Part shown: positions 1 to 38,115 of the stretch, piece by piece
How positions within the stretch are numbered: position 1 is the first letter of the stretch
Layout: each line of letters begins with the position of its first letter
Source of the DNA: an uncultured bacterium
GTDB lineage: Bacteria; Eisenbacteria; RBG-16-71-46
Length of the DNA stretch: 38,115 bases
Direction of reading: 5' to 3'
Assembly: GCA_964554725.1 (NCBI GenBank)
Contig: CAZKQE010000001.1
Location: forward strand, 1-38,115
Made by a program: the position numbers and the translations under genes
The notes under the pieces: model-generated
What the model saw: only the letters and a program-made list of their open reading frames with translations
Databases searched by the model: none
What the model was told of the DNA's origin: nothing

Positions 1-464
1 ACGACCCGTTCGCGATGCTGCCGTTCTGCGGCTACCACATGGGCGACTACTTCGCCCACTGGCTGCGGATGGGCGCGGGCGCGGACGCGAAGAAGCTGCC
101 GCGCATGTTCCACGTCAACTGGTTCCGCAAGGACGACGCGGGGCGGTTCCTGTGGCCCGGCTACGGCGAGAACAGCCGCGTCCTCAAGTGGGTGTTCGAG
201 CGGGTCACCGGCACCGGCCAGGCGGTGGACACGGCGATCGGCCGCCTGCCCGCGCCCGGGGCGCTCGACACCTCCGGCCTGGGGATCGCCGACGCCGCGC
301 TGGCGGAGCTGCTCAAGGTGGATGTCGAGGGCTGGCTCGCCGACCTGCCGCCCATCCGGACCCACTTCGACCGGTTCGGCGACCGGCTGCCGCCGGGCCT
401 GCGCGACGAGCTGGCGGCGCTCGAGAAGCGGCTCCAGACCGCCGCGGTCGGGGCGGGGCGCTAG
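1..464 (+). CDS. pckG: Phosphoenolpyruvate carboxykinase (GTP), C-terminal fragment (5' end outside window)
   Basis: The frame is open from the window edge. The translation DPFAMLPFCGYHMGDYFAHWL...FHVNWFRKD..GRFLWPGYGENSRVLKWVFERV matches the conserved C-terminal region of GTP-dependent PEPCK. Stop TAG is at 462-464. Confidence 0.9.
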   Translation, partial: DPFAMLPFCGYHMGDYFAHWLRMGAGADAKKLPRMFHVNWFRKDDAGRFLWPGYGENSRVLKWVFERVTGTGQAVDTAIGRLPAPGALDTSGLGIADAALAELLKVDVEGWLADLPPIRTHFDRFGDRLPPGLRDELAALEKRLQTAAVGAGR

Positions 465-514
465 CGGCCGCGAGAACGGCGCGACCGGGGCGCGCGGCGG
501 CGCATCGAAGGGAT

Positions 515-1450
515 ATGACGCCAGCGCCCGGACTCGCTGCGAGATCGTCCCCCGCGGACCTGGTCCGCCACGTGGGTGACACGCCGTTGCTGCCGGTCGC
601 CGGGCTCGAGGGCGTGCCGGACGGGGTCACGGTGCTGGGGAAGGCCGAGTGGCTGAACCCCGGCGGTTCGGTGAAGGACCGCGCGGCGCGGGCGATCGTC
701 GCGGCGGCGGAGGCGCAGGGCGCGCTCGCGGGCGGTCGCCGGCTGCTCGACGCCACCTCGGGCAACACCGGGGTCGCCTACGCGTGGATCGGCGCCGCCC
801 GCGGGTTCGGCGTGACCCTGTGCGTGCCGGCGAACGCGCGCCCCGCCCGCCGCCATGCGCTGGCGGCGCTGGGGGCCGAGGTGCGGCTCACCGACGCCAT
901 GGAGGGCACCGACGGCGCGATCCGCGAGGCGCGCCGGCTCGCGGCGGCGCGGCCGGACCTCTACTTCCACGCCGACCAGTACGCGAACCCCGCGAACTGG
1001 CGCGCGCACTACGAGGGCACGGCCGAGGAGATCTGGGCGCAGACCGGAGGCCGCGTCACCCACCTGGTCGCCGGGATCGGCACCTCGGGCACGCTGGTCG
1101 GGACCGCGCGGCGCCTGCGCGAGCGGAACCCGGAGCTGGTGGCGGTCGCGGTGCAGCCGGACTCGCCGCTCCACGCGCTCGAGGGTCTCAAGCACCTGGC
1201 GAGCGCGATCAGGCCTCCGATCTACGACCCGGAGGTCCACCAGGCGACGATCGAGGTCGCGAGCGAGGAGGCGATCGCCATGGTCCGCCGCCAGGCCCGC
1301 CGCGGGCTGCTGATGGGCTGGTCGGCCGGGGCGGCGCTGGTGGCGGCCGGGCGCGTGGCGCGCGGGCTCGCGCGCGGCGTGGTGGTGGCGATCCTGCCGG
1401 ACGGCGCCGGCAGCTACCTCGACGACCCGGCGTGGCGGGAGGACGCATGA
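515..1450 (+). CDS. cysM: Cysteine synthase, CysM-like (PLP-dependent; probably uses a thiocarboxylated carrier protein as sulfur donor)
   Basis: ATG 515 is the first start codon in this frame after the pckG stop; the upstream part of ORF 152..1450 overlaps pckG and is Arg/Gly-rich junk. Motifs present: GDTPLLPV, NPGGSVKDRAA (PLP lysine), TSGNTGVAYA, GIGTSGTL. The stop overlaps the next start (ATGA 1447-1450). Confidence 0.85.
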   Translation: MTPAPGLAARSSPADLVRHVGDTPLLPVAGLEGVPDGVTVLGKAEWLNPGGSVKDRAARAIVAAAEAQGALAGGRRLLDATSGNTGVAYAWIGAARGFGVTLCVPANARPARRHALAALGAEVRLTDAMEGTDGAIREARRLAAARPDLYFHADQYANPANWRAHYEGTAEEIWAQTGGRVTHLVAGIGTSGTLVGTARRLRERNPELVAVAVQPDSPLHALEGLKHLASAIRPPIYDPEVHQATIEVASEEAIAMVRRQARRGLLMGWSAGAALVAAGRVARGLARGVVVAILPDGAGSYLDDPAWREDA

Positions 1451-1917
1451 GCCTGGTCCTCCCGGCGGCGCTCGCCGGGCCGCTCCACGACCACCTGGTC
1501 CGCGCCTACCCCGAGGAGGGCTGCGGCGTGCTGGTGGGGCGCGACGAGGGGAGCCGTCGCGTGGTCGAGCGGGTGATCCCGGTCGAGAACGCGCGCGGCG
1601 ACTCGCGCGGCCGCCGGTACGTGATCCCGCCCGAGCGCATCCTGGTCGCCGAGCGCGAGGCGCGCGAGGCGGGCCTCGACGTGGTCGGCTTCTACCACTC
1701 GCACCCGGACCACCCGGCCCGTCCCTCGGCCTTCGACCTGGAGCACGCCTGGCCGTACTATTCGTACCTGATCGTGAGCGTGGCCGCGGGCCGCGTCGCC
1801 GAGGCGCGCGCCTGGCGCCTGGCGGCCGACCGCACGCGCTTCGAGCCCGAGCGCCTGGACGCCGCGCCGGCGCGGGAGTCGCCGGGTCGCGGCGCGGCAG
1901 CGGAGATCGGCCCATGA
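1447..1917 (+). CDS. mec: JAMM/MPN+ zinc metalloprotease (Mec-like, CysO-processing/deconjugating)
   Basis: 156 aa. The JAMM signature is complete: upstream Glu in PEEGCG plus HSHPDHPARPSAFD (HxHx7Sx2D). ATGA overlaps occur at both ends (1447-1450 and 1914-1917). Its position next to cysM and a CysO-like carrier mirrors the M. tuberculosis mec-cysO-cysM locus. Confidence 0.85.
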   Translation: MSLVLPAALAGPLHDHLVRAYPEEGCGVLVGRDEGSRRVVERVIPVENARGDSRGRRYVIPPERILVAEREAREAGLDVVGFYHSHPDHPARPSAFDLEHAWPYYSYLIVSVAAGRVAEARAWRLAADRTRFEPERLDAAPARESPGRGAAAEIGP

Positions 1918-3401
1918 CGCGACGGACGAGGATCCACATCCCGACCCCGCTGCGCCCCTACGTGGAGCGGCAGGCGGTGGTCGAGGTCGAGGGCGCGACG
2001 GTCGGCGCCGCACTGGCGGCGCTGGTCGAGCGCTACGGCGACCTGCGCCGCCACCTCTACGACGGGGAGGGCCGGCTGCGGCGCTACGTCAACGTGTACC
2101 GGAACGAGGAGGACATCCGGCACCTCGAGCGCGAGGACACACCGCTCTCCGGGGCGGACTCGATCTCGATCGTGCCCAGCATCGCCGGCGGCGCCGGGCC
2201 GGAGGCGCGCGGGCGCCCCGCGCCGCCCGACTGGGCGACCGGGGCGGACGGCCTGCCGCCGCTCTCGCAGGACGAGCTGCTCCGCTACAGCCGCCACCTG
2301 ATCCTGCCCGAGGTGCGGCTCGACGGGCAGCGGCGCCTGAAGGCGGCGAGCGTGCTGGTCGTCGGGACCGGCGGGCTCGGCTCGCCGCTCGCGCTCTACC
2401 TGGCGGCGGCGGGGGTGGGGCGCATCGGACTCGTGGACTTCGACCGCGTGGACGCGAGCAACCTCCAGCGCCAGATCCTCTACGGCACCGCGAGCGTCGG
2501 CCGCCCCAAGCTCGAGGCCGCGCGCGAGCGGCTCGCCGACCTCAACCCCGGCGTGCGCGTGGACCTCCACGAGGCGCGGCTCGCGAGCGACAACGCGATG
2601 GAGATCCTGGAGCCGTACGACGTGGTCGTGGACGGCACCGACAACTTCCCCACGCGCTACCTGGTCAACGACGCCTGCACGCTGCTGGGCAAGCCGAACG
2701 TGTACGGCAGCATCTTCCGCTTCGAAGGGCAGGCGAGCGTGTTCGACGCGCGGGTGGGGCCCTGCTACCGCTGCCTCTATCCCGATCCGCCGCCCCCCGG
2801 CCTGGTGCCCTCGTGCGCGGAGGGCGGGGTGCTGGGCGTGCTGCCCGGGGTCATCGGCGTGATCCAGGGGGTCGAGACGCTCAAGCTGCTGCTCGGGGTG
2901 GGGGAGTCGCTGGTGGGGCGCCTGCTGCTGTTCGACGCGCTCGCGCTGTCGTTCCGCGAGCTGGCGCTGCGCAAGGACCCCGAGTGCCCGCTGTGCGGAC
3001 CCCGGCGCACGATCACCGCGCTGGTGGACTACGAGGCGTTCTGCGGGCTGACGCCGGTCGAGCAGGCGGAGGCGGACGCGCGCGGCTGGGAGATCTCCGT
3101 GCGCGAGCTGGAGCAGCGCCTGTCGGGAGCGGAGCCGCCGCTGGTCGTCGACGTGCGCGAGCCGCACGAATGGGAGATCGCCCGTCTGCCGGGCGCGACC
3201 CTGATCCCGCTGAACACGCTGCCGGCCCGGGTCGCCGAGCTCGACAGCAGCCGCGAGATCGTCCTCCACTGCCACCACGGCCAGCGCAGCATGCGCGCGC
3301 TCGAGTTCCTGCGCGGCGCGGGGTTCCGCAAGCTGAAGAACCTGCGCGGCGGCATCGACGCCTGGTCGAAGGAGGTGGACCGCGGGGTGCCGCGGTACTG
3401 A
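1914..3401 (+). CDS. Fusion protein: CysO/ThiS/MoaD-like sulfur carrier (aa 1-93, ends IAGG) + MoeB/ThiF-type E1 adenylyltransferase + C-terminal rhodanese (MoeZ-like)
   Basis: A single uninterrupted 495-codon ORF. The N-terminus RIHIPTPLRPY...RYVNVYRNEEDIRH...SISIVPSIAGG resembles the 93-aa CysO; the GG codons are at 2187-2192. A linker follows, then LSQDELLRYSRHLILPEV, the GTGGLGS nucleotide loop, SCAEGGVLG, and the Zn CxxC pairs CYRC and CPLC. The rhodanese module has the active loop CHHGQRS. No ATG or GTG lies between the GG codons and the E1 core. Confidence 0.85.
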   Translation: MTRRTRIHIPTPLRPYVERQAVVEVEGATVGAALAALVERYGDLRRHLYDGEGRLRRYVNVYRNEEDIRHLEREDTPLSGADSISIVPSIAGGAGPEARGRPAPPDWATGADGLPPLSQDELLRYSRHLILPEVRLDGQRRLKAASVLVVGTGGLGSPLALYLAAAGVGRIGLVDFDRVDASNLQRQILYGTASVGRPKLEAARERLADLNPGVRVDLHEARLASDNAMEILEPYDVVVDGTDNFPTRYLVNDACTLLGKPNVYGSIFRFEGQASVFDARVGPCYRCLYPDPPPPGLVPSCAEGGVLGVLPGVIGVIQGVETLKLLLGVGESLVGRLLLFDALALSFRELALRKDPECPLCGPRRTITALVDYEAFCGLTPVEQAEADARGWEISVRELEQRLSGAEPPLVVDVREPHEWEIARLPGATLIPLNTLPARVAELDSSREIVLHCHHGQRSMRALEFLRGAGFRKLKNLRGGIDAWSKEVDRGVPRY

Positions 3402-3408
3402 GCGGCGG

Positions 3409-3428
3409 CGCCGGGCGCCCGGCGGTTT
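3409..3428 (+). terminator. Weak terminator-like GC palindrome after the cys operon
   Basis: A perfect 16-bp palindrome CGCCGGGCGCCCGGCG (3409-3424; 6-bp stem, 4-nt loop as RNA) is followed by GTTT, 8 nt after the stop codon. The U tract is short. Confidence 0.25.
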
Positions 3429-3462
3429 GAGCCGGGTCCCGTTCGGCGTTAAGGTCCGGGTC

Positions 3463-4950
3463 ATGCCGCCGTGCCGGACCCCCACCGCGTGCTCCACCCC
3501 CCGCCGCCCCCGATCGCGCGCGGCCGCGGCGCTGCTCGTCCTGCTCCTCGCCGGCTGCGCGACGAACCCGGTCACCGGACGTCGCGAGTTCTCGCTCGTG
3601 AGCCCGCAGCAGGAGGCGCAGATCGGGCGCGAGGGCTATGCCGCGGTGCTGGCGGAGTACGGCGCCTACGAGGACTCGACGCTCCAGCGCTACGTGCGCG
3701 ACATCGGCCTGCGCCTGGCGAAGGTCTCCCACCAGCCCGGCCTCGACTGGCACTTCACGGTGATCGACGACCCGAGCGTGAACGCGTTCGCGATGCCGGG
3801 CGGGTACATCTACATCACGCGCGGGATCCTCGCCCATCTCAACTCGGAGGCGCAGCTCGCCGGGGTGCTGGGGCACGAGATCGCCCACGTCACCCACCGC
3901 CACAGCGCCGCCCAGATCTCCCAGCAGCAGCTCGCCGGGCTCGGGCTCGGGGTGGCCTCGCTCCTCTCGGAGTCGGTGGCGCGCTACGGGCAGGTGGCCC
4001 AGCAGGCGCTCGGGCTCATGTTCCTCAAGTACAGCCGCACCCACGAGCACGAGTCCGACGAGTCGGGCGTCCTCTACGCCACCCGGGCCGGCTACGATCC
4101 GGCCGAGATCCCCGCCACCTACGGGATGTTGAAGCGGGTGAGCGACCGCGCCGGGCAGCGGCTGCCCGGGTTCCTCTCCACCCACCCCGATCCCGGCGAC
4201 CGCGAGGCGCGCACCGCCGAGCTGGCGCGCGCCGCGCGCGCGGGCGCCGACGGGCTGGTGGTGCGGCGCGACGAGTTCCTGGCGCGGATCGACGGCATGG
4301 TGTTCGGCGACGACCCGCGCGGCGGCTACTTCGAGGGCGACACCTTCCACCACCCGGCGATGGCGTTCACGATCACGTTCCCGACCGGCTGGCAGCGCGA
4401 GAACACGCGCAGCGCGGTGACCGCGGCGGCGCCCGAGCAGCGGGCCGTGATGCAGCTCTCGCTCGCCGACGCCGACGACCTCTCGCCGGCGGACTACGTC
4501 ACCCGGCTGTCGGGCAGCGGGCGCATCGCCGGCGCGCGCGGGGCGCCCGAGCGGATCGGCGGCTTCGCCGCCTGGGTGGGCCGGGTCGCGGTCGCGGGGG
4601 AGGGGGGCACCCAGCGCGTGCTCGCCGCCGCCTTCCTGCGCCGCGGTCCCGGGCGGATGATCCAGATCCTCGGCAGCAGCGGCGTCCCGGACGACGCGGA
4701 CTTCCAGCAGGTGCTGGCCGCCGCCCGCTCGTTCCGCGCGCTCACCGACGCGGCGCGCCTGGCGCCCGTCCCCTCGCGCCTGCGCGTGAGCCGGCTCGCC
4801 GCCGCGGCGCCGTTCGCGAGCGCGCTGGCGGGCCTCGGGCCGCAGGCGCTCGACGCGGAGCGGACGGCGATCCTCAACCATCGCGCGGTGGACGAGCGCC
4901 TGCCGGCGGGGACGCCGGTGAAGACCGTGACGCCGGCCCGGACCCACTGA
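3463..4950 (+). CDS. M48-family zinc metallopeptidase, lipoprotein (BepA/LoiP-like)
   Basis: ATG 3463 is preferred over the TTG at 3427. The signal peptide ends in the lipobox LLAGC. AFAMPGGYIYITRG and the zinc motif HEIAHVTHRH (HExxH) are typical of M48 peptidases. A C-terminal domain of about 250 aa has unknown function. Confidence 0.8.
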   Translation: MPPCRTPTACSTPRRPRSRAAAALLVLLLAGCATNPVTGRREFSLVSPQQEAQIGREGYAAVLAEYGAYEDSTLQRYVRDIGLRLAKVSHQPGLDWHFTVIDDPSVNAFAMPGGYIYITRGILAHLNSEAQLAGVLGHEIAHVTHRHSAAQISQQQLAGLGLGVASLLSESVARYGQVAQQALGLMFLKYSRTHEHESDESGVLYATRAGYDPAEIPATYGMLKRVSDRAGQRLPGFLSTHPDPGDREARTAELARAARAGADGLVVRRDEFLARIDGMVFGDDPRGGYFEGDTFHHPAMAFTITFPTGWQRENTRSAVTAAAPEQRAVMQLSLADADDLSPADYVTRLSGSGRIAGARGAPERIGGFAAWVGRVAVAGEGGTQRVLAAAFLRRGPGRMIQILGSSGVPDDADFQQVLAAARSFRALTDAARLAPVPSRLRVSRLAAAAPFASALAGLGPQALDAERTAILNHRAVDERLPAGTPVKTVTPARTH

Positions 4951-5061
4951 GCGATGGGCGCCCGCCGCTCGCCCCGGGCCGCCCGCGCGGCGACCCGCGT
5001 CCGCGTAGTGGCTTCTGCCCGTGGCCGTTCGCCGCACTATGTGCCGGGATTCACAACCGAT

Positions 5062-5090
5062 TTGACAGTCCCCGGACGGCGGCGTAGTTT
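5062..5090 (+). promoter_or_regulatory. Sigma70-like promoter candidate for the act operon
   Basis: TTGACA (5062-5067), a 17-nt spacer, then TAGTTT (5085-5090), all inside one of the very few AT-richer patches of the window. The -10 element ends 15 nt before the actA ATG, and no Shine-Dalgarno sequence lies in between. Confidence 0.4.
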
Positions 5091-5105
5091 GCGCCCGTCC
5101 GCGCC

Positions 5106-5636
5106 ATGAAACGATCCCTCGCCCTCATCCTCAGCGCCGTCGTCCTGGCGGCAGCCACGGTCGCTCTGACGCAGACGACCCCGGCGCCGGTCTATGGCGT
5201 GAAGGGGCCCGCCCAGCCGATCGCGTTCAGCCACGAGATCCATGCCGGCAAGCTCGGGATGGACTGCCTCTACTGCCACAGCAGCGCCGAGAAGTCCCAG
5301 ACCGCGAACCTCCCCGCGGTGAGCACCTGCATGGGCTGCCACAAGATCGCGCGCGCGGACCAGCCGGAGATCCAGAAGCTGGCCGGGTACGCGGAGCGCG
5401 GCGAGCCGGTGCCGTGGGTCGAGGTCTACGCGCTGCCGGCGCACGTCAAGTTCAACCACAAGCGGCACGTCAAGGCCGGGATCAAGTGCCAGGACTGCCA
5501 CGGCGCGGTGGAGAAGATGACGGTCGTCCACCAGGTGCCGTCGCTCAAGATGGGCTGGTGCGTCACCTGCCATCGCCAGAACCTCGACCACCCGAAGTTC
5601 CCGGCCAGCATGGACTGCCTGGTCTGCCACCACTAG
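5106..5636 (+). CDS. actA: Alternative Complex III subunit ActA, pentahaem cytochrome c
   Basis: 176 aa with an N-terminal signal/anchor. Five CxxCH motifs are present (CLYCH, CMGCH, CQDCH, CVTCH, CLVCH). It is the first gene of an actABCDEF-ordered cluster. Confidence 0.9.
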   Translation: MKRSLALILSAVVLAAATVALTQTTPAPVYGVKGPAQPIAFSHEIHAGKLGMDCLYCHSSAEKSQTANLPAVSTCMGCHKIARADQPEIQKLAGYAERGEPVPWVEVYALPAHVKFNHKRHVKAGIKCQDCHGAVEKMTVVHQVPSLKMGWCVTCHRQNLDHPKFPASMDCLVCHH

Positions 5637-5644
5637 GGGCGCGC

Positions 5645-8600
5645 GTGTCTGATCCCGTCGTCTTCAACCGTCGTGACTTCCTGAGGCTGGTCGGCATCGG
5701 CGTGGCCGGGACCGCCGCCGGCTGCGCGACCCCGCAGGCCGACCGGCTGATCCCGTACCTGGTCGCCCCCAACGACATCATGCCCGGCGTCGCCTACTGG
5801 TACGCGAGCACCTGTCGCGAGTGCCCGGCGGGGTGCGGCACGCTGGTCAAGGCGCGCGAGGGCCGGGCGATCAAGATCGAGGGCAACCCCGAGCACCCGG
5901 TGAACCAGGGCGGCCTGTGCGCGCGCGGACAGGCGGGCCTGCAGGGCCTCTACGACCCCGACCGCCTGCGCACTCCGATGGTGAAGGACGGCGGGGCGTG
6001 GAAGGCGATCTCCTGGGACGAGGGGCTGGCGCTGGCCGCCGGCAAGCTGGGCGAGGCGCAGCGGGCGCGGCGCGGGGTGGCACTGATCACCGACCACGTC
6101 ACCGGGTCGCTCCACCGGCTGGCGGCCGAGTGGGCCGCCGCCGCCTCCGCCACCCACCTGGTCTACGAGCCGTTCGCCCACGAGAGCCTGCGCGAGGCGA
6201 ACCGGCGCACCTTCGACCGGGCGACCGTGCCGGCGTTCGACTTCGCCCGCGCCCGCTGCCTGATCTCGTTCGGCGCCGACTTCCTCGAGACCTGGCTGTC
6301 GCCGGTCGGGCACGCGCGGGGCTTCGCCGCGATGCGCGCCCGTCGCGACGGATCGGGCCGCTTCGTCTCGGTCGAGCCGCGGCTGTCGCTCACCGGCGCC
6401 AACGCCGACGAGTGGGTGGCGATCCGGCCCGGGACCGAGGCGGTCCTCGCGCTCGGCATGGCGCGCGTCATCCTGAGCGACGGACTGGGGCCGGCGGTCG
6501 CGGAGCGCGGGCGCCTGCTCGAGACGGTCGCGCCCTACACCCCGGAGGCGGTGGAGCGCGACACCGAGGTGCCGGCGGCGACCGTCGAGCGGCTGGCGAG
6601 GATGTTCGCCGCCGACCGTCCGAGCCTGGCGGTCGCGGGCGGCATCGCCGCCCAGAGCGAGCAGTCGGTGGCGCTCCACGCCGCGGTCAACCTGCTGAAC
6701 TACGCCACCGGGAACGTGGGCGAGACCGTGCGGTTCGACCGCACGCCCGACTTCGACGCGGTGGGGTCGTTCGCCGACCTGCAGCGGGTCATCGCCGACC
6801 TGTCGGCGGGCCGGGTGGACGTGCTGGTCGTGCACGGCGCGAACCCCGTCTACGCGACGCCGCCGTGGGCGGGATTCGCGGCGGCGATGGAGAAGGTGCC
6901 GTTCAAGCTCTCGCTCTCGGGCGTGCTGGACGAGACCAGCGATCACTGCGACCTGATCCTCCCTTCGACCCATCCGCTCGAGACCCTCGGCGACGCCGAG
7001 CCCGCGCGCGGCGTCCTCGCGATCGTCCAGCCGGCGATGCAGAAGGTGCCGCTGTTCGACGCGCGCCCGACCGGGGACACGCTGCTCGCGCTCGCGCAGG
7101 GCGCCGGCTTCGGCGAGCGCCTCCCCGCCGACTGGGCGACCTATCTGCGGGACCGCTGGCGGCCGCTCCACCAGCGCTTCGGCGCCGGCCGCGACTTCGA
7201 CACGTTCTGGAACGAGACCCTGAAGACGGGCGGGATCTGGGAGACGGTCGCCTCGCCCGCGGTCCGCTGGGTGGGCGCCCCCGCCTTCGCCGTCCCCGAG
7301 CTGAAGGGCGCCGGCGACCTGACGCTGCTCGTCTACCCGTCGAGCACGATGTACGACGGCCGCGGCGCCAACAAGTCATGGCTCCAGGAGCTGCCCGACC
7401 CGACCAGCAAGGCGGTGTGGGGGAGCTGGGCCGAGATCCATCCGGAGACCGCGGCGAAGCTCGGCGTGCGCAACGGCGACCCGGTGCGGGTGGAGACCGG
7501 CGCCGGCCGCCTCGAGCTGCCGGCCTATCTCTACGCCGGCCTGCGCAAGGACGTCGTCGCCATCCCGCTCGGGCAGGGTCACACCGCCTACGGCCGCACC
7601 GCGGCCGGCCGCGGCGTGAACGCCGCCGCCCTGCTGGTCGAGGCGCAGGACGCCGCCTCCGGCGCGGTGGCGTACCTGAGCGCGCGCGCCACGGTGACCC
7701 GCGCCGCCTCCGCCGGCACCCTGGTGATGACCCAGCCGGAGAAGCGGCAGCACGAGCGCGGGTTCGCGCAGGTGATCCCGCTCGCCGCCCTGCTCGGCAC
7801 GACCGGGTCGGGTCACGCCGCCCCGGGCGCCCACGGCGGCGCCGCCGCGCACCGCGAGGTGCACCCGTCGCAGACCCGGCCCGGCCGCCACACGACGCCG
7901 CTCCAGCGCGACCCGGACGCGAAGACGCCCGCGCACGCGATCACCGCCTACCAGCCCGAGCACCCGGCGCGCGGCCCGCGCAACATCCCGATCTCGTCCG
8001 GGAGCTACGCCCGCGCCGAGCATCGCTGGGCGATGGCGATCGACCTCGACTCGTGCACCGGCTGCAGCGCGTGCATCGTCGCCTGCAGCGCCGAGAACAA
8101 CGTGCCGACCGTGGGCCCGGAGCTCATCAAGCGCGGGCGCGAGATGCTGTGGATCCGGGTCAACCGGGTCGAGGAGCACCTGGCGCCGGGCGCCAGCGAC
8201 GTGCGCTTCGTGCCGATGATGTGCCAGCACTGCGGCGACGCCCCGTGCGAGACCGTGTGCCCGGTGTACGCGACCTATCACAATCCCGAGGGGCTCAACG
8301 CCCAGGTCTACAACCGCTGCGTCGGCACGCGATACTGCTCGAACAACTGTCCGTACAAGGTGCGCGCGTTCAACTTCTTCGACTACGCCGCGCCCGAGAA
8401 GCCGACCTTCGCGTTCCCCGAGCCGCTGAACTGGCAGCTGAACCCGGACGTGACGGTGCGGAACAAGGGCGTCATGGAGAAGTGCACGATGTGCGTCCAG
8501 CGCATCCTCGAGGGCAAGGGGATCGCCAAGGACGAAGAGCGCAAGCCCCGGGACGGTGAGATCCAGACCGCCTGCGCCCAGTCGTGCCCGACCCGGGCGA

Positions 8601-8756
8601 TCGTGTTCGGCGACCTCGCCGACCCCGAGAGCGCCGTGCACAAGGCGTCCCACGGCGAGCGGCGGTACTGGGCGCTCAACGAGCTGAACACCAAGCCCGG
8701 CGTCACCTACCTGCAGCGGATCCGGCGCGGGACCGGCGCCGTCGAGGAGCAGCCGC

Positions 8757-8764
<8 letters not shown>
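5645..8764 (+). CDS. actB: Alternative Complex III subunit ActB (fused B1 molybdopterin-oxidoreductase-like domain + B2 4-cluster ferredoxin domain)
   Basis: GTG start at 5645, 5 nt after AGGGG. The Tat signal is NRRDFLRLVGIG. The N-terminal CRECPAGCG...CARG is a MopB-type FeS motif. The C-terminal Cys clusters are CTGCSACIVAC, CQHCGDAPCETVCP and CVGTRYCSNNCPY. The upstream part of ORF 5414..8764 overlaps actA and is discarded. Confidence 0.9.
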
Positions 8765-10093
<1,329 letters not shown>

Positions 10094-10097
<4 letters not shown>

Positions 10098-10657
10098 AGC
10101 TCCCGAAGCCGCTCCTCGACCTGGTGGACGCGATCAACGCCGGCCCGCGGATGAAGTACCGCGGCGTGATGGGCGTGTTCTACTACGTGGACGACGTCGC
10201 CGAGACGGTGCGCACGCTGCGCCAGAGCGGCCACCGGGACCTGCGGGTGTTCTCCCCGGTGCCCCATCACGACATCGAGCGCGCGCTCGAACAGGGGCCG
10301 TCGATCGTGCGCTGGGTCACCCTCGGCGGCGCCCTGCTCGGCGTCACCGGCGGGCTCTCGCTGTGCTTCTACTCGGTCTACTCGTGGCCGCTGGTGGTCG
10401 GCGGCAAGGAGCTGTTCTCGCTGCCGCCGTTCGTCGTCATCGGCTACGAGTCCATGATCCTGCTCGGTTCGCTCGCGAACCTGTTCGGCATGCTGGCGCT
10501 GGCGCGGCTGCCGGAGCTCCGCACCTCCGCGCCGCCCGACCCGCGCTTCACCGAGGACCGCATCGGCGTGTGGGTGCCGTGCGAGGGCGAGGCCGCCGCG
10601 CGCGTGCAGGAGCTGCTGCGCGGGCACGGCGCCGAGGAGGTCACCCTCCATGCTTAG
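10094..10657 (+). CDS. actD: Alternative Complex III subunit ActD (DUF3341-like, two TM helices)
   Basis: The start ATG 10094 overlaps the actC stop (ATGA). Sequence MKLPKP...YRGVMGVFYYVDDVAETVRTLRQSGH... has a soluble N-domain followed by two hydrophobic helices. Its position between actC and actE fits ActD. Confidence 0.8.
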
Positions 10658-11195
10658 GAGCGTGATCGCCCTGGTCGCGGCCGCGATCCTCACCCTGTTC
10701 GCCGTCCCCAGCTTCCAGCAGGGGTTCAAGGACGCCGTGAACTCGCTCACCCACCTCGCCTACTATCCGATCCGCGACATGCGGAAGTCGGTGGCGCCGT
10801 CGCCGCAGAAGGGCGTCTACCGGACGCCGGACGAGGCGAGCGTCCCCACCACCGGGAAGGAGCCGGCGATCGACCGCGACCTCGCGGCGACCGTGCTGCG
10901 CAACCCGGTCCCGACCAGCGACGCCTCGGTCGCGCGCGGCGATTCGCTCTACCGTCGCCTGTGTCTGCCGTGCCACGGCGCCGCGCTGGCGGGGGACGGC
11001 CCGGTGGCCGCTCAGTTCATGCCGCCGCCCGACCTGCTCGGGCAGCAGACGCGCGAGCGCCGGGACGGGTTCCTCTATTCCTACATCCGGCACGGCGGCG
11101 TCGTCATGCCGAGCTACGGCTTCCAGCTCAGCGCCGAGGAGGCATGGCACATCGTGAACTTCATCCGTCACCATCAGAAGGCGACCCCGCGGTGA
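10650..11195 (+). CDS. actE: Alternative Complex III subunit ActE, monohaem cytochrome c
   Basis: 181 aa with an N-terminal anchor and a single CLPCH haem motif; the distal Met region is GGVVMPSYG. There is an 8-nt overlap with actD. Confidence 0.85.
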   Translation: MLRSVIALVAAAILTLFAVPSFQQGFKDAVNSLTHLAYYPIRDMRKSVAPSPQKGVYRTPDEASVPTTGKEPAIDRDLAATVLRNPVPTSDASVARGDSLYRRLCLPCHGAALAGDGPVAAQFMPPPDLLGQQTRERRDGFLYSYIRHGGVVMPSYGFQLSAEEAWHIVNFIRHHQKATPR

Positions 11196-12478
11196 GCCAC
11201 GCCCCGACCCCGGTGCCCGCGGCCGAGCGCGAGGCCGTGCTCAAGGACATCGCCGGCCGGCTGCCGGTCACGCCGAACCCCCGCCGCCGTCGCATCTGGG
11301 TGGCGCTCATGGCGGTCGGCATCGTCACCTTCGGCTGGCTGCTGATGACGCAGCCGGAGCGGGCGTGGGGCGCCTGGGCGATCAACTGCCTGTACTGGCT
11401 CGGGATCGCCCAGGGCGCGGTGGTGCTGGCGTGCGCGATCCGGCTCGCGAACGGACGCTGGGCGGGCCCGGTGATGCGCATGGCGGAGTCGCTCTCGGCC
11501 TTCCTGCCCTGGGGGGTCGCCGCGCTCGCCGTGCTGGCGGTCGCCGGCGCGCGGCAGTACCTGCCGTGGATCGAGCATCCGGATGCGCGCCAGGCGCCCT
11601 ATCTCAACTGGCCGTTCCTGGTGCTGCGCACCCTCGCCGGCCAGGCGCTGCTGCTGTGGATGACGCGCGACCTGGTGCGCCTCTCGCTGCGCAGCGACGC
11701 CCACCATCTCAAGGACCACGTGGCCCCCGAGCTCAAGCCCGACTACGAGCGGCTGAGCGCCGGCTGGCGGGGCGACGAGGCGGAGGAGGCGTGGCAGCGT
11801 CACCGTCTCTCGCAGCTCGCGCCCGGCATCGTCGTCGCCTACGCGGTGGTCTACACGCTGCTCGCGTGGGACTTCGTCATGTCGCTGACGCCCGAGTGGG
11901 TGAGCACGCTGTTCGGCTGGTGGTTCTTCATGGGCGCCTTCCTGAGCGGGATCGCGATGACGGCGCTGCTGGTGTCGCGGCTCCGCTCGCGCTACCAGCT
12001 CCACCGCTACATCACGCCCGCCCACCTGTGGGACACCGGCAAGATCGCCTTCGGCTTCTGCATCTTCTGGGTCTACCAGTTCTGGTCCCAGTACCTGCCG
12101 ATCTGGTACGCGAACATGCCGGAGGAGACCGGCTGGGTGTTCCTGCGCTTCGAGGCGCCGTGGCGGACGCTCGGCTTCACGATCTTCACGTTCGTGTTCC
12201 TGGTGCCGTTCCTGGGACTGATGAACATCCACACCAAGCGCAGCCCGTTCTGGCTCGGCACCTTCTCGATCATCATCCTGATCGGCATGTGGATGGAGCG
12301 GCACATCCTCGTCATGCCGTCCCTGAACCCCGACCACGTCTGGATGGGCCTCCCCGAGCTGGGCGTCTCGCTCGGGTTCCTCGGGCTGTTCGGCTGGCGG
12401 GTGCACAACTTCGTCTCGCGCTACCCGATCGTGAAGGTGCCGGACGTCTTAGCCGGCCACGGAGGGCACGGGCACTAG
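11192..12478 (+). CDS. actF: Alternative Complex III subunit ActF (second NrfD-like membrane subunit)
   Basis: The GTG at 11192 overlaps the actE stop (GTGA). A polytopic membrane protein paralogous in character to ActC. Contains the only in-frame TTA codon I found in the window (12449-12451). Confidence 0.85.
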   Translation: MSHAPTPVPAAEREAVLKDIAGRLPVTPNPRRRRIWVALMAVGIVTFGWLLMTQPERAWGAWAINCLYWLGIAQGAVVLACAIRLANGRWAGPVMRMAESLSAFLPWGVAALAVLAVAGARQYLPWIEHPDARQAPYLNWPFLVLRTLAGQALLLWMTRDLVRLSLRSDAHHLKDHVAPELKPDYERLSAGWRGDEAEEAWQRHRLSQLAPGIVVAYAVVYTLLAWDFVMSLTPEWVSTLFGWWFFMGAFLSGIAMTALLVSRLRSRYQLHRYITPAHLWDTGKIAFGFCIFWVYQFWSQYLPIWYANMPEETGWVFLRFEAPWRTLGFTIFTFVFLVPFLGLMNIHTKRSPFWLGTFSIIILIGMWMERHILVMPSLNPDHVWMGLPELGVSLGFLGLFGWRVHNFVSRYPIVKVPDVLAGHGGHGH

Positions 12479-12513
12479 CGCGCGGTACGACTCCTCCGCG
12501 TGCCCGGCGCCCG

Positions 12514-12532
12514 GCTCCTCAGGACGAGGAGC
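12514..12532 (+). terminator. Hairpin downstream of actF (weak terminator candidate)
   Basis: GCTCCTC-AGGAC-GAGGAGC is a perfect 7-bp stem, 36 nt after the actF stop. The following sequence is only moderately U-rich. Confidence 0.3.
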
Positions 12533-12578
12533 TGGGCGATCGTGTTCCGGGGCGCGCCCCGGCCGGGGACCGCGCGGT

Positions 12579-12663
12579 GCCGGGATGGTGGAACTGGTCA
12601 GACACAGGGCGCTTAAAACGCCCCGGGGGTGACCCCGTGCAGGTTCGAGTCCTGCTCCCGGCA
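12579..12663 (+). tRNA. tRNA-Leu (anticodon UAA), class II with long variable arm
   Basis: Hand-folded cloverleaf. The acceptor GCCGGGA pairs with TCCCGGC and the discriminator is A. The D stem is GTG/CAC with GG in the loop. The anticodon stem is GGCG G/CGCCC with loop CTTAAAA, placing the anticodon TAA at 12614-12616. The variable arm is GGGG-GTGA-CCCC. The T arm is GCAGG-TTCGAGT-CCTGC. CCA is not fully encoded (the sequence continues CCG). Confidence 0.92.
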
Positions 12664-12718
12664 CCGCGGACCCCGGACCGGCGCGGCCGATACGGCCGGG
12701 CGCCCGGCCCGCTGCGGT

Positions 12719-14233
12719 ATGATGCGCGACATGCCCGTCTCCCCGCTCCCCGCCCCGCCGCCCGCCGCGGCACGCGCACTGCGGTCCCCCGGCGCCGTCC
12801 TGCTCGTCTCCTGCTACGAGCTCGGGCATCAGCCGCACGGGATCGCCCTGCCCGCCGCGTTCCTGCGCCGGGCCGGCTTCGCGCCGGCGACCCTCGATCT
12901 GGCGGTCGAGCCGCTCGACCCGGTCCGGGTCCGCGGGGCGCGGCTGGTCTGCGTCTCGGTGCCCATGCACACCGCGCTGCGGCTCGGCGTGCGTGCGGTG
13001 GCCGGGATCCGCGCCCTCAACCCCGCGGCTCACGTCTGTTTCCACGGGCTCTACGCCGCGCTCAACGCCTCGTGGCTGCTCGAGCACGGGGCGGACTCGG
13101 CGGTGGGGGGCGAGAGCGAGGCGGCGCTGGTCGCGCTCGCCGAGGCGCTGGACGACGGCCGGCCGCCGCGGGTGCCGGGCCTGGCGGTGCGCGGCCGCGC
13201 GGCCGCCCCGCGGCTCGAGCGGCTCGACTTCCCGCCGCCGGTCCGCGACGGGATGCCGCCGCTCGAGCGCTACGCGCGGCTCGAGCACCGGGGGGAGCGC
13301 GTCCGGGTCGGCTACGTCGAGACGACCCGCGGCTGCCGGCACCTGTGCCGGCACTGCCCGATCCCGCCGGTCTACGGCGGCCGCCTGTTCGTGGTGCCGG
13401 TGGCGACGGTGATGGCGGACGTGGAAGGGCTGGTGGCGGCGGGCGCCCGGCACGTCACCTTCGGTGACCCGGACTTCCTCAACGCCCCGACCCACGCGCT
13501 GCGGGTGGCGCGCGCGCTCCACGCGCGGCATCCGGCGCTGACGTTCGACTTCACGGCGAAGATCGAGCATCTGCTTCGGCATCGCGCGCGGCTCCCCGAG
13601 CTGGTCGCGGCCGGCGCGCTGTTCGTGGTCTCGGCGGTCGAGTCGCTCAGCGACCGCGTGCTCGACCACCTCGGCAAGGGGCACACGCGGGCGGACGTGT
13701 TCGAGGCGCTGCGGCTCACCCGTGCCGCGGGGCTCGCGCTGCGGCCGTCGCTGGTCGCCTTCACGCCCTGGACCACGCTCGACGACTACCTCGACGTGCT
13801 CGAGGTCGTGGAGCGCGAGGACCTGGTGGACCATCTGGACCCGGTGCAGTACTCGATCCGGCTGCTGGTGCCGCCCGGGTCGCTGCTGCTCGACCACGCC
13901 GCGCTCCGGCCCTTCCTCGGGCCCTTCGACCCGGCCTCGTTCGGCCACCCGTGGACCCACCCCGACCCGCGGATGGACGCGCTCCACCGCGCGGTCGCCG
14001 ACCGTGTCGCCGCCGCGGGCGCGGCCGGGGAGGACGCGCGCGCCACATTCCTCGCGGTGCACGCGCTGGCGCGCGCCGCGGCGGGCAGGCCGGCGCGGTC
14101 GTCGGACGGGGCGGAGGACGCGGCGGCGCGGCGCCGGCGCGTGCCGCGGCTCACCGAGCCGTGGTTCTGCTGAGCGGAGCCCGCCGAGGGCCGGTTCGGC
14201 CCTCTCGCGACCCCCGGGACCCCCGCCGCATGA
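12719..14233 (+). CDS. Radical SAM protein with B12-binding-like N-domain; probable selenoprotein with C-U-A-E-P tail (UGA 14171-14173 read as Sec; conventional call would end at 14173)
   Basis: ATG 12719 is the first start after the tRNA; ORF-track start 12629 lies inside the tRNA. The CxxxCxxC motif is TTRGCRHLCRHCP. The N-terminal Rossmann-like region is LLVSCYELGHQP...LVCVSVPMH. At the apparent stop the codons read TGC TGA GCG GAG CCC (C-U-A-E-P), and the frame stays open to TGA 14231-14233. Confidence 0.75.
14186..14204 (+). promoter_or_regulatory. SECIS-like stem-loop
   Basis: A perfect hairpin GAGGGCC-GGTTC-GGCCCTC begins 12 nt after the in-frame UGA, with G and U in the apical loop. 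The geometry is compatible with bacterial SECIS elements. Confidence 0.5.
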
Positions 14234-14301
14234 CGGCGTCCCGGCGGCGGGCGCGCCGCGCGCCGGACATGGTAGGGTAGGCCGCGACCCGAGGAGGCCC
14301 C

Positions 14302-14901
14302 GTGAGCGAGCAGGAGATCCGCATCAAGGCCGTGCCGATCGACGCCCAGCGCTGCCGGTTCACCGTGGACCGGCCGGTGCTGGCGGACCGCGCCGTGTTC
14401 TTCCCCGCGGTCGGCAAGGCGGCGGGCTCCCCGCTCGCCGAGGCGCTGTTCGCGCTCCCCGGCGTCTCGGCGGTGCTGGTGTCGCACGACACCGTGACCG
14501 TGACCCGTTCGGGCTACGGGGAATGGCCGGAGCTGGCGCGCCAGGTGGGGGCCGCGATCCGCGCCCAGATGCAGACCGGCGCCGCGCCGGTCGCGGCCGA
14601 CGCGCTCGCGAGCATGCCGGGCGAGGAGGAGATCCGCGCCCGCGTCGAGCGCCTGCTCGAGACCGAGATCAACCCGGCGGTCGGCTCGCACGGCGGCTGG
14701 GTCGAGCTGCTCGGCGTCCAGGGCAACAACGTGTTCCTGCGGCTCGGCGGCGGCTGCCAGGGCTGCGGCATGGCGGACGTCACGCTGAAGCAGGGGATCG
14801 AGACGCTGCTGCGGCAGGAGATCCCCGAGCTGGGCGAGGTGCTGGACCAGACCGATCACGCCGCCGGCCGGAACCCCTACTACGCCCAGTCGAAGAAGTA
14901 G
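14302..14901 (+). CDS. NFU1/NfuA-type iron-sulfur cluster carrier (Nfu_N domain + NifU C-terminal CxxC domain)
   Basis: GTG start at 14302, preceded by GAGGAGG (14291-14297). The N-domain has SPLAEALFALPGVSAVLVSHDTVTVT. The C-domain has EINPAVGSHGGWVELL...LGGGCQGCGMA (CxxC). Confidence 0.85.
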   Translation: MSEQEIRIKAVPIDAQRCRFTVDRPVLADRAVFFPAVGKAAGSPLAEALFALPGVSAVLVSHDTVTVTRSGYGEWPELARQVGAAIRAQMQTGAAPVAADALASMPGEEEIRARVERLLETEINPAVGSHGGWVELLGVQGNNVFLRLGGGCQGCGMADVTLKQGIETLLRQEIPELGEVLDQTDHAAGRNPYYAQSKK

Positions 14902-14905
14902 CCGC

Positions 14906-16222
14906 ATGACCGTCGCCCGCCCCCATCCCGCCCCGCCGGAGGACCGCCGCAACGCCCCGCGGGTGCTGCTGCTGCTGCCGACCGCCTCGTGGCGGGCCGA
15001 GGCGCTGCTCGCCGCCGCCGCGCGGCTCGGCCTTGCGGCGGTGGTGGGGACCGACCGGCCCCTGGTGTGGGCGGAGCGCACCCCGGAGCGGGTGATCTCG
15101 CTCGACTTCGACCGGCCGGAGGCGGCGGCCGCGGCGGTCGCCGCGTTCGCCGCCGGGCGTCCGATCGCCGCGGTGGTGGGGGCCGACGACGAGACGGTCG
15201 CGCTGGCGGCGGCGATCGCCGGCCGGCTCGGGCTCGCGCACGACCCGGTCGCCGCACTCGCCGCCACGCGCGACAAGCTCCGCCAGCGCGAGATCCTCGC
15301 CGACGCCGGCCTCCCGGTGCCGCGGTTCGCGCGCTGCCGCCTCGACGAGGCCCCGGCCGCGGTCGCCGCCCGGGTGGGGCTCCCGTGCGTGCTCAAGCCC
15401 CGGCGCCTGTCGGCGAGCCGCGGGGTGATGCGCGCGGACGACGTGGCCGGGCTCGGCGCGGCGATGCGCCGGCTCGCCGCGCTGCTCGCCTCGCCCGCGG
15501 TCGGGGCGTGCGGCGAGTGGGCGGAGACCGCGGTCGCGGAGGCGTTCGTCCCCGGGCGGGAGGTGGCGCTCGAGGGCATGCTGCACGAGGGCCGCCTGCG
15601 GGTGCTCGCCCTGTTCGACAAGCCCGACCCGCTCGACGGGCCGACGTTCGAGGAGACGCTCTACGTCACCCCCTCGCGGCTGCCGGCCGCGGCGCAGGCG
15701 GCGCTCGCCGACACCGTCCAGCGCGCGACCCGTGCGCTCGGGCTCGCCCGCGGGCCGGTCCACGCCGAGCTGCGGATCGCGGGCGAGGCGCCGTGGCTGA
15801 TCGAGGTGGCGGCCCGCCCGATCGGCGGCCTGTGCTCGCGGGTCCTGCGCTTCGACGGCGGACGCTCGCTCGAGGAGCTCACGCTGATGTCGGCGCTCGG
15901 CCGCGACCCCGGCGGCATCGCCCGCGAGGCGGGGGCGGCCGGCGTGATGATGGTCCCCATCCCCGGGGCCGGCGTGGTGGAACGGGTCGAGGGCGTCGCC
16001 GAGGCCGCGGCGGTGCCCGGGATCGACCAGGTCGTCGTCACCGCCCATCCCGGCGAGCGGCTGACACCGTTCCCCGAGGGGTCGCGCTATCCCGGCTTCC
16101 TGTTCGCCCGGGGCGCGACGCCGGACACGGTCGAGGCCGCGTTGCGGGAGGCGCACCGGCGCCTGCGCTTCGTGCTCGCGGCGGAGCCGTCGCCCGCGGA
16201 CGCCGCGGTGGCGTCCGGATGA
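14906..16222 (+). CDS. ATP-grasp domain protein (carboxylate-amine / L-amino-acid-ligase-like)
   Basis: 438 aa. The pre-ATP-grasp region is VLLLLPT...AVVGADDETV. ATP-grasp signatures are DKLRQREILADAGLPVP, PCVLKPRRLSASRGV, EAFVPGREVALEG and GPVHAELRI...PWLIEVAARPIGG. It starts 4 nt after the nfu stop. Confidence 0.8.
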   Translation: MTVARPHPAPPEDRRNAPRVLLLLPTASWRAEALLAAAARLGLAAVVGTDRPLVWAERTPERVISLDFDRPEAAAAAVAAFAAGRPIAAVVGADDETVALAAAIAGRLGLAHDPVAALAATRDKLRQREILADAGLPVPRFARCRLDEAPAAVAARVGLPCVLKPRRLSASRGVMRADDVAGLGAAMRRLAALLASPAVGACGEWAETAVAEAFVPGREVALEGMLHEGRLRVLALFDKPDPLDGPTFEETLYVTPSRLPAAAQAALADTVQRATRALGLARGPVHAELRIAGEAPWLIEVAARPIGGLCSRVLRFDGGRSLEELTLMSALGRDPGGIAREAGAAGVMMVPIPGAGVVERVEGVAEAAAVPGIDQVVVTAHPGERLTPFPEGSRYPGFLFARGATPDTVEAALREAHRRLRFVLAAEPSPADAAVASG

Positions 16223-16797
16223 GCCGGTCCCGCGCGCCCGGCGGCCGGCGCCTCGTCGTCGGGCTGGCGCTCGCGCTGCTGCCGTGCGCCGGCTGCGCCG
16301 CCCCGCCCCCCGAGCCGCCGCCGGCGGTCGAGCCGACGGCGGAGATCCGGCCGGCCACCGTGGCCCAGGTGCAGTCCGCCGTGCGGGCCGGCGGGGCCCG
16401 TGCCGTGCTGCTGAACGTGTGGGCGACCTGGTGCGTGCCGTGCCGGGAGGAGTTCCCGGACCTCATGCGCATCCGGCGCGAGTACCGGGAGCGCGGCCTG
16501 CGGCTGGTGCTGGTCTCGGCGGACATCGACAGCCAGGTCCCCGAGGCGCAGCGCTTCCTGCGGTCGCAGGGGGTCGATTTCTTGACCTATCTCAAACAGG
16601 GTGCTGACATGGCGTTCATCGACAGCATCGATGCTCGCTGGAGCGGTGCGCTGCCCGCCACCGTCCTCTACGACGAGGCGGGCCGCAAGGTCTGGTTCCA
16701 CGAAGGCAGGACCACGTACGACACGTTGAAGGTCCGGATCGACGCGCTGCTCTCCGCCGCGCGGCGACCGGCACGTCCGACCGAGGAGGCGAGATGA
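16219..16797 (+). CDS. TlpA/ResA-like thiol:disulfide oxidoreductase, probable lipoprotein
   Basis: ATG 16219 overlaps the ATP-grasp stop (ATGA). The signal peptide has a Cys-containing cleavage region LLPCAGC. The thioredoxin motif is WATWCVPC. Confidence 0.8.
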   Translation: MSRSRAPGGRRLVVGLALALLPCAGCAAPPPEPPPAVEPTAEIRPATVAQVQSAVRAGGARAVLLNVWATWCVPCREEFPDLMRIRREYRERGLRLVLVSADIDSQVPEAQRFLRSQGVDFLTYLKQGADMAFIDSIDARWSGALPATVLYDEAGRKVWFHEGRTTYDTLKVRIDALLSAARRPARPTEEAR

Positions 16798-17432
16798 ACC
16801 CGAGTGCGATCCGGTGGGTGGCGGCAGGGATGCTGATGTTGGCGGCGACCGCGGGGGCGCAGGAGGCTCCCAAGGCGCTGGCGATCGGGAAGAGCGCGCC
16901 GATGGCCACCGCGAAGATGACCGGCGTGGACGGCAAGGCGGTGTCGATCGCCGACGTCAAGGGCGAGAAGGGGACGCTGGTGGTGTTCACCTGCAACTCC
17001 TGCCCGTGGGTGAAGGCCTGGGAGTCGCGCATCACGGAGCTCGGCAACACGTACCTGAAGCAGGGCGTCGGCGTCATCGCCATCAACCCCAACGACCCGG
17101 CGGTGAAGGCCGACGACGACATGGCGGCGATGCAGGAGCGGGCGAAGATGCTGGGGCTCGAGTTCCCCTACGTGATGGACGCCACCTCGGACGTGGCGCG
17201 CGCCTTCGGCGCCACCCGCACCCCCGAGGCCTTCCTGTTCGACGCCAAGGGCAAGCTGGTGTACCACGGAGCGGTGGACGACAACGCCCACAAGCCGGCC
17301 GAGGTCACCGCGCGCTGGCTGAACGACGCGCTGGCGGCCACCGCGAGCGGCAAGCCGGTGGCGATCCGCGAGACCAAGTCGCTCGGCTGCACGATCAAGT
17401 TCCGCGGCAAGGCGGCGACCAGCGCCTCGTAG
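16794..17432 (+). CDS. Exported thioredoxin-fold (redoxin/AhpC-TSA-like) protein
   Basis: ATG 16794 overlaps the previous stop (ATGA). The signal peptide ends AATAGAQEA. The CxxC motif is VVFTCNSCPWV. The conserved tail is GATRTPEAFLFDAKGKLVYHGAVDDN. Confidence 0.8.
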   Translation: MNPSAIRWVAAGMLMLAATAGAQEAPKALAIGKSAPMATAKMTGVDGKAVSIADVKGEKGTLVVFTCNSCPWVKAWESRITELGNTYLKQGVGVIAINPNDPAVKADDDMAAMQERAKMLGLEFPYVMDATSDVARAFGATRTPEAFLFDAKGKLVYHGAVDDNAHKPAEVTARWLNDALAATASGKPVAIRETKSLGCTIKFRGKAATSAS

Positions 17433-17447
17433 CGGCCGGACGCGCGC

Positions 17448-17487
17448 GACGCCCGGGGGCCATCGGCTCCCGGGCGTCGTCGTCTTT
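17448..17487 (+). terminator. Intrinsic terminator candidate for the radical-SAM/thioredoxin operon
   Basis: GACGCCCGGGGGCC-ATC-GGCTCCCGGGCGTC (17448-17478) forms a 14-bp stem including one G-U pair and has a triloop. It is followed by GTCGTCTTT and lies 16 nt after the stop codon. A second hairpin CCCCCCGG-GTCG-CCGGGGGG follows at 17488-17507. Confidence 0.55.
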
Positions 17488-17505
17488 CCCCCCGGGTCGC
17501 CGGGG

Positions 17506-17638
17506 GGTGGCGCGAAGATTCGGGGATTCGGCGCGGAAACCGTTCGCCGGACCGGGGTTACCCCCGGGGGACTTCGCGGGCCCCAACCCTCCGTCCCGCA
17601 GTGGGTTGCGGCGCGTTTCCCCGAATCTTCGCGCCACC
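17506..17638. repeat. 133-bp element bounded by perfect 21-bp inverted repeats (MITE/REP-like element or structured RNA)
   Basis: GGTGGCGCGAAGATTCGGGGA (17506-17526) is the exact reverse complement of 17618-17638. The 91-nt interior contains further imperfect pairing and local hairpins, e.g. CCGGGG-TTAC-CCCCGG. The element ends 2 nt from the stop codon of the minus-strand protease gene. Confidence 0.6.
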
Positions 17639-17640
17639 TC

Positions 17641-20628
17641 TCAACGGGCGCGCACCAGGGTCCGGGACAGCGCCGCGCCGCCCGCCGTCAGGCGGACGAA
17701 GTAGGTGCCGCTCGCGAGCGACGCGCCGCGGTCGTCGCGGCCGTCCCAGTCGACCCCATGGCGTCCCGCCGCGCGGTGTCCGTCCACCAGGGCGCGCACG
17801 GCGCGGCCGGCGACGTCGTAGAGGACCAGGCGCACCGGTCCGGCGGCCGGCACGGCGTAGTCGAGCCGCAGCGCCCCGGGCGCCGGATGCCCGGAGGCCA
17901 GCCGCAGCGCGAGGGCGGCGGGCGCCGGCGCTTCCCCGACCGCGACCACGTCGCTGAAGGCGAGCAGCTCGAGGTCGTCCACCGCGGCCTCGACCAGCGA
18001 GCCCGAGCCGGCGTCCTCGGCGATGAAACGGAGCCGGATCTGGCTCGTGGGCTCGACGTAGTCCGCGATCCGGAACAGCACGCGCCGCCAGCTCGCGTCG
18101 CTCGCGGTCGTGTTCTCGACGCTCACCCAGTCGAATCCGCCGTCGTTCGAGATGTCCACCCGCCAGACGTCGAGCCCCGGGCTCGACCCCTGGTTGTTCG
18201 TGTACCAGCGCCAGTAGCTGATGACCGGGTCGTGCGTGCCGTCGGGGGTGGCGTCGAGGAAGGCGGTGGTGAGCGTCGTGCGCCCGCCGTCCACGTCGTT
18301 CGTGCCGGCCGGGGAGCCCAGGGTCGCGTTGCCGGTGACGAAGCACTGGAGCCCGGCCACCGTGTGGTCGTCCTCGGGCTGGACGTCGATGCCGGCGGTC
18401 ACCTGGGTGCCGATCGGGTCGGCCCGCACCCAGAGACCGGTGGTCGCGTTGTCCCCGGCCGCTCCCACGGTCCAGCCGGGATCGACCTCCATGTCGCGCA
18501 CCAGCAGCGTGGTCGCCGGTCCGGCGAGGAAGCGGTGGGTCGCGGAGGCCGGCGCCGCCGCCGGGTGGGTGACGGACTCGCCGTAGGAGTCCGCCGCGCG
18601 GACGTAGTAGCGCACGACCGCGCCGGAGACGCCGGGGATGGAGGCGGTGAACTCGTCCGGGTTCCCGGTCGGGGACATCGGCACGCTGCCGAAGGCGCCG
18701 TCGTTGAAGGCGTAGTGGAGGCTGGGCGCGCCCGCGAGCGCCCCGAACGGGCCGGCGTAGGTCACCGTGGCGGTGACCGGGAAGGGGCCGGCGCCGGGCT
18801 GGTCGGCCAGCGGGGCGTGGACGATGTCCATGAAGTAGCCGGTGCCGATGCCGTGCGCGTTGAAGGCGGCGACGATCGCGGCGCCGTTCGGCGTGCCGTT
18901 CCCGAGATCGGCGTCGTCGTCGTCGGCGACCAGCGTCTCGATGAAGTACTCGTTCATCGCCACGCCGTCGTCCGGGTCGTCGGGGATCCCGTACTTGGCG
19001 AAGTGGGAGAGCTGCGCGGCGACCGCGAGGCCCGCCGACTGCCGCAGGTCCCAGAACGCGCCGCCGATGATGAGCCCGGTGACGTGGCCGTCGCCGCTCG
19101 CGTCCTCGGGCCACCGGCGGGTGTTGTCGATCGTGCGCAGGACCGTCGCGGGGCCGAAGAAACCCTTGCCGACGTTGGGGTCGTCCTGGATCATCGCCGC
19201 CAGCACGTCCGCCATCCCCTCGTGCAGGGCGCCGTTGTTCATCCCCGACCCCTGCCCGGCCTGCTGGTAGATCTCGTGGTTCACCATGTGGCCGTACTCG
19301 TGGTAGACGACGTCGGGCATGGTGGCGGTGTTCGGGCAGCCGCCGCCGGCGGCGTAGAAGTTCACCGAGCCGTCTGCCGTGCTGTAGAAGGCGTTGCAGG
19401 TGCTGGCGATGTTGACCTTGCAGGGCACCACGTAGTCCACGCCCACCGCCCCGGGGTCCAGCGTCTTCACGTAGTCGTGGACGAGCTGGACGTGGTGGAA
19501 GCCGTCGCGCTCGGCATCGTGCGAGTTCGCGGCGGTGAAGGCGATGTCCACCGTCGCCGGGTCGGCGGCCGGGGTCGAGAACGAGGCGTCCGGCACCCCG
19601 TCCTGCCGGTGGACGTCCACGAAGGGACCGCGCAGCTGGGCGCTCACCGTGACCGCGCCGCCGGGCGAGTGTCCGTAGGCGCCGCCGGCGTCGGTGGTCA
19701 CCGCCGTCGGGCCGACGTTCACGGTGAGGCCGCGCAGCGGCCGGGCGACGGTCGCGTCGGTCGGCAGCAGCGGATGGACCGTGCCGGTCGCGGTGCCGGT
19801 GATCGCGTGGCGGACGTGGTTGCGGCGCCACAGCACCTCCCCGGTCGCGGCGTCGACCAGCGTGCGCCAGTCGCCCGGCGGATCGGCGGTCACCACGCGC
19901 GCCTCGGTGACGACCCGCAGGCCCGGGCCCTCCGCCGCGACGAGCGGCAGCAGCGCGAGCGTCTCGGCCCCCTCGACCCGGTCGCGCGCCGGGTCGAAGG
20001 CGAGGCCGGCGCGGGCGGCGGCCCGCGCGACCGACACCGGCAGCCGGCCCGCGACCGGCAGCTCGTGGTCGGCGACGCGGTGGGCGTCGGCGCCGAAGGA
20101 GAGCAGCCGGCCGTTCCCCGACACGCGGAACTCCCAGTCGCCGAACAGCACCGGCAGGCCGGCCACGAGCTGGCGGAAGCTCACGTACCAGGTGCCGCGC
20201 ACCCGCTGCGCGCGCGTCCGCTCGAGGACCGGGGCGCCGAACAGCCCGGGGTGGCCGGCGATGAAGGCGCGCAGGGCCGCCTCGACCGCGTCCGCACGGT
20301 CGGCGAAGCCGGCGAGCGGGATCGCCGGGCCCAGCGCACGGTGCGGGCTCGCGGTGCGCGCGTTCCACAGCGCGGTCCATGCCCCGTGCCGGTCGGTGAA
20401 CCCGCGCCACGGCGCGGCGGCCTCGAGCCGGGCGCGGGTCGCGGCATCCGCCGGGACCACCGCGCCCGCGCCGGGGGCGCGGATCCCCGCGTCCGTCGTC
20501 GCGTCGGGGGCGCGCACCGCGCGGGCGGGGACGGCGGCGAGCGTGAGGGCGAGGAGCGCGGGGATCGCGAACGCGGACCGGGCGCCGGGGGCGCGGAGCG
20601 CGGCGGAACGGCGGGGTCGGCGGTCCAT
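17641..20628 (-). CDS. Secreted zinc metalloprotease (gluzincin, M4/M36 thermolysin-fungalysin-like) with C-terminal FlgD-Ig / T9SS-CTD-like domain
   Basis: 995 aa and the only convincing minus-strand gene. GGGAGG lies upstream of the ATG (20628). It has a signal peptide and an FTP/PepSY-like propeptide region. The catalytic motifs are VVYHEYGHMVNHE (HExxH) plus LHEGMADV (third Zn ligand Glu). The C-terminus is VRLVLYDVAGRAVRAL...VDWDGRDDRGASLASGTYFVRLTAGG...LVRAR. Confidence 0.8.
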   Translation of the reverse strand: MDRRPRRSAALRAPGARSAFAIPALLALTLAAVPARAVRAPDATTDAGIRAPGAGAVVPADAATRARLEAAAPWRGFTDRHGAWTALWNARTASPHRALGPAIPLAGFADRADAVEAALRAFIAGHPGLFGAPVLERTRAQRVRGTWYVSFRQLVAGLPVLFGDWEFRVSGNGRLLSFGADAHRVADHELPVAGRLPVSVARAAARAGLAFDPARDRVEGAETLALLPLVAAEGPGLRVVTEARVVTADPPGDWRTLVDAATGEVLWRRNHVRHAITGTATGTVHPLLPTDATVARPLRGLTVNVGPTAVTTDAGGAYGHSPGGAVTVSAQLRGPFVDVHRQDGVPDASFSTPAADPATVDIAFTAANSHDAERDGFHHVQLVHDYVKTLDPGAVGVDYVVPCKVNIASTCNAFYSTADGSVNFYAAGGGCPNTATMPDVVYHEYGHMVNHEIYQQAGQGSGMNNGALHEGMADVLAAMIQDDPNVGKGFFGPATVLRTIDNTRRWPEDASGDGHVTGLIIGGAFWDLRQSAGLAVAAQLSHFAKYGIPDDPDDGVAMNEYFIETLVADDDDADLGNGTPNGAAIVAAFNAHGIGTGYFMDIVHAPLADQPGAGPFPVTATVTYAGPFGALAGAPSLHYAFNDGAFGSVPMSPTGNPDEFTASIPGVSGAVVRYYVRAADSYGESVTHPAAAPASATHRFLAGPATTLLVRDMEVDPGWTVGAAGDNATTGLWVRADPIGTQVTAGIDVQPEDDHTVAGLQCFVTGNATLGSPAGTNDVDGGRTTLTTAFLDATPDGTHDPVISYWRWYTNNQGSSPGLDVWRVDISNDGGFDWVSVENTTASDASWRRVLFRIADYVEPTSQIRLRFIAEDAGSGSLVEAAVDDLELLAFSDVVAVGEAPAPAALALRLASGHPAPGALRLDYAVPAAGPVRLVLYDVAGRAVRALVDGHRAAGRHGVDWDGRDDRGASLASGTYFVRLTAGGAALSRTLVRAR

Positions 20629-20862
20629 CGGGCCTCCCTCTGAAACCGGGCGGCGCCCGGGGCGGTCCTAGCGGGTGGGGCGTGGGCCGCGCCGCCGCCG
20701 GGGCGCGCGCGGGCCGGTGGATGGTGCCGGGAGCATGACACAGCGGAGGCGGCGCGCTCAACGTCCGGCGCGGGGCGGGGTGCAACCCCGCGGCCCCGCG
20801 GGGCGTAACAGCGGGGCGGGGGCCGGGCCCCCGACGACGGCGATACTCCTGGGGAGGTGGCG

Positions 20863-21954
20863 ATGGAAGGTCGGACGGGATCCCGTCGTTCGCGCCGGGT
20901 GTGGATCTGGTCCGGCGTCGGTGTGCTGGTGGTCGCCGGCGTGGTCGTGGGCGTGCTCCTGGTGCGCAACGCCGGCGGCAACGGCAAGAAGAAGGACGGC
21001 GAGACCGGGCCCACGGCGGCCCCGGTCGAGCTGACGGTGGTCCAGCGCGGCCGCATCGCGACCTGGCTCCAGACCACCACCACGCTCGAGGCGCAGAACG
21101 CCGCCGTGCTGGTGGCGCGCGGACAGGGCGAGGTGGTGGCGCTGCTCGCGGAGGAGGGCCACTGGGTCGAGAAGGGCGCCGTGCTGGCGCGGCTCGAGGA
21201 CACCGAGGCCCGGCTGGCGGCCGAACGGGCCGAGCTGGCGGTCCAGGTGGCGCGCCGCGACGCCGAGCGCGGCCGCCAGCTCGGCCAGCAGGGCTTCCTC
21301 AGCACCAAGGACCTGGACGACCTCGACCTCAAGCTGCGCGGCGCCGAAGTCGATCTCGCACAGCGGCGTCACGACCTCGCCGGGATGCGGATCGTCGCGC
21401 CGTTCGAGGGCCGTGTCACCGGGCGGATGATCCAGCTGGGCGAGACCGTGCTGCCGGGCCGCGAGTGCTTCCGTCTGGCGGACGTGCGGCCGATGCTGGC
21501 GCGCGTCTACTTCCCCGAGCGCGAACTGCCCCGCGTCCGGGTCGGGCAGAGCGCGAGCCTCGAGGTGGACGCCCACCCCGGCCGGGAGTTCCCGGCCCGC
21601 GTCACCCTCGTGAACCCGGTCGTGGACCACAGCAACGGCACCTTCAAGGTGACGCTCGAGGTCCGCGATGCCGACGGACTGCTGCGGCCCGGCAGCTTCG
21701 CGCGGGCGCGCATCCGCACCGGCGACTTCGACGACGCGCTTCTCATCCCGCGCCGCGCGGCGGTCCACGAGGACGGCGAGAACTTCGTCTTCGTCGCGCG
21801 GGGGGACACGGTGGCGCGCACGGCGGTCCGCATCGGCGCCACCTCCGGCGACACGTCGCAGATCCTGGCGGGGTTGAGCGCGGGCGACAGCATCGTGACC
21901 GTGGGTCAGGGCGGCCTCAAGCAGGGCTCGCGGATCAAGGCGGTCCGGCTCTAG
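20863..21954 (+). CDS. RND efflux membrane fusion protein (periplasmic adaptor, HlyD/AcrA family)
   Basis: ATG 20863 lies 5 nt after GGAGG; GTG 20857 is an alternative start. It has an N-terminal TM anchor, a coiled-coil hairpin (ARLAAERAELAVQVARRDAERG...) and a lipoyl/beta-barrel region with IVAPFEGRVTG and the ending IVTVGQGGLKQGSRI. Confidence 0.85.
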   Translation: MEGRTGSRRSRRVWIWSGVGVLVVAGVVVGVLLVRNAGGNGKKKDGETGPTAAPVELTVVQRGRIATWLQTTTTLEAQNAAVLVARGQGEVVALLAEEGHWVEKGAVLARLEDTEARLAAERAELAVQVARRDAERGRQLGQQGFLSTKDLDDLDLKLRGAEVDLAQRRHDLAGMRIVAPFEGRVTGRMIQLGETVLPGRECFRLADVRPMLARVYFPERELPRVRVGQSASLEVDAHPGREFPARVTLVNPVVDHSNGTFKVTLEVRDADGLLRPGSFARARIRTGDFDDALLIPRRAAVHEDGENFVFVARGDTVARTAVRIGATSGDTSQILAGLSAGDSIVTVGQGGLKQGSRIKAVRL

Positions 21955-22002
21955 CCGGGCGCCGGCCGCCGGCCGCGTCCGACCTCGGCGAAGGGAGCGT
22001 CC

Positions 22003-25000
22003 ATGCGCATCATCGACGGCTCGATCCGTCGCCCGGTCACCGTCTTCATGACCACCCTCGGGGTGGTCATCTTCGGCGCGGTCGCGGCCACCCGACTCGA
22101 CGTGGACCTGCTGCCCGACATCTCCTACCCGTCGCTGACCGTCCGCACCGACCTGCCGGACGCCGCCCCGGGCGACGTCGAGCAGTTCGTCACCCGTCCG
22201 GTGGAGGAGGGCGTCGGTGTCGTGCCCGGCCTCGTCCGCCTCCACTCGATCTCGCGCCCGGGACAGTCCGAGGTCACGCTCGAGTTCGCCTCGGGCACCC
22301 GCATGGACCTCGCCTCGCTCGCGGTGCGGGAGAAGCTCGACCTGGTCACGCTCCCGCGCGAGGCGAAGCGCCCGGCGGTGCTCCGGTTCGACCCGTCGCT
22401 CGACCCGATCATGCGCATGCGGCTCTCGGGCGGCGGCAACCTGCAGCGCCTGCGCCGCATCGCCGAACAGACGGTGAAGAGCGACCTCGAGGGCGCGCCG
22501 GGGGTGGCCGCGGTCAAGGTGGTGGGCGGGGAGGAGCAGGAGATCGGCGTCGAGGTGGACGCCGGCCGGCTCTCGGCGGTCGGGCTCACGCTGGCCGACG
22601 TCTCGCGCCGGCTGGCCGACGAGAACATCAACCTCGCCGGCGGCTCGCTCACCGAGGGGGAGTCGGAGTACCTCATCCGCGCCACGAACCAGTTCGCCGA
22701 CCCGCGCGAGATCGGCCGGGTCATCCTCGCCTCGCGGCCCGCCGGGCTGGTGCGGCTCAGCGACGTGGCCACGGTGGGACGGGTGGCGAAGGATCGCGAG
22801 GTGGTCGCGCGGCTCGACGGCGCCGAGGCGGTGGAGATCGCGATCTACAAGGAGGGCGACGCGAACACCGTCTCGGTCGCCCGCGCGGTGCAGCGCCGGG
22901 TGGACCGCCTGCAGCTGCCGCCGCCCATGAAGCTGGTGAAGGTCGCCGACCAGTCGCGCTTCATCCAGAACGCGGTGAACGACGTGACCTGGTCGGCGGG
23001 GCTCGGCGGCGTCCTCGCGGTGCTGGTGCTGTTCGCCTTCCTGCGCCGGCTCGGCGTGACCCTGGTCGTGGCGCTCTCGATCCCGGTCTCGGTGTTCGCC
23101 ACCTTCATCATCATGTACCGGGGCGGTCTGTCGCTGAACCTGATGTCGCTCGGCGGCCTGGCGCTCGCCGTGGGCATGCTGGTGGACAACTCCATCGTCG
23201 TGCTCGAGAGCGTGTTCCGCAGCCGCGAGGAGGGGGACGCCCCGCGCGTGGCGGCCTCCCGCGGCGCCGCGACGGTGGCGATGGCGGTCGCCGCCTCGAC
23301 GCTCACGACCGTCGCCGTCTTCTTCCCGCTGGTGTTCGTCGAGGGCCTGGCCGGCCAGCTGATCCGCGACCAGGCGCTGACGATCACCTTCTCCCTGCTC
23401 GCCTCGCTGGCGGTGGCGCTGACCCTGGTGCCGACCCTGTCGGCGATGGGGGTGCGCGCGCCCGCGGGGGACGCCCCCGGGGCGGCGGGCGAGCGGCGAC
23501 GCGGCCGCTGGGCGACGTCGCTCGGCTGGGCGCTCGGCGTCCTGCTCTACCTGCCGCGGACCGTCGGGCGGGGTGCGGCGTGGCTCGGGCGGTCCGGGCG
23601 GCCGGCGGTGGAGCGGTCGTTGCGGCCGTTCGACCTCGCGTACGGGGCGGTCGAGCGACACTACCCGTCGCTGGTGCGCGGCGCGCTGCGTCACCGCGGC
23701 CGGGTGCTGGCCGCCTCCACCCTGGGGCTCGCGCTGACCCTGGCGGTCGGGCTGATGCTGCCCCGCAACCTGTTCCCGCCGTTCAGCCAGGGCGAGTTCC
23801 ACTTCAACGTGCGGCTCGCCGAGGGTACGGCGCTCCACGTCACCGACGCGACGCTGGAGCGGATCGCCGCGACGGTGCGCGACGACCCGCGCGTCCGGTT
23901 CGTCTACACGAGCGCCGGCCAGACGGACCTGTCGGCGTTCGCCGGCTCCGCGCGCGAGGCCAACCGCGGCCAGATCGCGGTCCAGCTGCGGCGCGCCACC
24001 GACCGCTCCGCCGAGGAGGACGTGGCTGGGCGGCTGCGCCGGGCGATGGACGCCGTCCCGGGACTCGGCTACGACTTCGAGCGGCCGTCGCTGCTCAGCG
24101 TCCGCAGCCCGGTCGAGGTCGAGGTCTACGCCTACGACCTCGACACGCTGCGCTCGGTGTCGCAGGCGGTCGCCGCACGGCTCGCCGCCGTGGCGGGGAT
24201 CGAGGACCTCGAGTCGTCCATGCGCCTGGGCGACCCCGAGGTGCAGATCGCCTTCGACCGGGACCGGCTGGCGGCGATGGCGCTCGACCCGGCCGGCGCC
24301 TCGCGCATGGTGCGCAACGCGGTGCAGGGGGAGGCGGCGACCCAGTTCAGCGACCTCGACCGCAAGCTCGACGTGCGGGTCCGGGCCAGCGAGGGCGAGC
24401 GGTCGGTGGTCGCCGAGCTCGCCAACCTGGAGGTGGGGCGCAACCAGGGGCGCCCGGTGCCGCTGGGCGCGGTCGCCGCGGTCTCGATCTCCCGCGGCCC
24501 GGCCGAGATCCGCCGCATCTCGCAGCAGCGGGCGGCGGTCGTCTCCGCCAACCTCGAAGGGCGCGATCTCGCCTCCGCCGCGCGCGACATCCAGGCCGCG
24601 CTCGACGGGCTCGCGGTGCCGCCGGGCGTCCGCGTCACCCTCGCCGGCCAGAACAGCGAGCTGGCGGAGTCGTTCGATTCGCTGCGGTTCGCGCTCATCC
24701 TCGCGGTCTTCCTCGTCTATCTGGTCATGGCGAGCCAGTTCGAGTCGCTGCTCCACCCGTTCGTCATCATGTTCACGCTGCCGATGGCGATCGTCGGCGT
24801 GGTGCTCAGCCTGCTGGTGACCGGGACCTCGGTCAACGTCATGGTGCTCATCGGCATGGTGGTGCTGGCCGGGATCGTGGTGAACAACGGGATCGTCCTC
24901 ATTGACTACACGAAGCAGCTCCGCGCGCGCGGCGTCGCCAAGGTCGAGGCGCTGGTCGAAGCCGGCACCGTGCGGCTGCGGCCCATCCTCATGACGACGA

Positions 25001-25164
25001 TGACCACGGTGCTGGGGCTGCTGCCGATGGCGCTCGGGTTCGGCGAGGGTGCGGAGGTGCGCGCGCCGCTCGCGCTGACGTTGATCGGCGGGCTCACGAC
25101 CGGGACCGTGCTGACCCTGGTCGTGCTGCCGGTCGTCTACGCGACCCTCGACCGCAGGCCGTGA
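22003..25164 (+). CDS. RND efflux transporter, inner-membrane pump (AcrB/HAE1-like), paralogue 1
   Basis: 1053 aa with AAGGGAG upstream. The N-terminus IRRPVTVFMTTLGVVIFG and the segments GGLALAVGMLVDNSIVVLE and VLAGIVVNNGIVLIDY are typical of 12-TM RND pumps. Confidence 0.9.
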   Translation: MRIIDGSIRRPVTVFMTTLGVVIFGAVAATRLDVDLLPDISYPSLTVRTDLPDAAPGDVEQFVTRPVEEGVGVVPGLVRLHSISRPGQSEVTLEFASGTRMDLASLAVREKLDLVTLPREAKRPAVLRFDPSLDPIMRMRLSGGGNLQRLRRIAEQTVKSDLEGAPGVAAVKVVGGEEQEIGVEVDAGRLSAVGLTLADVSRRLADENINLAGGSLTEGESEYLIRATNQFADPREIGRVILASRPAGLVRLSDVATVGRVAKDREVVARLDGAEAVEIAIYKEGDANTVSVARAVQRRVDRLQLPPPMKLVKVADQSRFIQNAVNDVTWSAGLGGVLAVLVLFAFLRRLGVTLVVALSIPVSVFATFIIMYRGGLSLNLMSLGGLALAVGMLVDNSIVVLESVFRSREEGDAPRVAASRGAATVAMAVAASTLTTVAVFFPLVFVEGLAGQLIRDQALTITFSLLASLAVALTLVPTLSAMGVRAPAGDAPGAAGERRRGRWATSLGWALGVLLYLPRTVGRGAAWLGRSGRPAVERSLRPFDLAYGAVERHYPSLVRGALRHRGRVLAASTLGLALTLAVGLMLPRNLFPPFSQGEFHFNVRLAEGTALHVTDATLERIAATVRDDPRVRFVYTSAGQTDLSAFAGSAREANRGQIAVQLRRATDRSAEEDVAGRLRRAMDAVPGLGYDFERPSLLSVRSPVEVEVYAYDLDTLRSVSQAVAARLAAVAGIEDLESSMRLGDPEVQIAFDRDRLAAMALDPAGASRMVRNAVQGEAATQFSDLDRKLDVRVRASEGERSVVAELANLEVGRNQGRPVPLGAVAAVSISRGPAEIRRISQQRAAVVSANLEGRDLASAARDIQAALDGLAVPPGVRVTLAGQNSELAESFDSLRFALILAVFLVYLVMASQFESLLHPFVIMFTLPMAIVGVVLSLLVTGTSVNVMVLIGMVVLAGIVVNNGIVLIDYTKQLRARGVAKVEALVEAGTVRLRPILMTTMTTVLGLLPMALGFGEGAEVRAPLALTLIGGLTTGTVLTLVVLPVVYATLDRRP

Positions 25165-25174
25165 GGCGACGGCC

Positions 25175-28100
25175 GTGAACCTGCCGCGCTGGAGCCTCCG
25201 CCACCCGGTCACCGCCAGCATGGTGCTGATCTGCATGCTGGTGCTGGGCGCGATCTCGGCTCCGCGGCTGCCGCTCGCGTTCCTGCCCGAGGTGAGCTTC
25301 CCGGGCATCGAGATCACGATCCCGTATCCGAACGCGCTGCCGGCGCAGGTGGAGGAGGAGATCACCCGCCCGGCCGAGGAGGCGCTCGCCACGCTCTCGC
25401 GCGTGCGGCGGATCTCGTCCTGGTCCTCGACGAACGCCGCCAACATCTACGTCGAGTTCGACTGGGGCGAGGACATCGCCCCGCTCCGGGTCGAGGCGCG
25501 CGAGAAGCTCGAGCGCATCCGCGACCGCCTGCCGGTGGACGTGGACCAGATCCAGGTCAACTCGTTCCGCTCCTCCGACATCCCGGTGCTCGAGTGCCGG
25601 ATCTCCGCCGACCGCGACCTGTCGCGGGACTACGAGCTGCTGAACCGCAACGTCGCCGACCCGCTGCGCCGGGTGCCCGGGGTCGCCAAGGTCGAGCTCT
25701 ACGGCGTGGAGCCGCCCCAGGTCCGCATCGACTTCTCGCTCGCGGCCCTTCAGCGCCATGGGCTCGACGCCGAGCGTGTGCTGGCGCGGCTGGACGCCTC
25801 GAGTCGCAGCCTCAACGCGGGCCTGCTGCGCCGCGGCGACGAGGCGTGGCCGCTGCGGGTGGTCAATCAGTTCGCCACCCTGCGGGAGTTCCAGGACTTC
25901 CCGGTCGACGAGCGCGGTCTGCGGCTCGCCGACATCGCCACGGTCGCGCTCGCCGAGCCGGACCTCGACTACGGCCGTCACCTCGACCGGTCGCGCGCGA
26001 TCGGCCTCAACGTGATCAAGGAGTCGGGCGCCAACACGGTCGAGGTGGCCGAACGCGCCCGGCGCGTGCTCGACGCGGTCGGGCGTGACCCCCAGCTCGG
26101 GGGCATCCGCGTGCTGACGTTCACCGATCAGGGACAGGACATCCGCAACTCGCTCGAGGGGCTCATGCACGCCGGGATCGTCGGCGCCCTGCTCGCGACC
26201 GGCGTGCTGTTCTTCTTCCTGCGCAACGCCGTGACCACGACGGTGGTGGCGATCGCGATCCCGTTCTCGCTGCTGGCGGCCTCGGCGCTCATGTTCTTCA
26301 GCGGGCGGACGCTCAACATCCTCTCGATGATGGGCCTGATGCTGGCGGTGGGCATGCTGGTGGACAACGCGGTGGTGGTGCTGGAGAGCATCCATCGGCA
26401 CCGGGAGGCGGGCCGCTCGAACCTGCGCGCCACGCTGCTCGGCAGCCGCGAGGTGCTGCCGGCGGTGCTCTCGTCCACCGCCACCTCGATCATCGTCTTC
26501 CTGCCGCTGGTGCTGGGTGGACGGACCGAGATCACGACCTGGATCGGCGAGGTCGGGCGCACGATCATCTTCACCCTGGTGTGCTCGCTGTTCCTGTCCC
26601 TGACCGCGATCCCGCTGGCGATGGGTCGCCTGCTCCAGGCGCGGGTGGGGCCCCCGTCGAACGCCCTGCTGCGCATCGCGGCGTTCCATCAGCGGGTCCT
26701 CCACTGGACCCTGACCCACCGTCCCGCCAGCGCCGGGATCGCGGTCGCGGTATTCGTCGGCGCGATCCTCGCGTTCCTCCCGGTGGACAAGAGCGCGTTC
26801 ACCGCCTCGAAGGTCGAGGGGGTGGGCATCCAGTACGAGTTCAGCGACAACCTGAACCACCGCGAGGTGGAGAAGTACGTCACCCGGGTCGAGGACTGGA
26901 TCCACGAGCGGATGGACTCGCTGAACGTGCGCTCGACCTACTCGTACTTCACGAACAACAGCGGCTTCACGCGCGCCTACCTCGCGAGCGGTCACCAGCA
27001 CGACGAGGGCGCCGACGTGCTGCGCAAGGCGCTGCGCGCGCGGCTGCCGGCCCTGCCCGGGGTCAAGCTCCGGCTGCGGGGCCGCGACGAGGACTCGGGC
27101 CCCTCGCGGATCACGGTGCGGCTGTTCGGCGACCCCGGGCCGCGGCTCGACGGCCTGGCGGAGGAGGTGCAGCGGCGGCTCGCCCGGGTGCCGGGCCTGA
27201 ACGACGTGGTCGTGGGCGGCGAGCGCGGCCGGCAGGAGGTCGAGGTGGTCGTGGACCGCGACCGCGCCTTCGGCTACGGCCTCACGACCGCCGAGGTGGG
27301 GGGTGCGGTCGCGCGCTTCTTCCGCGGCCGCTCGCTGGCGCGCTTCCGCGGCCCCGACGGGGAGGTCCAGGTGCAGGCGCGACTGGCCGAGAGCGATCGT
27401 TCGAGCCTCGACCAGCTGGACCGGTTCCCGGTCGTGGTCGAGGGCGAGGGGACGGTCCCGCTCGGGTCGCTGGCCGACTTCCGCACCGTGCGCACCCCGG
27501 CCGGCGTGGAGCGCCAGCAGCGACGTTCGATCCTCGCCGTGCGCGGCAACTGCGACTCGAAGAAGGCGGGCGAGATCCGCAAGAACGTGTCCCGCGAGAT
27601 GGACGGGATGAGCTTCCCGGTCGGCTACTCGTGGTCATTCGGCTCCGGATTCGAGGAGGCCGACCAGACCCAGCAGGAGATGATGCTCAACCTGATCCTC
27701 GCCCTGATGCTGGTCTACCTGGTGATGGCCGCGCTGTTCGAGTCGTTGCTCCACCCGTTCGCGATCATGCTCGCCCTGCCCTTCGCCTTCGTCGGCATCG
27801 CCTGGATCTCGCTGCTCACCGGCTCGCCGTTCAACCTGATGGCGCAGATCGGTCTGCTCATCCTGATCGGGATCGTGGTGAACAACGGGATCGTGCTCGT
27901 CTACCACATCCACCAGCTGCGCGAGCGCGGCGTCGAGCGCACCCGGGCGATCGAGGAGGCCGCGCGCGACCGGCTGCGGCCGATCCTCATGACCACGCTG
28001 TGCACGATCCTCGGCCTGCTGCCGCTGGCGATCGGCGGCAACGCGGTCGGGGACGTGCTCTACTACCCGCTCGCCCGCACCGTGATCGGCGGCCTCGCCG

Positions 28101-28207
28101 CCTCGACCGTCCTGACGCTGGTCCTGGTGCCCTGCCTCTACACGCTGCTCGAGGACGGCTGGGGGATGGTCGGCCGCGTCTGGCGCCGGGGGCCGCGGGC
28201 CGCCTGA
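25175..28207 (+). CDS. RND efflux transporter, inner-membrane pump, paralogue 2
   Basis: GTG start at 25175, 10 nt after the paralogue 1 stop. 1010 aa with the same architecture (LRHPVTASMVLICMLVLG, GLMLAVGMLVDNAVVVLE, LLILIGIVVNNGIVLVYH). It is clearly diverged from paralogue 1. Confidence 0.9.
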   Translation: MNLPRWSLRHPVTASMVLICMLVLGAISAPRLPLAFLPEVSFPGIEITIPYPNALPAQVEEEITRPAEEALATLSRVRRISSWSSTNAANIYVEFDWGEDIAPLRVEAREKLERIRDRLPVDVDQIQVNSFRSSDIPVLECRISADRDLSRDYELLNRNVADPLRRVPGVAKVELYGVEPPQVRIDFSLAALQRHGLDAERVLARLDASSRSLNAGLLRRGDEAWPLRVVNQFATLREFQDFPVDERGLRLADIATVALAEPDLDYGRHLDRSRAIGLNVIKESGANTVEVAERARRVLDAVGRDPQLGGIRVLTFTDQGQDIRNSLEGLMHAGIVGALLATGVLFFFLRNAVTTTVVAIAIPFSLLAASALMFFSGRTLNILSMMGLMLAVGMLVDNAVVVLESIHRHREAGRSNLRATLLGSREVLPAVLSSTATSIIVFLPLVLGGRTEITTWIGEVGRTIIFTLVCSLFLSLTAIPLAMGRLLQARVGPPSNALLRIAAFHQRVLHWTLTHRPASAGIAVAVFVGAILAFLPVDKSAFTASKVEGVGIQYEFSDNLNHREVEKYVTRVEDWIHERMDSLNVRSTYSYFTNNSGFTRAYLASGHQHDEGADVLRKALRARLPALPGVKLRLRGRDEDSGPSRITVRLFGDPGPRLDGLAEEVQRRLARVPGLNDVVVGGERGRQEVEVVVDRDRAFGYGLTTAEVGGAVARFFRGRSLARFRGPDGEVQVQARLAESDRSSLDQLDRFPVVVEGEGTVPLGSLADFRTVRTPAGVERQQRRSILAVRGNCDSKKAGEIRKNVSREMDGMSFPVGYSWSFGSGFEEADQTQQEMMLNLILALMLVYLVMAALFESLLHPFAIMLALPFAFVGIAWISLLTGSPFNLMAQIGLLILIGIVVNNGIVLVYHIHQLRERGVERTRAIEEAARDRLRPILMTTLCTILGLLPLAIGGNAVGDVLYYPLARTVIGGLAASTVLTLVLVPCLYTLLEDGWGMVGRVWRRGPRAA

Positions 28208-28609
28208 ACCGCGTCCCCGTCGGCGGGGTCGTACCCGTGCGACGCCGGCGCTGGGCACAATGCGGGCGCCGCCCCGCGGAACGCATGCTCCGGCCTGGGG
28301 GAACCCACCCTCGGGGTCCCATCCGCGACGTTCCGGGGCCGTCCCCTCGCACCCCCGCTCCGCGACCAGACCCTTGCGCCGCAAGGCGCTGAATGCTGCG
28401 GCCCGCGTCGGCTCGCCTTTCGCACGATGGCGCGGCACGGCGGCTGCCACGGGCGCGGACGCCGGAGCCGGACGGTCGGAACGACGACGGGTCCGCGGCG
28501 GCCCCCCCTGGCCGCGATCCTTCACGCCGCCCGACTCGACGCTACGCGACGCGACGCCTCCCGACCACCGGGGGGCGCGGTCGATCCCGCTCCCCAACTT
28601 CGAGGTGGC

Positions 28610-31600
28610 ATGGTGCGCAGGGTAACGCTGATCTCATGGATGACGGCCGGACTGGCGCTCGCGGTCGCCGCGTTCGCGCCGGCCGTCGCGCTGGCGGGTC
28701 CCTACAGCCGGCTCCAGGTGCTGCTGCCCGGCGAGACCGCCGCCCCCGGCACGCCGAGCGGCAAGACCGGCACGCCGAACCGGCAAACGGCGGGCGTGCC
28801 GTTCACGGTGACCGTGCGGGCCTGCGACACGAACTGGGACCTGGTGCCGACGACGACGAGTGCCATCGAGATCCTGGCCTCGGACGCCAGCGCCACGCTG
28901 CCCGCGCCGGCCCAGCTGGTGGGCGGCACCGCCGGCTTCACGGTGACGTTCAACGCCGGCGGCACCTTCACCGTCTTCGCCCACGACCAGACCGACGGCA
29001 CGATCCCGGACGGCGCCTCGGCGGCGGTCCAGTCGCTGGTGTTGCAGGGCTTCCGCTTCGCGACGATCTCGCAGAAGCACAAGTACGCCGGTGTCCCGGA
29101 CGGCACCACGATCACCGCGATCGACCCGGCCGGCAACACCGTGACCGGCTTCTCCGGCCCGGTGCGGCTCAAGGAGATCACCAGCTTCGGCGACGGCCGC
29201 ATCAGCCCCGAGGTGGTGACGTTCAGCAACGGGCAGTGGAGCGGCAACGTCACGATGTACCGCGCGGACGAGAGCAGCATCAACCGCGGCAACGTGAACA
29301 TGTACGCCTACCTCGAGGCGGCGCCGCAGAAGAACGGCACCAGCGACCCGTTCATCGTCCACCCGGGGCCGTTCGCCCGCGTCCAGCTCGTGGTGCCCGG
29401 CGAGTCGCCGCTGCCCGGCAGCGTCTCGGGCAAGGTCGGGACGCCGGCCACCCAGAGCGCCGGGCGCGCCTTCGTCGTGAGCGTGTGGGCGACCGACGCC
29501 TACTGGAACCCGGTGCCGAGCGGCGACAACGTGCGGCTCACCTCGAGCGACGGCGCCGCGAACACACCGCTCACCGGTGTGATGAGCAACGGCTTCCGGC
29601 AGTTCAGCCCCAGCCTCGGCACCGTCGGCACCCAGACGCTGACGATCGCCGACCTCACGAACGGATCCATCCAGGGCATGACGAGCCCCGGGATCCAGGT
29701 GATCCCGAGCTCGGTGGACCGTTTCGTGGTCTCGACCATCGCCTCGCCGCAGGTCGCCGGGGTTCCGGTCACCGTCACGATCCGCGCCACCGACGCCAGC
29801 GGGAACACGATCCCCGGCTTCGCCGGCGACGCCGTGCTGGTCGCCAACACCGGTGCGGGCAGCATCGCGCCCGAGTTCGTCACCTTCTCCGCCGGGACCT
29901 GGAGCGGTCCGATGGTGTTCAAGGGCGCGGGCGGCGCGGTCTCGTTCGCGGTCGCCGACTTCTCGGCCCCGCCGCACACCGGCGCCAGCAACAGCTTCAC
30001 CGTGAATCCCGGCCCCTTCAGCGGCCTCCAGGTGCTGCTGCCGGGCCAGTCGCCGCGCGGCGGCACCGCCGACGGCAAGGAAGGCGACCCGACGGCCCAG
30101 CAGGCCGGCACCGCCTTCACGCTGACGGTGCGGGCGGTGGACGCGTTCTGGAACCTGGTGAGCGGCGTCACGGACAGCATCGCCCTCGGCTCGAGCGACG
30201 CGGCGGCCGGGATGCCGGCGCGCACCCGGCTCACCGGCGGGCAGGCGCTGATCCCGACCACGCTCTACCGGACCGGCAGCCAGCGCATCTGGGCCAGCGA
30301 CATCACGCAGCCTTCCATCCGGCCCGACACCTCGAGCGCGGTGTCGGTGGGCGGCGGTCCGTTCGCGCGCGTGCTGGTGCTGGCGCCGGGCGAATACCCG
30401 CTGCCGGGCACGCCGGGTGGCCGCGGCGGCGCGGCGACCGACCAGTCCATCAACTACGCCTTCAACGTCACCGTGCTCGCCACCGACAACTGGTGGAACC
30501 CGGTCGGCGGCGTGACCGACGTCGTCCGCATCACCTCGGATGACCCGCTCGCCACCCTGCCGCCCGACCAGGCGCTGGTGGACGGCCAGGCCGAGATGCC
30601 GGTGCGGCTGGCGCGCGGCGGCTACAACCAGATCACGGTGAGCGACGTGACGCGGCCCTCGATCCCGGGCAGCAGCACGCAGGTGCGGGCGATCTCGAGC
30701 GGCTTCCACCTCGAGGCCTCGATCAGCCCCTCCTCGGCCCGCGCCGGGGAGCCGTTCACGCTCACGGTGAAGGTCACGAACGACGCCGGCAGCGTGATCC
30801 AGGAGATCAACTCGTTCGTCACGCTCGAGGTGCAGAACGCCTCGACCCGCGGCCCCGGCCGCGGCACGCTGCTGACCACCCAGTTCCAGCTCCTGCAGGG
30901 CCAGCGGGCGGTGTCGGAGACCTACACGTTCGCCGAGCCGATCGTCATCATCGCCCGCGACGACGCCGGCAACGCCCCGGCCACCTCGAACGCGATCACG
31001 ATCGGCCCCGGCCAGCCGACCGCGATCCGCCTCGCCAGCGCCCCGCCCTGGGTGGGGGGCAACAAGCACGCGACCGTGAGCGCGCGCCTGGTGGACGCGT
31101 TCGAGAACGGCGTGCCCGACCAGGCGATGACCTTCGCGGTCCTCGCCGGCGCCGGCCAGCTGACCCCGCTCGACTCCCTCACCGCCGCCGACGGCGTGGC
31201 GCGCGCCGACTTCCTGAGCCCGCGCCAGCCCGAGATGGGGCGCGTGCGCGCCTCGTCGAACGGTCTCGTCGCCGACCTCGACCTGCAGACCGCGTTCGTC
31301 GACCCCAACGCCGCCGGCGGGCACATCACGAACTATCCGAACCCGTTCCACCCGCCGAACGAGCCCACCACGATCGCCTACCAGCTCGCGGACCACGCGA
31401 CGGTGACGATGCGGATCTTCACGCTCAGCGGTGACCTGGTGCTCCAGCGCACCTTCGCGCGCGGCGACGCGGGCGGCGCCTCCGGGCTCAACGAGGTCGC
31501 CTGGGACGGGCGCAACGGCGAGGGCCGCGTGGTCGCCAGCGGCGGCTACATCGTGCTGGTCGAAGCGCAGGGGACCGGCGAGACCCTGCACGTCATCCGC

Positions 31601-31624
31601 CGCAAGATCGCGGTCGTCCGCTAG
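28610..31624 (+). CDS. Large secreted/surface protein built of alternating Ig-like repeats with C-terminal FlgD-Ig / T9SS-CTD-like domain (putative adhesin)
   Basis: ATG 28610 follows GAGGTGG. The signal peptide ends AVALA-GP. There are four A-type repeats of about 115 aa (consensus GPFxRxQVLLPGE..PG...GK.G.P..Q.AG..F.VTV.A.D..WN.V), three B-type repeats of about 100 aa (AGVP.T.TI.A.D..GNT..GF.G...FS.G.WSG) and one Big-like domain. The tail is NYPNPFHPPNEPTTIAYQL...WDGRNGEGRVVASGGYIVLVE...RRKIAVVR. Confidence 0.75.
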   Translation: MVRRVTLISWMTAGLALAVAAFAPAVALAGPYSRLQVLLPGETAAPGTPSGKTGTPNRQTAGVPFTVTVRACDTNWDLVPTTTSAIEILASDASATLPAPAQLVGGTAGFTVTFNAGGTFTVFAHDQTDGTIPDGASAAVQSLVLQGFRFATISQKHKYAGVPDGTTITAIDPAGNTVTGFSGPVRLKEITSFGDGRISPEVVTFSNGQWSGNVTMYRADESSINRGNVNMYAYLEAAPQKNGTSDPFIVHPGPFARVQLVVPGESPLPGSVSGKVGTPATQSAGRAFVVSVWATDAYWNPVPSGDNVRLTSSDGAANTPLTGVMSNGFRQFSPSLGTVGTQTLTIADLTNGSIQGMTSPGIQVIPSSVDRFVVSTIASPQVAGVPVTVTIRATDASGNTIPGFAGDAVLVANTGAGSIAPEFVTFSAGTWSGPMVFKGAGGAVSFAVADFSAPPHTGASNSFTVNPGPFSGLQVLLPGQSPRGGTADGKEGDPTAQQAGTAFTLTVRAVDAFWNLVSGVTDSIALGSSDAAAGMPARTRLTGGQALIPTTLYRTGSQRIWASDITQPSIRPDTSSAVSVGGGPFARVLVLAPGEYPLPGTPGGRGGAATDQSINYAFNVTVLATDNWWNPVGGVTDVVRITSDDPLATLPPDQALVDGQAEMPVRLARGGYNQITVSDVTRPSIPGSSTQVRAISSGFHLEASISPSSARAGEPFTLTVKVTNDAGSVIQEINSFVTLEVQNASTRGPGRGTLLTTQFQLLQGQRAVSETYTFAEPIVIIARDDAGNAPATSNAITIGPGQPTAIRLASAPPWVGGNKHATVSARLVDAFENGVPDQAMTFAVLAGAGQLTPLDSLTAADGVARADFLSPRQPEMGRVRASSNGLVADLDLQTAFVDPNAAGGHITNYPNPFHPPNEPTTIAYQLADHATVTMRIFTLSGDLVLQRTFARGDAGGASGLNEVAWDGRNGEGRVVASGGYIVLVEAQGTGETLHVIRRKIAVVR

Positions 31625-31630
31625 GAGGGC

Positions 31631-32908
31631 ATGATGATCCCCAATCGCAGGTCATGGACGGGCGGGGTCGCCCTGCTGGCGACGCTGACGCTGGCGGGCC
31701 CGGTCCGCGCCCAGGTGCAGAACGCCGGCGGTCCCGGCGAGTGGTTCAACCGTTACACCACCGCGCGCACGCTCGGGCTCGGGGGCGCGTTCGTCGCCGT
31801 GGCGGACGACCCGCTCGGCGTCCTCTGGAACCCGGCCGGGCTGTCGGCGATGGACCAGAACGAGCTGCGGTTCGAGAACGCACGGCTGTTCGAGGACACC
31901 TCGATCAACGGCATCGCGTTCGCGGTCCCGGGCAGCCGGTTGCCCAGCTTCGGCGTCAGCGTCGTGTCGCTCGGCTCGGGCGAGTTCCAGCGCACGAACG
32001 ACATGAACGACCCGCTCGGCACCTTCCGCCAGGGCGAGACCGCCTACCTGCTGACCGCCGCGAAGGCGTTCTCGACCCGGTTCGCGGTGGGGGCCAACGT
32101 CAAGCTGGTCCAGCAGCGGGTCGAGGACTTCACCGCCGGCGGGTTCGGCATGGACCTGGGCGGCTGGTACGTCGTCCGCCCCGGCCTCCGGGTCGGCGGA
32201 TCGGTCGCCAACCTGGGCGGGCCGAAGCTGACGCTGCGGTCGGTCGAGGAGGCGTGGCCCACCCAGGTCCGCGGCGGCGTCGCGGCCCAGGTGCTCGGGG
32301 GCCGCGGCCTGATCGTGGCCCAGATGGACCACTCCCAGGGGCTCGGCGCCCGCTTCCACGCCGGCGGCGAGTACTGGATCCAGCCGGGGCTCGCCCTGCG
32401 CGCGGGCGTGGACGACGCGGCCGGCACCGGCGGGTTCAGCGTGCGGTTCGCGGACCAGTACCAGGTGGACTACGGCGTCGCCGACCACCCGCTCGGGATG
32501 ACCCACCGGGTCGGCGTGAGCTACCGGTTCGGCGGATTCTTCGCCAGCTCGCGGGCCGAGCCCGCCGTGTTCTCGCCCACCGGCGAGCGGGCGGTGACGC
32601 AGATCCAGCTCAACGCGCGCACCAAGGCGGACGCGCAGGACTGGACGCTGGAGATCGTCAACAAGGCGCAGGAGGTGGTGCGGCGCTTCGGCGGCAGCGG
32701 CCAGACGCCCGCCCACATCCAGTGGGACGGCAAGGACGAGTCCGGCATGCCGCTCGCCGACGGCAGCTACCGCTACCAGCTGGTGGTGAAGGACCGCGAG
32801 GGCCGGCGCATCGCCGGGCCGGTGCGGCAGGTCGAGATCTCGACCGCCGGCCCGCAGGGACAGGTCCCGGTGGTCCAGGCGCAGGAAACCCCGCAGGAGC
32901 CGCGATGA
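31631..32908 (+). CDS. PorV/PorQ-like outer-membrane beta-barrel fused to a C-terminal FlgD Ig-like domain
   Basis: AGGAGGG lies upstream; ATG 31631 or 31634 could be the start. The signal peptide ends GPVRA-QV. The signature ARTLGLGGAFVAVADDPLGVLWNPAGL is typical of the PorV/PorQ (UPF0164/FadL-like) family. Alternating beta-strand patterns run to aa ~300 and end in SYRF. The region aa ~309-404 has WDGKDESGMPLADGSYRYQLVV (FlgD-Ig signature). Confidence 0.65.
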   Translation: MMIPNRRSWTGGVALLATLTLAGPVRAQVQNAGGPGEWFNRYTTARTLGLGGAFVAVADDPLGVLWNPAGLSAMDQNELRFENARLFEDTSINGIAFAVPGSRLPSFGVSVVSLGSGEFQRTNDMNDPLGTFRQGETAYLLTAAKAFSTRFAVGANVKLVQQRVEDFTAGGFGMDLGGWYVVRPGLRVGGSVANLGGPKLTLRSVEEAWPTQVRGGVAAQVLGGRGLIVAQMDHSQGLGARFHAGGEYWIQPGLALRAGVDDAAGTGGFSVRFADQYQVDYGVADHPLGMTHRVGVSYRFGGFFASSRAEPAVFSPTGERAVTQIQLNARTKADAQDWTLEIVNKAQEVVRRFGGSGQTPAHIQWDGKDESGMPLADGSYRYQLVVKDREGRRIAGPVRQVEISTAGPQGQVPVVQAQETPQEPR

Positions 32909-35900
32909 GCCCGCGCCGCACCGTGCCCGCCGCCCTCCCGGCGGCCGGGCTGATGCTGATCGCGTCCCTGGCCGCCGCGCCGGACGCCGGGGCGGGCCGC
33001 GCCGCGCCGGCGCGGCCGGACGGGTCGGTCCCGACGCTGCGCGAGATCGGCGAGGACTTCGAGCAGGTCCGCACGCTGTCCGGCGCCCCGCGTTCGACCG
33101 CGCTCGCGCAGTCGCAGCAGGCGCTCGAGCAGGCGCTGCGCGGCAGCCTCGAGGAGGAGCGGCGCGCGGCCGCGCGCCTGCTCGCCGGGGCCGTCGCGTT
33201 CGAGCTGGGCGACTACGCCCACGCCGGCGTGCGCCACCGCGAGGCGGCGTCCGGCCTCGGCAAGGGCCCGTTCGCCGACGACGCGGAGTTCGCGGCGATC
33301 GAGGCGCAGCAGGCGGCCGGCGACGACGCCGGGGCGGCGCGTGAGTGGGCGAAGTGGGAGAAGCGGCACCCGGCGAGCCCGTTGCTGCCGGTGGCGCGGC
33401 TCGAGCAGGCCTGGAACGAGCTCCGGCGCGGGGAGACCGCGGCGGCGCAGAAGCGGCTCGCCGCGCTGGCGGTCTCGCATCCCTGGATCGCGCGCGACGC
33501 GCGCTTCACCCTGGCGCGGGCCACCGCCGCCTGGCAGGCGGGCCAGCCGGCGGAGGCACTCGCCCTGCTGGGGCCGCGACCGACCGGAGCCCCGGCGCTC
33601 TACCTGCGCGCCCTGTGCCTCGAGCGCCAGGGTTCGCTGCTCAAGGCGGCCGCCGCCTTCCAGGAGGTCGCCGAGCGTCACGCGACGAGCGCGCTGCGAG
33701 ACCCGGCGCTGCTCGGCAAGGCCGGCACCTTCCTCGCCGCCCGGGACCATCGCAGCGCCGCCGAGGAGTTCGCCCGCGTGGCCCAGCGCGTCCGCGACCC
33801 GCGCATCCGGGCCGAGGCCGAACTGCGGCGGGCCGGGGCGGTGTTCCTGGCCGGGGGGACGGACTCCGCGCTGTCGCTGCTGCGGGCGGTGGTCGTCGCC
33901 CACGGCGGGACCGACGTCGCCGCCCGCGCCCAGTTCCTGGTCGGCGAGGCGCTCATCGCCCGGGACGACCCGGCGGGGGCGATCGTCGAGTTCAACCGCG
34001 TGCTCGCGAGCTACTTCCAGCACCAGGTGGCGGCCAGCGCCCAGTACCGGGTCGCCCGCTGCCTGGACCAGCTCGGGCGGCGCGCCGAGGCCACCGGCAG
34101 CTACCAGGCGGTGGTGTCCGGCTATCCGCTCGAGGCGGAGGCCCCGGCGGCCGCCTACCTGGCCGGCGTCGGTCTCCTGGACCAGAACAAGCCCCTGGCC
34201 GCCGCGCCCTACTTCCAGCTGGTGCTCGACCGCTACGCGCGGTCGCGCGAGGCCGGCGGGCACCTGGTGTTCGCGTCGCCCGAACACCAGGAGCTGGTCG
34301 AGGCGGCGCTGTGCCTGCTCCAGTACAGCTACCACCGCGCCGGCGACCTCGGGCAGCTCTCCGGGGCGCCCCACCTGCTGCTCCGCCGGATGCCGCCCAG
34401 CCGCTCGCCGTGGCGCGCCTACGCGCTGCTGATCGACGCCGACGCCGCGGCCGCCCAGGCCCGCTATCCCGAGTCCCAGGCGACCCTCGAGCAGGTCCTG
34501 CGCGAGTTCCCCGACCATCCGGTCGGCGCCTCCGCGACCAAGCTGCTGGCGTGGACCTACGCCCGCCAGGGTCGCGACAGTCTCGCGATCGCCACCGAGG
34601 AGCGCCTGCTGGCGCGCTACGGCTCGACCGGCCGCAGCGAGGTGCTGGCGGCGGCGTTCCTCGACATCGCCCACGAGCGCTTCAACCAGAAGCGCTACCG
34701 GGAGTCGGCGGGCGCCTACGAGGACTTCCTGCGCCGCTTCCCCGGCCACCCGCGGCGGCTGCTGGCGCTCTACCAGGCGGGGCTCTGCTACCTGCGGCTC
34801 GACCGCGCGGGCGACGCGGCGGACCGCTGGGAGGCGATCGTGCGCGACAGCGCCGGCGCCCCGATCGCCGAGCGCGCCTGGGCGCGGGTGGGGGACGTCT
34901 ACTTCCAGGCCGAGCGCTACGAGGACGCGCGCCGCTGCTACCGCGGCCTGCTCGAGCACTTCGCCGGCAGCTCGGCCGCGTCGCTGGCGACCCTGCGGCT
35001 CGCCCAGTGCGAGTACAACGCCGGCCGCGACGCGGCGGCGCTGGAGGCGTTCGCGACCGTCCTCGAGCGCTTCCCGGGCACGCCGGCCGCGCGCGAGGCG
35101 ACCCGCGGCACCGAGCGCGCGCTCTACCGTCTGAGCCAGGGCCCGGACGGCACCGGGGTGCTGGAGCGGCTGGTCGAGCAGTACCCGGCCAGCGCGTTCG
35201 CCGCCGACGCGCAGTTCCAGATCGGCCGCCGTCACTACCAGGAGAAGCGCTTCGCCGAGGCCGCGGACCACTTCCGCCGCGTCGTCAGCCGCTTCCCCGG
35301 CTACTCGGCCGCCGACCAGGCCCAGTTCCTGATCGCCGACGCCCAGGCGCAGGCCGGCGCGACCGAGGAGGCGCGGCAGGCCTACGAGCAGTTCCTGGCC
35401 TACTTCCCGGGCAGCGAGCTGGCCGCCACCGTCCACTTCCGCCTCGGCCTGATGCGCTTCGAGGCCAAGGACTACATGCAGGCCGCGGTCGCCTTCACCC
35501 GCGTGCTCGACGACTCCGCGAGCGGCGAGGTGCGCGCCGCCTCGCGCTACAACCTGGCGCTGTGCCAGCGGCTGCTCGGGCGCACGGTCGAGGCGCGCGA
35601 GGGGCTCGAGCAGTACCGGCGCGACTTCCCGGGCGACGCGCGGGCGGCCGAGGTGGCGTTCCAGCTCGGCGACCTCGCCGACGCGGCGGGCCAGCCGGCG
35701 GCGGCGGCCGAGGAGTTCGACCTCGCGCTGCGCTCGCGCCCCGCGCGGACGCTCGCGATCGAGATCCAGTACCGGCTCGGGCGCGCCCGCGAGCAGCTCG
35801 GCGACGCGGACGGGGCGCTGGCGGCCTATCAGGGGGCGGCGGCGGCGACCGACCGCGACCATCCGTTCCGCCTCTCCGCGCTGGCGCGCTGCGCCGCGCT

Positions 35901-36036
35901 CTACGAGACGCGCAAGGACCACGCGCGGGCCCTCACGGCCTACCGCGACATCATGAAGCACGCCAAGGACCCCGAGCTCGTGGGGGCGGCCGGTGATCGC
36001 GTCGCCCAGCTCGAAGCCGGTGCGCGCAAGCGGTAG
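32905..36036 (+). CDS. Giant periplasmic tetratricopeptide-repeat protein (array of YbgF/BamD-type TPR units)
   Basis: ATG 32905 overlaps the previous stop (ATGA). 1043 aa with a signal peptide (LMLIASLAAAPDAGA). Ten or more repeats follow the pattern A..A.F.LG......Y..A...F..V...FPG...A..A. Examples are RFPGHPRRLLALYQAGLCYL, QYPASAFAADAQFQIGRRHY, RFPGYSAADQAQFLIADA and YFPGSELAATVHFRLGLM. Confidence 0.8.
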   Translation: MSPRRTVPAALPAAGLMLIASLAAAPDAGAGRAAPARPDGSVPTLREIGEDFEQVRTLSGAPRSTALAQSQQALEQALRGSLEEERRAAARLLAGAVAFELGDYAHAGVRHREAASGLGKGPFADDAEFAAIEAQQAAGDDAGAAREWAKWEKRHPASPLLPVARLEQAWNELRRGETAAAQKRLAALAVSHPWIARDARFTLARATAAWQAGQPAEALALLGPRPTGAPALYLRALCLERQGSLLKAAAAFQEVAERHATSALRDPALLGKAGTFLAARDHRSAAEEFARVAQRVRDPRIRAEAELRRAGAVFLAGGTDSALSLLRAVVVAHGGTDVAARAQFLVGEALIARDDPAGAIVEFNRVLASYFQHQVAASAQYRVARCLDQLGRRAEATGSYQAVVSGYPLEAEAPAAAYLAGVGLLDQNKPLAAAPYFQLVLDRYARSREAGGHLVFASPEHQELVEAALCLLQYSYHRAGDLGQLSGAPHLLLRRMPPSRSPWRAYALLIDADAAAAQARYPESQATLEQVLREFPDHPVGASATKLLAWTYARQGRDSLAIATEERLLARYGSTGRSEVLAAAFLDIAHERFNQKRYRESAGAYEDFLRRFPGHPRRLLALYQAGLCYLRLDRAGDAADRWEAIVRDSAGAPIAERAWARVGDVYFQAERYEDARRCYRGLLEHFAGSSAASLATLRLAQCEYNAGRDAAALEAFATVLERFPGTPAAREATRGTERALYRLSQGPDGTGVLERLVEQYPASAFAADAQFQIGRRHYQEKRFAEAADHFRRVVSRFPGYSAADQAQFLIADAQAQAGATEEARQAYEQFLAYFPGSELAATVHFRLGLMRFEAKDYMQAAVAFTRVLDDSASGEVRAASRYNLALCQRLLGRTVEAREGLEQYRRDFPGDARAAEVAFQLGDLADAAGQPAAAAEEFDLALRSRPARTLAIEIQYRLGRAREQLGDADGALAAYQGAAAATDRDHPFRLSALARCAALYETRKDHARALTAYRDIMKHAKDPELVGAAGDRVAQLEAGARKR

Positions 36037-36072
36037 CGCGCCGGACGACCACCCCACCAAGGAGCGATCCCG

Positions 36073-36723
36073 ATGTTCGAGAACTTCGACTGGCTGGAGG
36101 CGATGCGCAACAGTCCGGTGATGCTGGTCATCCTGGCCTGCAGCGTCATCACGTTCGGGTTCGCGCTCGAGCGGATCATCTACTTCTGGAAGCGACGCCA
36201 GGACCCCGAGTCGCTGATGCAGAAGGTGGCCGAGCAGGTGCGCACGGGCGGCATCAAGGAGGCGCTGTGGACCTGCACCGCCTCCCCGCACCCGGCGGGC
36301 GCCGCGGCGGCGCAGGTGCTGAAGAACGCCCACCTGCCGGGCGAGCACCAGGAGGAGCGGCTGCAGATCACGCTCAGCGAGCAGCGGCTGCTGCTCGAGC
36401 GCAACCTGGGGGTGCTCGGCACCATGGGCAACACGGCGCCGCTCATCGGCCTGCTCGGCACGGTGTGGGGCATCATGCGCGCGTTCCACGACATGGCCCG
36501 CACCGGCTCGGCCGGCCCCTCGGTGGTCGCCGCCGGCGTCGCGGAGGCGCTGTTCACCACCGCCGCGGGGCTGCTGGTCGCGGTCCCGGCGGTGCTGCTC
36601 TACAACCACTTCGTCCGGCGCATGGGCGTCATGCTGACCACCGCCGAGAACCACGCGCGCGGCCTGCGGCTCACTCTGAGCGAGCCGGCGACGGGCGAGT
36701 CCGCCGCGTCGCGGGTCGCCTGA
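36073..36723 (+). CDS. MotA/TolQ/ExbB-family proton channel
   Basis: AAGGAG lies upstream. 216 aa with three TM helices and the family signature LGTMGNTAPLIGLLGTVWGIMRAF...AEALFTTAAGLLVAVPAVLLYN. Confidence 0.9.
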   Translation: MFENFDWLEAMRNSPVMLVILACSVITFGFALERIIYFWKRRQDPESLMQKVAEQVRTGGIKEALWTCTASPHPAGAAAAQVLKNAHLPGEHQEERLQITLSEQRLLLERNLGVLGTMGNTAPLIGLLGTVWGIMRAFHDMARTGSAGPSVVAAGVAEALFTTAAGLLVAVPAVLLYNHFVRRMGVMLTTAENHARGLRLTLSEPATGESAASRVA

Positions 36724-36731
36724 GTCCGACC

Positions 36732-37139
36732 ATGTCCCGTCGCTCCCGTTCGAAGCGTCCGGAAGGCATCACCGAGCCGAACATGGTGCCGCTCATCGAC
36801 GTCTCGCTGGTGCTGGTGGTCATCCTGCTCGTCGCCACGCCGATGGCCCTCCAGTCGGGGATCGCGGTCTCGCGCGCGGCCGCGAGCGGCCGCGAGGCGG
36901 CGCCGGCCCGCACCGAGCGGGTCGAGATCGCCATCCTGGGCCCCGACGAGATCGTGGTGAACCGCTCGCCGGTCGCCCGCGGGGCGCTGGGCCCGCGCCT
37001 GCGGGCGCTGCTCGACGCGAGCGCGACCCGGCAGGTGGTCGTGCGCTGCGCCGACACGGTCGCCCACGGGGACTTCGTCGCCGTCCTCGACGAGGCCCGC
37101 GCGCAGGGCGCGGCCGCGATCGCCGTCGTGGGGAGATGA
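36732..37139 (+). CDS. ExbD/TolR-family protein, paralogue 1
   Basis: 135 aa. The N-terminus is EGITEPNMVPLIDVSLVLVVILLV (the conserved Asp-containing TM helix), followed by a periplasmic domain ending DFVAVLDEARAQG. It starts 8 nt after the exbB stop. Confidence 0.85.
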   Translation: MSRRSRSKRPEGITEPNMVPLIDVSLVLVVILLVATPMALQSGIAVSRAAASGREAAPARTERVEIAILGPDEIVVNRSPVARGALGPRLRALLDASATRQVVVRCADTVAHGDFVAVLDEARAQGAAAIAVVGR

Positions 37140-37140
37140 G

Positions 37141-37566
37141 ATGATCCGTCGCCGACAGGCCTGGTCCGAGATGATCACCCGCCCCAACATGACGCCGCTC
37201 ATCGACGTCGCGCTGGTGCTGGTCATCATCCTGCTCGTCACCGCGCCCCTGCTCTCGGTCGCCGACCTGCCGGTCAACCTGCCGCAGGCGGTGACGCGCG
37301 AGGCCGAGAACCAGCGCAACGTGAGCATCACGATGGGCGCCGACGGGCGCCTGGCGGTGGACGAGCAGGTGGTGGCCGCCGACGCCCTGGTCGGCGCGCT
37401 CCGGGCGCGGCTCGCCGAGCCCGGCAACGAGAACGTGCTGGTGGTCGTGCGCGCGGACTCCGGCGCGCCGTACGCGAGCGTGAAGGTGCTGCTCGAGCAG
37501 GCGCGGGTCGCGGGGGCGAAGCGGCTGGCCCTCGCCACGCGCCAGCGCGTGAGGGCCCACTCGTGA
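37141..37566 (+). CDS. ExbD/TolR-family protein, paralogue 2
   Basis: 141 aa. Sequence ITRPNMTPLIDVALVLVIILLVTAP...VVVRADSGAPYASVKVLLEQARVAG. It starts 1 nt after the paralogue 1 stop. Confidence 0.85.
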   Translation: MIRRRQAWSEMITRPNMTPLIDVALVLVIILLVTAPLLSVADLPVNLPQAVTREAENQRNVSITMGADGRLAVDEQVVAADALVGALRARLAEPGNENVLVVVRADSGAPYASVKVLLEQARVAGAKRLALATRQRVRAHS

Positions 37567-38115
37567 GCGCGGCCGTGATCCCGAACGAGCGGCAGGAGTA
37601 CCGGCGCCGCGCGCGGCTCGGCCTGGGCACCAGCTTCGTCCTCCACGTGCTGCTCCTGCTGTGGATCGTGCTCGCGCCGCGCGAACCGGAGCACCTGCAG
37701 CCCCTGACCGAGATCACTTTGATCGAGCCCGGCGAGCCGGGCGGTGCGCCGGCCGCGGCGGCGGCGCCGGCGGCGGCCGCCGGCGTCCGCGCCGGCGTGG
37801 CGGTGAGCCACCGCGCGGACGAGAGCTTCCGCCGCCTCACCACCACCGACGAGCTGACGCCGGAGCCGCAGTCGCCCACCGCCTTCGCGGACCGCATCGC
37901 CGCCCGGCTGGCGGCGCTCAGCGAGAGCGCGCCGACCCCGGTGCAGGGCATCTCGTCCTCGGCGATCGCCGACGGCTGGAGTGCGCCCGCCCCGGGCGGC
38001 GCGCTGGGTGGCGGCGGCAGTGCGCTGGCGCTCCACCGCGGCGGCGGCGGCAGCGCGAGCGGTCCCTCGCTGGCGCTCCATCGCGGCGGCGGCGGCGGGC
38101 CCGCCGCGGCGATCG
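37563..38115 (+). CDS. TonB/TolA-like energy-transducing anchor protein, N-terminal part (3' end outside window)
   Basis: This gene is not in the ORF track because no stop is reached. GTG 37563 overlaps the exbD2 stop (GTGA). My own translation is VSAAVIPNERQEYRRRARLGLGTSFVLHVLLLLWIVLAP..., a single TM helix with the SxxxH motif shared by TonB and TolA. It continues with a Pro/Ala/Gly-rich low-complexity region containing two ALALHRGGGG repeats. Confidence 0.6.
   Translation, partial: MSAAVIPNERQEYRRRARLGLGTSFVLHVLLLLWIVLAPREPEHLQPLTEITLIEPGEPGGAPAAAAAPAAAAGVRAGVAVSHRADESFRRLTTTDELTPEPQSPTAFADRIAARLAALSESAPTPVQGISSSAIADGWSAPAPGGALGGGGSALALHRGGGGSASGPSLALHRGGGGGPAAAI

Follow-up and report, generated by a model that had tools for sequence, protein, structure and literature searches.

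In the synthesis of thioquinolobactin (QbsE/QbsD) and in the homocysteine synthesis of Wolinella (HcyS/HcyD), the carriers QbsE and HcyS are said to be encoded with tails of one or two residues past Gly-Gly, which the JAMM protein of the same operon reportedly trims before activation by the E1. The thiocarboxylate-dependent synthesis of cysteine in M. tuberculosis, carried out by CysM, CysO, Mec+ and MoeZR, is said to have been described by Burns et al. in 2005. According to PMC3227635, Mec+ hydrolyses the CysO-Cys adduct; the same text defines the MoeZR subtype of E1 by the presence of NYRD in place of the first CxxC and by the lack of the second CxxC, and reports that the mycobacterial MoeBR-type E1 did not accept CysO. 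Operons composed of a ThiS/MoaD-like ubiquitin-like protein (Ubl), an E1-rhodanese, a JAB protein and a cysteine synthase were classified as type 4c by Iyer, Burroughs and Aravind in 2006, in Solibacter, Rubrobacter, Salinibacter and Chloroflexus, and it was proposed that the JAB protein may cleave off a fused ThiS/MoaD, leaving it with a free C-terminus (PMC1779556).

Cleavage of this kind is documented for fusions with other partners; in PMC8832034, the JAMM protein DR0402 of D. radiodurans is reported to cleave the natural MoaD-MoaE fusion DR2607, exposing the C-terminal Gly (Yang et al. 2018), and HvJAMM1 and PfJAMM1 to cleave linear Ubl fusions. Fusions of a Ubl to an E1 have also been noted, both in Campylobacter and Firmicutes, where the Ubl of the Ubl-ThiF proteins is described as unlike ThiS and, being accompanied by a solo ThiS, is suggested to have a role other than that of carrier (PMC1779556), and in the Ubl-E1-TBP proteins of Thaumarchaeota (Makarova and Koonin 2010; PMC2948915). 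A literature search confined largely to non-subscription journals found no experimental study of a CysO-MoeZ, ThiS-ThiF or MoaD-MoeB fusion.

The operon considered here occupies positions 515-3401 of the window, that is, of the whole 38,115-nucleotide stretch analysed, from an uncultured bacterium of the Eisenbacteria (contig CAZKQE010000001.1); its three genes lie on the forward strand. A cysteine-synthase-family PLP enzyme, CysM/CysK-like (515-1450; Pfam PALP, E 3.9e-61), is followed by a Mec+-like JAMM/MPN+ metalloprotease, the candidate maturase and likely carrier-Cys hydrolase (1447-1917; Pfam Prok-JAB, E 4.5e-26), and by a 495-residue open reading frame (1914-3401) in which carrier, linker, E1 and rhodanese are joined in a single frame free of stops. 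The stop codon of the synthase gene overlaps the start of the JAMM gene in an ATGA at 1447-1450, and that of the JAMM gene overlaps the start of the fusion in an ATGA at 1914-1917, an arrangement indicative of translational coupling of the JAMM gene to the synthase gene and of the fusion to the JAMM gene. The codons of the Gly-Gly pair (G92 and G93) are found at 2187-2192, and a further 402 residues are encoded past them without a stop; the C-terminal carboxylate of the carrier is not free as translated and, therefore, a processing step would be required for a CysO-type carrier role. When the frame was read codon by codon, no in-frame ATG, GTG or TTG was found between the Gly-Gly codons and V134, within the E1 core, so that a stand-alone E1 made from an internal start is ruled out; the operon contains no second (solo) carrier gene.

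The carrier domain (residues 1-93, at 1914-2192, ending IAGG) is covered on residues 7-93 by the entire Pfam ThiS profile (1-76 of 76; E 2.6e-13). Its best solved relative in a PDB sequence search is M. tuberculosis CysO (3dwg_C, E 2.4e-14), with which the alignment reaches the last residue, the Gly-Gly falling at position 93 in both proteins; G92 and G93 are invariant among 53 aligned fused homologues, as is proper to a ThiS/MoaD-fold carrier of the CysO type, the fold of which ends in Gly-Gly. A low-complexity, variable Ala/Pro/Gly-rich linker lies at 2193-2261 and is followed by a clade-specific N-terminal motif of the E1, PPDWATGADGLPPLSQ; the PPAWATGADG motif is retained also where an E1 of this family is encoded unfused. 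The MoeB/ThiF-type adenylyltransferase domain (2262-2990; Pfam ThiF on residues 125-359, E 1.3e-81), related to Uba4 (6yub), ThiF (1zud) and MoeB (1jw9) in the PDB, precedes a C-terminal rhodanese (persulfide sulfurtransferase) domain with the catalytic Cys453 (3099-3371; Pfam Rhodanese on residues 396-486, E 1.5e-18). In the same 53 homologues the GxGxxG loop, Arg124/127, Asp177, the CxxC pairs C284/C287 and C358/C361 and the rhodanese Cys453 are invariant. The presence of both CxxC pairs sets this E1 apart from the MoeZR subtype and, by the criterion given in PMC3227635, classes it from its sequence as MoeBR-like, a point against the CysO-type reading given below, in view of the failure of the mycobacterial type to accept CysO; among the NCBIfam models, MoeB PRK07411 (544 bits) scores higher than MoeZ PRK07878 (497 bits), both under their cut-offs. 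The sequence-only reading, which had described a full CysO/ThiS/MoaD beta-grasp ending IAGG with its Gly-Gly codons at 2187-2192, continued without stop or internal start through a linker into a MoeB/ThiF core and a rhodanese domain, next to a coupled JAMM/MPN+ gene, is thus borne out by the profile searches, by the end-to-end alignment with CysO and by the frame itself.

The window derives from a metagenome bin of 78% completeness, fragmented into 504 contigs, and the fused E1 is the one ThiF-family E1 found in it; three carriers are encoded, two of them free, at 983-1270 of contig 39 and 58-339 of contig 484, and ending in Gly-Gly followed by a stop, and MoaE is also present. Because no E1 other than the fused one was found in this genome, the released E1 probably serves the two free Gly-Gly-ending carriers and Moco synthesis as well.

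In several phyla of soil bacteria this operon occurs predominantly in the fused form. Proteins that carry these three Pfam domains and share 63-85% identity with the query make up more than 100 independent clusters at 90% identity, and the architecture is common to hundreds of genomes of Eisenbacteria, Gemmatimonadota, Acidobacteriota and others, among them many assemblies including a 4.16 Mb chromosome, and closed chromosomes. The sequence-only reading had asked whether the junction recurs in assemblies of relatives and whether databases hold the same architecture, regarding orthologues that are always separate proteins, together with a failure of JAMM to cleave, as evidence against it; the junction is in frame in those clusters and in 59 of the best 80 genome loci, and the arrangement is neither rare nor new to databases. 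Linkage was assessed at 90 E1-rhodanese loci of the window's phylum, an unbiased set chosen by the E1 part only. A carrier domain is present at 39 of them, and fused at all 39; CysM adjoins 35 of the 39 carrier-bearing loci versus none of the 51 carrier-less ones (Fisher 7e-21, shared ancestry ignored), and JAMM adjoins 38 of 39 versus 6 of 51 (Fisher 8e-18, shared ancestry likewise ignored), and therefore it is the cysteine synthase, rather than the E1, that the carrier domain accompanies. JAMM genes are found next to split carriers just as often as next to fused ones, so that adjacency by itself does not establish a role as maturase. At three fused Acidobacteriota loci no JAMM gene lies within 1.5 kb, and in the genome of one of them (G290) a weak JAB match (32 bits) occurs elsewhere; among six genomes tested, none with the fusion was found to be devoid of a JAB gene, the match in G290 being the weak one.

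In the fused homologues the Gly-Gly is constant while the linker varies in length and is unconstrained in sequence, the distance from Gly-Gly to RYSRH being 11-64 residues (median 27). Among 209 unique linkers the residue at P1' is A in 87, S in 54, V in 19 and T in 16 (176 of 209 together), and Pro is found there in none of the 209, though it accounts for 18.5% of the linker residues (nominal P = 3e-19, shared ancestry ignored); small residues and the exclusion of Pro are as would be expected of a scissile bond, here predicted between Gly93 and Ala94 (between nt 2192 and 2193, within 2190-2195). In the AlphaFold (AF2) model pLDDT drops below 50 at residues 90-101 only, and the junction is thus the sole stretch of the fusion predicted to be disordered. 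Separate-gene carriers point in the same direction: residues encoded past the carrier's Gly-Gly, which number 402 here, are still present in 24 of 25 of them as tails of 1-13 residues (e.g., GGV, GGMY, GGC and GGCCPCGCCCCPR), and therefore post-GG trimming appears to be the norm in this operon family. Split carrier genes lie in the frame of the E1 in 20 of 20 cases among the first 80 loci, obtained by a tblastn-based selection, and in 2 of 5 in an unbiased sample picked by the E1 part alone; the former figure is therefore attributed to a ranking bias of the tblastn-based selection. Programmed stop-codon read-through and recent nonsense fission were both dropped as explanations on the result of the latter sample.

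As to the other proteins of the operon, the JAMM protein carries in its translation an intact E...HxHx7SxxD motif, consisting of HSHPDHPARPSAFD (HxHx7SxxD) and of the glutamate in EEGCG; its best PDB match is 2kcq_A (E 3.5e-30), PfJAMM1 (5ld9) matches too, and it is the only Prok-JAB protein above the family cut-off in the source genome. The synthase scores 281.6 bits with the NCBIfam model cysM TIGR01138, under its cut-off of 394, and its nearest solved structures are M. tuberculosis CysK1 (2q3b) and E. coli CysM (2bhs), M. tuberculosis CysM (3dwi) ranking lower. The O-phosphoserine-specific M. tuberculosis CysM thus does not stand out in the PDB comparison, and the synthase was not assigned to that type; the synthase being no closer to it than to sulfide-using CysK/CysM, the use of a thiocarboxylate is suggested by gene context alone. 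Immediately 3' of the fusion, at 3427-4950, lies an M48 peptidase gene, and the same synteny is seen in relatives. In translation the M48 protein begins with a hydrophobic leader and then LAGC, a pattern that may be read as a lipoprotein-type signal of an exported protein.

On this evidence we consider, with a probability of roughly 0.7, that the operon is a module for the thiocarboxylate-dependent synthesis of cysteine, of the type known from M. tuberculosis (CysM/Mec+/CysO/MoeZR), and that its carrier is cut from the E1 by the JAMM protein. The cut after Gly-Gly by the adjacent JAMM protein, which the sequence-only reading had put forward, is the best-supported reading on the comparative evidence, from which we infer the release of the carrier. 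A single polypeptide of 495 residues, coupled to the translation of JAMM as the overlapping frames indicate, would be hydrolysed by JAMM at Gly93-Ala94, giving a carrier of ~10 kDa with a free Gly-Gly carboxylate and an E1-rhodanese of ~43 kDa; the freed carrier, as is known of these families, would be adenylated in trans by the E1 and converted to the thiocarboxylate by the persulfide of the rhodanese Cys453. The thiocarboxylate may then add to the aminoacrylate intermediate of the synthase and, after an S-to-N shift, yield carrier-Gly-Gly-Cys, from which a second cut after Gly-Gly by the same JAMM protein would release cysteine and recycle the carrier. Maturation and turnover would thus be one reaction on one recognition element, and this would account for the tolerance of a short tail or of a whole fused enzyme.

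It seems unlikely that the fusion is never cleaved, its beta-grasp staying permanently attached to the E1 in a structural or regulatory role (e.g., as an occupant of the Ubl site) and the two free Gly-Gly-ending proteins the true carriers. Such a view was argued by Iyer et al. for the Campylobacter-type Ubl-ThiF fusions in operons with a solo ThiS (PMC1779556), and the two free carriers are indeed encoded in the source genome; the present domain, however, unlike the Campylobacter-type Ubl, which the authors set apart from ThiS, matches ThiS and CysO over its full length, is CysO-like to the last residue and stands in an operon without a solo carrier. The invariance of Gly-Gly and the exclusion of Pro at P1', the gain and loss of the domain in step with CysM rather than with the E1, and the separate carrier gene found in other lineages at the same operon position all argue for a carrier that is released. 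Whether release is due to JAMM is a further question, and we regard it as improbable that another protease, or autocatalysis, frees the carrier while JAMM hydrolyses only the carrier-Cys adduct: in favour are the conserved M48 gene directly downstream, the fused loci to which no JAMM gene is adjacent, and M. tuberculosis MoaX, the processing protease of which is not named in the available portions of PMC8832034 and PMC3227635; however, JAMM enzymes are the only class shown, in PMC8832034, to cut after the Gly-Gly of ThiS/MoaD-type proteins, the JAMM gene adjoins nearly all fused loci of the phylum and is coupled to the fusion here, and the M48 protein, if exported, would therefore be out of reach of a cytoplasmic substrate. 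The probability that the fusion arose as an artefact of sequencing or assembly, through the loss of a stop codon or through a frameshift between two genes, is negligible; the fragmentation of the source bin would allow for it, but the same in-frame architecture recurs in all those independent clusters and loci, closed chromosomes included.

Within the reading in which JAMM frees the carrier, a more speculative extension, to which we give little credence, is that the fusion is a zymogen-like pro-protein: the tethered carrier would occupy or block the Ubl site of the apparent sole E1, and a regulated JAMM cut (responding, e.g., to zinc or redox) would both switch on cysteine synthesis and free the E1 for MoaD-type carriers. 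If so, all sulfur trafficking that depends on Ubl proteins would be controlled by a single proteolytic cut, and the processing of ubiquitin precursors would have a regulatory counterpart in prokaryotes. Should the cut itself be confirmed, this would be the first characterised Ubl carrier that shares a polypeptide with its own E1 and is freed by a deubiquitinase-type enzyme; JAMM-matured precursors, so far short tails or MoaE, would be extended to the activating enzyme, and a clean and abundant bacterial model of Ubl precursor processing would be at hand, in which fused, short-tailed and carrier-less forms occur naturally and can be compared. The advance would be an incremental one, since the chemistry, the operon and the idea of the cleavage have already been published. 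Database names such as 'MoeB', 'SAMP1' and 'adenylyltransferase/sulfurtransferase' hide the carrier domain, so that a route to cysteine that is sulfide-independent and oxidation-tolerant may be overlooked in metabolic reconstructions of Acidobacteriota, Gemmatimonadota and Eisenbacteria.

Compared with the M. tuberculosis system, the operon comprises the same four activities (PLP synthase, Gly-Gly-ending beta-grasp, JAMM hydrolase and E1-rhodanese), with the cysM, JAMM and carrier genes clustered in both; CysO, however, is a separate 93-residue protein ending at Gly-Gly and moeZR is unlinked, whereas here the carrier is the N-terminus of an E1 with both CxxC motifs, so that a maturation cut would be required before the first turnover. 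With operon type 4c it shares gene content and, in part, phyla; the Ubl-E1 fusion is not recorded in the corresponding table row of PMC1779556, nor are the breadth of the fusion, its linkage to cysteine synthase and the post-GG tails of the split forms described there. The sequence-only reading had invoked QbsD/QbsE as precedent, and JAMM trimming past Gly-Gly does fit; a closer precedent is offered by the natural MoaD-MoaE fusions cut by JAMM, as described in PMC8832034. In contrast with QbsE and HcyS, the 'tail' here is an enzyme of 402 residues, and the split relatives with their short tails bridge both cases. In DR2607/DR0402, in M. tuberculosis MoaX and in the HvJAMM1/SAMP1-MoaE conjugate, as proposed here, a carrier Ubl is translated in one frame with a partner enzyme and becomes active once its C-terminal Gly has been exposed by a JAMM metalloprotease; the partner there is the downstream sulfur acceptor MoaE, whereas in the present operon the E1, the upstream activator, takes that place, so that substrate and activating enzyme would be made as one pro-protein. 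An N-terminal beta-grasp fused to an E1 adenylation domain is shared with the Ubl-ThiF proteins of Campylobacter and Firmicutes and with the Ubl-E1-TBP proteins of Thaumarchaeota, although the Campylobacter type is not reported to be accompanied by a JAB protein, a rhodanese or a cysteine synthase; the fused carrier-E1 form is an uncharacterised variant resembling known systems.

Three co-directional genes of the window, joined by ATGA start/stop overlaps, encode a cysteine-synthase-family PLP enzyme (515-1450), a JAMM/MPN+ protein (1447-1917) and a single 495-residue protein (1914-3401), in which Pfam recognizes a complete ThiS domain (residues 7-93; profile positions 1-76 of 76), a ThiF domain (residues 125-359) and a Rhodanese domain (residues 396-486). 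The sequence-only reading, which had described a carrier ending IAGG in frame with an E1 and a rhodanese, uninterrupted by a stop or an internal start and translationally coupled to a JAMM gene, was accurate: IAGG occupies residues 90-93, its last codon ends at nt 2192, and the frame holds neither a stop codon after it nor an in-frame ATG, GTG or TTG between it and the E1 core. The JAMM protein carries both the glutamate of EEGCG and the HSHPDHPARPSAFD motif; an NCBIfam search gave no equivalog-level name for any of the three products. Directly after the operon lies an M48 peptidase gene (3427-4950), whose N-terminus, a hydrophobic leader with LAGC, suggests a lipoprotein-type signal. The cytochrome c7 and molybdopterin-oxidoreductase genes of Alternative Complex III come next; this gene order is kept in relatives (L005, L007, L008) with or without the carrier.

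The junction recurs in relatives' assemblies and the architecture in databases: a search of 5.8 billion proteins retrieved more than 100 clusters with the same three Pfam domains at 63-85% identity, drawn from NCBI, ENA, JGI and Logan assemblies, while in a scan limited to one genome for each species the fused form occurs in 59 of the 80 best loci analysed (out of 599 relatives), spanning Eisenbacteria, Gemmatimonadota, many Acidobacteriota orders, Chloroflexia, Armatimonadota and others. A closed Eisenbacteria chromosome of 4.16 Mb shows the synteny of the window, in the order PALP, JAB, ThiS-ThiF-Rhodanese, M48 peptidase, cytochrome and molybdopterin-oxidoreductase genes. Sequencing error as the source of the fusion is therefore ruled out by many independent assemblies and by this chromosome. 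Fused genes about 55-63% identical to that of the window are also found in bins labelled Thermoplasmata or Nitrososphaerales archaeon (L043, L048, L052, L079), and further ones in bins labelled Bifidobacteriaceae, Heliomicrobium and Chitinophagaceae; all of these are due either to horizontal transfer or to mis-binning.

In PDB sequence searches the top solved relative of the carrier domain is M. tuberculosis CysO (3dwg_C, E 2.4e-14), residues 6-93 aligning to 4-93 with GG93 terminal in both, and the second is Amycolatopsis CysO (4n6e_B); the JAMM protein is nearest to 2kcq_A and also matches PfJAMM1, the E1 domain is nearest to Uba4, ThiF and MoeB, and the synthase is related to CysK/CysM enzymes in general, with no specific closeness to the O-phosphoserine-dependent Mtb CysM. 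Because both CxxC zinc motifs are retained in the alignment, the fused E1 is classed, on sequence and by the criterion given in PMC3227635, as MoeBR-like rather than MoeZR-like. The motif PP(A/D)WATG(A/E)DGLPP(L/M)S (window 2220-2261), just upstream of the E1 core, is conserved in the Eisenbacteria clade and lacking in the versions from Acidobacteriota and Gemmatimonadota; it is also present in unfused E1 genes (L105, L114, L118), and is therefore part of the E1 rather than of the linker.

The company kept by the beta-grasp domain was examined in E1-rhodanese loci of the window's phylum, collected with a query limited to the E1 portion and hence blind to upstream content (201 genomes, 127 with a match; 90 loci analysed). 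A carrier is present in 39 of the 90 loci and fused in all 39; a JAMM gene lies next to it in 38 of them and a cysteine synthase in 35 (of the four exceptions, two are near a contig end), whereas the 51 carrier-less loci have no synthase and only six JAMM genes (Fisher 7e-21 for carrier versus synthase and 8e-18 for carrier versus JAMM, both nominal since the lineages are not independent). The domain is therefore gained and lost with the enzyme that would use up a carrier thiocarboxylate, not with the E1 to which it is attached, and is predicted to be a working carrier. In a congener of the window (L092, G176:C193; protein P0105) the carrier has been lost by in-frame deletion except for its first ten residues, MTQRTKIHIP, which now run into the E1 N-terminal motif; the synthase gene is lost and the JAMM gene retained.

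The junction itself combines a fixed end with a variable continuation. All 53 aligned fused proteins keep G92 and G93, and SIVPSIAGG is near-constant across more than 200, followed by an Ala/Pro/Gly-rich spacer of no conserved sequence (11-64 residues from GG to the E1 motif RYSRH). Of 209 distinct linkers, 176 begin with A, S, V or T directly after GG and none begins with Pro, which makes up 18.5% of all linker residues; Gly is likewise depleted at this position. Mean pLDDT of the AlphaFold2 model is 87, indicating good overall confidence, and values drop below 50 only at residues 90-101, the GG tail and linker start. Sequence and model together point to a cut at the bond after GG. Rare departures are L084 (Gemmatimonadaceae), with IAAGS in place of IAGG, and L165, which matches weakly and atypically (…ALGGEPADD…) and has neither JAMM nor CysM in its vicinity.

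A carrier encoded by a gene of its own at this operon position hardly ever ends at GG: 24 of 25 split carriers continue for 1-13 residues (GGV, GGD, GGMY, GGLS, GGGNA, GGAGNKRAR), and thus removal of post-GG residues is a general requirement of the operon family, of which the E1 fusion is the extreme form. In a set mostly from Acidobacteriota (L050, L060, L073, L082, L087, L066, L035) the tails often bear Cys, either several (GGCCPCGCCCCPR, GGCARRCICR, GGRPLRCACS, GGLNLRCICR, GGSSCCR) or one (GGC), the last mimicking the carrier-Cys product hydrolysed by Mec+-type enzymes.

A Ubl permanently tethered to the E1 and occupying its site is hard to reconcile with the gene content of the genome bin (504 contigs, 78% complete), in which the fused E1 is the only ThiF-family E1 found. 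The same bin holds a MoaE gene and two further SAMP1/MoaD-like carriers ending SGG-stop (contig 39: 983-1270, minus strand; contig 484: 58-339, plus strand); a single E1 is also what was found in a Gemmatimonadales genome that encodes the fusion. The fused E1 is therefore predicted to have to act in trans on free carriers, as MoeZR does in mycobacteria (PMC3227635), a poor match to an occupied site. Tightly after the contig-39 carrier lies a BNR/glycosyl-hydrolase-like repeat protein (1-981, minus strand; weak match to NF045728).

The alternative to permanent tethering, cleavage after GG by the adjoining JAMM, had been put forward in the sequence-only reading; GG invariance, exclusion of Pro, the disordered junction, gene linkage and the split tails all favour it, and it is the best reading of the fusion (probability roughly 0.7). 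The JAMM gene adjoins the carrier in nearly all fused loci, but, as a caveat, equally often where the carrier is split (17 of 20 and 5 of 5); no other Prok-JAB in the 78%-complete bin scores above the family cut-off. In a few fused loci the JAB gene lies elsewhere in the genome, and genome G290 has only a weak JAB match. Precedents come from two papers: the homologue Mec+ of Mtb hydrolyses the peptide bond after GG of CysO-Cys (PMC3227635), and JAMM enzymes cleave natural linear sulfur-carrier fusions: DR0402, needed for Moco synthesis, cuts MoaD-MoaE of D. radiodurans so that the C-terminal Gly is exposed, while HvJAMM1 and PfJAMM1 cut linear SAMP fusions whatever follows the Ubl (PMC8832034). 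A single activity would then both mature the carrier and release the product.

JAMM and E1-rhodanese also occur as pairs without a nearby carrier or synthase (L005/L006, protein P0108; L112, L116, L118, L169, L190, L191, L199), which would imply that JAMM also acts with the E1 outside the cysteine pathway. In L107 (G039:C99, of the window's family), lacking carrier and synthase, the two are fused in frame, suggesting that they work as a physical pair; this fusion corresponds to operon type 4b ('JAB + E1-Rhod') of PMC1779556.

The operon type joining a ThiS/MoaD-like Ubl, E1-rhodanese, JAB and cysteine synthase was listed by Iyer, Burroughs and Aravind in 2006 for Solibacter, Rubrobacter, Salinibacter and Chloroflexus, with the proposal that the JAB might cleave a fused ThiS/MoaD to free its C-terminus (PMC1779556), and Ubl-E1 fusions common to Thaumarchaeota and bacteria were mentioned by Makarova and Koonin in 2010 (PMC2948915). 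Since operon and cleavage idea are already published, and no experimental work on a carrier fused to an E1 turned up in the literature searched, the fusion is a real, widespread and uncharacterised variant of a known system, whose proposed mechanism, anticipated in general terms in PMC1779556, appears well supported by the comparative data.

Follow-up and report, generated by a model that had tools for sequence, protein, structure and literature searches.

The radical SAM gene in the 38,115-nucleotide window (the whole stretch of DNA that was analysed, here an entire contig) is an unannotated, truncated member of an already catalogued selenoprotein family, and the phenomenon itself is not new. 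[quoted passage not shown] The reading of the UGA as Sec is, judged from the comparative evidence below, almost certainly correct. In the literature searched, the covarying SECIS element of the UGA forms, the distribution of Sec and Cys forms, and the conserved gene cassette with its ArsL analogy appear to be undescribed.

The gene and its family

The gene has a GC content of 0.96 at third codon positions in its frame. The start adopted here is that of the public database copy of the protein (P0001), and alternative in-frame ATG codons lie at positions 12719 and 12731. The codons at 14168 to 14182 read TGC TGA GCG GAG CCC (Cys-UGA-Ala-Glu-Pro), so that the protein around the UGA reads ...R-L-T-E-P-W-F-C, then U, and continues as ...EPWFCUAEPAEGRFGPL... 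An earlier note, made from the letters of the DNA, had described these codons, 19 further sense codons, a stop at 14231 to 14233, and a hairpin at 14186 to 14204, and every coordinate proved exact. Its expectation that gene callers would cut the protein by 20 residues is borne out by P0001, which is 483 amino acids long, ends at WFC, lacks the last 20 residues, and is unnamed in the protein collection searched. The features of the locus are collected in Table 1.

Table 1. Features of the CUAEP-tail radical SAM locus and its downstream neighbors
Feature	Position	Strand	Remarks
Full-length CUAEP-tail radical SAM selenoprotein gene (predicted)	12722..14233	+	503 aa including Sec; start as in database protein P0001
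B12-binding-like N-terminal domain	12800..13138	+	Pfam PF02310, marginal (32.7 bits versus a cutoff of 32.1)
CxxxCxxC radical SAM [4Fe-4S] cluster motif (C-RHL-C-RH-C)	13334..13357	+	cysteines invariant in alignment A1
Cys codon TGC of the Cys-Sec dipeptide	14168..14170	+	TGC/TGT in 55/56 distinct TGA-type sequences
In-frame UGA, almost certainly read as Sec	14171..14173	+	Cys aligned in 20 genomic loci, P0022, and P0074; TGA in 59/79 loci
19-codon tail AEPAEGRFGPLATPGTPAA	14174..14230	+	open frame past the UGA; missed by gene callers
SECIS-like hairpin GAGGGCC-GGUUC-GGCCCUC	14186..14204	+	5' arm 14186-14192, loop GGUUC 14193-14197, 3' arm 14198-14204
Actual stop (TGA) of the radical SAM reading frame	14231..14233	+	most window genes (14/20) end with this codon
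Nfu-type Fe-S carrier gene (Nfu_N and NifU domains)	14302..14901	+	conserved downstream neighbor, adjacent in 18/54 loci
L-amino-acid-ligase-type ATP-grasp gene	14906..16222	+	most frequent conserved neighbor, adjacent in 32/54 loci

The earlier note had named a curated family of CUAEP/CCAEP-tail proteins, and this family exists as NCBIfam NF040546, "CUAEP/CCAEP-tail radical SAM (seleno)protein." The query was the 500-amino-acid translation that begins with the ATG at 12731 and has C in place of U; the profile gave 681.2 bits (E = 7e-205) against a curated cutoff of 500, and the match spans profile positions 1 to 465 of 468, thereby running through and past U. The traits that mark membership are all present, namely a score above the cutoff, the C-[U/C]-A-E-P motif, and a radical SAM core (PF04055, 46.9 bits) with CxxxCxxC. 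The protein also shares with the family the B12-binding-like N-terminal domain, the C-terminal position of C-U-A-E-P, and the alternation between U and C, and no defining trait differs. Within the tail, two residues set the window protein apart from the rest of the family: position +4, usually Thr, is Ala, and position +7, a near-invariant Gln elsewhere, is Arg. A search of the PDB gave no closely related structure, the best match having an E value of 1e-6.

In the literature searched, the family has a single one-line mention, by Haft & Gwadz (bioRxiv 10.1101/2022.07.06.499078), who name it as a CU-motif selenoprotein; a 2026 review of prokaryotic selenoproteomes nowhere uses the term CUAEP in its main text. 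Annotation that is cut at the UGA loses the very Cys-Sec tail for which the family is named and which, to judge from ArsL, the enzyme probably needs for activity.

Conservation of the UGA codon and the tail

A scan of GTDB species-representative genomes yielded 80 loci from many phyla, and the phyla and groups represented include Rokubacteria/Methylomirabilota, Planctomycetota, Acidobacteriota, Gemmatimonadota, Nitrospirota, Eisenbacteria, Thermomicrobiales, Myxococcota, and Poribacteria. Among the 78 readable loci and the window, the codon after W-F-C was TGA in 59 and TGC or TGT in 20, giving a U:C ratio of about 3:1. As anticipated for a CUAEP/CCAEP protein, the UGA thus aligns with Cys in the CCAEP homologues, both in these 20 genomic loci and in two metagenomic proteins, P0022 and P0074, which are naturally occurring CC forms that carry this tail.

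The TGA might instead have arisen recently by an inactivating mutation, or an original TGC might have been misread in sequencing or assembly, so that the gene would be a pseudogene or an artifact; it is one base away from TGC, and the contig was assembled from a metagenome. The comparative data effectively refute this explanation. TGA stands at this codon in 58 further loci spread over many phyla, one of them in the finished genome of an isolate, Thermomicrobium roseum DSM 5159, and the hairpin described below always accompanies it. The T. roseum gene (NC_011961.1, 796552 to 798027, minus strand) is a CU form, reading ...ESWFC-U-AEPLEDPSGPV... through the UGA, with a hairpin of -16.6 kcal/mol and a GUC loop.

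The reading frame remains open for 10 to 31 codons past this codon in every locus, and the tail has the consensus A-E-P-T-x-x-Q-[F/L]-x-P-L, which is common to the U and C forms. Among 56 distinct TGA-type sequences, the first and second codon positions after the UGA are (almost) invariant, and the third positions vary: G in 47, A in 5, and C in 4 for the Ala codon (GCN); G in 52 and A in 4 for the Glu codon (GAR); and C in 24, G in 18, T in 8, and A in 6 for the Pro codon (CCN). Variation at the third position combined with fixed first and second positions indicates that the tail is translated and under purifying selection. The tail is therefore conserved as protein in both forms, and the homologues do not simply end at WFC, an outcome that the earlier note had named as one that would count against recoding.

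These observations bear directly on the simplest alternative, in which the UGA at 14171 is an ordinary stop, the protein is the 483-residue form ending in ...EPWFC, and the conservation downstream reflects a noncoding element. Gene callers do end the protein there, as do the RefSeq coding sequence of T. roseum DSM 5159 and most homologues in databases, and TGA is the usual stop in the window. Against this stand the open codons in every locus, the conserved peptide with its synonymous third-position pattern, the Cys-codon homologues that read straight into the same peptide, the curated profile that includes the tail, and the lack of a terminator at the hairpin. We therefore consider an ordinary stop at this codon very unlikely.

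The fact that TGA serves as an ordinary stop in 14 of the 20 window genes, including as the terminator of this gene itself, indicates that the genetic code has not been reassigned. A scan of the window for other genes with an in-frame UGA returned no credible case, with a filter that also missed the known case because of its Ala-rich upstream sequence.

A hairpin that accompanies the UGA codon

The hairpin in the window starts 12 nt past the UGA, with a distance of 19 nt from the UGA to the loop, and was folded by ViennaRNA into an 8-bp stem with a GUU loop at -14.8 kcal/mol. On its own, this structure carries little weight. Compared with shuffled sequences, the 76-nt segment had a folding z score of -0.04 in a window with 74% GC, and a stem of at least 7 bp that complies with the SECIS rules follows 13.5% of all 637 TGA triplets on both strands of the window. 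The hairpin alone is thus within chance at this GC content, and the case rests on the comparative evidence.

The earlier note had proposed that the hairpin is a SECIS element, and its form agrees with the published bacterial model. We used as reference the bSECIS model as quoted in PMC13188914, which specifies an apical loop of 3 to 9 nt (GGUUC, or GUU, in the window), a G in the first two loop positions followed by G or U (as found in the window), a stem of 4 to 16 bp (7 to 8 bp), a UGA-to-loop spacing of 16 to 37 nt (19 nt), and a folding energy of -7.5 kcal/mol or lower (-14.8 kcal/mol). Neither the Rfam SECIS family nor any other credible RNA family was detected in the whole window at the gathering threshold or in positions 14120 to 14300 under permissive settings. 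A reading of the hairpin as an intrinsic terminator was rejected, as no U-run follows it.

The SECIS of Escherichia coli fdhF has an 11-nt spacer, a GGUC loop in which G23 and U24 contact SelB, and a bulged U17. The window hairpin resembles it as a stem-loop within coding sequence, immediately 3' of the UGA, with a 12-nt spacer and a small apical loop carrying G and then U, and the geometry of its G24 and U25 is nearly the same as that of G23 and U24 in fdhF. It differs in that its stem has no bulged U, the family loop is AGUU(N) rather than GGUC, and it escapes detection by Rfam. In the window, a CGG codon for Arg takes the place of the near-invariant CAG for Gln, which makes G the first base of the loop; 55 of 56 distinct homologues have A there.

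Across the TGA-type loci, the hairpin lies at a fixed register, in which the last base of the 5' arm is 22 nt from the U of the UGA; 53 of 55 distinct sequences have a stem of 5 to 7 bp, and the loop reads AGUU or AGUUN. Alignment A3 is made up of the 39 sequences whose loop is 5 nt long; 88.6% of its cells were paired, and five of the seven pairs showed changes on both sides. Compensatory cells numbered 42, whereas column shuffles gave 12.9 +/- 2.7 and none of 500 shuffles reached 42, and sliding the 3' arm by one to three columns reduced pairing to 22 to 59%. One such compensation couples a change from GGC to GAC on the 5' arm (Gly to Asp, nonsynonymous) with a change from GGC to GGU on the 3' arm (synonymous). 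That an amino acid replacement on the 5' arm is matched by a silent change on the 3' arm points to selection at the RNA level, and this covariation adds to the agreement with the bSECIS model in favor of a SECIS function.

In the Cys loci, the hairpin is lost. The stem at the same register averaged 6.19 bp in TGA loci versus 1.7 bp in Cys loci (P = 3e-11), and the mean local folding energy was -13.3 versus -4.5 kcal/mol (P = 9e-11), although both P values overstate independence because 19 of the 20 genomic Cys loci belong to Nitrospirota. The stem is also missing in three further independent Cys lineages (L029 from Vicinamibacterales, P0022/L083, and P0074/L085). The suggestion that orthologous loci should keep the hairpin therefore holds, with compensatory changes, where the codon is UGA.

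It could still be argued that the hairpin arises simply from the codons that spell the conserved E-G-Q-F-G-P-L and has no function at the RNA level. CAG-UUN in the loop is at once the coding sequence of the invariant Gln-Phe/Leu, including in the Cys forms, so that the loop, unlike the stem, may be constrained by the protein; moreover, GGC and CCN codons are self-complementary, and GC-rich sequence often forms such stems. We nevertheless regard this explanation as highly improbable, since the Cys forms retain Q-[FL]-x-P-L yet lose the stem and since the compensatory pairs tie amino acid replacements on one arm to silent changes on the other.

Selenocysteine machinery and proposed recoding

Within the 38-kb window, which is the whole contig, we found no selA, selB, selD, or tRNA-Sec; the sole tRNA of the window is tRNA-Leu(UAA) at 12579 to 12665, and tRNA-Sec was likewise not found in 60 related loci. 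The related loci were also searched by tblastn with E. coli SelD and SelB queries, the SelB query being 99.5% identical to annotated E. coli selB. This search returned no selB and recovered selD alone, in three Blastocatellia loci (L014, L016, and L025), where it lies 2 to 9 kb upstream of the radical SAM gene. These selD genes were confirmed by TIGR00476 (324 bits versus a cutoff of 125) and have an in-frame UGA of their own (S-C-A-G-U-A-A-K). Therefore, these TGA-type genomes must decode Sec.

Readthrough of the UGA without Sec, by a near-cognate Trp or Cys tRNA or a suppressor tRNA and with the hairpin merely stimulating the event, would also yield a full-length protein, and stem-loops downstream of stop codons can promote readthrough. 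Several observations make such readthrough a most improbable account of the locus. The position is strictly Cys in the non-UGA homologues, which is the classical Sec/Cys signature, and the position and loop of the hairpin fit the rules for SelB-type bSECIS elements. The gene's own terminator, 20 codons on, is again UGA in a genome fragment that shows no sign of codon reassignment, and related TGA-type genomes encode a Sec-containing SelD.

Under Sec recoding, a ribosome arriving at the UGA would encounter the hairpin, whose loop GGUUC would place its G-U about 21 to 22 nt past the UGA and recruit SelB-GTP-Sec-tRNA(Sec). Sec would then be inserted beside Cys, after Cys483. Translation would melt the hairpin, read the 19 further codons, and stop at the UGA at 14231, which has no SECIS.

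Kinship with ArsL and the probable role of the tail

By sequence comparison, the family of the window enzyme is a sister of the ArsL family, the nearest one that has been characterized. The second-best profile match of the protein was to the ArsL family NF040542 (RCCLKC-tail), at 293.6 bits (E = 3e-87) and below the cutoff of 450, and this match stops at position 408 of 423, before the ArsL tail. A member of the RCCLKC-tail family shares 36% identity with the window protein over about 405 amino acids, covering the B12-like and radical SAM domains, and the tail of the window protein has no RCCLKC motif. ArsL, a radical SAM enzyme of arsinothricin biosynthesis, unusually cleaves SAM to a 3-amino-3-carboxypropyl (ACP) radical, and the cysteines of its RCCLKC motif bind As(III); their loss or mutation abolishes formation of the C-As bond and leaves SAM cleavage unaffected (10.1101/2024.02.01.577332; 10.64898/2026.04.29.721666). 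Of the two families, ArsL alone is known to carry out this chemistry.

In both enzymes, the C-terminal tail carries soft ligands on adjacent residues (CC or CU). They differ in the tail itself, which is C-U-A-E-P... with two soft ligands in the window protein and RCCLKC with three in ArsL, and in the presence of a variable linker of about 55 extra residues before the window tail. The window contains no ars genes (arsM, arsR, or arsN). Adjacent Cys and Sec residues also occur in other CU-dipeptide selenoproteins, such as HgcA variants, MerB-like SAO proteins, and MerT variants, and Haft & Gwadz (bioRxiv 10.1101/2022.07.06.499078) propose that the CU pair interacts with a heavy metal atom. Those proteins have unrelated folds and contexts, whereas here a radical SAM enzyme bears the CU pair on its flexible C-terminal tail.

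The earlier note had spoken of a Cys-Sec redox pair. The Cys-Sec dipeptide is supported by the results above; a redox role is only one option for it, and homology with ArsL points to a tail that binds a substrate or metalloid. The tail would either hold a soft metalloid or chalcogen substrate at the active site or act there as a redox-active arm. Because the ArsL tail binds As(III) and the CU or CC pair is found at the equivalent place, we favor a substrate-presenting tail over a simple redox pair by this analogy, although the two roles are not mutually exclusive. Presentation of a soft metalloid or chalcogen substrate is thus the probable function of the Cys-Sec tail.

Gene neighborhood and a possible pathway

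Gene neighbors were counted in the 54 loci with enough flanking sequence. In addition to the Nfu-type and ATP-grasp genes listed in Table 1, a DUF169 gene was adjacent in 17 of the 54 loci, and we refer to the radical SAM gene together with Nfu, the ATP-grasp ligase, or DUF169 as the conserved cassette. In the window, two thioredoxin-fold genes come after the ATP-grasp gene. On the basis of homology and gene context, the adjacent Nfu may supply an Fe-S cluster, and the adjacent amino-acid-ligase-type ATP-grasp enzyme may process an amino-acid-like product. Nfu also adjoins the radical SAM gene in L083 and L085. An ATP-grasp partner common to the ArsL-type and CU-type loci was considered as evidence and discarded, as the identity was only 22%.

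We speculate that these Sec-dependent, ArsL-like enzymes transfer the ACP group of SAM to As, Sb, Se, Te, a persulfide, or a perselenide held on the Cys-Sec tail and that the product is then ligated by the ATP-grasp enzyme. Such a scheme would amount to a widespread and undescribed pathway to organo-metalloid or organoselenium amino acids or dipeptides; we think it unlikely to be correct in this full form. An EgtB/SenA-like gene adjoins the radical SAM gene, together with selD, in the three Blastocatellia loci, which hints at selenium as a substrate. If true, the scheme, which is supported by homology and context, would be a Sec-dependent pathway that forms carbon-metalloid or carbon-selenium bonds. 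Together, the SECIS element, the spread of U and C forms, the cassette, and the ArsL kinship provide a concrete biochemical hypothesis that is testable in a culturable organism, T. roseum. The host phyla to which this ACP-transfer scheme would apply include Rokubacteria, Planctomycetota, Acidobacteriota, Gemmatimonadota, and Nitrospirota, from soil and groundwater.

A cultured relative and single-locus variants

In Thermomicrobium roseum DSM 5159 (L081:5932-7440; NC_011961.1), the reading frame of the radical SAM gene goes on as AEPLEDPSGPVASQVRMVDQPLR, and the hairpin has a predicted energy of -16.6 kcal/mol. Because this organism is cultured, the recoding is open to experiment there.

Two single loci depart from the family pattern. 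At one Planctomycetota MAG locus (L063:5972-5977), TGA TGA replaces the family's TGC TGA and would be read as W-F-U-U-A-E-P, with the hairpin intact. The double TGA may be a sequencing error; otherwise it would specify a Sec-Sec dipeptide. One Acidobacteria locus (L023:2372-2422) carries a tail with a 1-nt indel relative to the family, reading AEPLRTSLV..., and keeps a strong hairpin. This indel is probably an assembly error.

Gene neighborhoods

The cassette of ATP-grasp, radical SAM, and Nfu genes adjoins three further genes in three Blastocatellia loci (L014:4656-9850, L016, and L025), whose surroundings may constitute a selenium-metabolism neighborhood. The EgtB-family gene among them scored 356 bits against selenoneine synthase SenA, under the SenA cutoff.

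Features beside the cassette in Blastocatellia loci and around the radical SAM gene in the window
Feature	Location	Remark
selD, Sec-containing	beside cassette in L014, L016, L025	S-C-A-G-U-A-A-K
MerA/RclA-like FAD disulfide oxidoreductase gene	beside cassette in L014, L016, L025	
EgtB-family gene	beside cassette in L014, L016, L025	482 bits to EgtB
tRNA-Leu(UAA)	window 12579-12665	directly upstream of radical SAM gene
Two consecutive thioredoxin-fold genes, TlpA/ResA-like	window 16225-17432	after ATP-grasp gene; WCVPC and CNSCPW motifs
Fused molybdopterin-like/4Fe-4S subunit	within window 5066-12478	
DsrP/NrfD-like membrane subunit	within window 5066-12478	
Cytochrome c	within window 5066-12478	
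Membrane protein, 505 aa	within window 5066-12478	without family matches

The Eisenbacteria locus L002 also has a tRNA-Leu(UAA) (8038-8125), placed some 1.9 kb upstream of its radical SAM homologue, and this shared arrangement suggests that the window is locally syntenic with that lineage. Elsewhere in the window, the gene set at 5066-12478 is alternative-complex-III-like or Qrc-like, and a putative long ORF in a GC-rich stretch (33345-35996; 883 aa) had no Pfam or NCBIfam match.

Among other relatives, in the Cys-form locus of the natural CC-form homologue P0074 (L085:108-3145) two genes precede the radical SAM gene, one for Fe-S biogenesis of the IscA/HesB type and one of the zf-CDGSH type, and Nfu follows it, a gene content that extends the Fe-S theme seen around the CUAEP/CCAEP-tail family. 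On the Priestia filamentosa plasmid pBEH3 (L082:421-9206), an RCCLKC-tail (ArsL-family) gene occurs together with ArsR, ArsN1, a MIP channel, and an arsenic transporter. An ATP-grasp gene is also present there, sharing only 22% identity with the ATP-grasp of the window.

Follow-up and report, generated by a model that had tools for sequence, protein, structure and literature searches.

The window analysed here is a 38,115-nucleotide stretch of DNA from an uncultured bacterium of the lineage Eisenbacteria. It carries five successive open reading frames on the + strand, and a program-made ORF check of the window returned the same coordinates as an earlier, sequence-only reading. The first gene encodes a CUAEP-tail radical SAM (rSAM) selenoprotein of 504 aa with Sec at residue 485 (positions 12719 to 14233); its table 11 ORF spans 12719–14173 and was extended past the TGA at 14171–14173 to the TGA at 14231–14233. 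Downstream lie genes for an NFU1/NfuA-type Fe-S carrier (Nfu; 14302 to 14901, 199 aa), an L-amino-acid-ligase-type ATP-grasp enzyme (LAL; 14906 to 16222, 438 aa), an exported TlpA/ResA-like thioredoxin-fold protein (16219 to 16797, 192 aa), and an exported redoxin-fold protein (16794 to 17432, 212 aa). The extended rSAM stop and the Nfu start are 68 nt apart and a 4-nt spacer, TAGCCGCATG, separates Nfu from LAL, while ATGA overlaps join LAL to the TlpA-like gene and the TlpA-like gene to the redoxin gene. Beyond the last stop, a 16-bp G+C-rich hairpin (17446 to 17480, + strand; fold z = −2.8 relative to shuffles) has a U-poor tail and therefore was not listed by the terminator pattern scan; it is probably a terminator, common to a convergent gene ending at 17641. 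The sequence check thus bore out the original description for the five genes, both gaps and both overlaps, the UGA in frame, and the hairpin at the end. Pattern scans of the locus also gave three weak terminator-like sites within coding sequence, against an expectation of 0.7 ± 1.0, and no match to a sigma-70-like promoter. Upstream of the rSAM gene, 53 nt before its start, is a tRNA-Leu(UAA) gene (12579–12665) that the earlier reading had not listed.

Two findings support decoding of the UGA at 14171–14173 (+ strand) as selenocysteine: a covarying SECIS hairpin, and selA, which the genome carries on contig C475. The rSAM protein ends in a PRLTEPWFC-U-AEP tail, and reading on past the TGA gives EPWFC-U-AEPAEGRFGPLATPGTPAA, which places Cys484 next to Sec485. 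Among the 82 homologous loci with a complete tail, this position is TGA in 62 and Cys (CCAEP) in 20. The SECIS-type hairpin (14186 to 14204, + strand), GAGGGCCG-GUU-CGGCCCUC, begins 12 nt past the UGA. Across 58 homologues, compensatory double changes were seen in 46 cells, where shuffling gave 16.8 ± 3.2 and none of 500 shuffles reached 46, and the register of the hairpin beat slid controls; a search of Rfam matched the hairpin to no family. The Cys forms, which have no SECIS, still carry CCAEPTxxQ(F/L)xPL, suggesting that the post-Sec tail is functional as a peptide.

At 681 bits against a cut-off of 500, the rSAM protein belongs fully to the CUAEP-tail family NF040546, from which it is no different at the protein level, motif and Sec both being in place. 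This family has been catalogued as uncharacterised (Haft 2022 preprint). The literature searched from that preprint onward described no function, partners, or neighbourhood for it, as the sequence-only reading had supposed. An AF2 model (pLDDT 90, pTM 0.88, disordered beyond residue 488) revealed a Rossmann-like N-domain followed by a radical SAM barrel bearing C206-x3-C210-x2-C213. The top PDB fold match was AprD4 (6fd2; Foldseek E = 1e-17, TM 0.64–0.70), with TsrM, MgmA, OxsB, and MiaB as further neighbours. The class-B-like enzymes AprD4, TsrM, MgmA, and OxsB share this two-domain fold with the window protein, but sequence identity to them is only 15–22%. Pfam assigned both Radical_SAM and B12-binding, the latter at 32.6 against a cut-off of 32.1; AprD4 is itself not known to depend on cobalamin, and cobalamin use by the window enzyme is not indicated.

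The second-best family was ArsL (NF040542), which matched over nearly the full length at 293.6 bits (cut-off 450), while the third-best reached only 55.7 bits. Identity to five ArsL/RCCLKC proteins was 32–34% in the A3 alignment, and tblastn/BLASTP gave 33–36% over about 400 residues. Judged by sequence, the CUAEP family is the sister of ArsL, a relationship missed in the earlier reading. ArsL, a radical SAM enzyme with an RCCLKC tail, belongs to arsinothricin biosynthesis, and experiments have established that it transfers a 3-amino-3-carboxypropyl (ACP) unit from SAM and that its tail cysteines bind the substrate atom (Yao et al. 2024; Serrano et al. 2026 preprints). Removal of its C-terminal tail left the Fe/S content unchanged (Yao et al. 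2024; Serrano et al. 2026), and ArsL itself therefore has no auxiliary cluster. The analogy drawn from ArsL stands on this one characterised enzyme. The two families share the two-domain layout and the CX3CX2C motif, and the arsenic-binding Cys-Cys dyad of ArsL aligns with the Cys-Sec dyad of the window protein. In contrast, the window protein does not have the RCCLKC motif and falls below the ArsL HMM cut-off; its CU-AEP follows a linker about 60 residues longer, without the third Cys, and Cys32, His37, His84, His212, and His322 are specific to the CUAEP family. Systematic differences also surround the cluster motif (HCPIPPVY in CUAEP proteins versus YCSV(Y/F)AAY in ArsL, KGHTR versus K-x-x-x-V, and VPMHT versus VPLFD), so the mode of SAM cleavage could differ from that of ArsL.

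Genomic context separates the two families as well. None of ArsM, ArsQ, ArsN1, ArsC, ArsB, ACR3, MIP, ArsR, or COG0523 occurred within 10 kb of 87 CUAEP loci, whereas all five ArsL loci inspected lay within arsenic islands; the partners of ArsL are ArsM and ArsN, those of the CUAEP proteins Nfu and DUF169. Genuine ArsL-type islands in Priestia, Bacillus cereus, Alicyclobacillus, and Pantoea contain, besides MFS, ArsM, and ArsN1 genes, an ATP-grasp ligase of LAL-like architecture. These ligases are only 22% identical to the window LAL, and the parallel is one of kind and not of orthology.

The Nfu protein matched Pfam Nfu_N (48 bits) and NifU (80 bits), and its PDB matches were the N- and C-domains of NFU1. 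It resembles NFU1/NfuA in this domain pair, in the CxxC of the NifU domain (C152-x-x-C155), and in an NfuA-like C-terminal TDHxxGxNPYY; it differs in falling below the NfuA equivalog cut-offs, in an extra conserved Cys18 in the Nfu_N domain, and in its persistent linkage to the LAL or rSAM gene. No other Nfu-type gene was detected in the genome, and rSAM-negative relatives retain an Nfu homologue sited elsewhere; the gene is therefore module-linked and not an extra copy. Its earlier description as a dedicated Fe-S donor is borne out in the linkage, but not in the sense of an additional copy. LAL scored above cut-off for ATP-grasp_4, LAL_C2, and ATPgrasp_N, and matched in the PDB the Bacillus licheniformis enzyme BL00235 (3vot; 5e-35, full-length) and BacD (2e-13). 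The three-domain architecture is common to BL00235, BacD/YwfE (bacilysin), and DdaF (dapdiamide), but LAL reaches no NCBIfam equivalog cut-off and forms its own orthologous group, 47–75% identical across phyla and strictly tied to the CUAEP rSAM gene. BacD and DdaF join an amino acid to a non-proteinogenic warhead, and we propose the same role for LAL.

The trio of rSAM, Nfu, and LAL genes recurs in at least eight phyla. We compared 84 rSAM loci from Rokubacteria/Methylomirabilota, Acidobacteriota, Nitrospirota, Planctomycetota, Myxococcota, Poribacteria, and Eisenbacteria, and found Nfu in 40, LAL in 40, and DUF169, a protein with four invariant Cys and two His, in 28. When only the 47 loci flanked on each side by at least 3 kb were counted, 37 had at least one partner within 4 kb, and Nfu adjoined the rSAM gene in 25. 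Among 41 relatives, LAL was present in 15 of 17 rSAM-positive and 0 of 24 rSAM-negative genomes (Fisher p = 2e-9, with no phylogenetic correction). Where LAL is not adjacent to the rSAM gene in other phyla, an orthologue (47–64% identity) occurs elsewhere in 12 of 13 genomes, and a two-domain Nfu lies directly upstream of the unlinked LAL in 8 of 11. In planctomycete loci the rSAM gene stands beside DUF169, a PLP decarboxylase, and an FGE-like gene, not near LAL; genes for transporters of the MFS/ATG22 type stand beside several CUAEP loci and beside the gene of Thermomicrobium roseum. Genes 1–3 are thus a widespread, hitherto undescribed three-gene module, and the proposal that rSAM, Nfu, and ATP-grasp enzyme form a coupled, unassigned pathway is upheld by the phylum range and the strict genome-level profile.

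From what was observed, namely the gene content, the decoding of Sec, the conservation and co-occurrence of the genes, and their homology to ArsL and L-amino-acid ligases, we derive a plausible, if tentative, scheme for this module: an ArsL-like ACP transfer followed by ligation. The rSAM [4Fe-4S] cluster would cut SAM at the C-gamma–S bond to give MTA and an ACP unit, which would be joined to a soft atom gripped by the flexible Cys484-Sec485 tail. The family-specific N-domain residues Cys32, His37, and His84 may help to hold this atom, which could be a chalcogen, or a metal or metalloid other than arsenic. The product would be 2-amino-4-(X)-butanoate, which LAL would couple to a second amino acid, while Nfu would load or repair an oxygen-labile (or consumed) rSAM cluster. 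How SAM is cut, what X stands for, in which order the steps run, and that a dipeptide results are what we infer. Cross-phylum conservation at 53–77% identity is unusual for an antibiotic-type pathway and counts against the ArsL-like reading, as do the arsenic-free surroundings of the CUAEP loci and the planctomycete partner genes, while the exporter genes beside several loci speak for it.

The Cys-Sec pair might instead act as a selenenylsulfide shuttle of electrons or a hydrogen atom at the active site and not as a substrate holder, in the manner of thioredoxin reductase with its GCUG tail or ribonucleotide reductase with its C-terminal Cys pair, with a 5'-deoxyadenosyl radical acting on an amino acid or a ligase-made dipeptide. 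We regard this as possible but doubtful. The canonical CX3CX2C motif, the ordinary rSAM enzymes among the fold neighbours (AprD4, TsrM, MgmA, OxsB, MiaB), the cluster surroundings unlike those of ArsL, the lack of metalloid genes near CUAEP loci, and the Cys-for-Sec exchange in 20 of 82 loci, typical of redox selenoproteins, would all suit it. It sits less well with ArsL being far nearer than any canonical family (293.6 bits versus at most 55.7), with the register of the dyad with the arsenic-binding one, and with the otherwise organometallic contexts of Cys-Sec dyads in HgcA, MerT, and MerB-like proteins (Haft 2022). Insertion of sulfur or selenium seems unlikely: here a SAM-derived radical would attack and consume a bound S or Se, yielding a homocysteine- or selenohomocysteine-type amino acid. 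Cys32, Cys484, and Sec485, possibly with His, would bind either a per(seleno)sulfide or an auxiliary Fe-S(e) cluster, and Nfu would restore the cluster after its loss, a service that NfuA performs for lipoyl synthase. Nfu linkage across phyla is consistent with such a role, as are the Cys and His residues of DUF169 and the MiaB-type methylthiotransferases, with their N-domain auxiliary cluster, among the fold neighbours. Cys32, which ArsL does not have, is present in 82 of 84 members, but it is the single conserved N-domain Cys and is missing from the other two. Furthermore, tail-less ArsL keeps its Fe/S content, Nfu goes with LAL and not with rSAM when the genes separate, and making homocysteine from SAM offers no obvious benefit. 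The ACP-transfer scheme is our preferred, though tentative, reading of the trio's chemistry.

Two further proposals concern what the genes act on and how many belong together. That rSAM and LAL modify a ribosomal peptide, Nfu, or the rSAM tail itself, in RiPP-like or LysW/LysX carrier-protein chemistry, appears very improbable. RiPP pathways do include ATP-grasp and rSAM enzymes, Nfu and LAL remain neighbours independently of the rSAM gene, and the residues after Sec show conservation at the peptide level; however, no small ORF beside the rSAM gene is conserved in the 84 loci, small clusters all being antisense shadows of large genes, which makes a classical RiPP cluster unlikely, as had been argued before. 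LAL moreover has the architecture of a free-amino-acid ligase (LAL_C2, ATPgrasp_N, full-length BL00235 match), and RimK/LysX models give it only about 20–22 bits. The sequence-only reading had placed all five genes in one pathway, tying a cytoplasmic rSAM/ligase product to exported thiol-disulfide chemistry, for example in envelope or cofactor modification. The ATGA overlaps, the single terminal hairpin, and the same five-gene order in genus-level relatives and metagenome contigs L004 and L008 agree with this, but we consider it improbable in view of the distribution of the last two genes. The TlpA-like protein has an N-terminal hydrophobic signal, a possible lipobox, and WCVPC; the redoxin protein has a signal peptide, CNSC, and a conserved C-terminal LGC(S/T)IKFR. 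Pfam assigned both to Redoxin/AhpC-TSA (Redoxin 43 bits for the former; Redoxin 69 and AhpC-TSA 67 bits for the latter). They share thioredoxin fold, CxxC motifs, and export signals with TlpA/ResA/DsbE, but score far below the NCBIfam cut-offs for all three (e.g., TlpA 64 versus 230). The pair occurs in 32 of 41 relatives, and 17 of these 32 have no rSAM gene; it is not significantly associated with that gene (Fisher p = 0.26), and no rSAM locus from any other phylum contains it. Of the gene neighbourhood first suggested, Nfu and ATP-grasp thus recur across phyla but the TlpA-like gene does not. The pair assorts independently of the module, yet it is not tied to cytochrome c maturation loci either, having no constant neighbour. 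The locus is very probably a composite of two units, with the rSAM/Nfu/LAL trio as a functional unit in itself, and the supposed coupling to extracytoplasmic chemistry is not supported. Genes 4 and 5 are a separate exported pair, common in this order, which the names of the closest hits point to as Candidatus Eisenbacteria, and lineage-specific neighbours of the module: the TlpA-like gene is always paired with the redoxin gene in the relatives, module or no module, and it is only in the genus of the window that the pair adjoins the module, being unlinked in every other genus and, in genome G020, lying 1 Mb away.

The five co-directional open reading frames that the sequence-only reading had described as an operon were all recovered on the forward strand: a radical SAM (rSAM) gene at 12719..14233, nfu at 14302..14901, an L-amino-acid-ligase-type ATP-grasp gene (LAL) at 14906..16222, and genes for an exported TlpA-like protein and an exported redoxin at 16219..16797 and 16794..17432, respectively. 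The reported junctions (68 nt from rSAM to nfu, 4 nt from nfu to LAL, then two ATGA overlaps) were likewise reproduced, and a 16-bp G+C hairpin at 17446-17480 follows the last stop codon. The rSAM protein scored 681.1 bits with NF040546 (674.8 bits in the genome search) against a curated cut-off of 500, its residues 27-492 covering model positions 1-465 of 468. The second-best model, NF040542 for the arsinothricin enzyme ArsL, covered nearly its whole length at 293.6 bits, below the membership cut-off of 450, and the third reached only 55.7 bits. PF04055 (Radical SAM) was matched at 46.8 bits versus a gathering threshold of 29.5, with the CX3CX2C motif at C206-x3-C210-x2-C213; PF02310 (B12-binding) scored 32.6 versus a cut-off of 32.1, and all class B NCBIfam models remained far under their cut-offs. 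The AlphaFold2 model, based on 44 homologues, was confident overall (pLDDT 90, pTM 0.88), with intermediate confidence at PRLTEPWFCU and disorder after residue 488. Its closest fold match was AprD4, and TsrM, MgmA, OxsB, and MiaB were also among the top matches; the PDB copy searched contained no ArsL structure. The family comprises at least 8000 clusters at 90% identity (7969 of 8000 scored candidates match at E <= 1e-20), and when a single genome was scanned for each GTDB species, at least 583 CUAEP rSAM loci were confirmed.

Under translation table 11 the rSAM frame ends at TGA 14171-14173, and readthrough of this codon yields ...PRLTEPWFC-U-AEPAEGRFGPLATPGTPAA, ending at TGA 14231-14233. 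The extension places the C-terminal C-U/C-A-E-P motif (...EPWFC-U-AEP), found in 82 homologues, around a Cys484-Sec485 dyad. A SECIS-type hairpin, GAGGGCCG-GUU-CGGCCCUC, begins 12 nt past the UGA. Since fold energy alone is not significant in G+C-rich DNA (the window is ~74% G+C), the region was aligned from 58 homologues and its base pairs were counted. Compensatory changes appeared in five of the seven pairs, doubly changed cells numbered 46 against 16.8 +/- 3.2 in shuffled alignments (0 of 500 shuffles reached the observed value), and the given register was better than every slid one. The tail codon of the 82 complete-tail loci is TGA in 62 and Cys in 20, nearly all of the latter in Nitrospirota. 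These Cys forms keep CCAEPTxxQ(F/L)xPL with no need of a SECIS, which indicates that the residues after the dyad are conserved as protein. The genome itself contains selA, and neither selB nor tRNA-Sec was found in its 78%-complete assembly; among 41 relatives of the same order or class, selA is present in 38 and selB exceeds the cut-off in 33. Tracking of the rSAM gene by the Sec machinery was rejected, as both genes occur in most of these relatives whether the rSAM gene is present or absent. The in-frame UGA, the covarying hairpin, the Cys orthologues, and selA in the genome together mark the protein as a bacterial selenoprotein. An Rfam search returned a tRNA as its sole match and no catalogued SECIS family.

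Neighbourhoods were analyzed for the best 80 of the at least 583 loci plus metagenome contigs. Clustering of all flanking open reading frames, combined with tblastn, disclosed three recurrent partners among 84 loci: Nfu (40), LAL (40), and DUF169 (28). When the comparison was confined to the 47 loci flanked by 3 kb or more of sequence on each side, the number with a partner gene inside 4 kb of the rSAM gene was 26 for LAL, 25 for Nfu, 15 for DUF169, and 37 for any of the three; the Gemmatimonadota in this set have none of them adjoining it. The order is rSAM-Nfu-LAL in the window and in Rokubacteria, LAL-rSAM-Nfu in Blastocatellia, rSAM-DUF169-LAL in Nitrospirota, and LAL-Nfu-rSAM in sister genera. 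Such shuffling is the pattern expected of functional coupling, not of frozen synteny.

The association extends to whole genomes. A LAL orthologue is present in 15 of 17 rSAM-positive relatives and 0 of 24 rSAM-negative ones (Fisher p 2e-9, uncorrected for phylogeny), always on the contig of the rSAM gene apart from two fragmentary assemblies. Among 13 genomes (Gemmatimonadota, Poribacteria, and Planctomycetota) with no LAL adjoining the rSAM gene, 12 encode an orthologue elsewhere (47-64% identity), and a two-domain Nfu (47-54% identity along its full length) lies directly upstream of the distant LAL in 8 of 11 places. The three genes are thus retained as a set, Nfu having as close a tie to the ligase as it has to the rSAM gene. 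Distant Nfu-LAL pairs of this kind were seen on Gemmatimonadota and Planctomycetota contigs L137-L146, for example at L141:5636-8348 and L142:5227-7172, and their Nfu orthologues share a conserved N-domain Cys18 (C-R-F-T-V-D-R-P).

The Nfu of the window is an NFU1/NfuA-type Fe-S carrier (PF01106, 80.4 bits; PF08712, 48.0 bits) with an invariant CxxC at C152/C155. It had been proposed as a dedicated Fe-S donor; its linkage to the module is borne out, and the idea of an extra, dedicated copy was dropped, as the genome yielded no other Nfu-type gene and a homologue is kept in rSAM-negative relatives. Gene 3 displays the full LAL architecture, with ATPgrasp_N (36.0 bits), ATP-grasp_4 (94.9 bits), and LAL_C2 (62.3 bits) all above their cut-offs, and it resembles the solved ligases BL00235 (3vot; 5e-35 over residues 61-422) and BacD (2e-13). 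On this architecture and homology it is a predicted L-amino acid ligase. The window's LAL is closer to Gemmatimonadota orthologues (up to 64% identity; genomes G044 and G045) than to those of sister genera within the same family (48-56%; G015-G024). This similarity, along with the order rSAM-Nfu-LAL versus LAL-Nfu-rSAM, suggests that the module of this genus may have been acquired or replaced horizontally.

DUF169 (PF02596), encoded at L005:9962-10675 and in 27 further loci, is the family's fourth recurrent partner; it is characteristic of Nitrospirota and Planctomycetota, and no copy was found in the window's genome. Its invariant residues, four Cys and two His, suggest a predicted metal or Fe-S site; the literature offers weak leads only, namely a position adjoining hgcAB in Nitrospina and an entry in one selenium co-occurrence list. 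MFS/ATG22-type exporter genes flank the Blastocatellia loci, and one Rokubacteria locus type has an additional M20 peptidase, MFS transporter, and AMP-binding enzyme. Four Planctomycetota loci (L013, L023, L068, and L084) share a string of rSAM, DUF169, a 157-aa protein, a PLP decarboxylase of the Orn/DAP/Arg type, and an FGE-sulfatase-like protein, in a conserved region ~1-4 kb downstream from rSAM. This string suggests an alternative downstream route for the rSAM product, by decarboxylation. Overall, the partner genes fit small-molecule amino-acid chemistry with export. A Sec-form CUAEP rSAM (...ESWFC-U-AEPLEDP...) also lies at L120:7932-9440 on megaplasmid NC_011961 of Thermomicrobium roseum DSM 5159, annotated as truncated at the UGA and placed between PLP aminotransferase and MFS transporter genes, the latter of the same exporter type as in Blastocatellia. 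No LAL was found on this replicon, the one searched for this species. As a cultured thermophile, T. roseum could provide an experimental system.

ArsL, with ~150 catalogued relatives, is the only canonical-fold radical SAM enzyme currently known to transfer SAM's 3-amino-3-carboxypropyl (ACP) unit. It cleaves SAM to MTA and the ACP unit, which becomes bonded to As(III) held by three Cys of the RCCLKC tail (Yao et al. 2024; Serrano et al. 2026, preprints), reportedly by way of an Fe-C(gamma) organometallic intermediate attacked by arsenite (Serrano et al. 2026). Alignment of five plasmid ArsL-family genes (33-36% identity, tblastn) with ten CUAEP members revealed a common domain layout, cluster motif, and C-terminal vicinal dyad, together with many shared core residues. 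In contrast, Cys32 and His37 (S-C-Y-E-L-G-H-Q-P), His84 (V-P-M-H-T), His212 (H-C-P-I-P-P), and the His of G-H322-T-R are nearly invariant in and specific to CUAEP proteins; ArsL has Thr/Ile/Asn/Val, Phe/Tyr, Phe, Tyr, and a non-His residue at the respective positions. The CUAEP linker is ~60 residues longer than that of ArsL, and AEP follows the dyad. The RCCLKC motif is absent from the window's tail, FCUAEP, of which only the vicinal dyad aligns with ArsL; the third tail Cys of ArsL is missing from CUAEP proteins. One reading of these residues is that the CUAEP acceptor site has been rebuilt for a different atom, which would be bound by two soft tail ligands plus the Cys and His residues of the N-domain.

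The genomic settings of the two families differ as well. All five ArsL loci inspected lie in arsenic islands, whereas tblastn with nine arsenic gene types gave no match in the window or within 10 kb of 87 CUAEP loci, and an arsenic link for the CUAEP module was rejected. An ATP-grasp ligase is also encoded in four of these five ArsL loci, namely those of Priestia, Bacillus cereus, Alicyclobacillus, and Pantoea, at L121:2732-3955, L122:1435-2658, L123:2427-3659, and L125:6452-7768 on the plasmid contigs. These ligases contain an ATP-grasp_4 core with sub-threshold LAL_C2/ATPgrasp_N and have MFS, ArsM, aquaporin, COG0523, and ArsN1 genes beside them. No such ligase occurs in the canonical Pseudomonas arsQLM cluster. 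Identity of the four ligases to the window's LAL is only 22%, so the pairing is either independent in origin or very old. The recurrence supports the idea that ligases may act on the amino-acid products of the ArsL/CUAEP enzyme clade. The ligase in true ArsL islands also hints at peptide forms of arsinothricin-type compounds, comparable to phosphinothricin in bialaphos, and this could be of practical value for genome mining. A literature search found no paper linking arsinothricin with ATP-grasp enzymes.

The mechanism we tentatively regard as most likely is an ArsL-like reaction in which the ACP unit would be transferred to a soft atom, other than arsenic, that sits on the Cys-Sec tail, the product then being ligated to a dipeptide and Nfu serving the rSAM cluster. 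That this product is a new class of natural product, with ACP bonded to Se, Te, S, Sb, or a thiophilic metal and later made into a dipeptide, is possible but doubtful. The vicinal dyad could instead be the redox tail of a canonical enzyme releasing 5'-dA, a rather unlikely alternative. Sacrificial insertion of S or Se, to which the tie between Nfu and the rSAM gene could be compatible, appears unlikely given the equally tight tie between Nfu and the ligase.

A single five-gene pathway, as the sequence-only reading had it, is favored by the gene overlaps and is very unlikely on the assortment of the last two genes. Their products are exported thioredoxin-fold proteins (WCVPC and CNSC motifs) that match only general Redoxin/AhpC-TSA Pfam models and fall below the equivalog cut-offs for TlpA (64 vs 230), ResA (53 vs 170), and DsbE (44 vs 123) in gene 4 and for ResA (50 vs 170) in gene 5. 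The neighbourhood comparison that had been proposed did recover the co-occurrence of Nfu and ATP-grasp genes with the CUAEP/CCAEP homologues, but among 84 loci the TlpA-like and redoxin genes were near rSAM only on L004 and L008, the closest two of the contigs. In the relatives, redoxin always follows the TlpA-like gene and is present in 15 of 17 rSAM-positive and 17 of 24 rSAM-negative genomes (Fisher p 0.26). The pair adjoins the module in the window's own genus only and is located away from it in G015, G017, G020 (1 Mb apart), G021, G023, and G024; it is a genus-specific downstream neighbour. No gene, those for cytochrome maturation and ACIII included, was found to be a constant third partner of the pair, and in 2 of 12 genomes it lies ~3 kb from the ThiSF-M48-ActB genes. 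Redoxin orthologues with in-frame TGAs were considered as selenoproteins and rejected on translation, the TGAs being stop codons or upstream, not at the CxxC. The conserved, unassigned pathway is real but comprises three genes rather than five, and in other lineages DUF169 makes a fourth. Modification of a peptide or protein by the module is highly improbable: as had been argued from this locus, a classical RiPP cluster finds no support, and the 84 loci contain no conserved small precursor open reading frame, only antisense shadows.

The CUAEP family is sister to ArsL and far larger; at roughly three in four of the loci analyzed it is a selenoprotein, and no study of it is known. If the module does make such a new class of natural product, ArsL-type carbon-heteroatom bond formation would have a second, much more widely distributed branch, with hundreds of species from soil and aquatic habitats in at least eight phyla. 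The product of the module, once shown, would tell whether carbon-heteroatom bonding by ACP transfer is a general strategy, explain the retention of a rare Cys-Sec dyad, and establish what the conserved ligase, this subtype of Nfu, and DUF169 do. New here are the independent assortment of the thioredoxin-fold pair, the genome-level co-occurrence of unlinked LAL and rSAM genes, the Nfu-LAL pairs, the ATP-grasp partner in true ArsL islands, the absence of arsenic genes as a quantitative result, the covariation test of the SECIS hairpin, and the family-specific Cys/His set. For annotation, the result cautions that tight gene overlap should not be taken to mean one pathway until assortment has been checked.

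A promoter scan of this 74% G+C DNA found none. A tRNA-Leu gene ends 53 nt upstream of the rSAM start, and the operon for alternative complex III (ACIII) directly upstream of the locus (5414-12478) encodes ActB with molybdopterin and 4Fe-4S domains, NrfD-type ActC, ActD, the cytochrome c ActE, and ActF. The ACIII-then-rSAM order recurs on contigs L002 and L004, where a Metallophos/FlgD_ig gene replaces the tRNA-Leu gene. Further upstream, ThiS-like, ThiF/MoeB-like, and rhodanese parts are fused in a single open reading frame (1914-3401), followed by an M48 peptidase gene (3427-4950); this ThiSF-M48-ActB arrangement was also observed in relatives G016 and G019. Downstream, several large secreted proteins with FlgD_ig-type C-terminal domains are encoded at 17641-20628 (-) and 28427-32908 (+), and between them lie a HlyD-type membrane-fusion gene and two AcrB-type RND genes (20857-28207).

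Follow-up and report, generated by a model that had tools for sequence, protein, structure and literature searches.

Gene content and organization of the locus

The window, which is the whole stretch of DNA analysed, is an entire 38-kb contig of a Candidatus Eisenbacteria genome, and the TonB-like gene at its end is therefore incomplete. Genes were called by GC3 frame analysis together with the translations, which exactly reproduced the seven genes of an earlier sequence-only reading (Table 1) and the gaps between them, namely 6, -4, 36, 8, 1 and -4 nt. The leader, previously put at 400 nt, measured 402 nt and lies behind an RND-pump gene ending at 28207. No terminator-like sites were found between 28000 and 38115, and the tight gene spacing is consistent with a single operon. 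This operon extends past the window, as had been proposed, and the orthologous loci (hereafter the module loci) add the rest of the TonB gene and an eighth gene. The sigma-54-like element in the leader is a candidate operon promoter. Its pattern GGCACGNNNNYTGCH matched once in the window (chance expectation 0.3), and at least one match occurred in 23 of 100 shuffled sequences. The leaders of L001, L002 and L003 carry the element at the corresponding place, and it was not found in that of L008; the remainder of the leader is poorly conserved. The component families named in the earlier reading were upheld, and a search of the window agreed with it that neither a TonB-dependent receptor nor any T9SS core gene is present there.

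Table 1. Positions of the operon features in the window.
Feature	Position	Strand	Description
Sigma-54-like -24/-12 element	28434..28448	+	GGCACG-N4-CTGCC, in the 402-nt leader
Ig-repeat protein	28610..31624	+	1004 aa; Sec signal peptide, about nine Ig-like domains, C-terminal tail
C-terminal domain (CTD) of the Ig-repeat protein	31322..31621	+	Subtype 'NYPNPF ... RKIAVVR'; Pfam FlgD_ig
PorV/PorQ (FadL-like) family barrel	31631..32908	+	425 aa; barrel residues ~30-305, FlgD-Ig ~307-419
Secreted TPR protein	32905..36036	+	1043 aa; YbgF/CpoB- and BamD-like TPR modules
ExbB/TolQ-type proton-channel subunit	36073..36723	+	216 aa; Pfam MotA_ExbB 107 bits
ExbD/TolR paralogue 1 (ExbD1)	36732..37139	+	135 aa; Pfam ExbD family
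ExbD/TolR paralogue 2 (ExbD2)	37141..37566	+	141 aa; Pfam ExbD family
TonB-family transducer	37563..38115	+	First 184 residues; GTG start; cut by contig end

The Ig-like domains of the first protein include four copies of the 'PFxRxQVLxPGE...WN' type, plus Big_1-like domains. The architecture of Big_1 domains and tail is common to its orthologs at all module loci (547-2269 aa). The CTD scored 30.1 bits against Pfam FlgD_ig (cut-off 27), and both PorZ (E 1e-7) and PorU have tails that align to it; it stayed below the TIGR04183 cut-off (13.5 vs 23 bits), and its single-sequence structure model was too poor to use (pLDDT 43). The tail resembles those of PorZ and PorU, which are not cleaved off, and the literature offers an analogue in the T9SS components that retain their own CTD (PMC11285876). 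The protein would be located at the cell surface. The same CTD subtype is kept next to the barrel at the module loci, as it is at both of the barrel-TPR fusion loci that were read, and an Ig protein of 12,253 aa adjoins a barrel-TPR fusion.

The barrel passed the cut-off of the NCBIfam PorV_fam model of the PorV/PorQ subfamily (101 bits, cut-off 90), and scored 83 bits against PorQ and 20 bits against PorV, both under the equivalog cut-offs. The top Foldseek matches of its AF2 model (pLDDT 87) were FadL (2r89) and PorV (6h3i_F, TM 0.62). The earlier description of a PorV-like barrel is right in family and fold, whereas the closest relative is PorQ. The C-terminal FlgD_ig domain (Pfam 34 bits) is absent from that description; it probably lies on the periplasmic side, because one relative (L055) carries a barrel-FlgD_ig-OmpA fusion. 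Of the 70 PorV/PorQ-like barrels having upstream DNA, about 29 are immediately preceded by a CTD-bearing ORF, a count that leaves out 10 further barrel loci cut upstream. The barrel does belong to the family that shuttles CTD cargo; however, it most likely serves here not as a shuttle but as a dedicated anchor that holds a tail left uncleaved.

The TPR protein matched many TPR families, including tol_pal_ybgF with 241 bits in 7 stretches (241-324 bits overall), and PorW/SprE with 100 bits, under the cut-off of 250. Its N-terminus is signal-peptide-like and has no lipobox cysteine, and the protein is presumed to be a periplasmic scaffold. Orthologs of 840-1069 aa were present at every module locus for which gene lengths were available. 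Fusions of the barrel itself to TPR repeats occur in other phyla. In Zixibacteria and Elusimicrobiota, each such fusion immediately follows a protein that has this same tail subtype, and these fusions tie tail, barrel and TPR together independently of the motor.

The ExbB protein is equally near solved TolQ and ExbB sequences, with 114 and 100 bits against the respective NCBIfam equivalogs, both under cut-off. The two ExbD proteins scored 62 and 91 bits against the ExbD family. Two paralogues are not distinctive alone, since TonB operons of the FCB group often have them. The transmembrane Asp of ExbD1 is kept in 11/11 modules, whereas that of ExbD2 is present in the window and replaced by G, C or N in six of the 11, which argues for a fixed heterodimer. 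The TonB-like fragment has a transmembrane helix with the SxxxH motif (SFVLH), followed by a Gly/Ala-rich linker. All full-length orthologs (311-458 aa, including a TonB of 312 aa) end in TonB_C (Pfam 49-55 bits, TIGR01352 44-57 bits), and TonB was their only match among solved structures.

What lies behind the TonB-like gene could be read from the orthologous loci. The eighth gene encodes a protein with a FlgD-Ig domain and a weak OmpA/MotB-like domain, and the genes further downstream are unrelated. Two of the three FlgD-Ig-type domains of the module are probably periplasmic.

Conservation of the gene order across phyla

The eight-gene order recurs at 10 further loci besides the window, in at least five bacterial phyla. 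With the window, the carriers are Eisenbacteria (the window itself, L001, L003 and probably L008), Goldbacteria (L004), Calditrichota (L005 and L010), Fibrobacteraceae (L011), Krumholzibacteria (L013), and two MAGs of uncertain placement (L009 and L012). All eight proteins have co-diverged (19-42% identity between phyla), and the flanks differ among the loci while the order stays the same. The linkage of adhesin, barrel, TPR protein and motor suggested from the single contig is thus found in other genomes as well. Among the barrels with a C-terminal FlgD-Ig domain, 10/11 are followed by the TPR-ExbB-ExbD-ExbD-TonB genes, as against 0/58 of those lacking this domain; the loci do not form phylogenetically independent samples.

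Relationship to known systems

The module was earlier put forward as a candidate undescribed system, and 'undescribed' is correct for the combination only. The TPR-TolQ-TolR-TolR-TonB half was reported by Luciano et al. 2011 as the Agl-Glt 'core complex' operon (PMC3169522); no description of such a core coupled to a T9SS-type barrel/tail pair was found in the literature. The core complex consists of aglR-aglQ-aglS with gltC/D/E and gltG, and also occurs in non-gliding bacteria (PMC3169522). The cluster of Fibrobacter succinogenes (Fisuc_1892-1897 = FSU_2397-2403; PMC3169522) is strongly expressed and induced by cellulose (PMC6851124, PMC8092306, PMC4619616). In view of the operon of Luciano et al., the resemblance to Agl-Glt may be due to homology as well as shared logic. 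In both systems a single operon encodes a channel of the TolQ/ExbB type, a pair of TolR/ExbD paralogues, a TonB-like transducer and TPR proteins of more than 1000 aa, and the F. succinogenes proteins are similar in size to those of the module (ExbB 212 aa, TonB 308 aa, TPR 1292 aa). The module proteins, however, score far under the GltC, GltE and GltG cut-offs of NCBIfam; the transducer has no FHA domain; and a single TPR protein stands where the core complex has two or three. The described core complex includes neither the PorQ-like FlgD-Ig barrel nor the CTD-tagged Ig protein nor the product of gene 8.

The other half was compared with T9SS pairs, including PorQ-PorZ, PorV-PorU, and the type-B CTD adhesins with PorP/SprF-like barrels (such as SprB-SprF, driven by GldLM). 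Common to these pairs and the module is a FadL-like barrel of the PorV/PorQ family that accompanies a secreted protein ending in a C-terminal Ig-like domain. The adjacency of cargo and cognate barrel genes, as in type-B CTD proteins, the giant repetitive adhesin cargo and the associated proton-driven 5:2-type motor are also similar. On the other hand, the module barrel misses the PorQ, PorV and PorV2 equivalog cut-offs, is not of the PorP family, and has the additional, presumably periplasmic FlgD-Ig domain; the tail stays below the TIGR04183 threshold; ExbB/ExbD/TonB takes the place of PorLM/GldLM as the motor; and SprA, PorK-N and PorU are not nearby. Moreover, Goldbacteria carry the module and Elusimicrobiota have related tail/barrel pairs, and neither, as far as we are aware, is among the phyla with a reported T9SS (PMC11285876).

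Proposed function and alternative explanations

The region carries genes one to seven of a conserved operon of eight, which would encode a dedicated, proton-powered trans-envelope machine acting on a barrel-anchored giant adhesin. We consider this reading, together with its mechanism as judged from gene content, to have about an even chance of being correct. An ExbB pentamer would surround the ExbD1/ExbD2 heterodimer, and proton flow would be converted into work on the TonB-family transducer, which would span the periplasm beside the ~1000-residue protein of CpoB-like TPR modules. The literature analogue of this motor and TPR half is the AglRQS-GltG-TPR core complex (PMC3169522). In the outer membrane, the periplasmic FlgD-Ig domain of the PorQ/PorV-type 14-stranded barrel might pair with that of the eighth protein, whose weak OmpA/MotB-like domain would link the assembly to peptidoglycan. 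Outside, the barrel would grip the uncleaved CTD of the Sec-exported Ig-repeat protein, in the manner of PorQ-PorZ and of SprF-like barrels with type-B CTD adhesins; PorP-like barrels anchor type-B CTD proteins according to Gorasia 2022, as cited in PMC12204202. The motor might most plausibly drive, reposition or tension the adhesin in adhesion or gliding-like surface movement, or, as a second choice, finish its export or insertion. Points against this reading are that none of the components shows a recognisable TonB box, that two of the three FlgD-Ig-type domains probably face the periplasm, and that the tail scores below the TIGR04183 cut-off.

One unlikely alternative is a housekeeping TonB operon of the FCB type, in which ExbB-ExbD-ExbD-TonB and an accessory TPR protein energise the ordinary TonB-dependent receptors of the cell, and co-transcription with the adhesin, the barrel and gene 8, as envelope genes, is incidental. 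The true TonB_C domains and the exclusive structural match to TonB are in its favour, and TonB operons of Bacteroidota commonly have two ExbD genes and an adjoining TPR gene. In addition, Calditrichota encode TonB-dependent receptors, which need some TonB (PMC5317091), and a Cloacimonadota locus has a receptor-like gene immediately before ExbB-ExbD-ExbD-TonB, with a CTD protein and barrel after, which indicates that a housekeeping Ton operon can adjoin such pairs. However, no TonB-dependent receptor was found within the +/-10 kb examined around each locus at the module loci with Pfam-annotated genes read, and several ExbB-like genes exist in F. succinogenes (PMC4619616), so Ton-like sets can be specialised. 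The module also differs from TonB-ExbB-ExbD, with which it shares the SxxxH helix and the conserved ExbD1 Asp, in the 14-stranded FadL/PorV-type partner, the non-equivalent ExbD paralogues, and the ~1000-aa TPR and FlgD-Ig/OmpA-like proteins as obligatory neighbours. A TonB operon lying beside an adhesin gene by chance, as the sequence-only reading had allowed, is unlikely because the order is constant across phyla at 20-40% identity with both flanks variable, and the motor genes stand solely behind FlgD-Ig barrels (the 10/11 vs 0/58 above).

Similarly improbable is a Tol-Pal-like system for envelope integrity or tethering, in which the motor and transducer work on three partners, namely the CpoB-like TPR protein, the OmpA-like product of gene 8 and the barrel. 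Its job might be tethering of the outer membrane to peptidoglycan, driving constriction or controlling vesicle release, with the Ig protein as a structural envelope or coat component, not an actuated adhesin. This would agree with the YbgF/CpoB-type modules, the elongated transducer, the slightly higher scores of ExbB and the ExbDs against TolQ/TolR than ExbB/ExbD models, the possibly peptidoglycan-associated OmpA-like domain and the L055 fusion; outer-membrane vesicles have also been linked to the F. succinogenes FSU_2396-2404 cluster (PMC8092306). By contrast, neither TolB nor a Pal-type lipoprotein was found at any module locus, which speaks against an ordinary Tol-Pal operon, the TolQ/TolR/TolA equivalog cut-offs are unmet, and the transducer ends in TonB_C without the TolA C-terminal domain. 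Separate Pal/Tol-Pal systems occur beside related clusters in F. succinogenes (PMC6851124) and M. xanthus (PMC3169522), Tol-Pal has neither adhesin nor barrel, and the tailed Ig proteins, at the lengths given above for the module and the fusion neighbour, would be hard to fit in the periplasm.

Least probable is TonB-gated uptake, with the FadL/PorQ-like barrel as a channel opened by TonB and the Ig protein capturing a substrate, either insoluble or polymeric, much as SusC is served by SusD-type or surface glycan-binding proteins: the FadL-type fold has a conserved N-terminal segment (residues ~33-75) that could be a hatch, but a TonB box was not recognised in the module proteins, the module loci have no linked substrate-processing or inner-membrane transporter genes, the conserved tail/barrel pairing, gene-8 protein and ~1000-aa TPR protein are left unexplained, and we know of no TonB-dependent barrel of the FadL/PorV family. 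The related F. succinogenes cluster is up on cellulose, and TonB-dependent cellodextrin import has been proposed (PMC6851124).

For the dedicated adhesin machine, the Elusimicrobiota locus offers a further comparison. There, the tail/barrel-TPR pair adjoins a different motor set (MotA/MotB/FliG-like), and these neighbours are consistent with a motor-driven function.

Gene organization of the cluster

Because the window has a high G+C content (74%), ORFs were chosen by third-position G+C (GC3). Seven co-directional genes were recovered; the coordinates and spacings proposed in the sequence-only reading proved accurate to the base in the GC3 frames and translations. The genes show operon-like packing, with intergenic gaps of 6, -4, 36, 8, 1 and -4 nt.

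Genes of the operon-like cluster in the window
Feature	Position	Strand	Length or characteristic
Ig-repeat protein	28610-31624	+	1004 aa
Barrel protein	31631-32908	+	425 aa
TPR protein	32905-36036	+	1043 aa
ExbB	36073-36723	+	MotA_ExbB family
ExbD1	36732-37139	+	ExbD paralogue
ExbD2	37141-37566	+	ExbD paralogue
TonB-like gene	GTG start 37563, cut by window end	+	SxxxH helix

A 402-nt leader separates the cluster from the preceding gene, an RND pump subunit ending at 28207. The leader contains a sigma-54-like -24/-12 element (GGCACG-N4-CTGCC) at 28434-28448 (+), 162 nt upstream of the Ig gene, which is the sole match in the window. The leaders of the related loci L001, L002 and L003 carry the same element at the equivalent position, and the remaining leader is poorly conserved. 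The promoter/terminator scan of the region gave no match, with no terminator-like site inside the operon region; Rfam gave no match over the window. Since the window is the entire contig, barrel relatives, both close and distant, were followed to longer contigs; an exact look-up of the window ExbD2 found no other contig carrying that sequence.

Conservation of the eight-gene module

A profile of all barrels retrieved Eisenbacteria relatives only; a profile built without the Eisenbacteria reached other phyla. Eight genes in identical order (Ig protein, barrel, TPR, ExbB, ExbD1, ExbD2, TonB, and a FlgD-Ig protein designated gene 8) are found in Goldbacteria (L004), Calditrichota (L005 and L010), Fibrobacteraceae (L011) and Krumholzibacteria (L013), and also in three contigs of uncertain placement (L008, L009 and L012). 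The eight proteins are 19-42% identical between phyla, all to a similar degree. The sequence-only reading had made its proposal dependent on conserved linkage of the components, and this linkage is borne out: the order is kept across phyla, with unrelated flanks in each module locus.

Profiles from seven modules were then run on 80 loci of PorV/PorQ-like barrels in named genomes. TPR, ExbB, ExbD and TonB genes follow 10 of the 11 barrels that have a C-terminal FlgD_ig domain and enough downstream DNA, and none of the 58 barrels without FlgD_ig; these counts are not a probability, because the loci are related by descent. The lone exception among the 11 is a barrel-FlgD_ig-OmpA fusion. The pattern is clear, and the motor genes are specifically associated with barrels carrying FlgD_ig.

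The Ig-repeat protein and its barrel

In the Ig protein, a Sec signal peptide is followed by Ig-like repeats and a Big_1 domain, and a FlgD_ig-type domain (the tail) forms the C-terminus (Pfam, NCBIfam). The repeats were recovered by motif; self-BLAST of the protein did not detect internal repeats. The tail scores 30.1 bits against Pfam FlgD_ig (cut-off 27) and 13.5 bits against TIGR04183 (cut-off 23), and Pfam Por_Secre_tail has no match in the protein. The tail region aligns with the PorZ and PorU tails; a single-sequence AF2 model of the adhesin tail (pLDDT 43) was too poor for comparison and was not used. The tail subtype (NYPNPF ... RKIAVVR) adjoins the barrel in the module loci examined, and it also occurs directly upstream of barrel-TPR fusions in one Zixibacteria and one Elusimicrobiota genome, the Elusimicrobiota protein being 12,253 aa long. 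Of the 70 PorV/PorQ-like barrels whose upstream DNA could be read, about 29 directly follow a tail-bearing ORF. The tail/barrel pair would be the older unit.

The window barrel passes the PorV/PorQ subfamily model NF033709 (101 bits, cut-off 90). It scores below the equivalog cut-offs of PorQ (83 vs 220), PorV (20 vs 250) and PorV2 (52 vs 325), with PorQ as the best of these. In the AlphaFold model (22 homologues, pLDDT 87), the barrel precedes a β-sandwich; among solved structures, FadL and the PorV chain of the SprA-PorV complex (6h3i_F) match best. The second FlgD_ig domain of the module is at the C-terminus of the barrel; it is probably periplasmic, because OmpA domains bind peptidoglycan and a barrel-FlgD_ig-OmpA fusion exists. 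Two fused barrels were observed with no motor nearby: a 614-aa barrel-FlgD_ig-OmpA protein (locus L055, 9902-11746), and a 555-aa barrel-FlgD_ig-TPR protein (locus L043, 5630-7297) downstream of a 1082-aa CTD-tagged protein.

The tail/barrel arrangement is similar to that of the type-B CTD-PorP/SprF, PorQ-PorZ and PorV-PorU pairs. Type-B CTD adhesins adjoin PorP/SprF-like anchor barrels (Gorasia 2022, as cited in PMC12204202), and a barrel next to its putative cargo gene is also seen in the module; in the PorQ-PorZ and PorV-PorU pairs the tail is kept and not cleaved (PMC11285876). The PorP/SprF family model TIGR03519 has no match in the window barrel, and the Fibrobacteraceae (L011) barrel reaches only 13 bits against a cut-off of 90.6 (E 0.049), which does not place the module barrel in that family. 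As the sequence-only reading had stated, the window encodes neither a T9SS core gene nor a TonB-dependent receptor. Plug and TonB_dep_Rec genes are likewise lacking from those module loci that have called genes, though receptors may be encoded elsewhere in the genomes. At six such loci, SprA/Sov, PorK/L/M/N (GldK-N) and PorU genes are also absent from the 10 kb on either side.

The TPR protein, the motor and TonB

The TPR protein is composed of YbgF/CpoB- and BamD-type TPR modules (Pfam, NCBIfam). Solved TolQ and ExbB sequences are equally close to the ExbB of the cluster. The window proteins pass the Pfam MotA_ExbB and ExbD models and do not reach the NCBIfam ExbB/ExbD equivalog cut-offs. The transmembrane Asp of ExbD/TolR, which carries the proton, is conserved in the ExbD1 proteins of all 11 modules and also occurs in the window ExbD2; six of the 11 modules (L005, L009, L010, L011, L012 and L013) have Gly, Cys or Asn at this position of ExbD2. 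The constant Asp in ExbD1 and its loss in six ExbD2 proteins fit a fixed ExbD1/ExbD2 heterodimer within an ExbB pentamer.

The TonB-like fragment of the window has the SxxxH helix (SFVLH), which is kept in all TonB orthologs examined. The contig ends before the TonB_C domain, which all orthologs examined possess (Pfam 49-55 bits, TIGR01352 44-57 bits); in two Eisenbacteria relatives the TonB protein is 312 aa long and ends in a true TonB_C. A housekeeping Ton operon would share the TonB_C domain; given the conserved order of all eight genes, it is an unlikely explanation.

Gene 8 and the Tol-Pal system

In the two Eisenbacteria relatives, gene 8 (346-360 aa) follows TonB with a 4-nt overlap or a 32-nt gap; the neighbourhoods downstream of gene 8 diverge, and so do the upstream flanks. 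A FlgD-Ig gene is located directly after TonB in 10 loci. In the gene 8 protein, a signal peptide and a FlgD_ig domain precede a C-terminal domain weakly similar to the OmpA/MotB-type peptidoglycan-binding domains (MotS, E 0.002; Pfam OmpA in three of 10 members); a lipobox is lacking. Small genes without a Pfam match abut the module in two loci: a 191-aa gene lies 4 nt after gene 8 in Goldbacteria (L004, 17835-18410), and a 177-aa gene overlaps the start of the Ig gene in Calditrichota (L005, 3003-3536). These may be lineage-specific extra parts.

According to the sequence-only reading, TolB and Pal genes immediately downstream would point to an ordinary Tol-Pal system; in the orthologous loci gene 8 takes this place. 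Neither a β-propeller gene (TolB) nor a Pal lipoprotein is present in the 10 loci where the gene after TonB was examined. The scores are below the Tol equivalog cut-offs for TolQ (114 vs 221 bits), TolR (50-71 vs 127) and TolA (18-31 vs 59). Ordinary Tol-Pal was thus ruled out, as TolB and Pal are lacking and the transducer carries TonB_C. A Tol-Pal-like tether, which would accord with the OmpA-like domain of gene 8 and less well with the Tol scores, is considered just as improbable as the housekeeping Ton operon.

Resemblance to the Agl-Glt core complex

The core complex of the Myxococcus Agl-Glt machinery consists of TolQ-like, two TolR-like and TonB-like proteins with TPR proteins of >1000 aa (PMC3169522). 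Luciano et al. 2011 (PMC3169522) reported it from several proteobacteria and from Fibrobacter succinogenes (Fisuc_1892-1897), each time in one operon whose function was not known. The inner-membrane and periplasmic half of the module matches this core complex in gene content and order: a TolQ-like, two TolR-like, a TonB-like and a large TPR protein are encoded in one operon. Membership of the Myxococcus Glt equivalogs was rejected, as the scores are far from the cut-offs for GltC (12-27 vs 450 bits), GltE (32 vs 225) and GltG (12-14 vs 650).

The same F. succinogenes cluster (FSU_2396-2404) is reported to be highly expressed in vivo. On cellulose, higher levels are reported for its ExbB/ExbD/TonB genes (FSU_2400-2403) and for the proteins FSU_2396-2398, and the TPR protein FSU_2397 and the 56-kDa OmpA-family protein FSU_2396 reportedly occur in an outer-membrane complex. 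The homology of this cluster to the module is likely, judging from the gene content, the protein sizes and the full module in the Fibrobacteraceae MAG (L011); homology of the module with the Agl-Glt core-complex family is likewise likely. Literature searches found no paper describing the eight-gene module, and the text of a 2025 survey of TolA/TonB evolution mentions neither PorV, Fibrobacter nor the FCB group.

Possible function of the module

The module is best read as a motor of the Ton/Agl type that spans the envelope and has acquired an outer-membrane partner new to such motors. In the proposed mechanism, the motor would act on TonB, which would span the periplasm together with the long CpoB-like TPR protein. 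Pairing is proposed between the barrel FlgD_ig domain and that of gene 8, whose OmpA-like domain would tether the complex to the wall. The barrel would grip the putatively surface-exposed Ig protein by its tail, and the energy might be spent to move, tension or finish export of the Ig protein. A dedicated trans-envelope machine of this kind is, in our judgement, about equally likely to be right or wrong. The PMF-driven machine suggested in the sequence-only reading, which would export, anchor or move the Ig-repeat protein, is partly supported: it came through on both linkage and the gene downstream of TonB, its mechanism is inferred, and a relative of one half of the system is already described. 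A TonB-gated uptake channel, with FadL among the closest structures of the barrel, is the least probable of the explanations.

A broader form of the trans-envelope machine is put forward tentatively, as a rather unlikely extension. The module might work without any T9SS, as a self-contained machine that secretes giant CTD-tagged adhesins, keeps them attached to a PorQ-like barrel, and uses a Ton/Agl-type proton motor to move or tension them. Adhesin-propelling envelope motors would then be of three kinds, GldLM/T9SS, Agl-Glt and this one, and the module would link the Agl-Glt core complex with the T9SS attachment pairs in evolution. On this view, the Elusimicrobiota loci would be cases of different motors plugged into the same outer-membrane unit.

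To our knowledge, the proton-driven 5:2 motors (MotAB, ExbBD, TolQR, GldLM and AglRQS) are the only energy supply of the outer membrane in diderms, and each new coupling partner of such motors that we know of has uncovered another function of the cell envelope. In the module, the genes of a Ton/Agl-type motor are locked together with those of a giant adhesin and a T9SS-type barrel/tail pair; this holds in several phyla, most of them uncultured, that are frequent in soils and sediments. Should the coupling prove functional, the gliding core complex of Myxococcus would gain a concrete, testable outer-membrane partner; the function of this complex outside gliders has been a standing question since 2011. 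Functional coupling would also indicate that PorV/PorQ-family barrels with cognate tails are used beyond the classical T9SS and, together with homology, might offer a reading of the cellulose-induced TPR/ExbBD/TonB cluster of F. succinogenes.

Other arrangements and the rest of the window

In Elusimicrobiota (L007, 1-18000; GCA_043819795.1), the 12,253-aa tailed protein is followed by a barrel-TPR fusion, a 660-aa FliG_M/FliG_C and TPR protein, a 761-aa coiled-coil protein, FlbD, MotA and MotB; the same outer-membrane pair is thus found beside a different motor set. A second arrangement joining a Ton operon with a tail/barrel pair occurs in Cloacimonadota (L080, 1671-10978; also L087 and L088). 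There, a 993-aa TonB-dependent-receptor-like gene is followed in order by ExbB, two ExbD genes, a 211-aa TonB, a CTD-tagged protein of 1002 aa and a PorV-like barrel of 326 aa that lacks FlgD_ig.

Elsewhere, the window encodes a second CTD-tagged secreted protein, the RND pump, metabolic genes and an alternative-complex-III-like set. At 5690-11192 (+), consecutive genes for a molybdopterin/4Fe-4S fusion protein, an NrfD-like membrane protein and a cytochrome c look like part of an alternative complex III; no ORF passed the GC3 filter at 11195-12617. The second CTD-tagged protein (17644-20625, -; 994 aa) is secreted and contains an HExxH-like motif (HEYGH) and a C-terminal FlgD_ig-type domain (43 bits), the tail subtype of which differs from that of the Ig protein.
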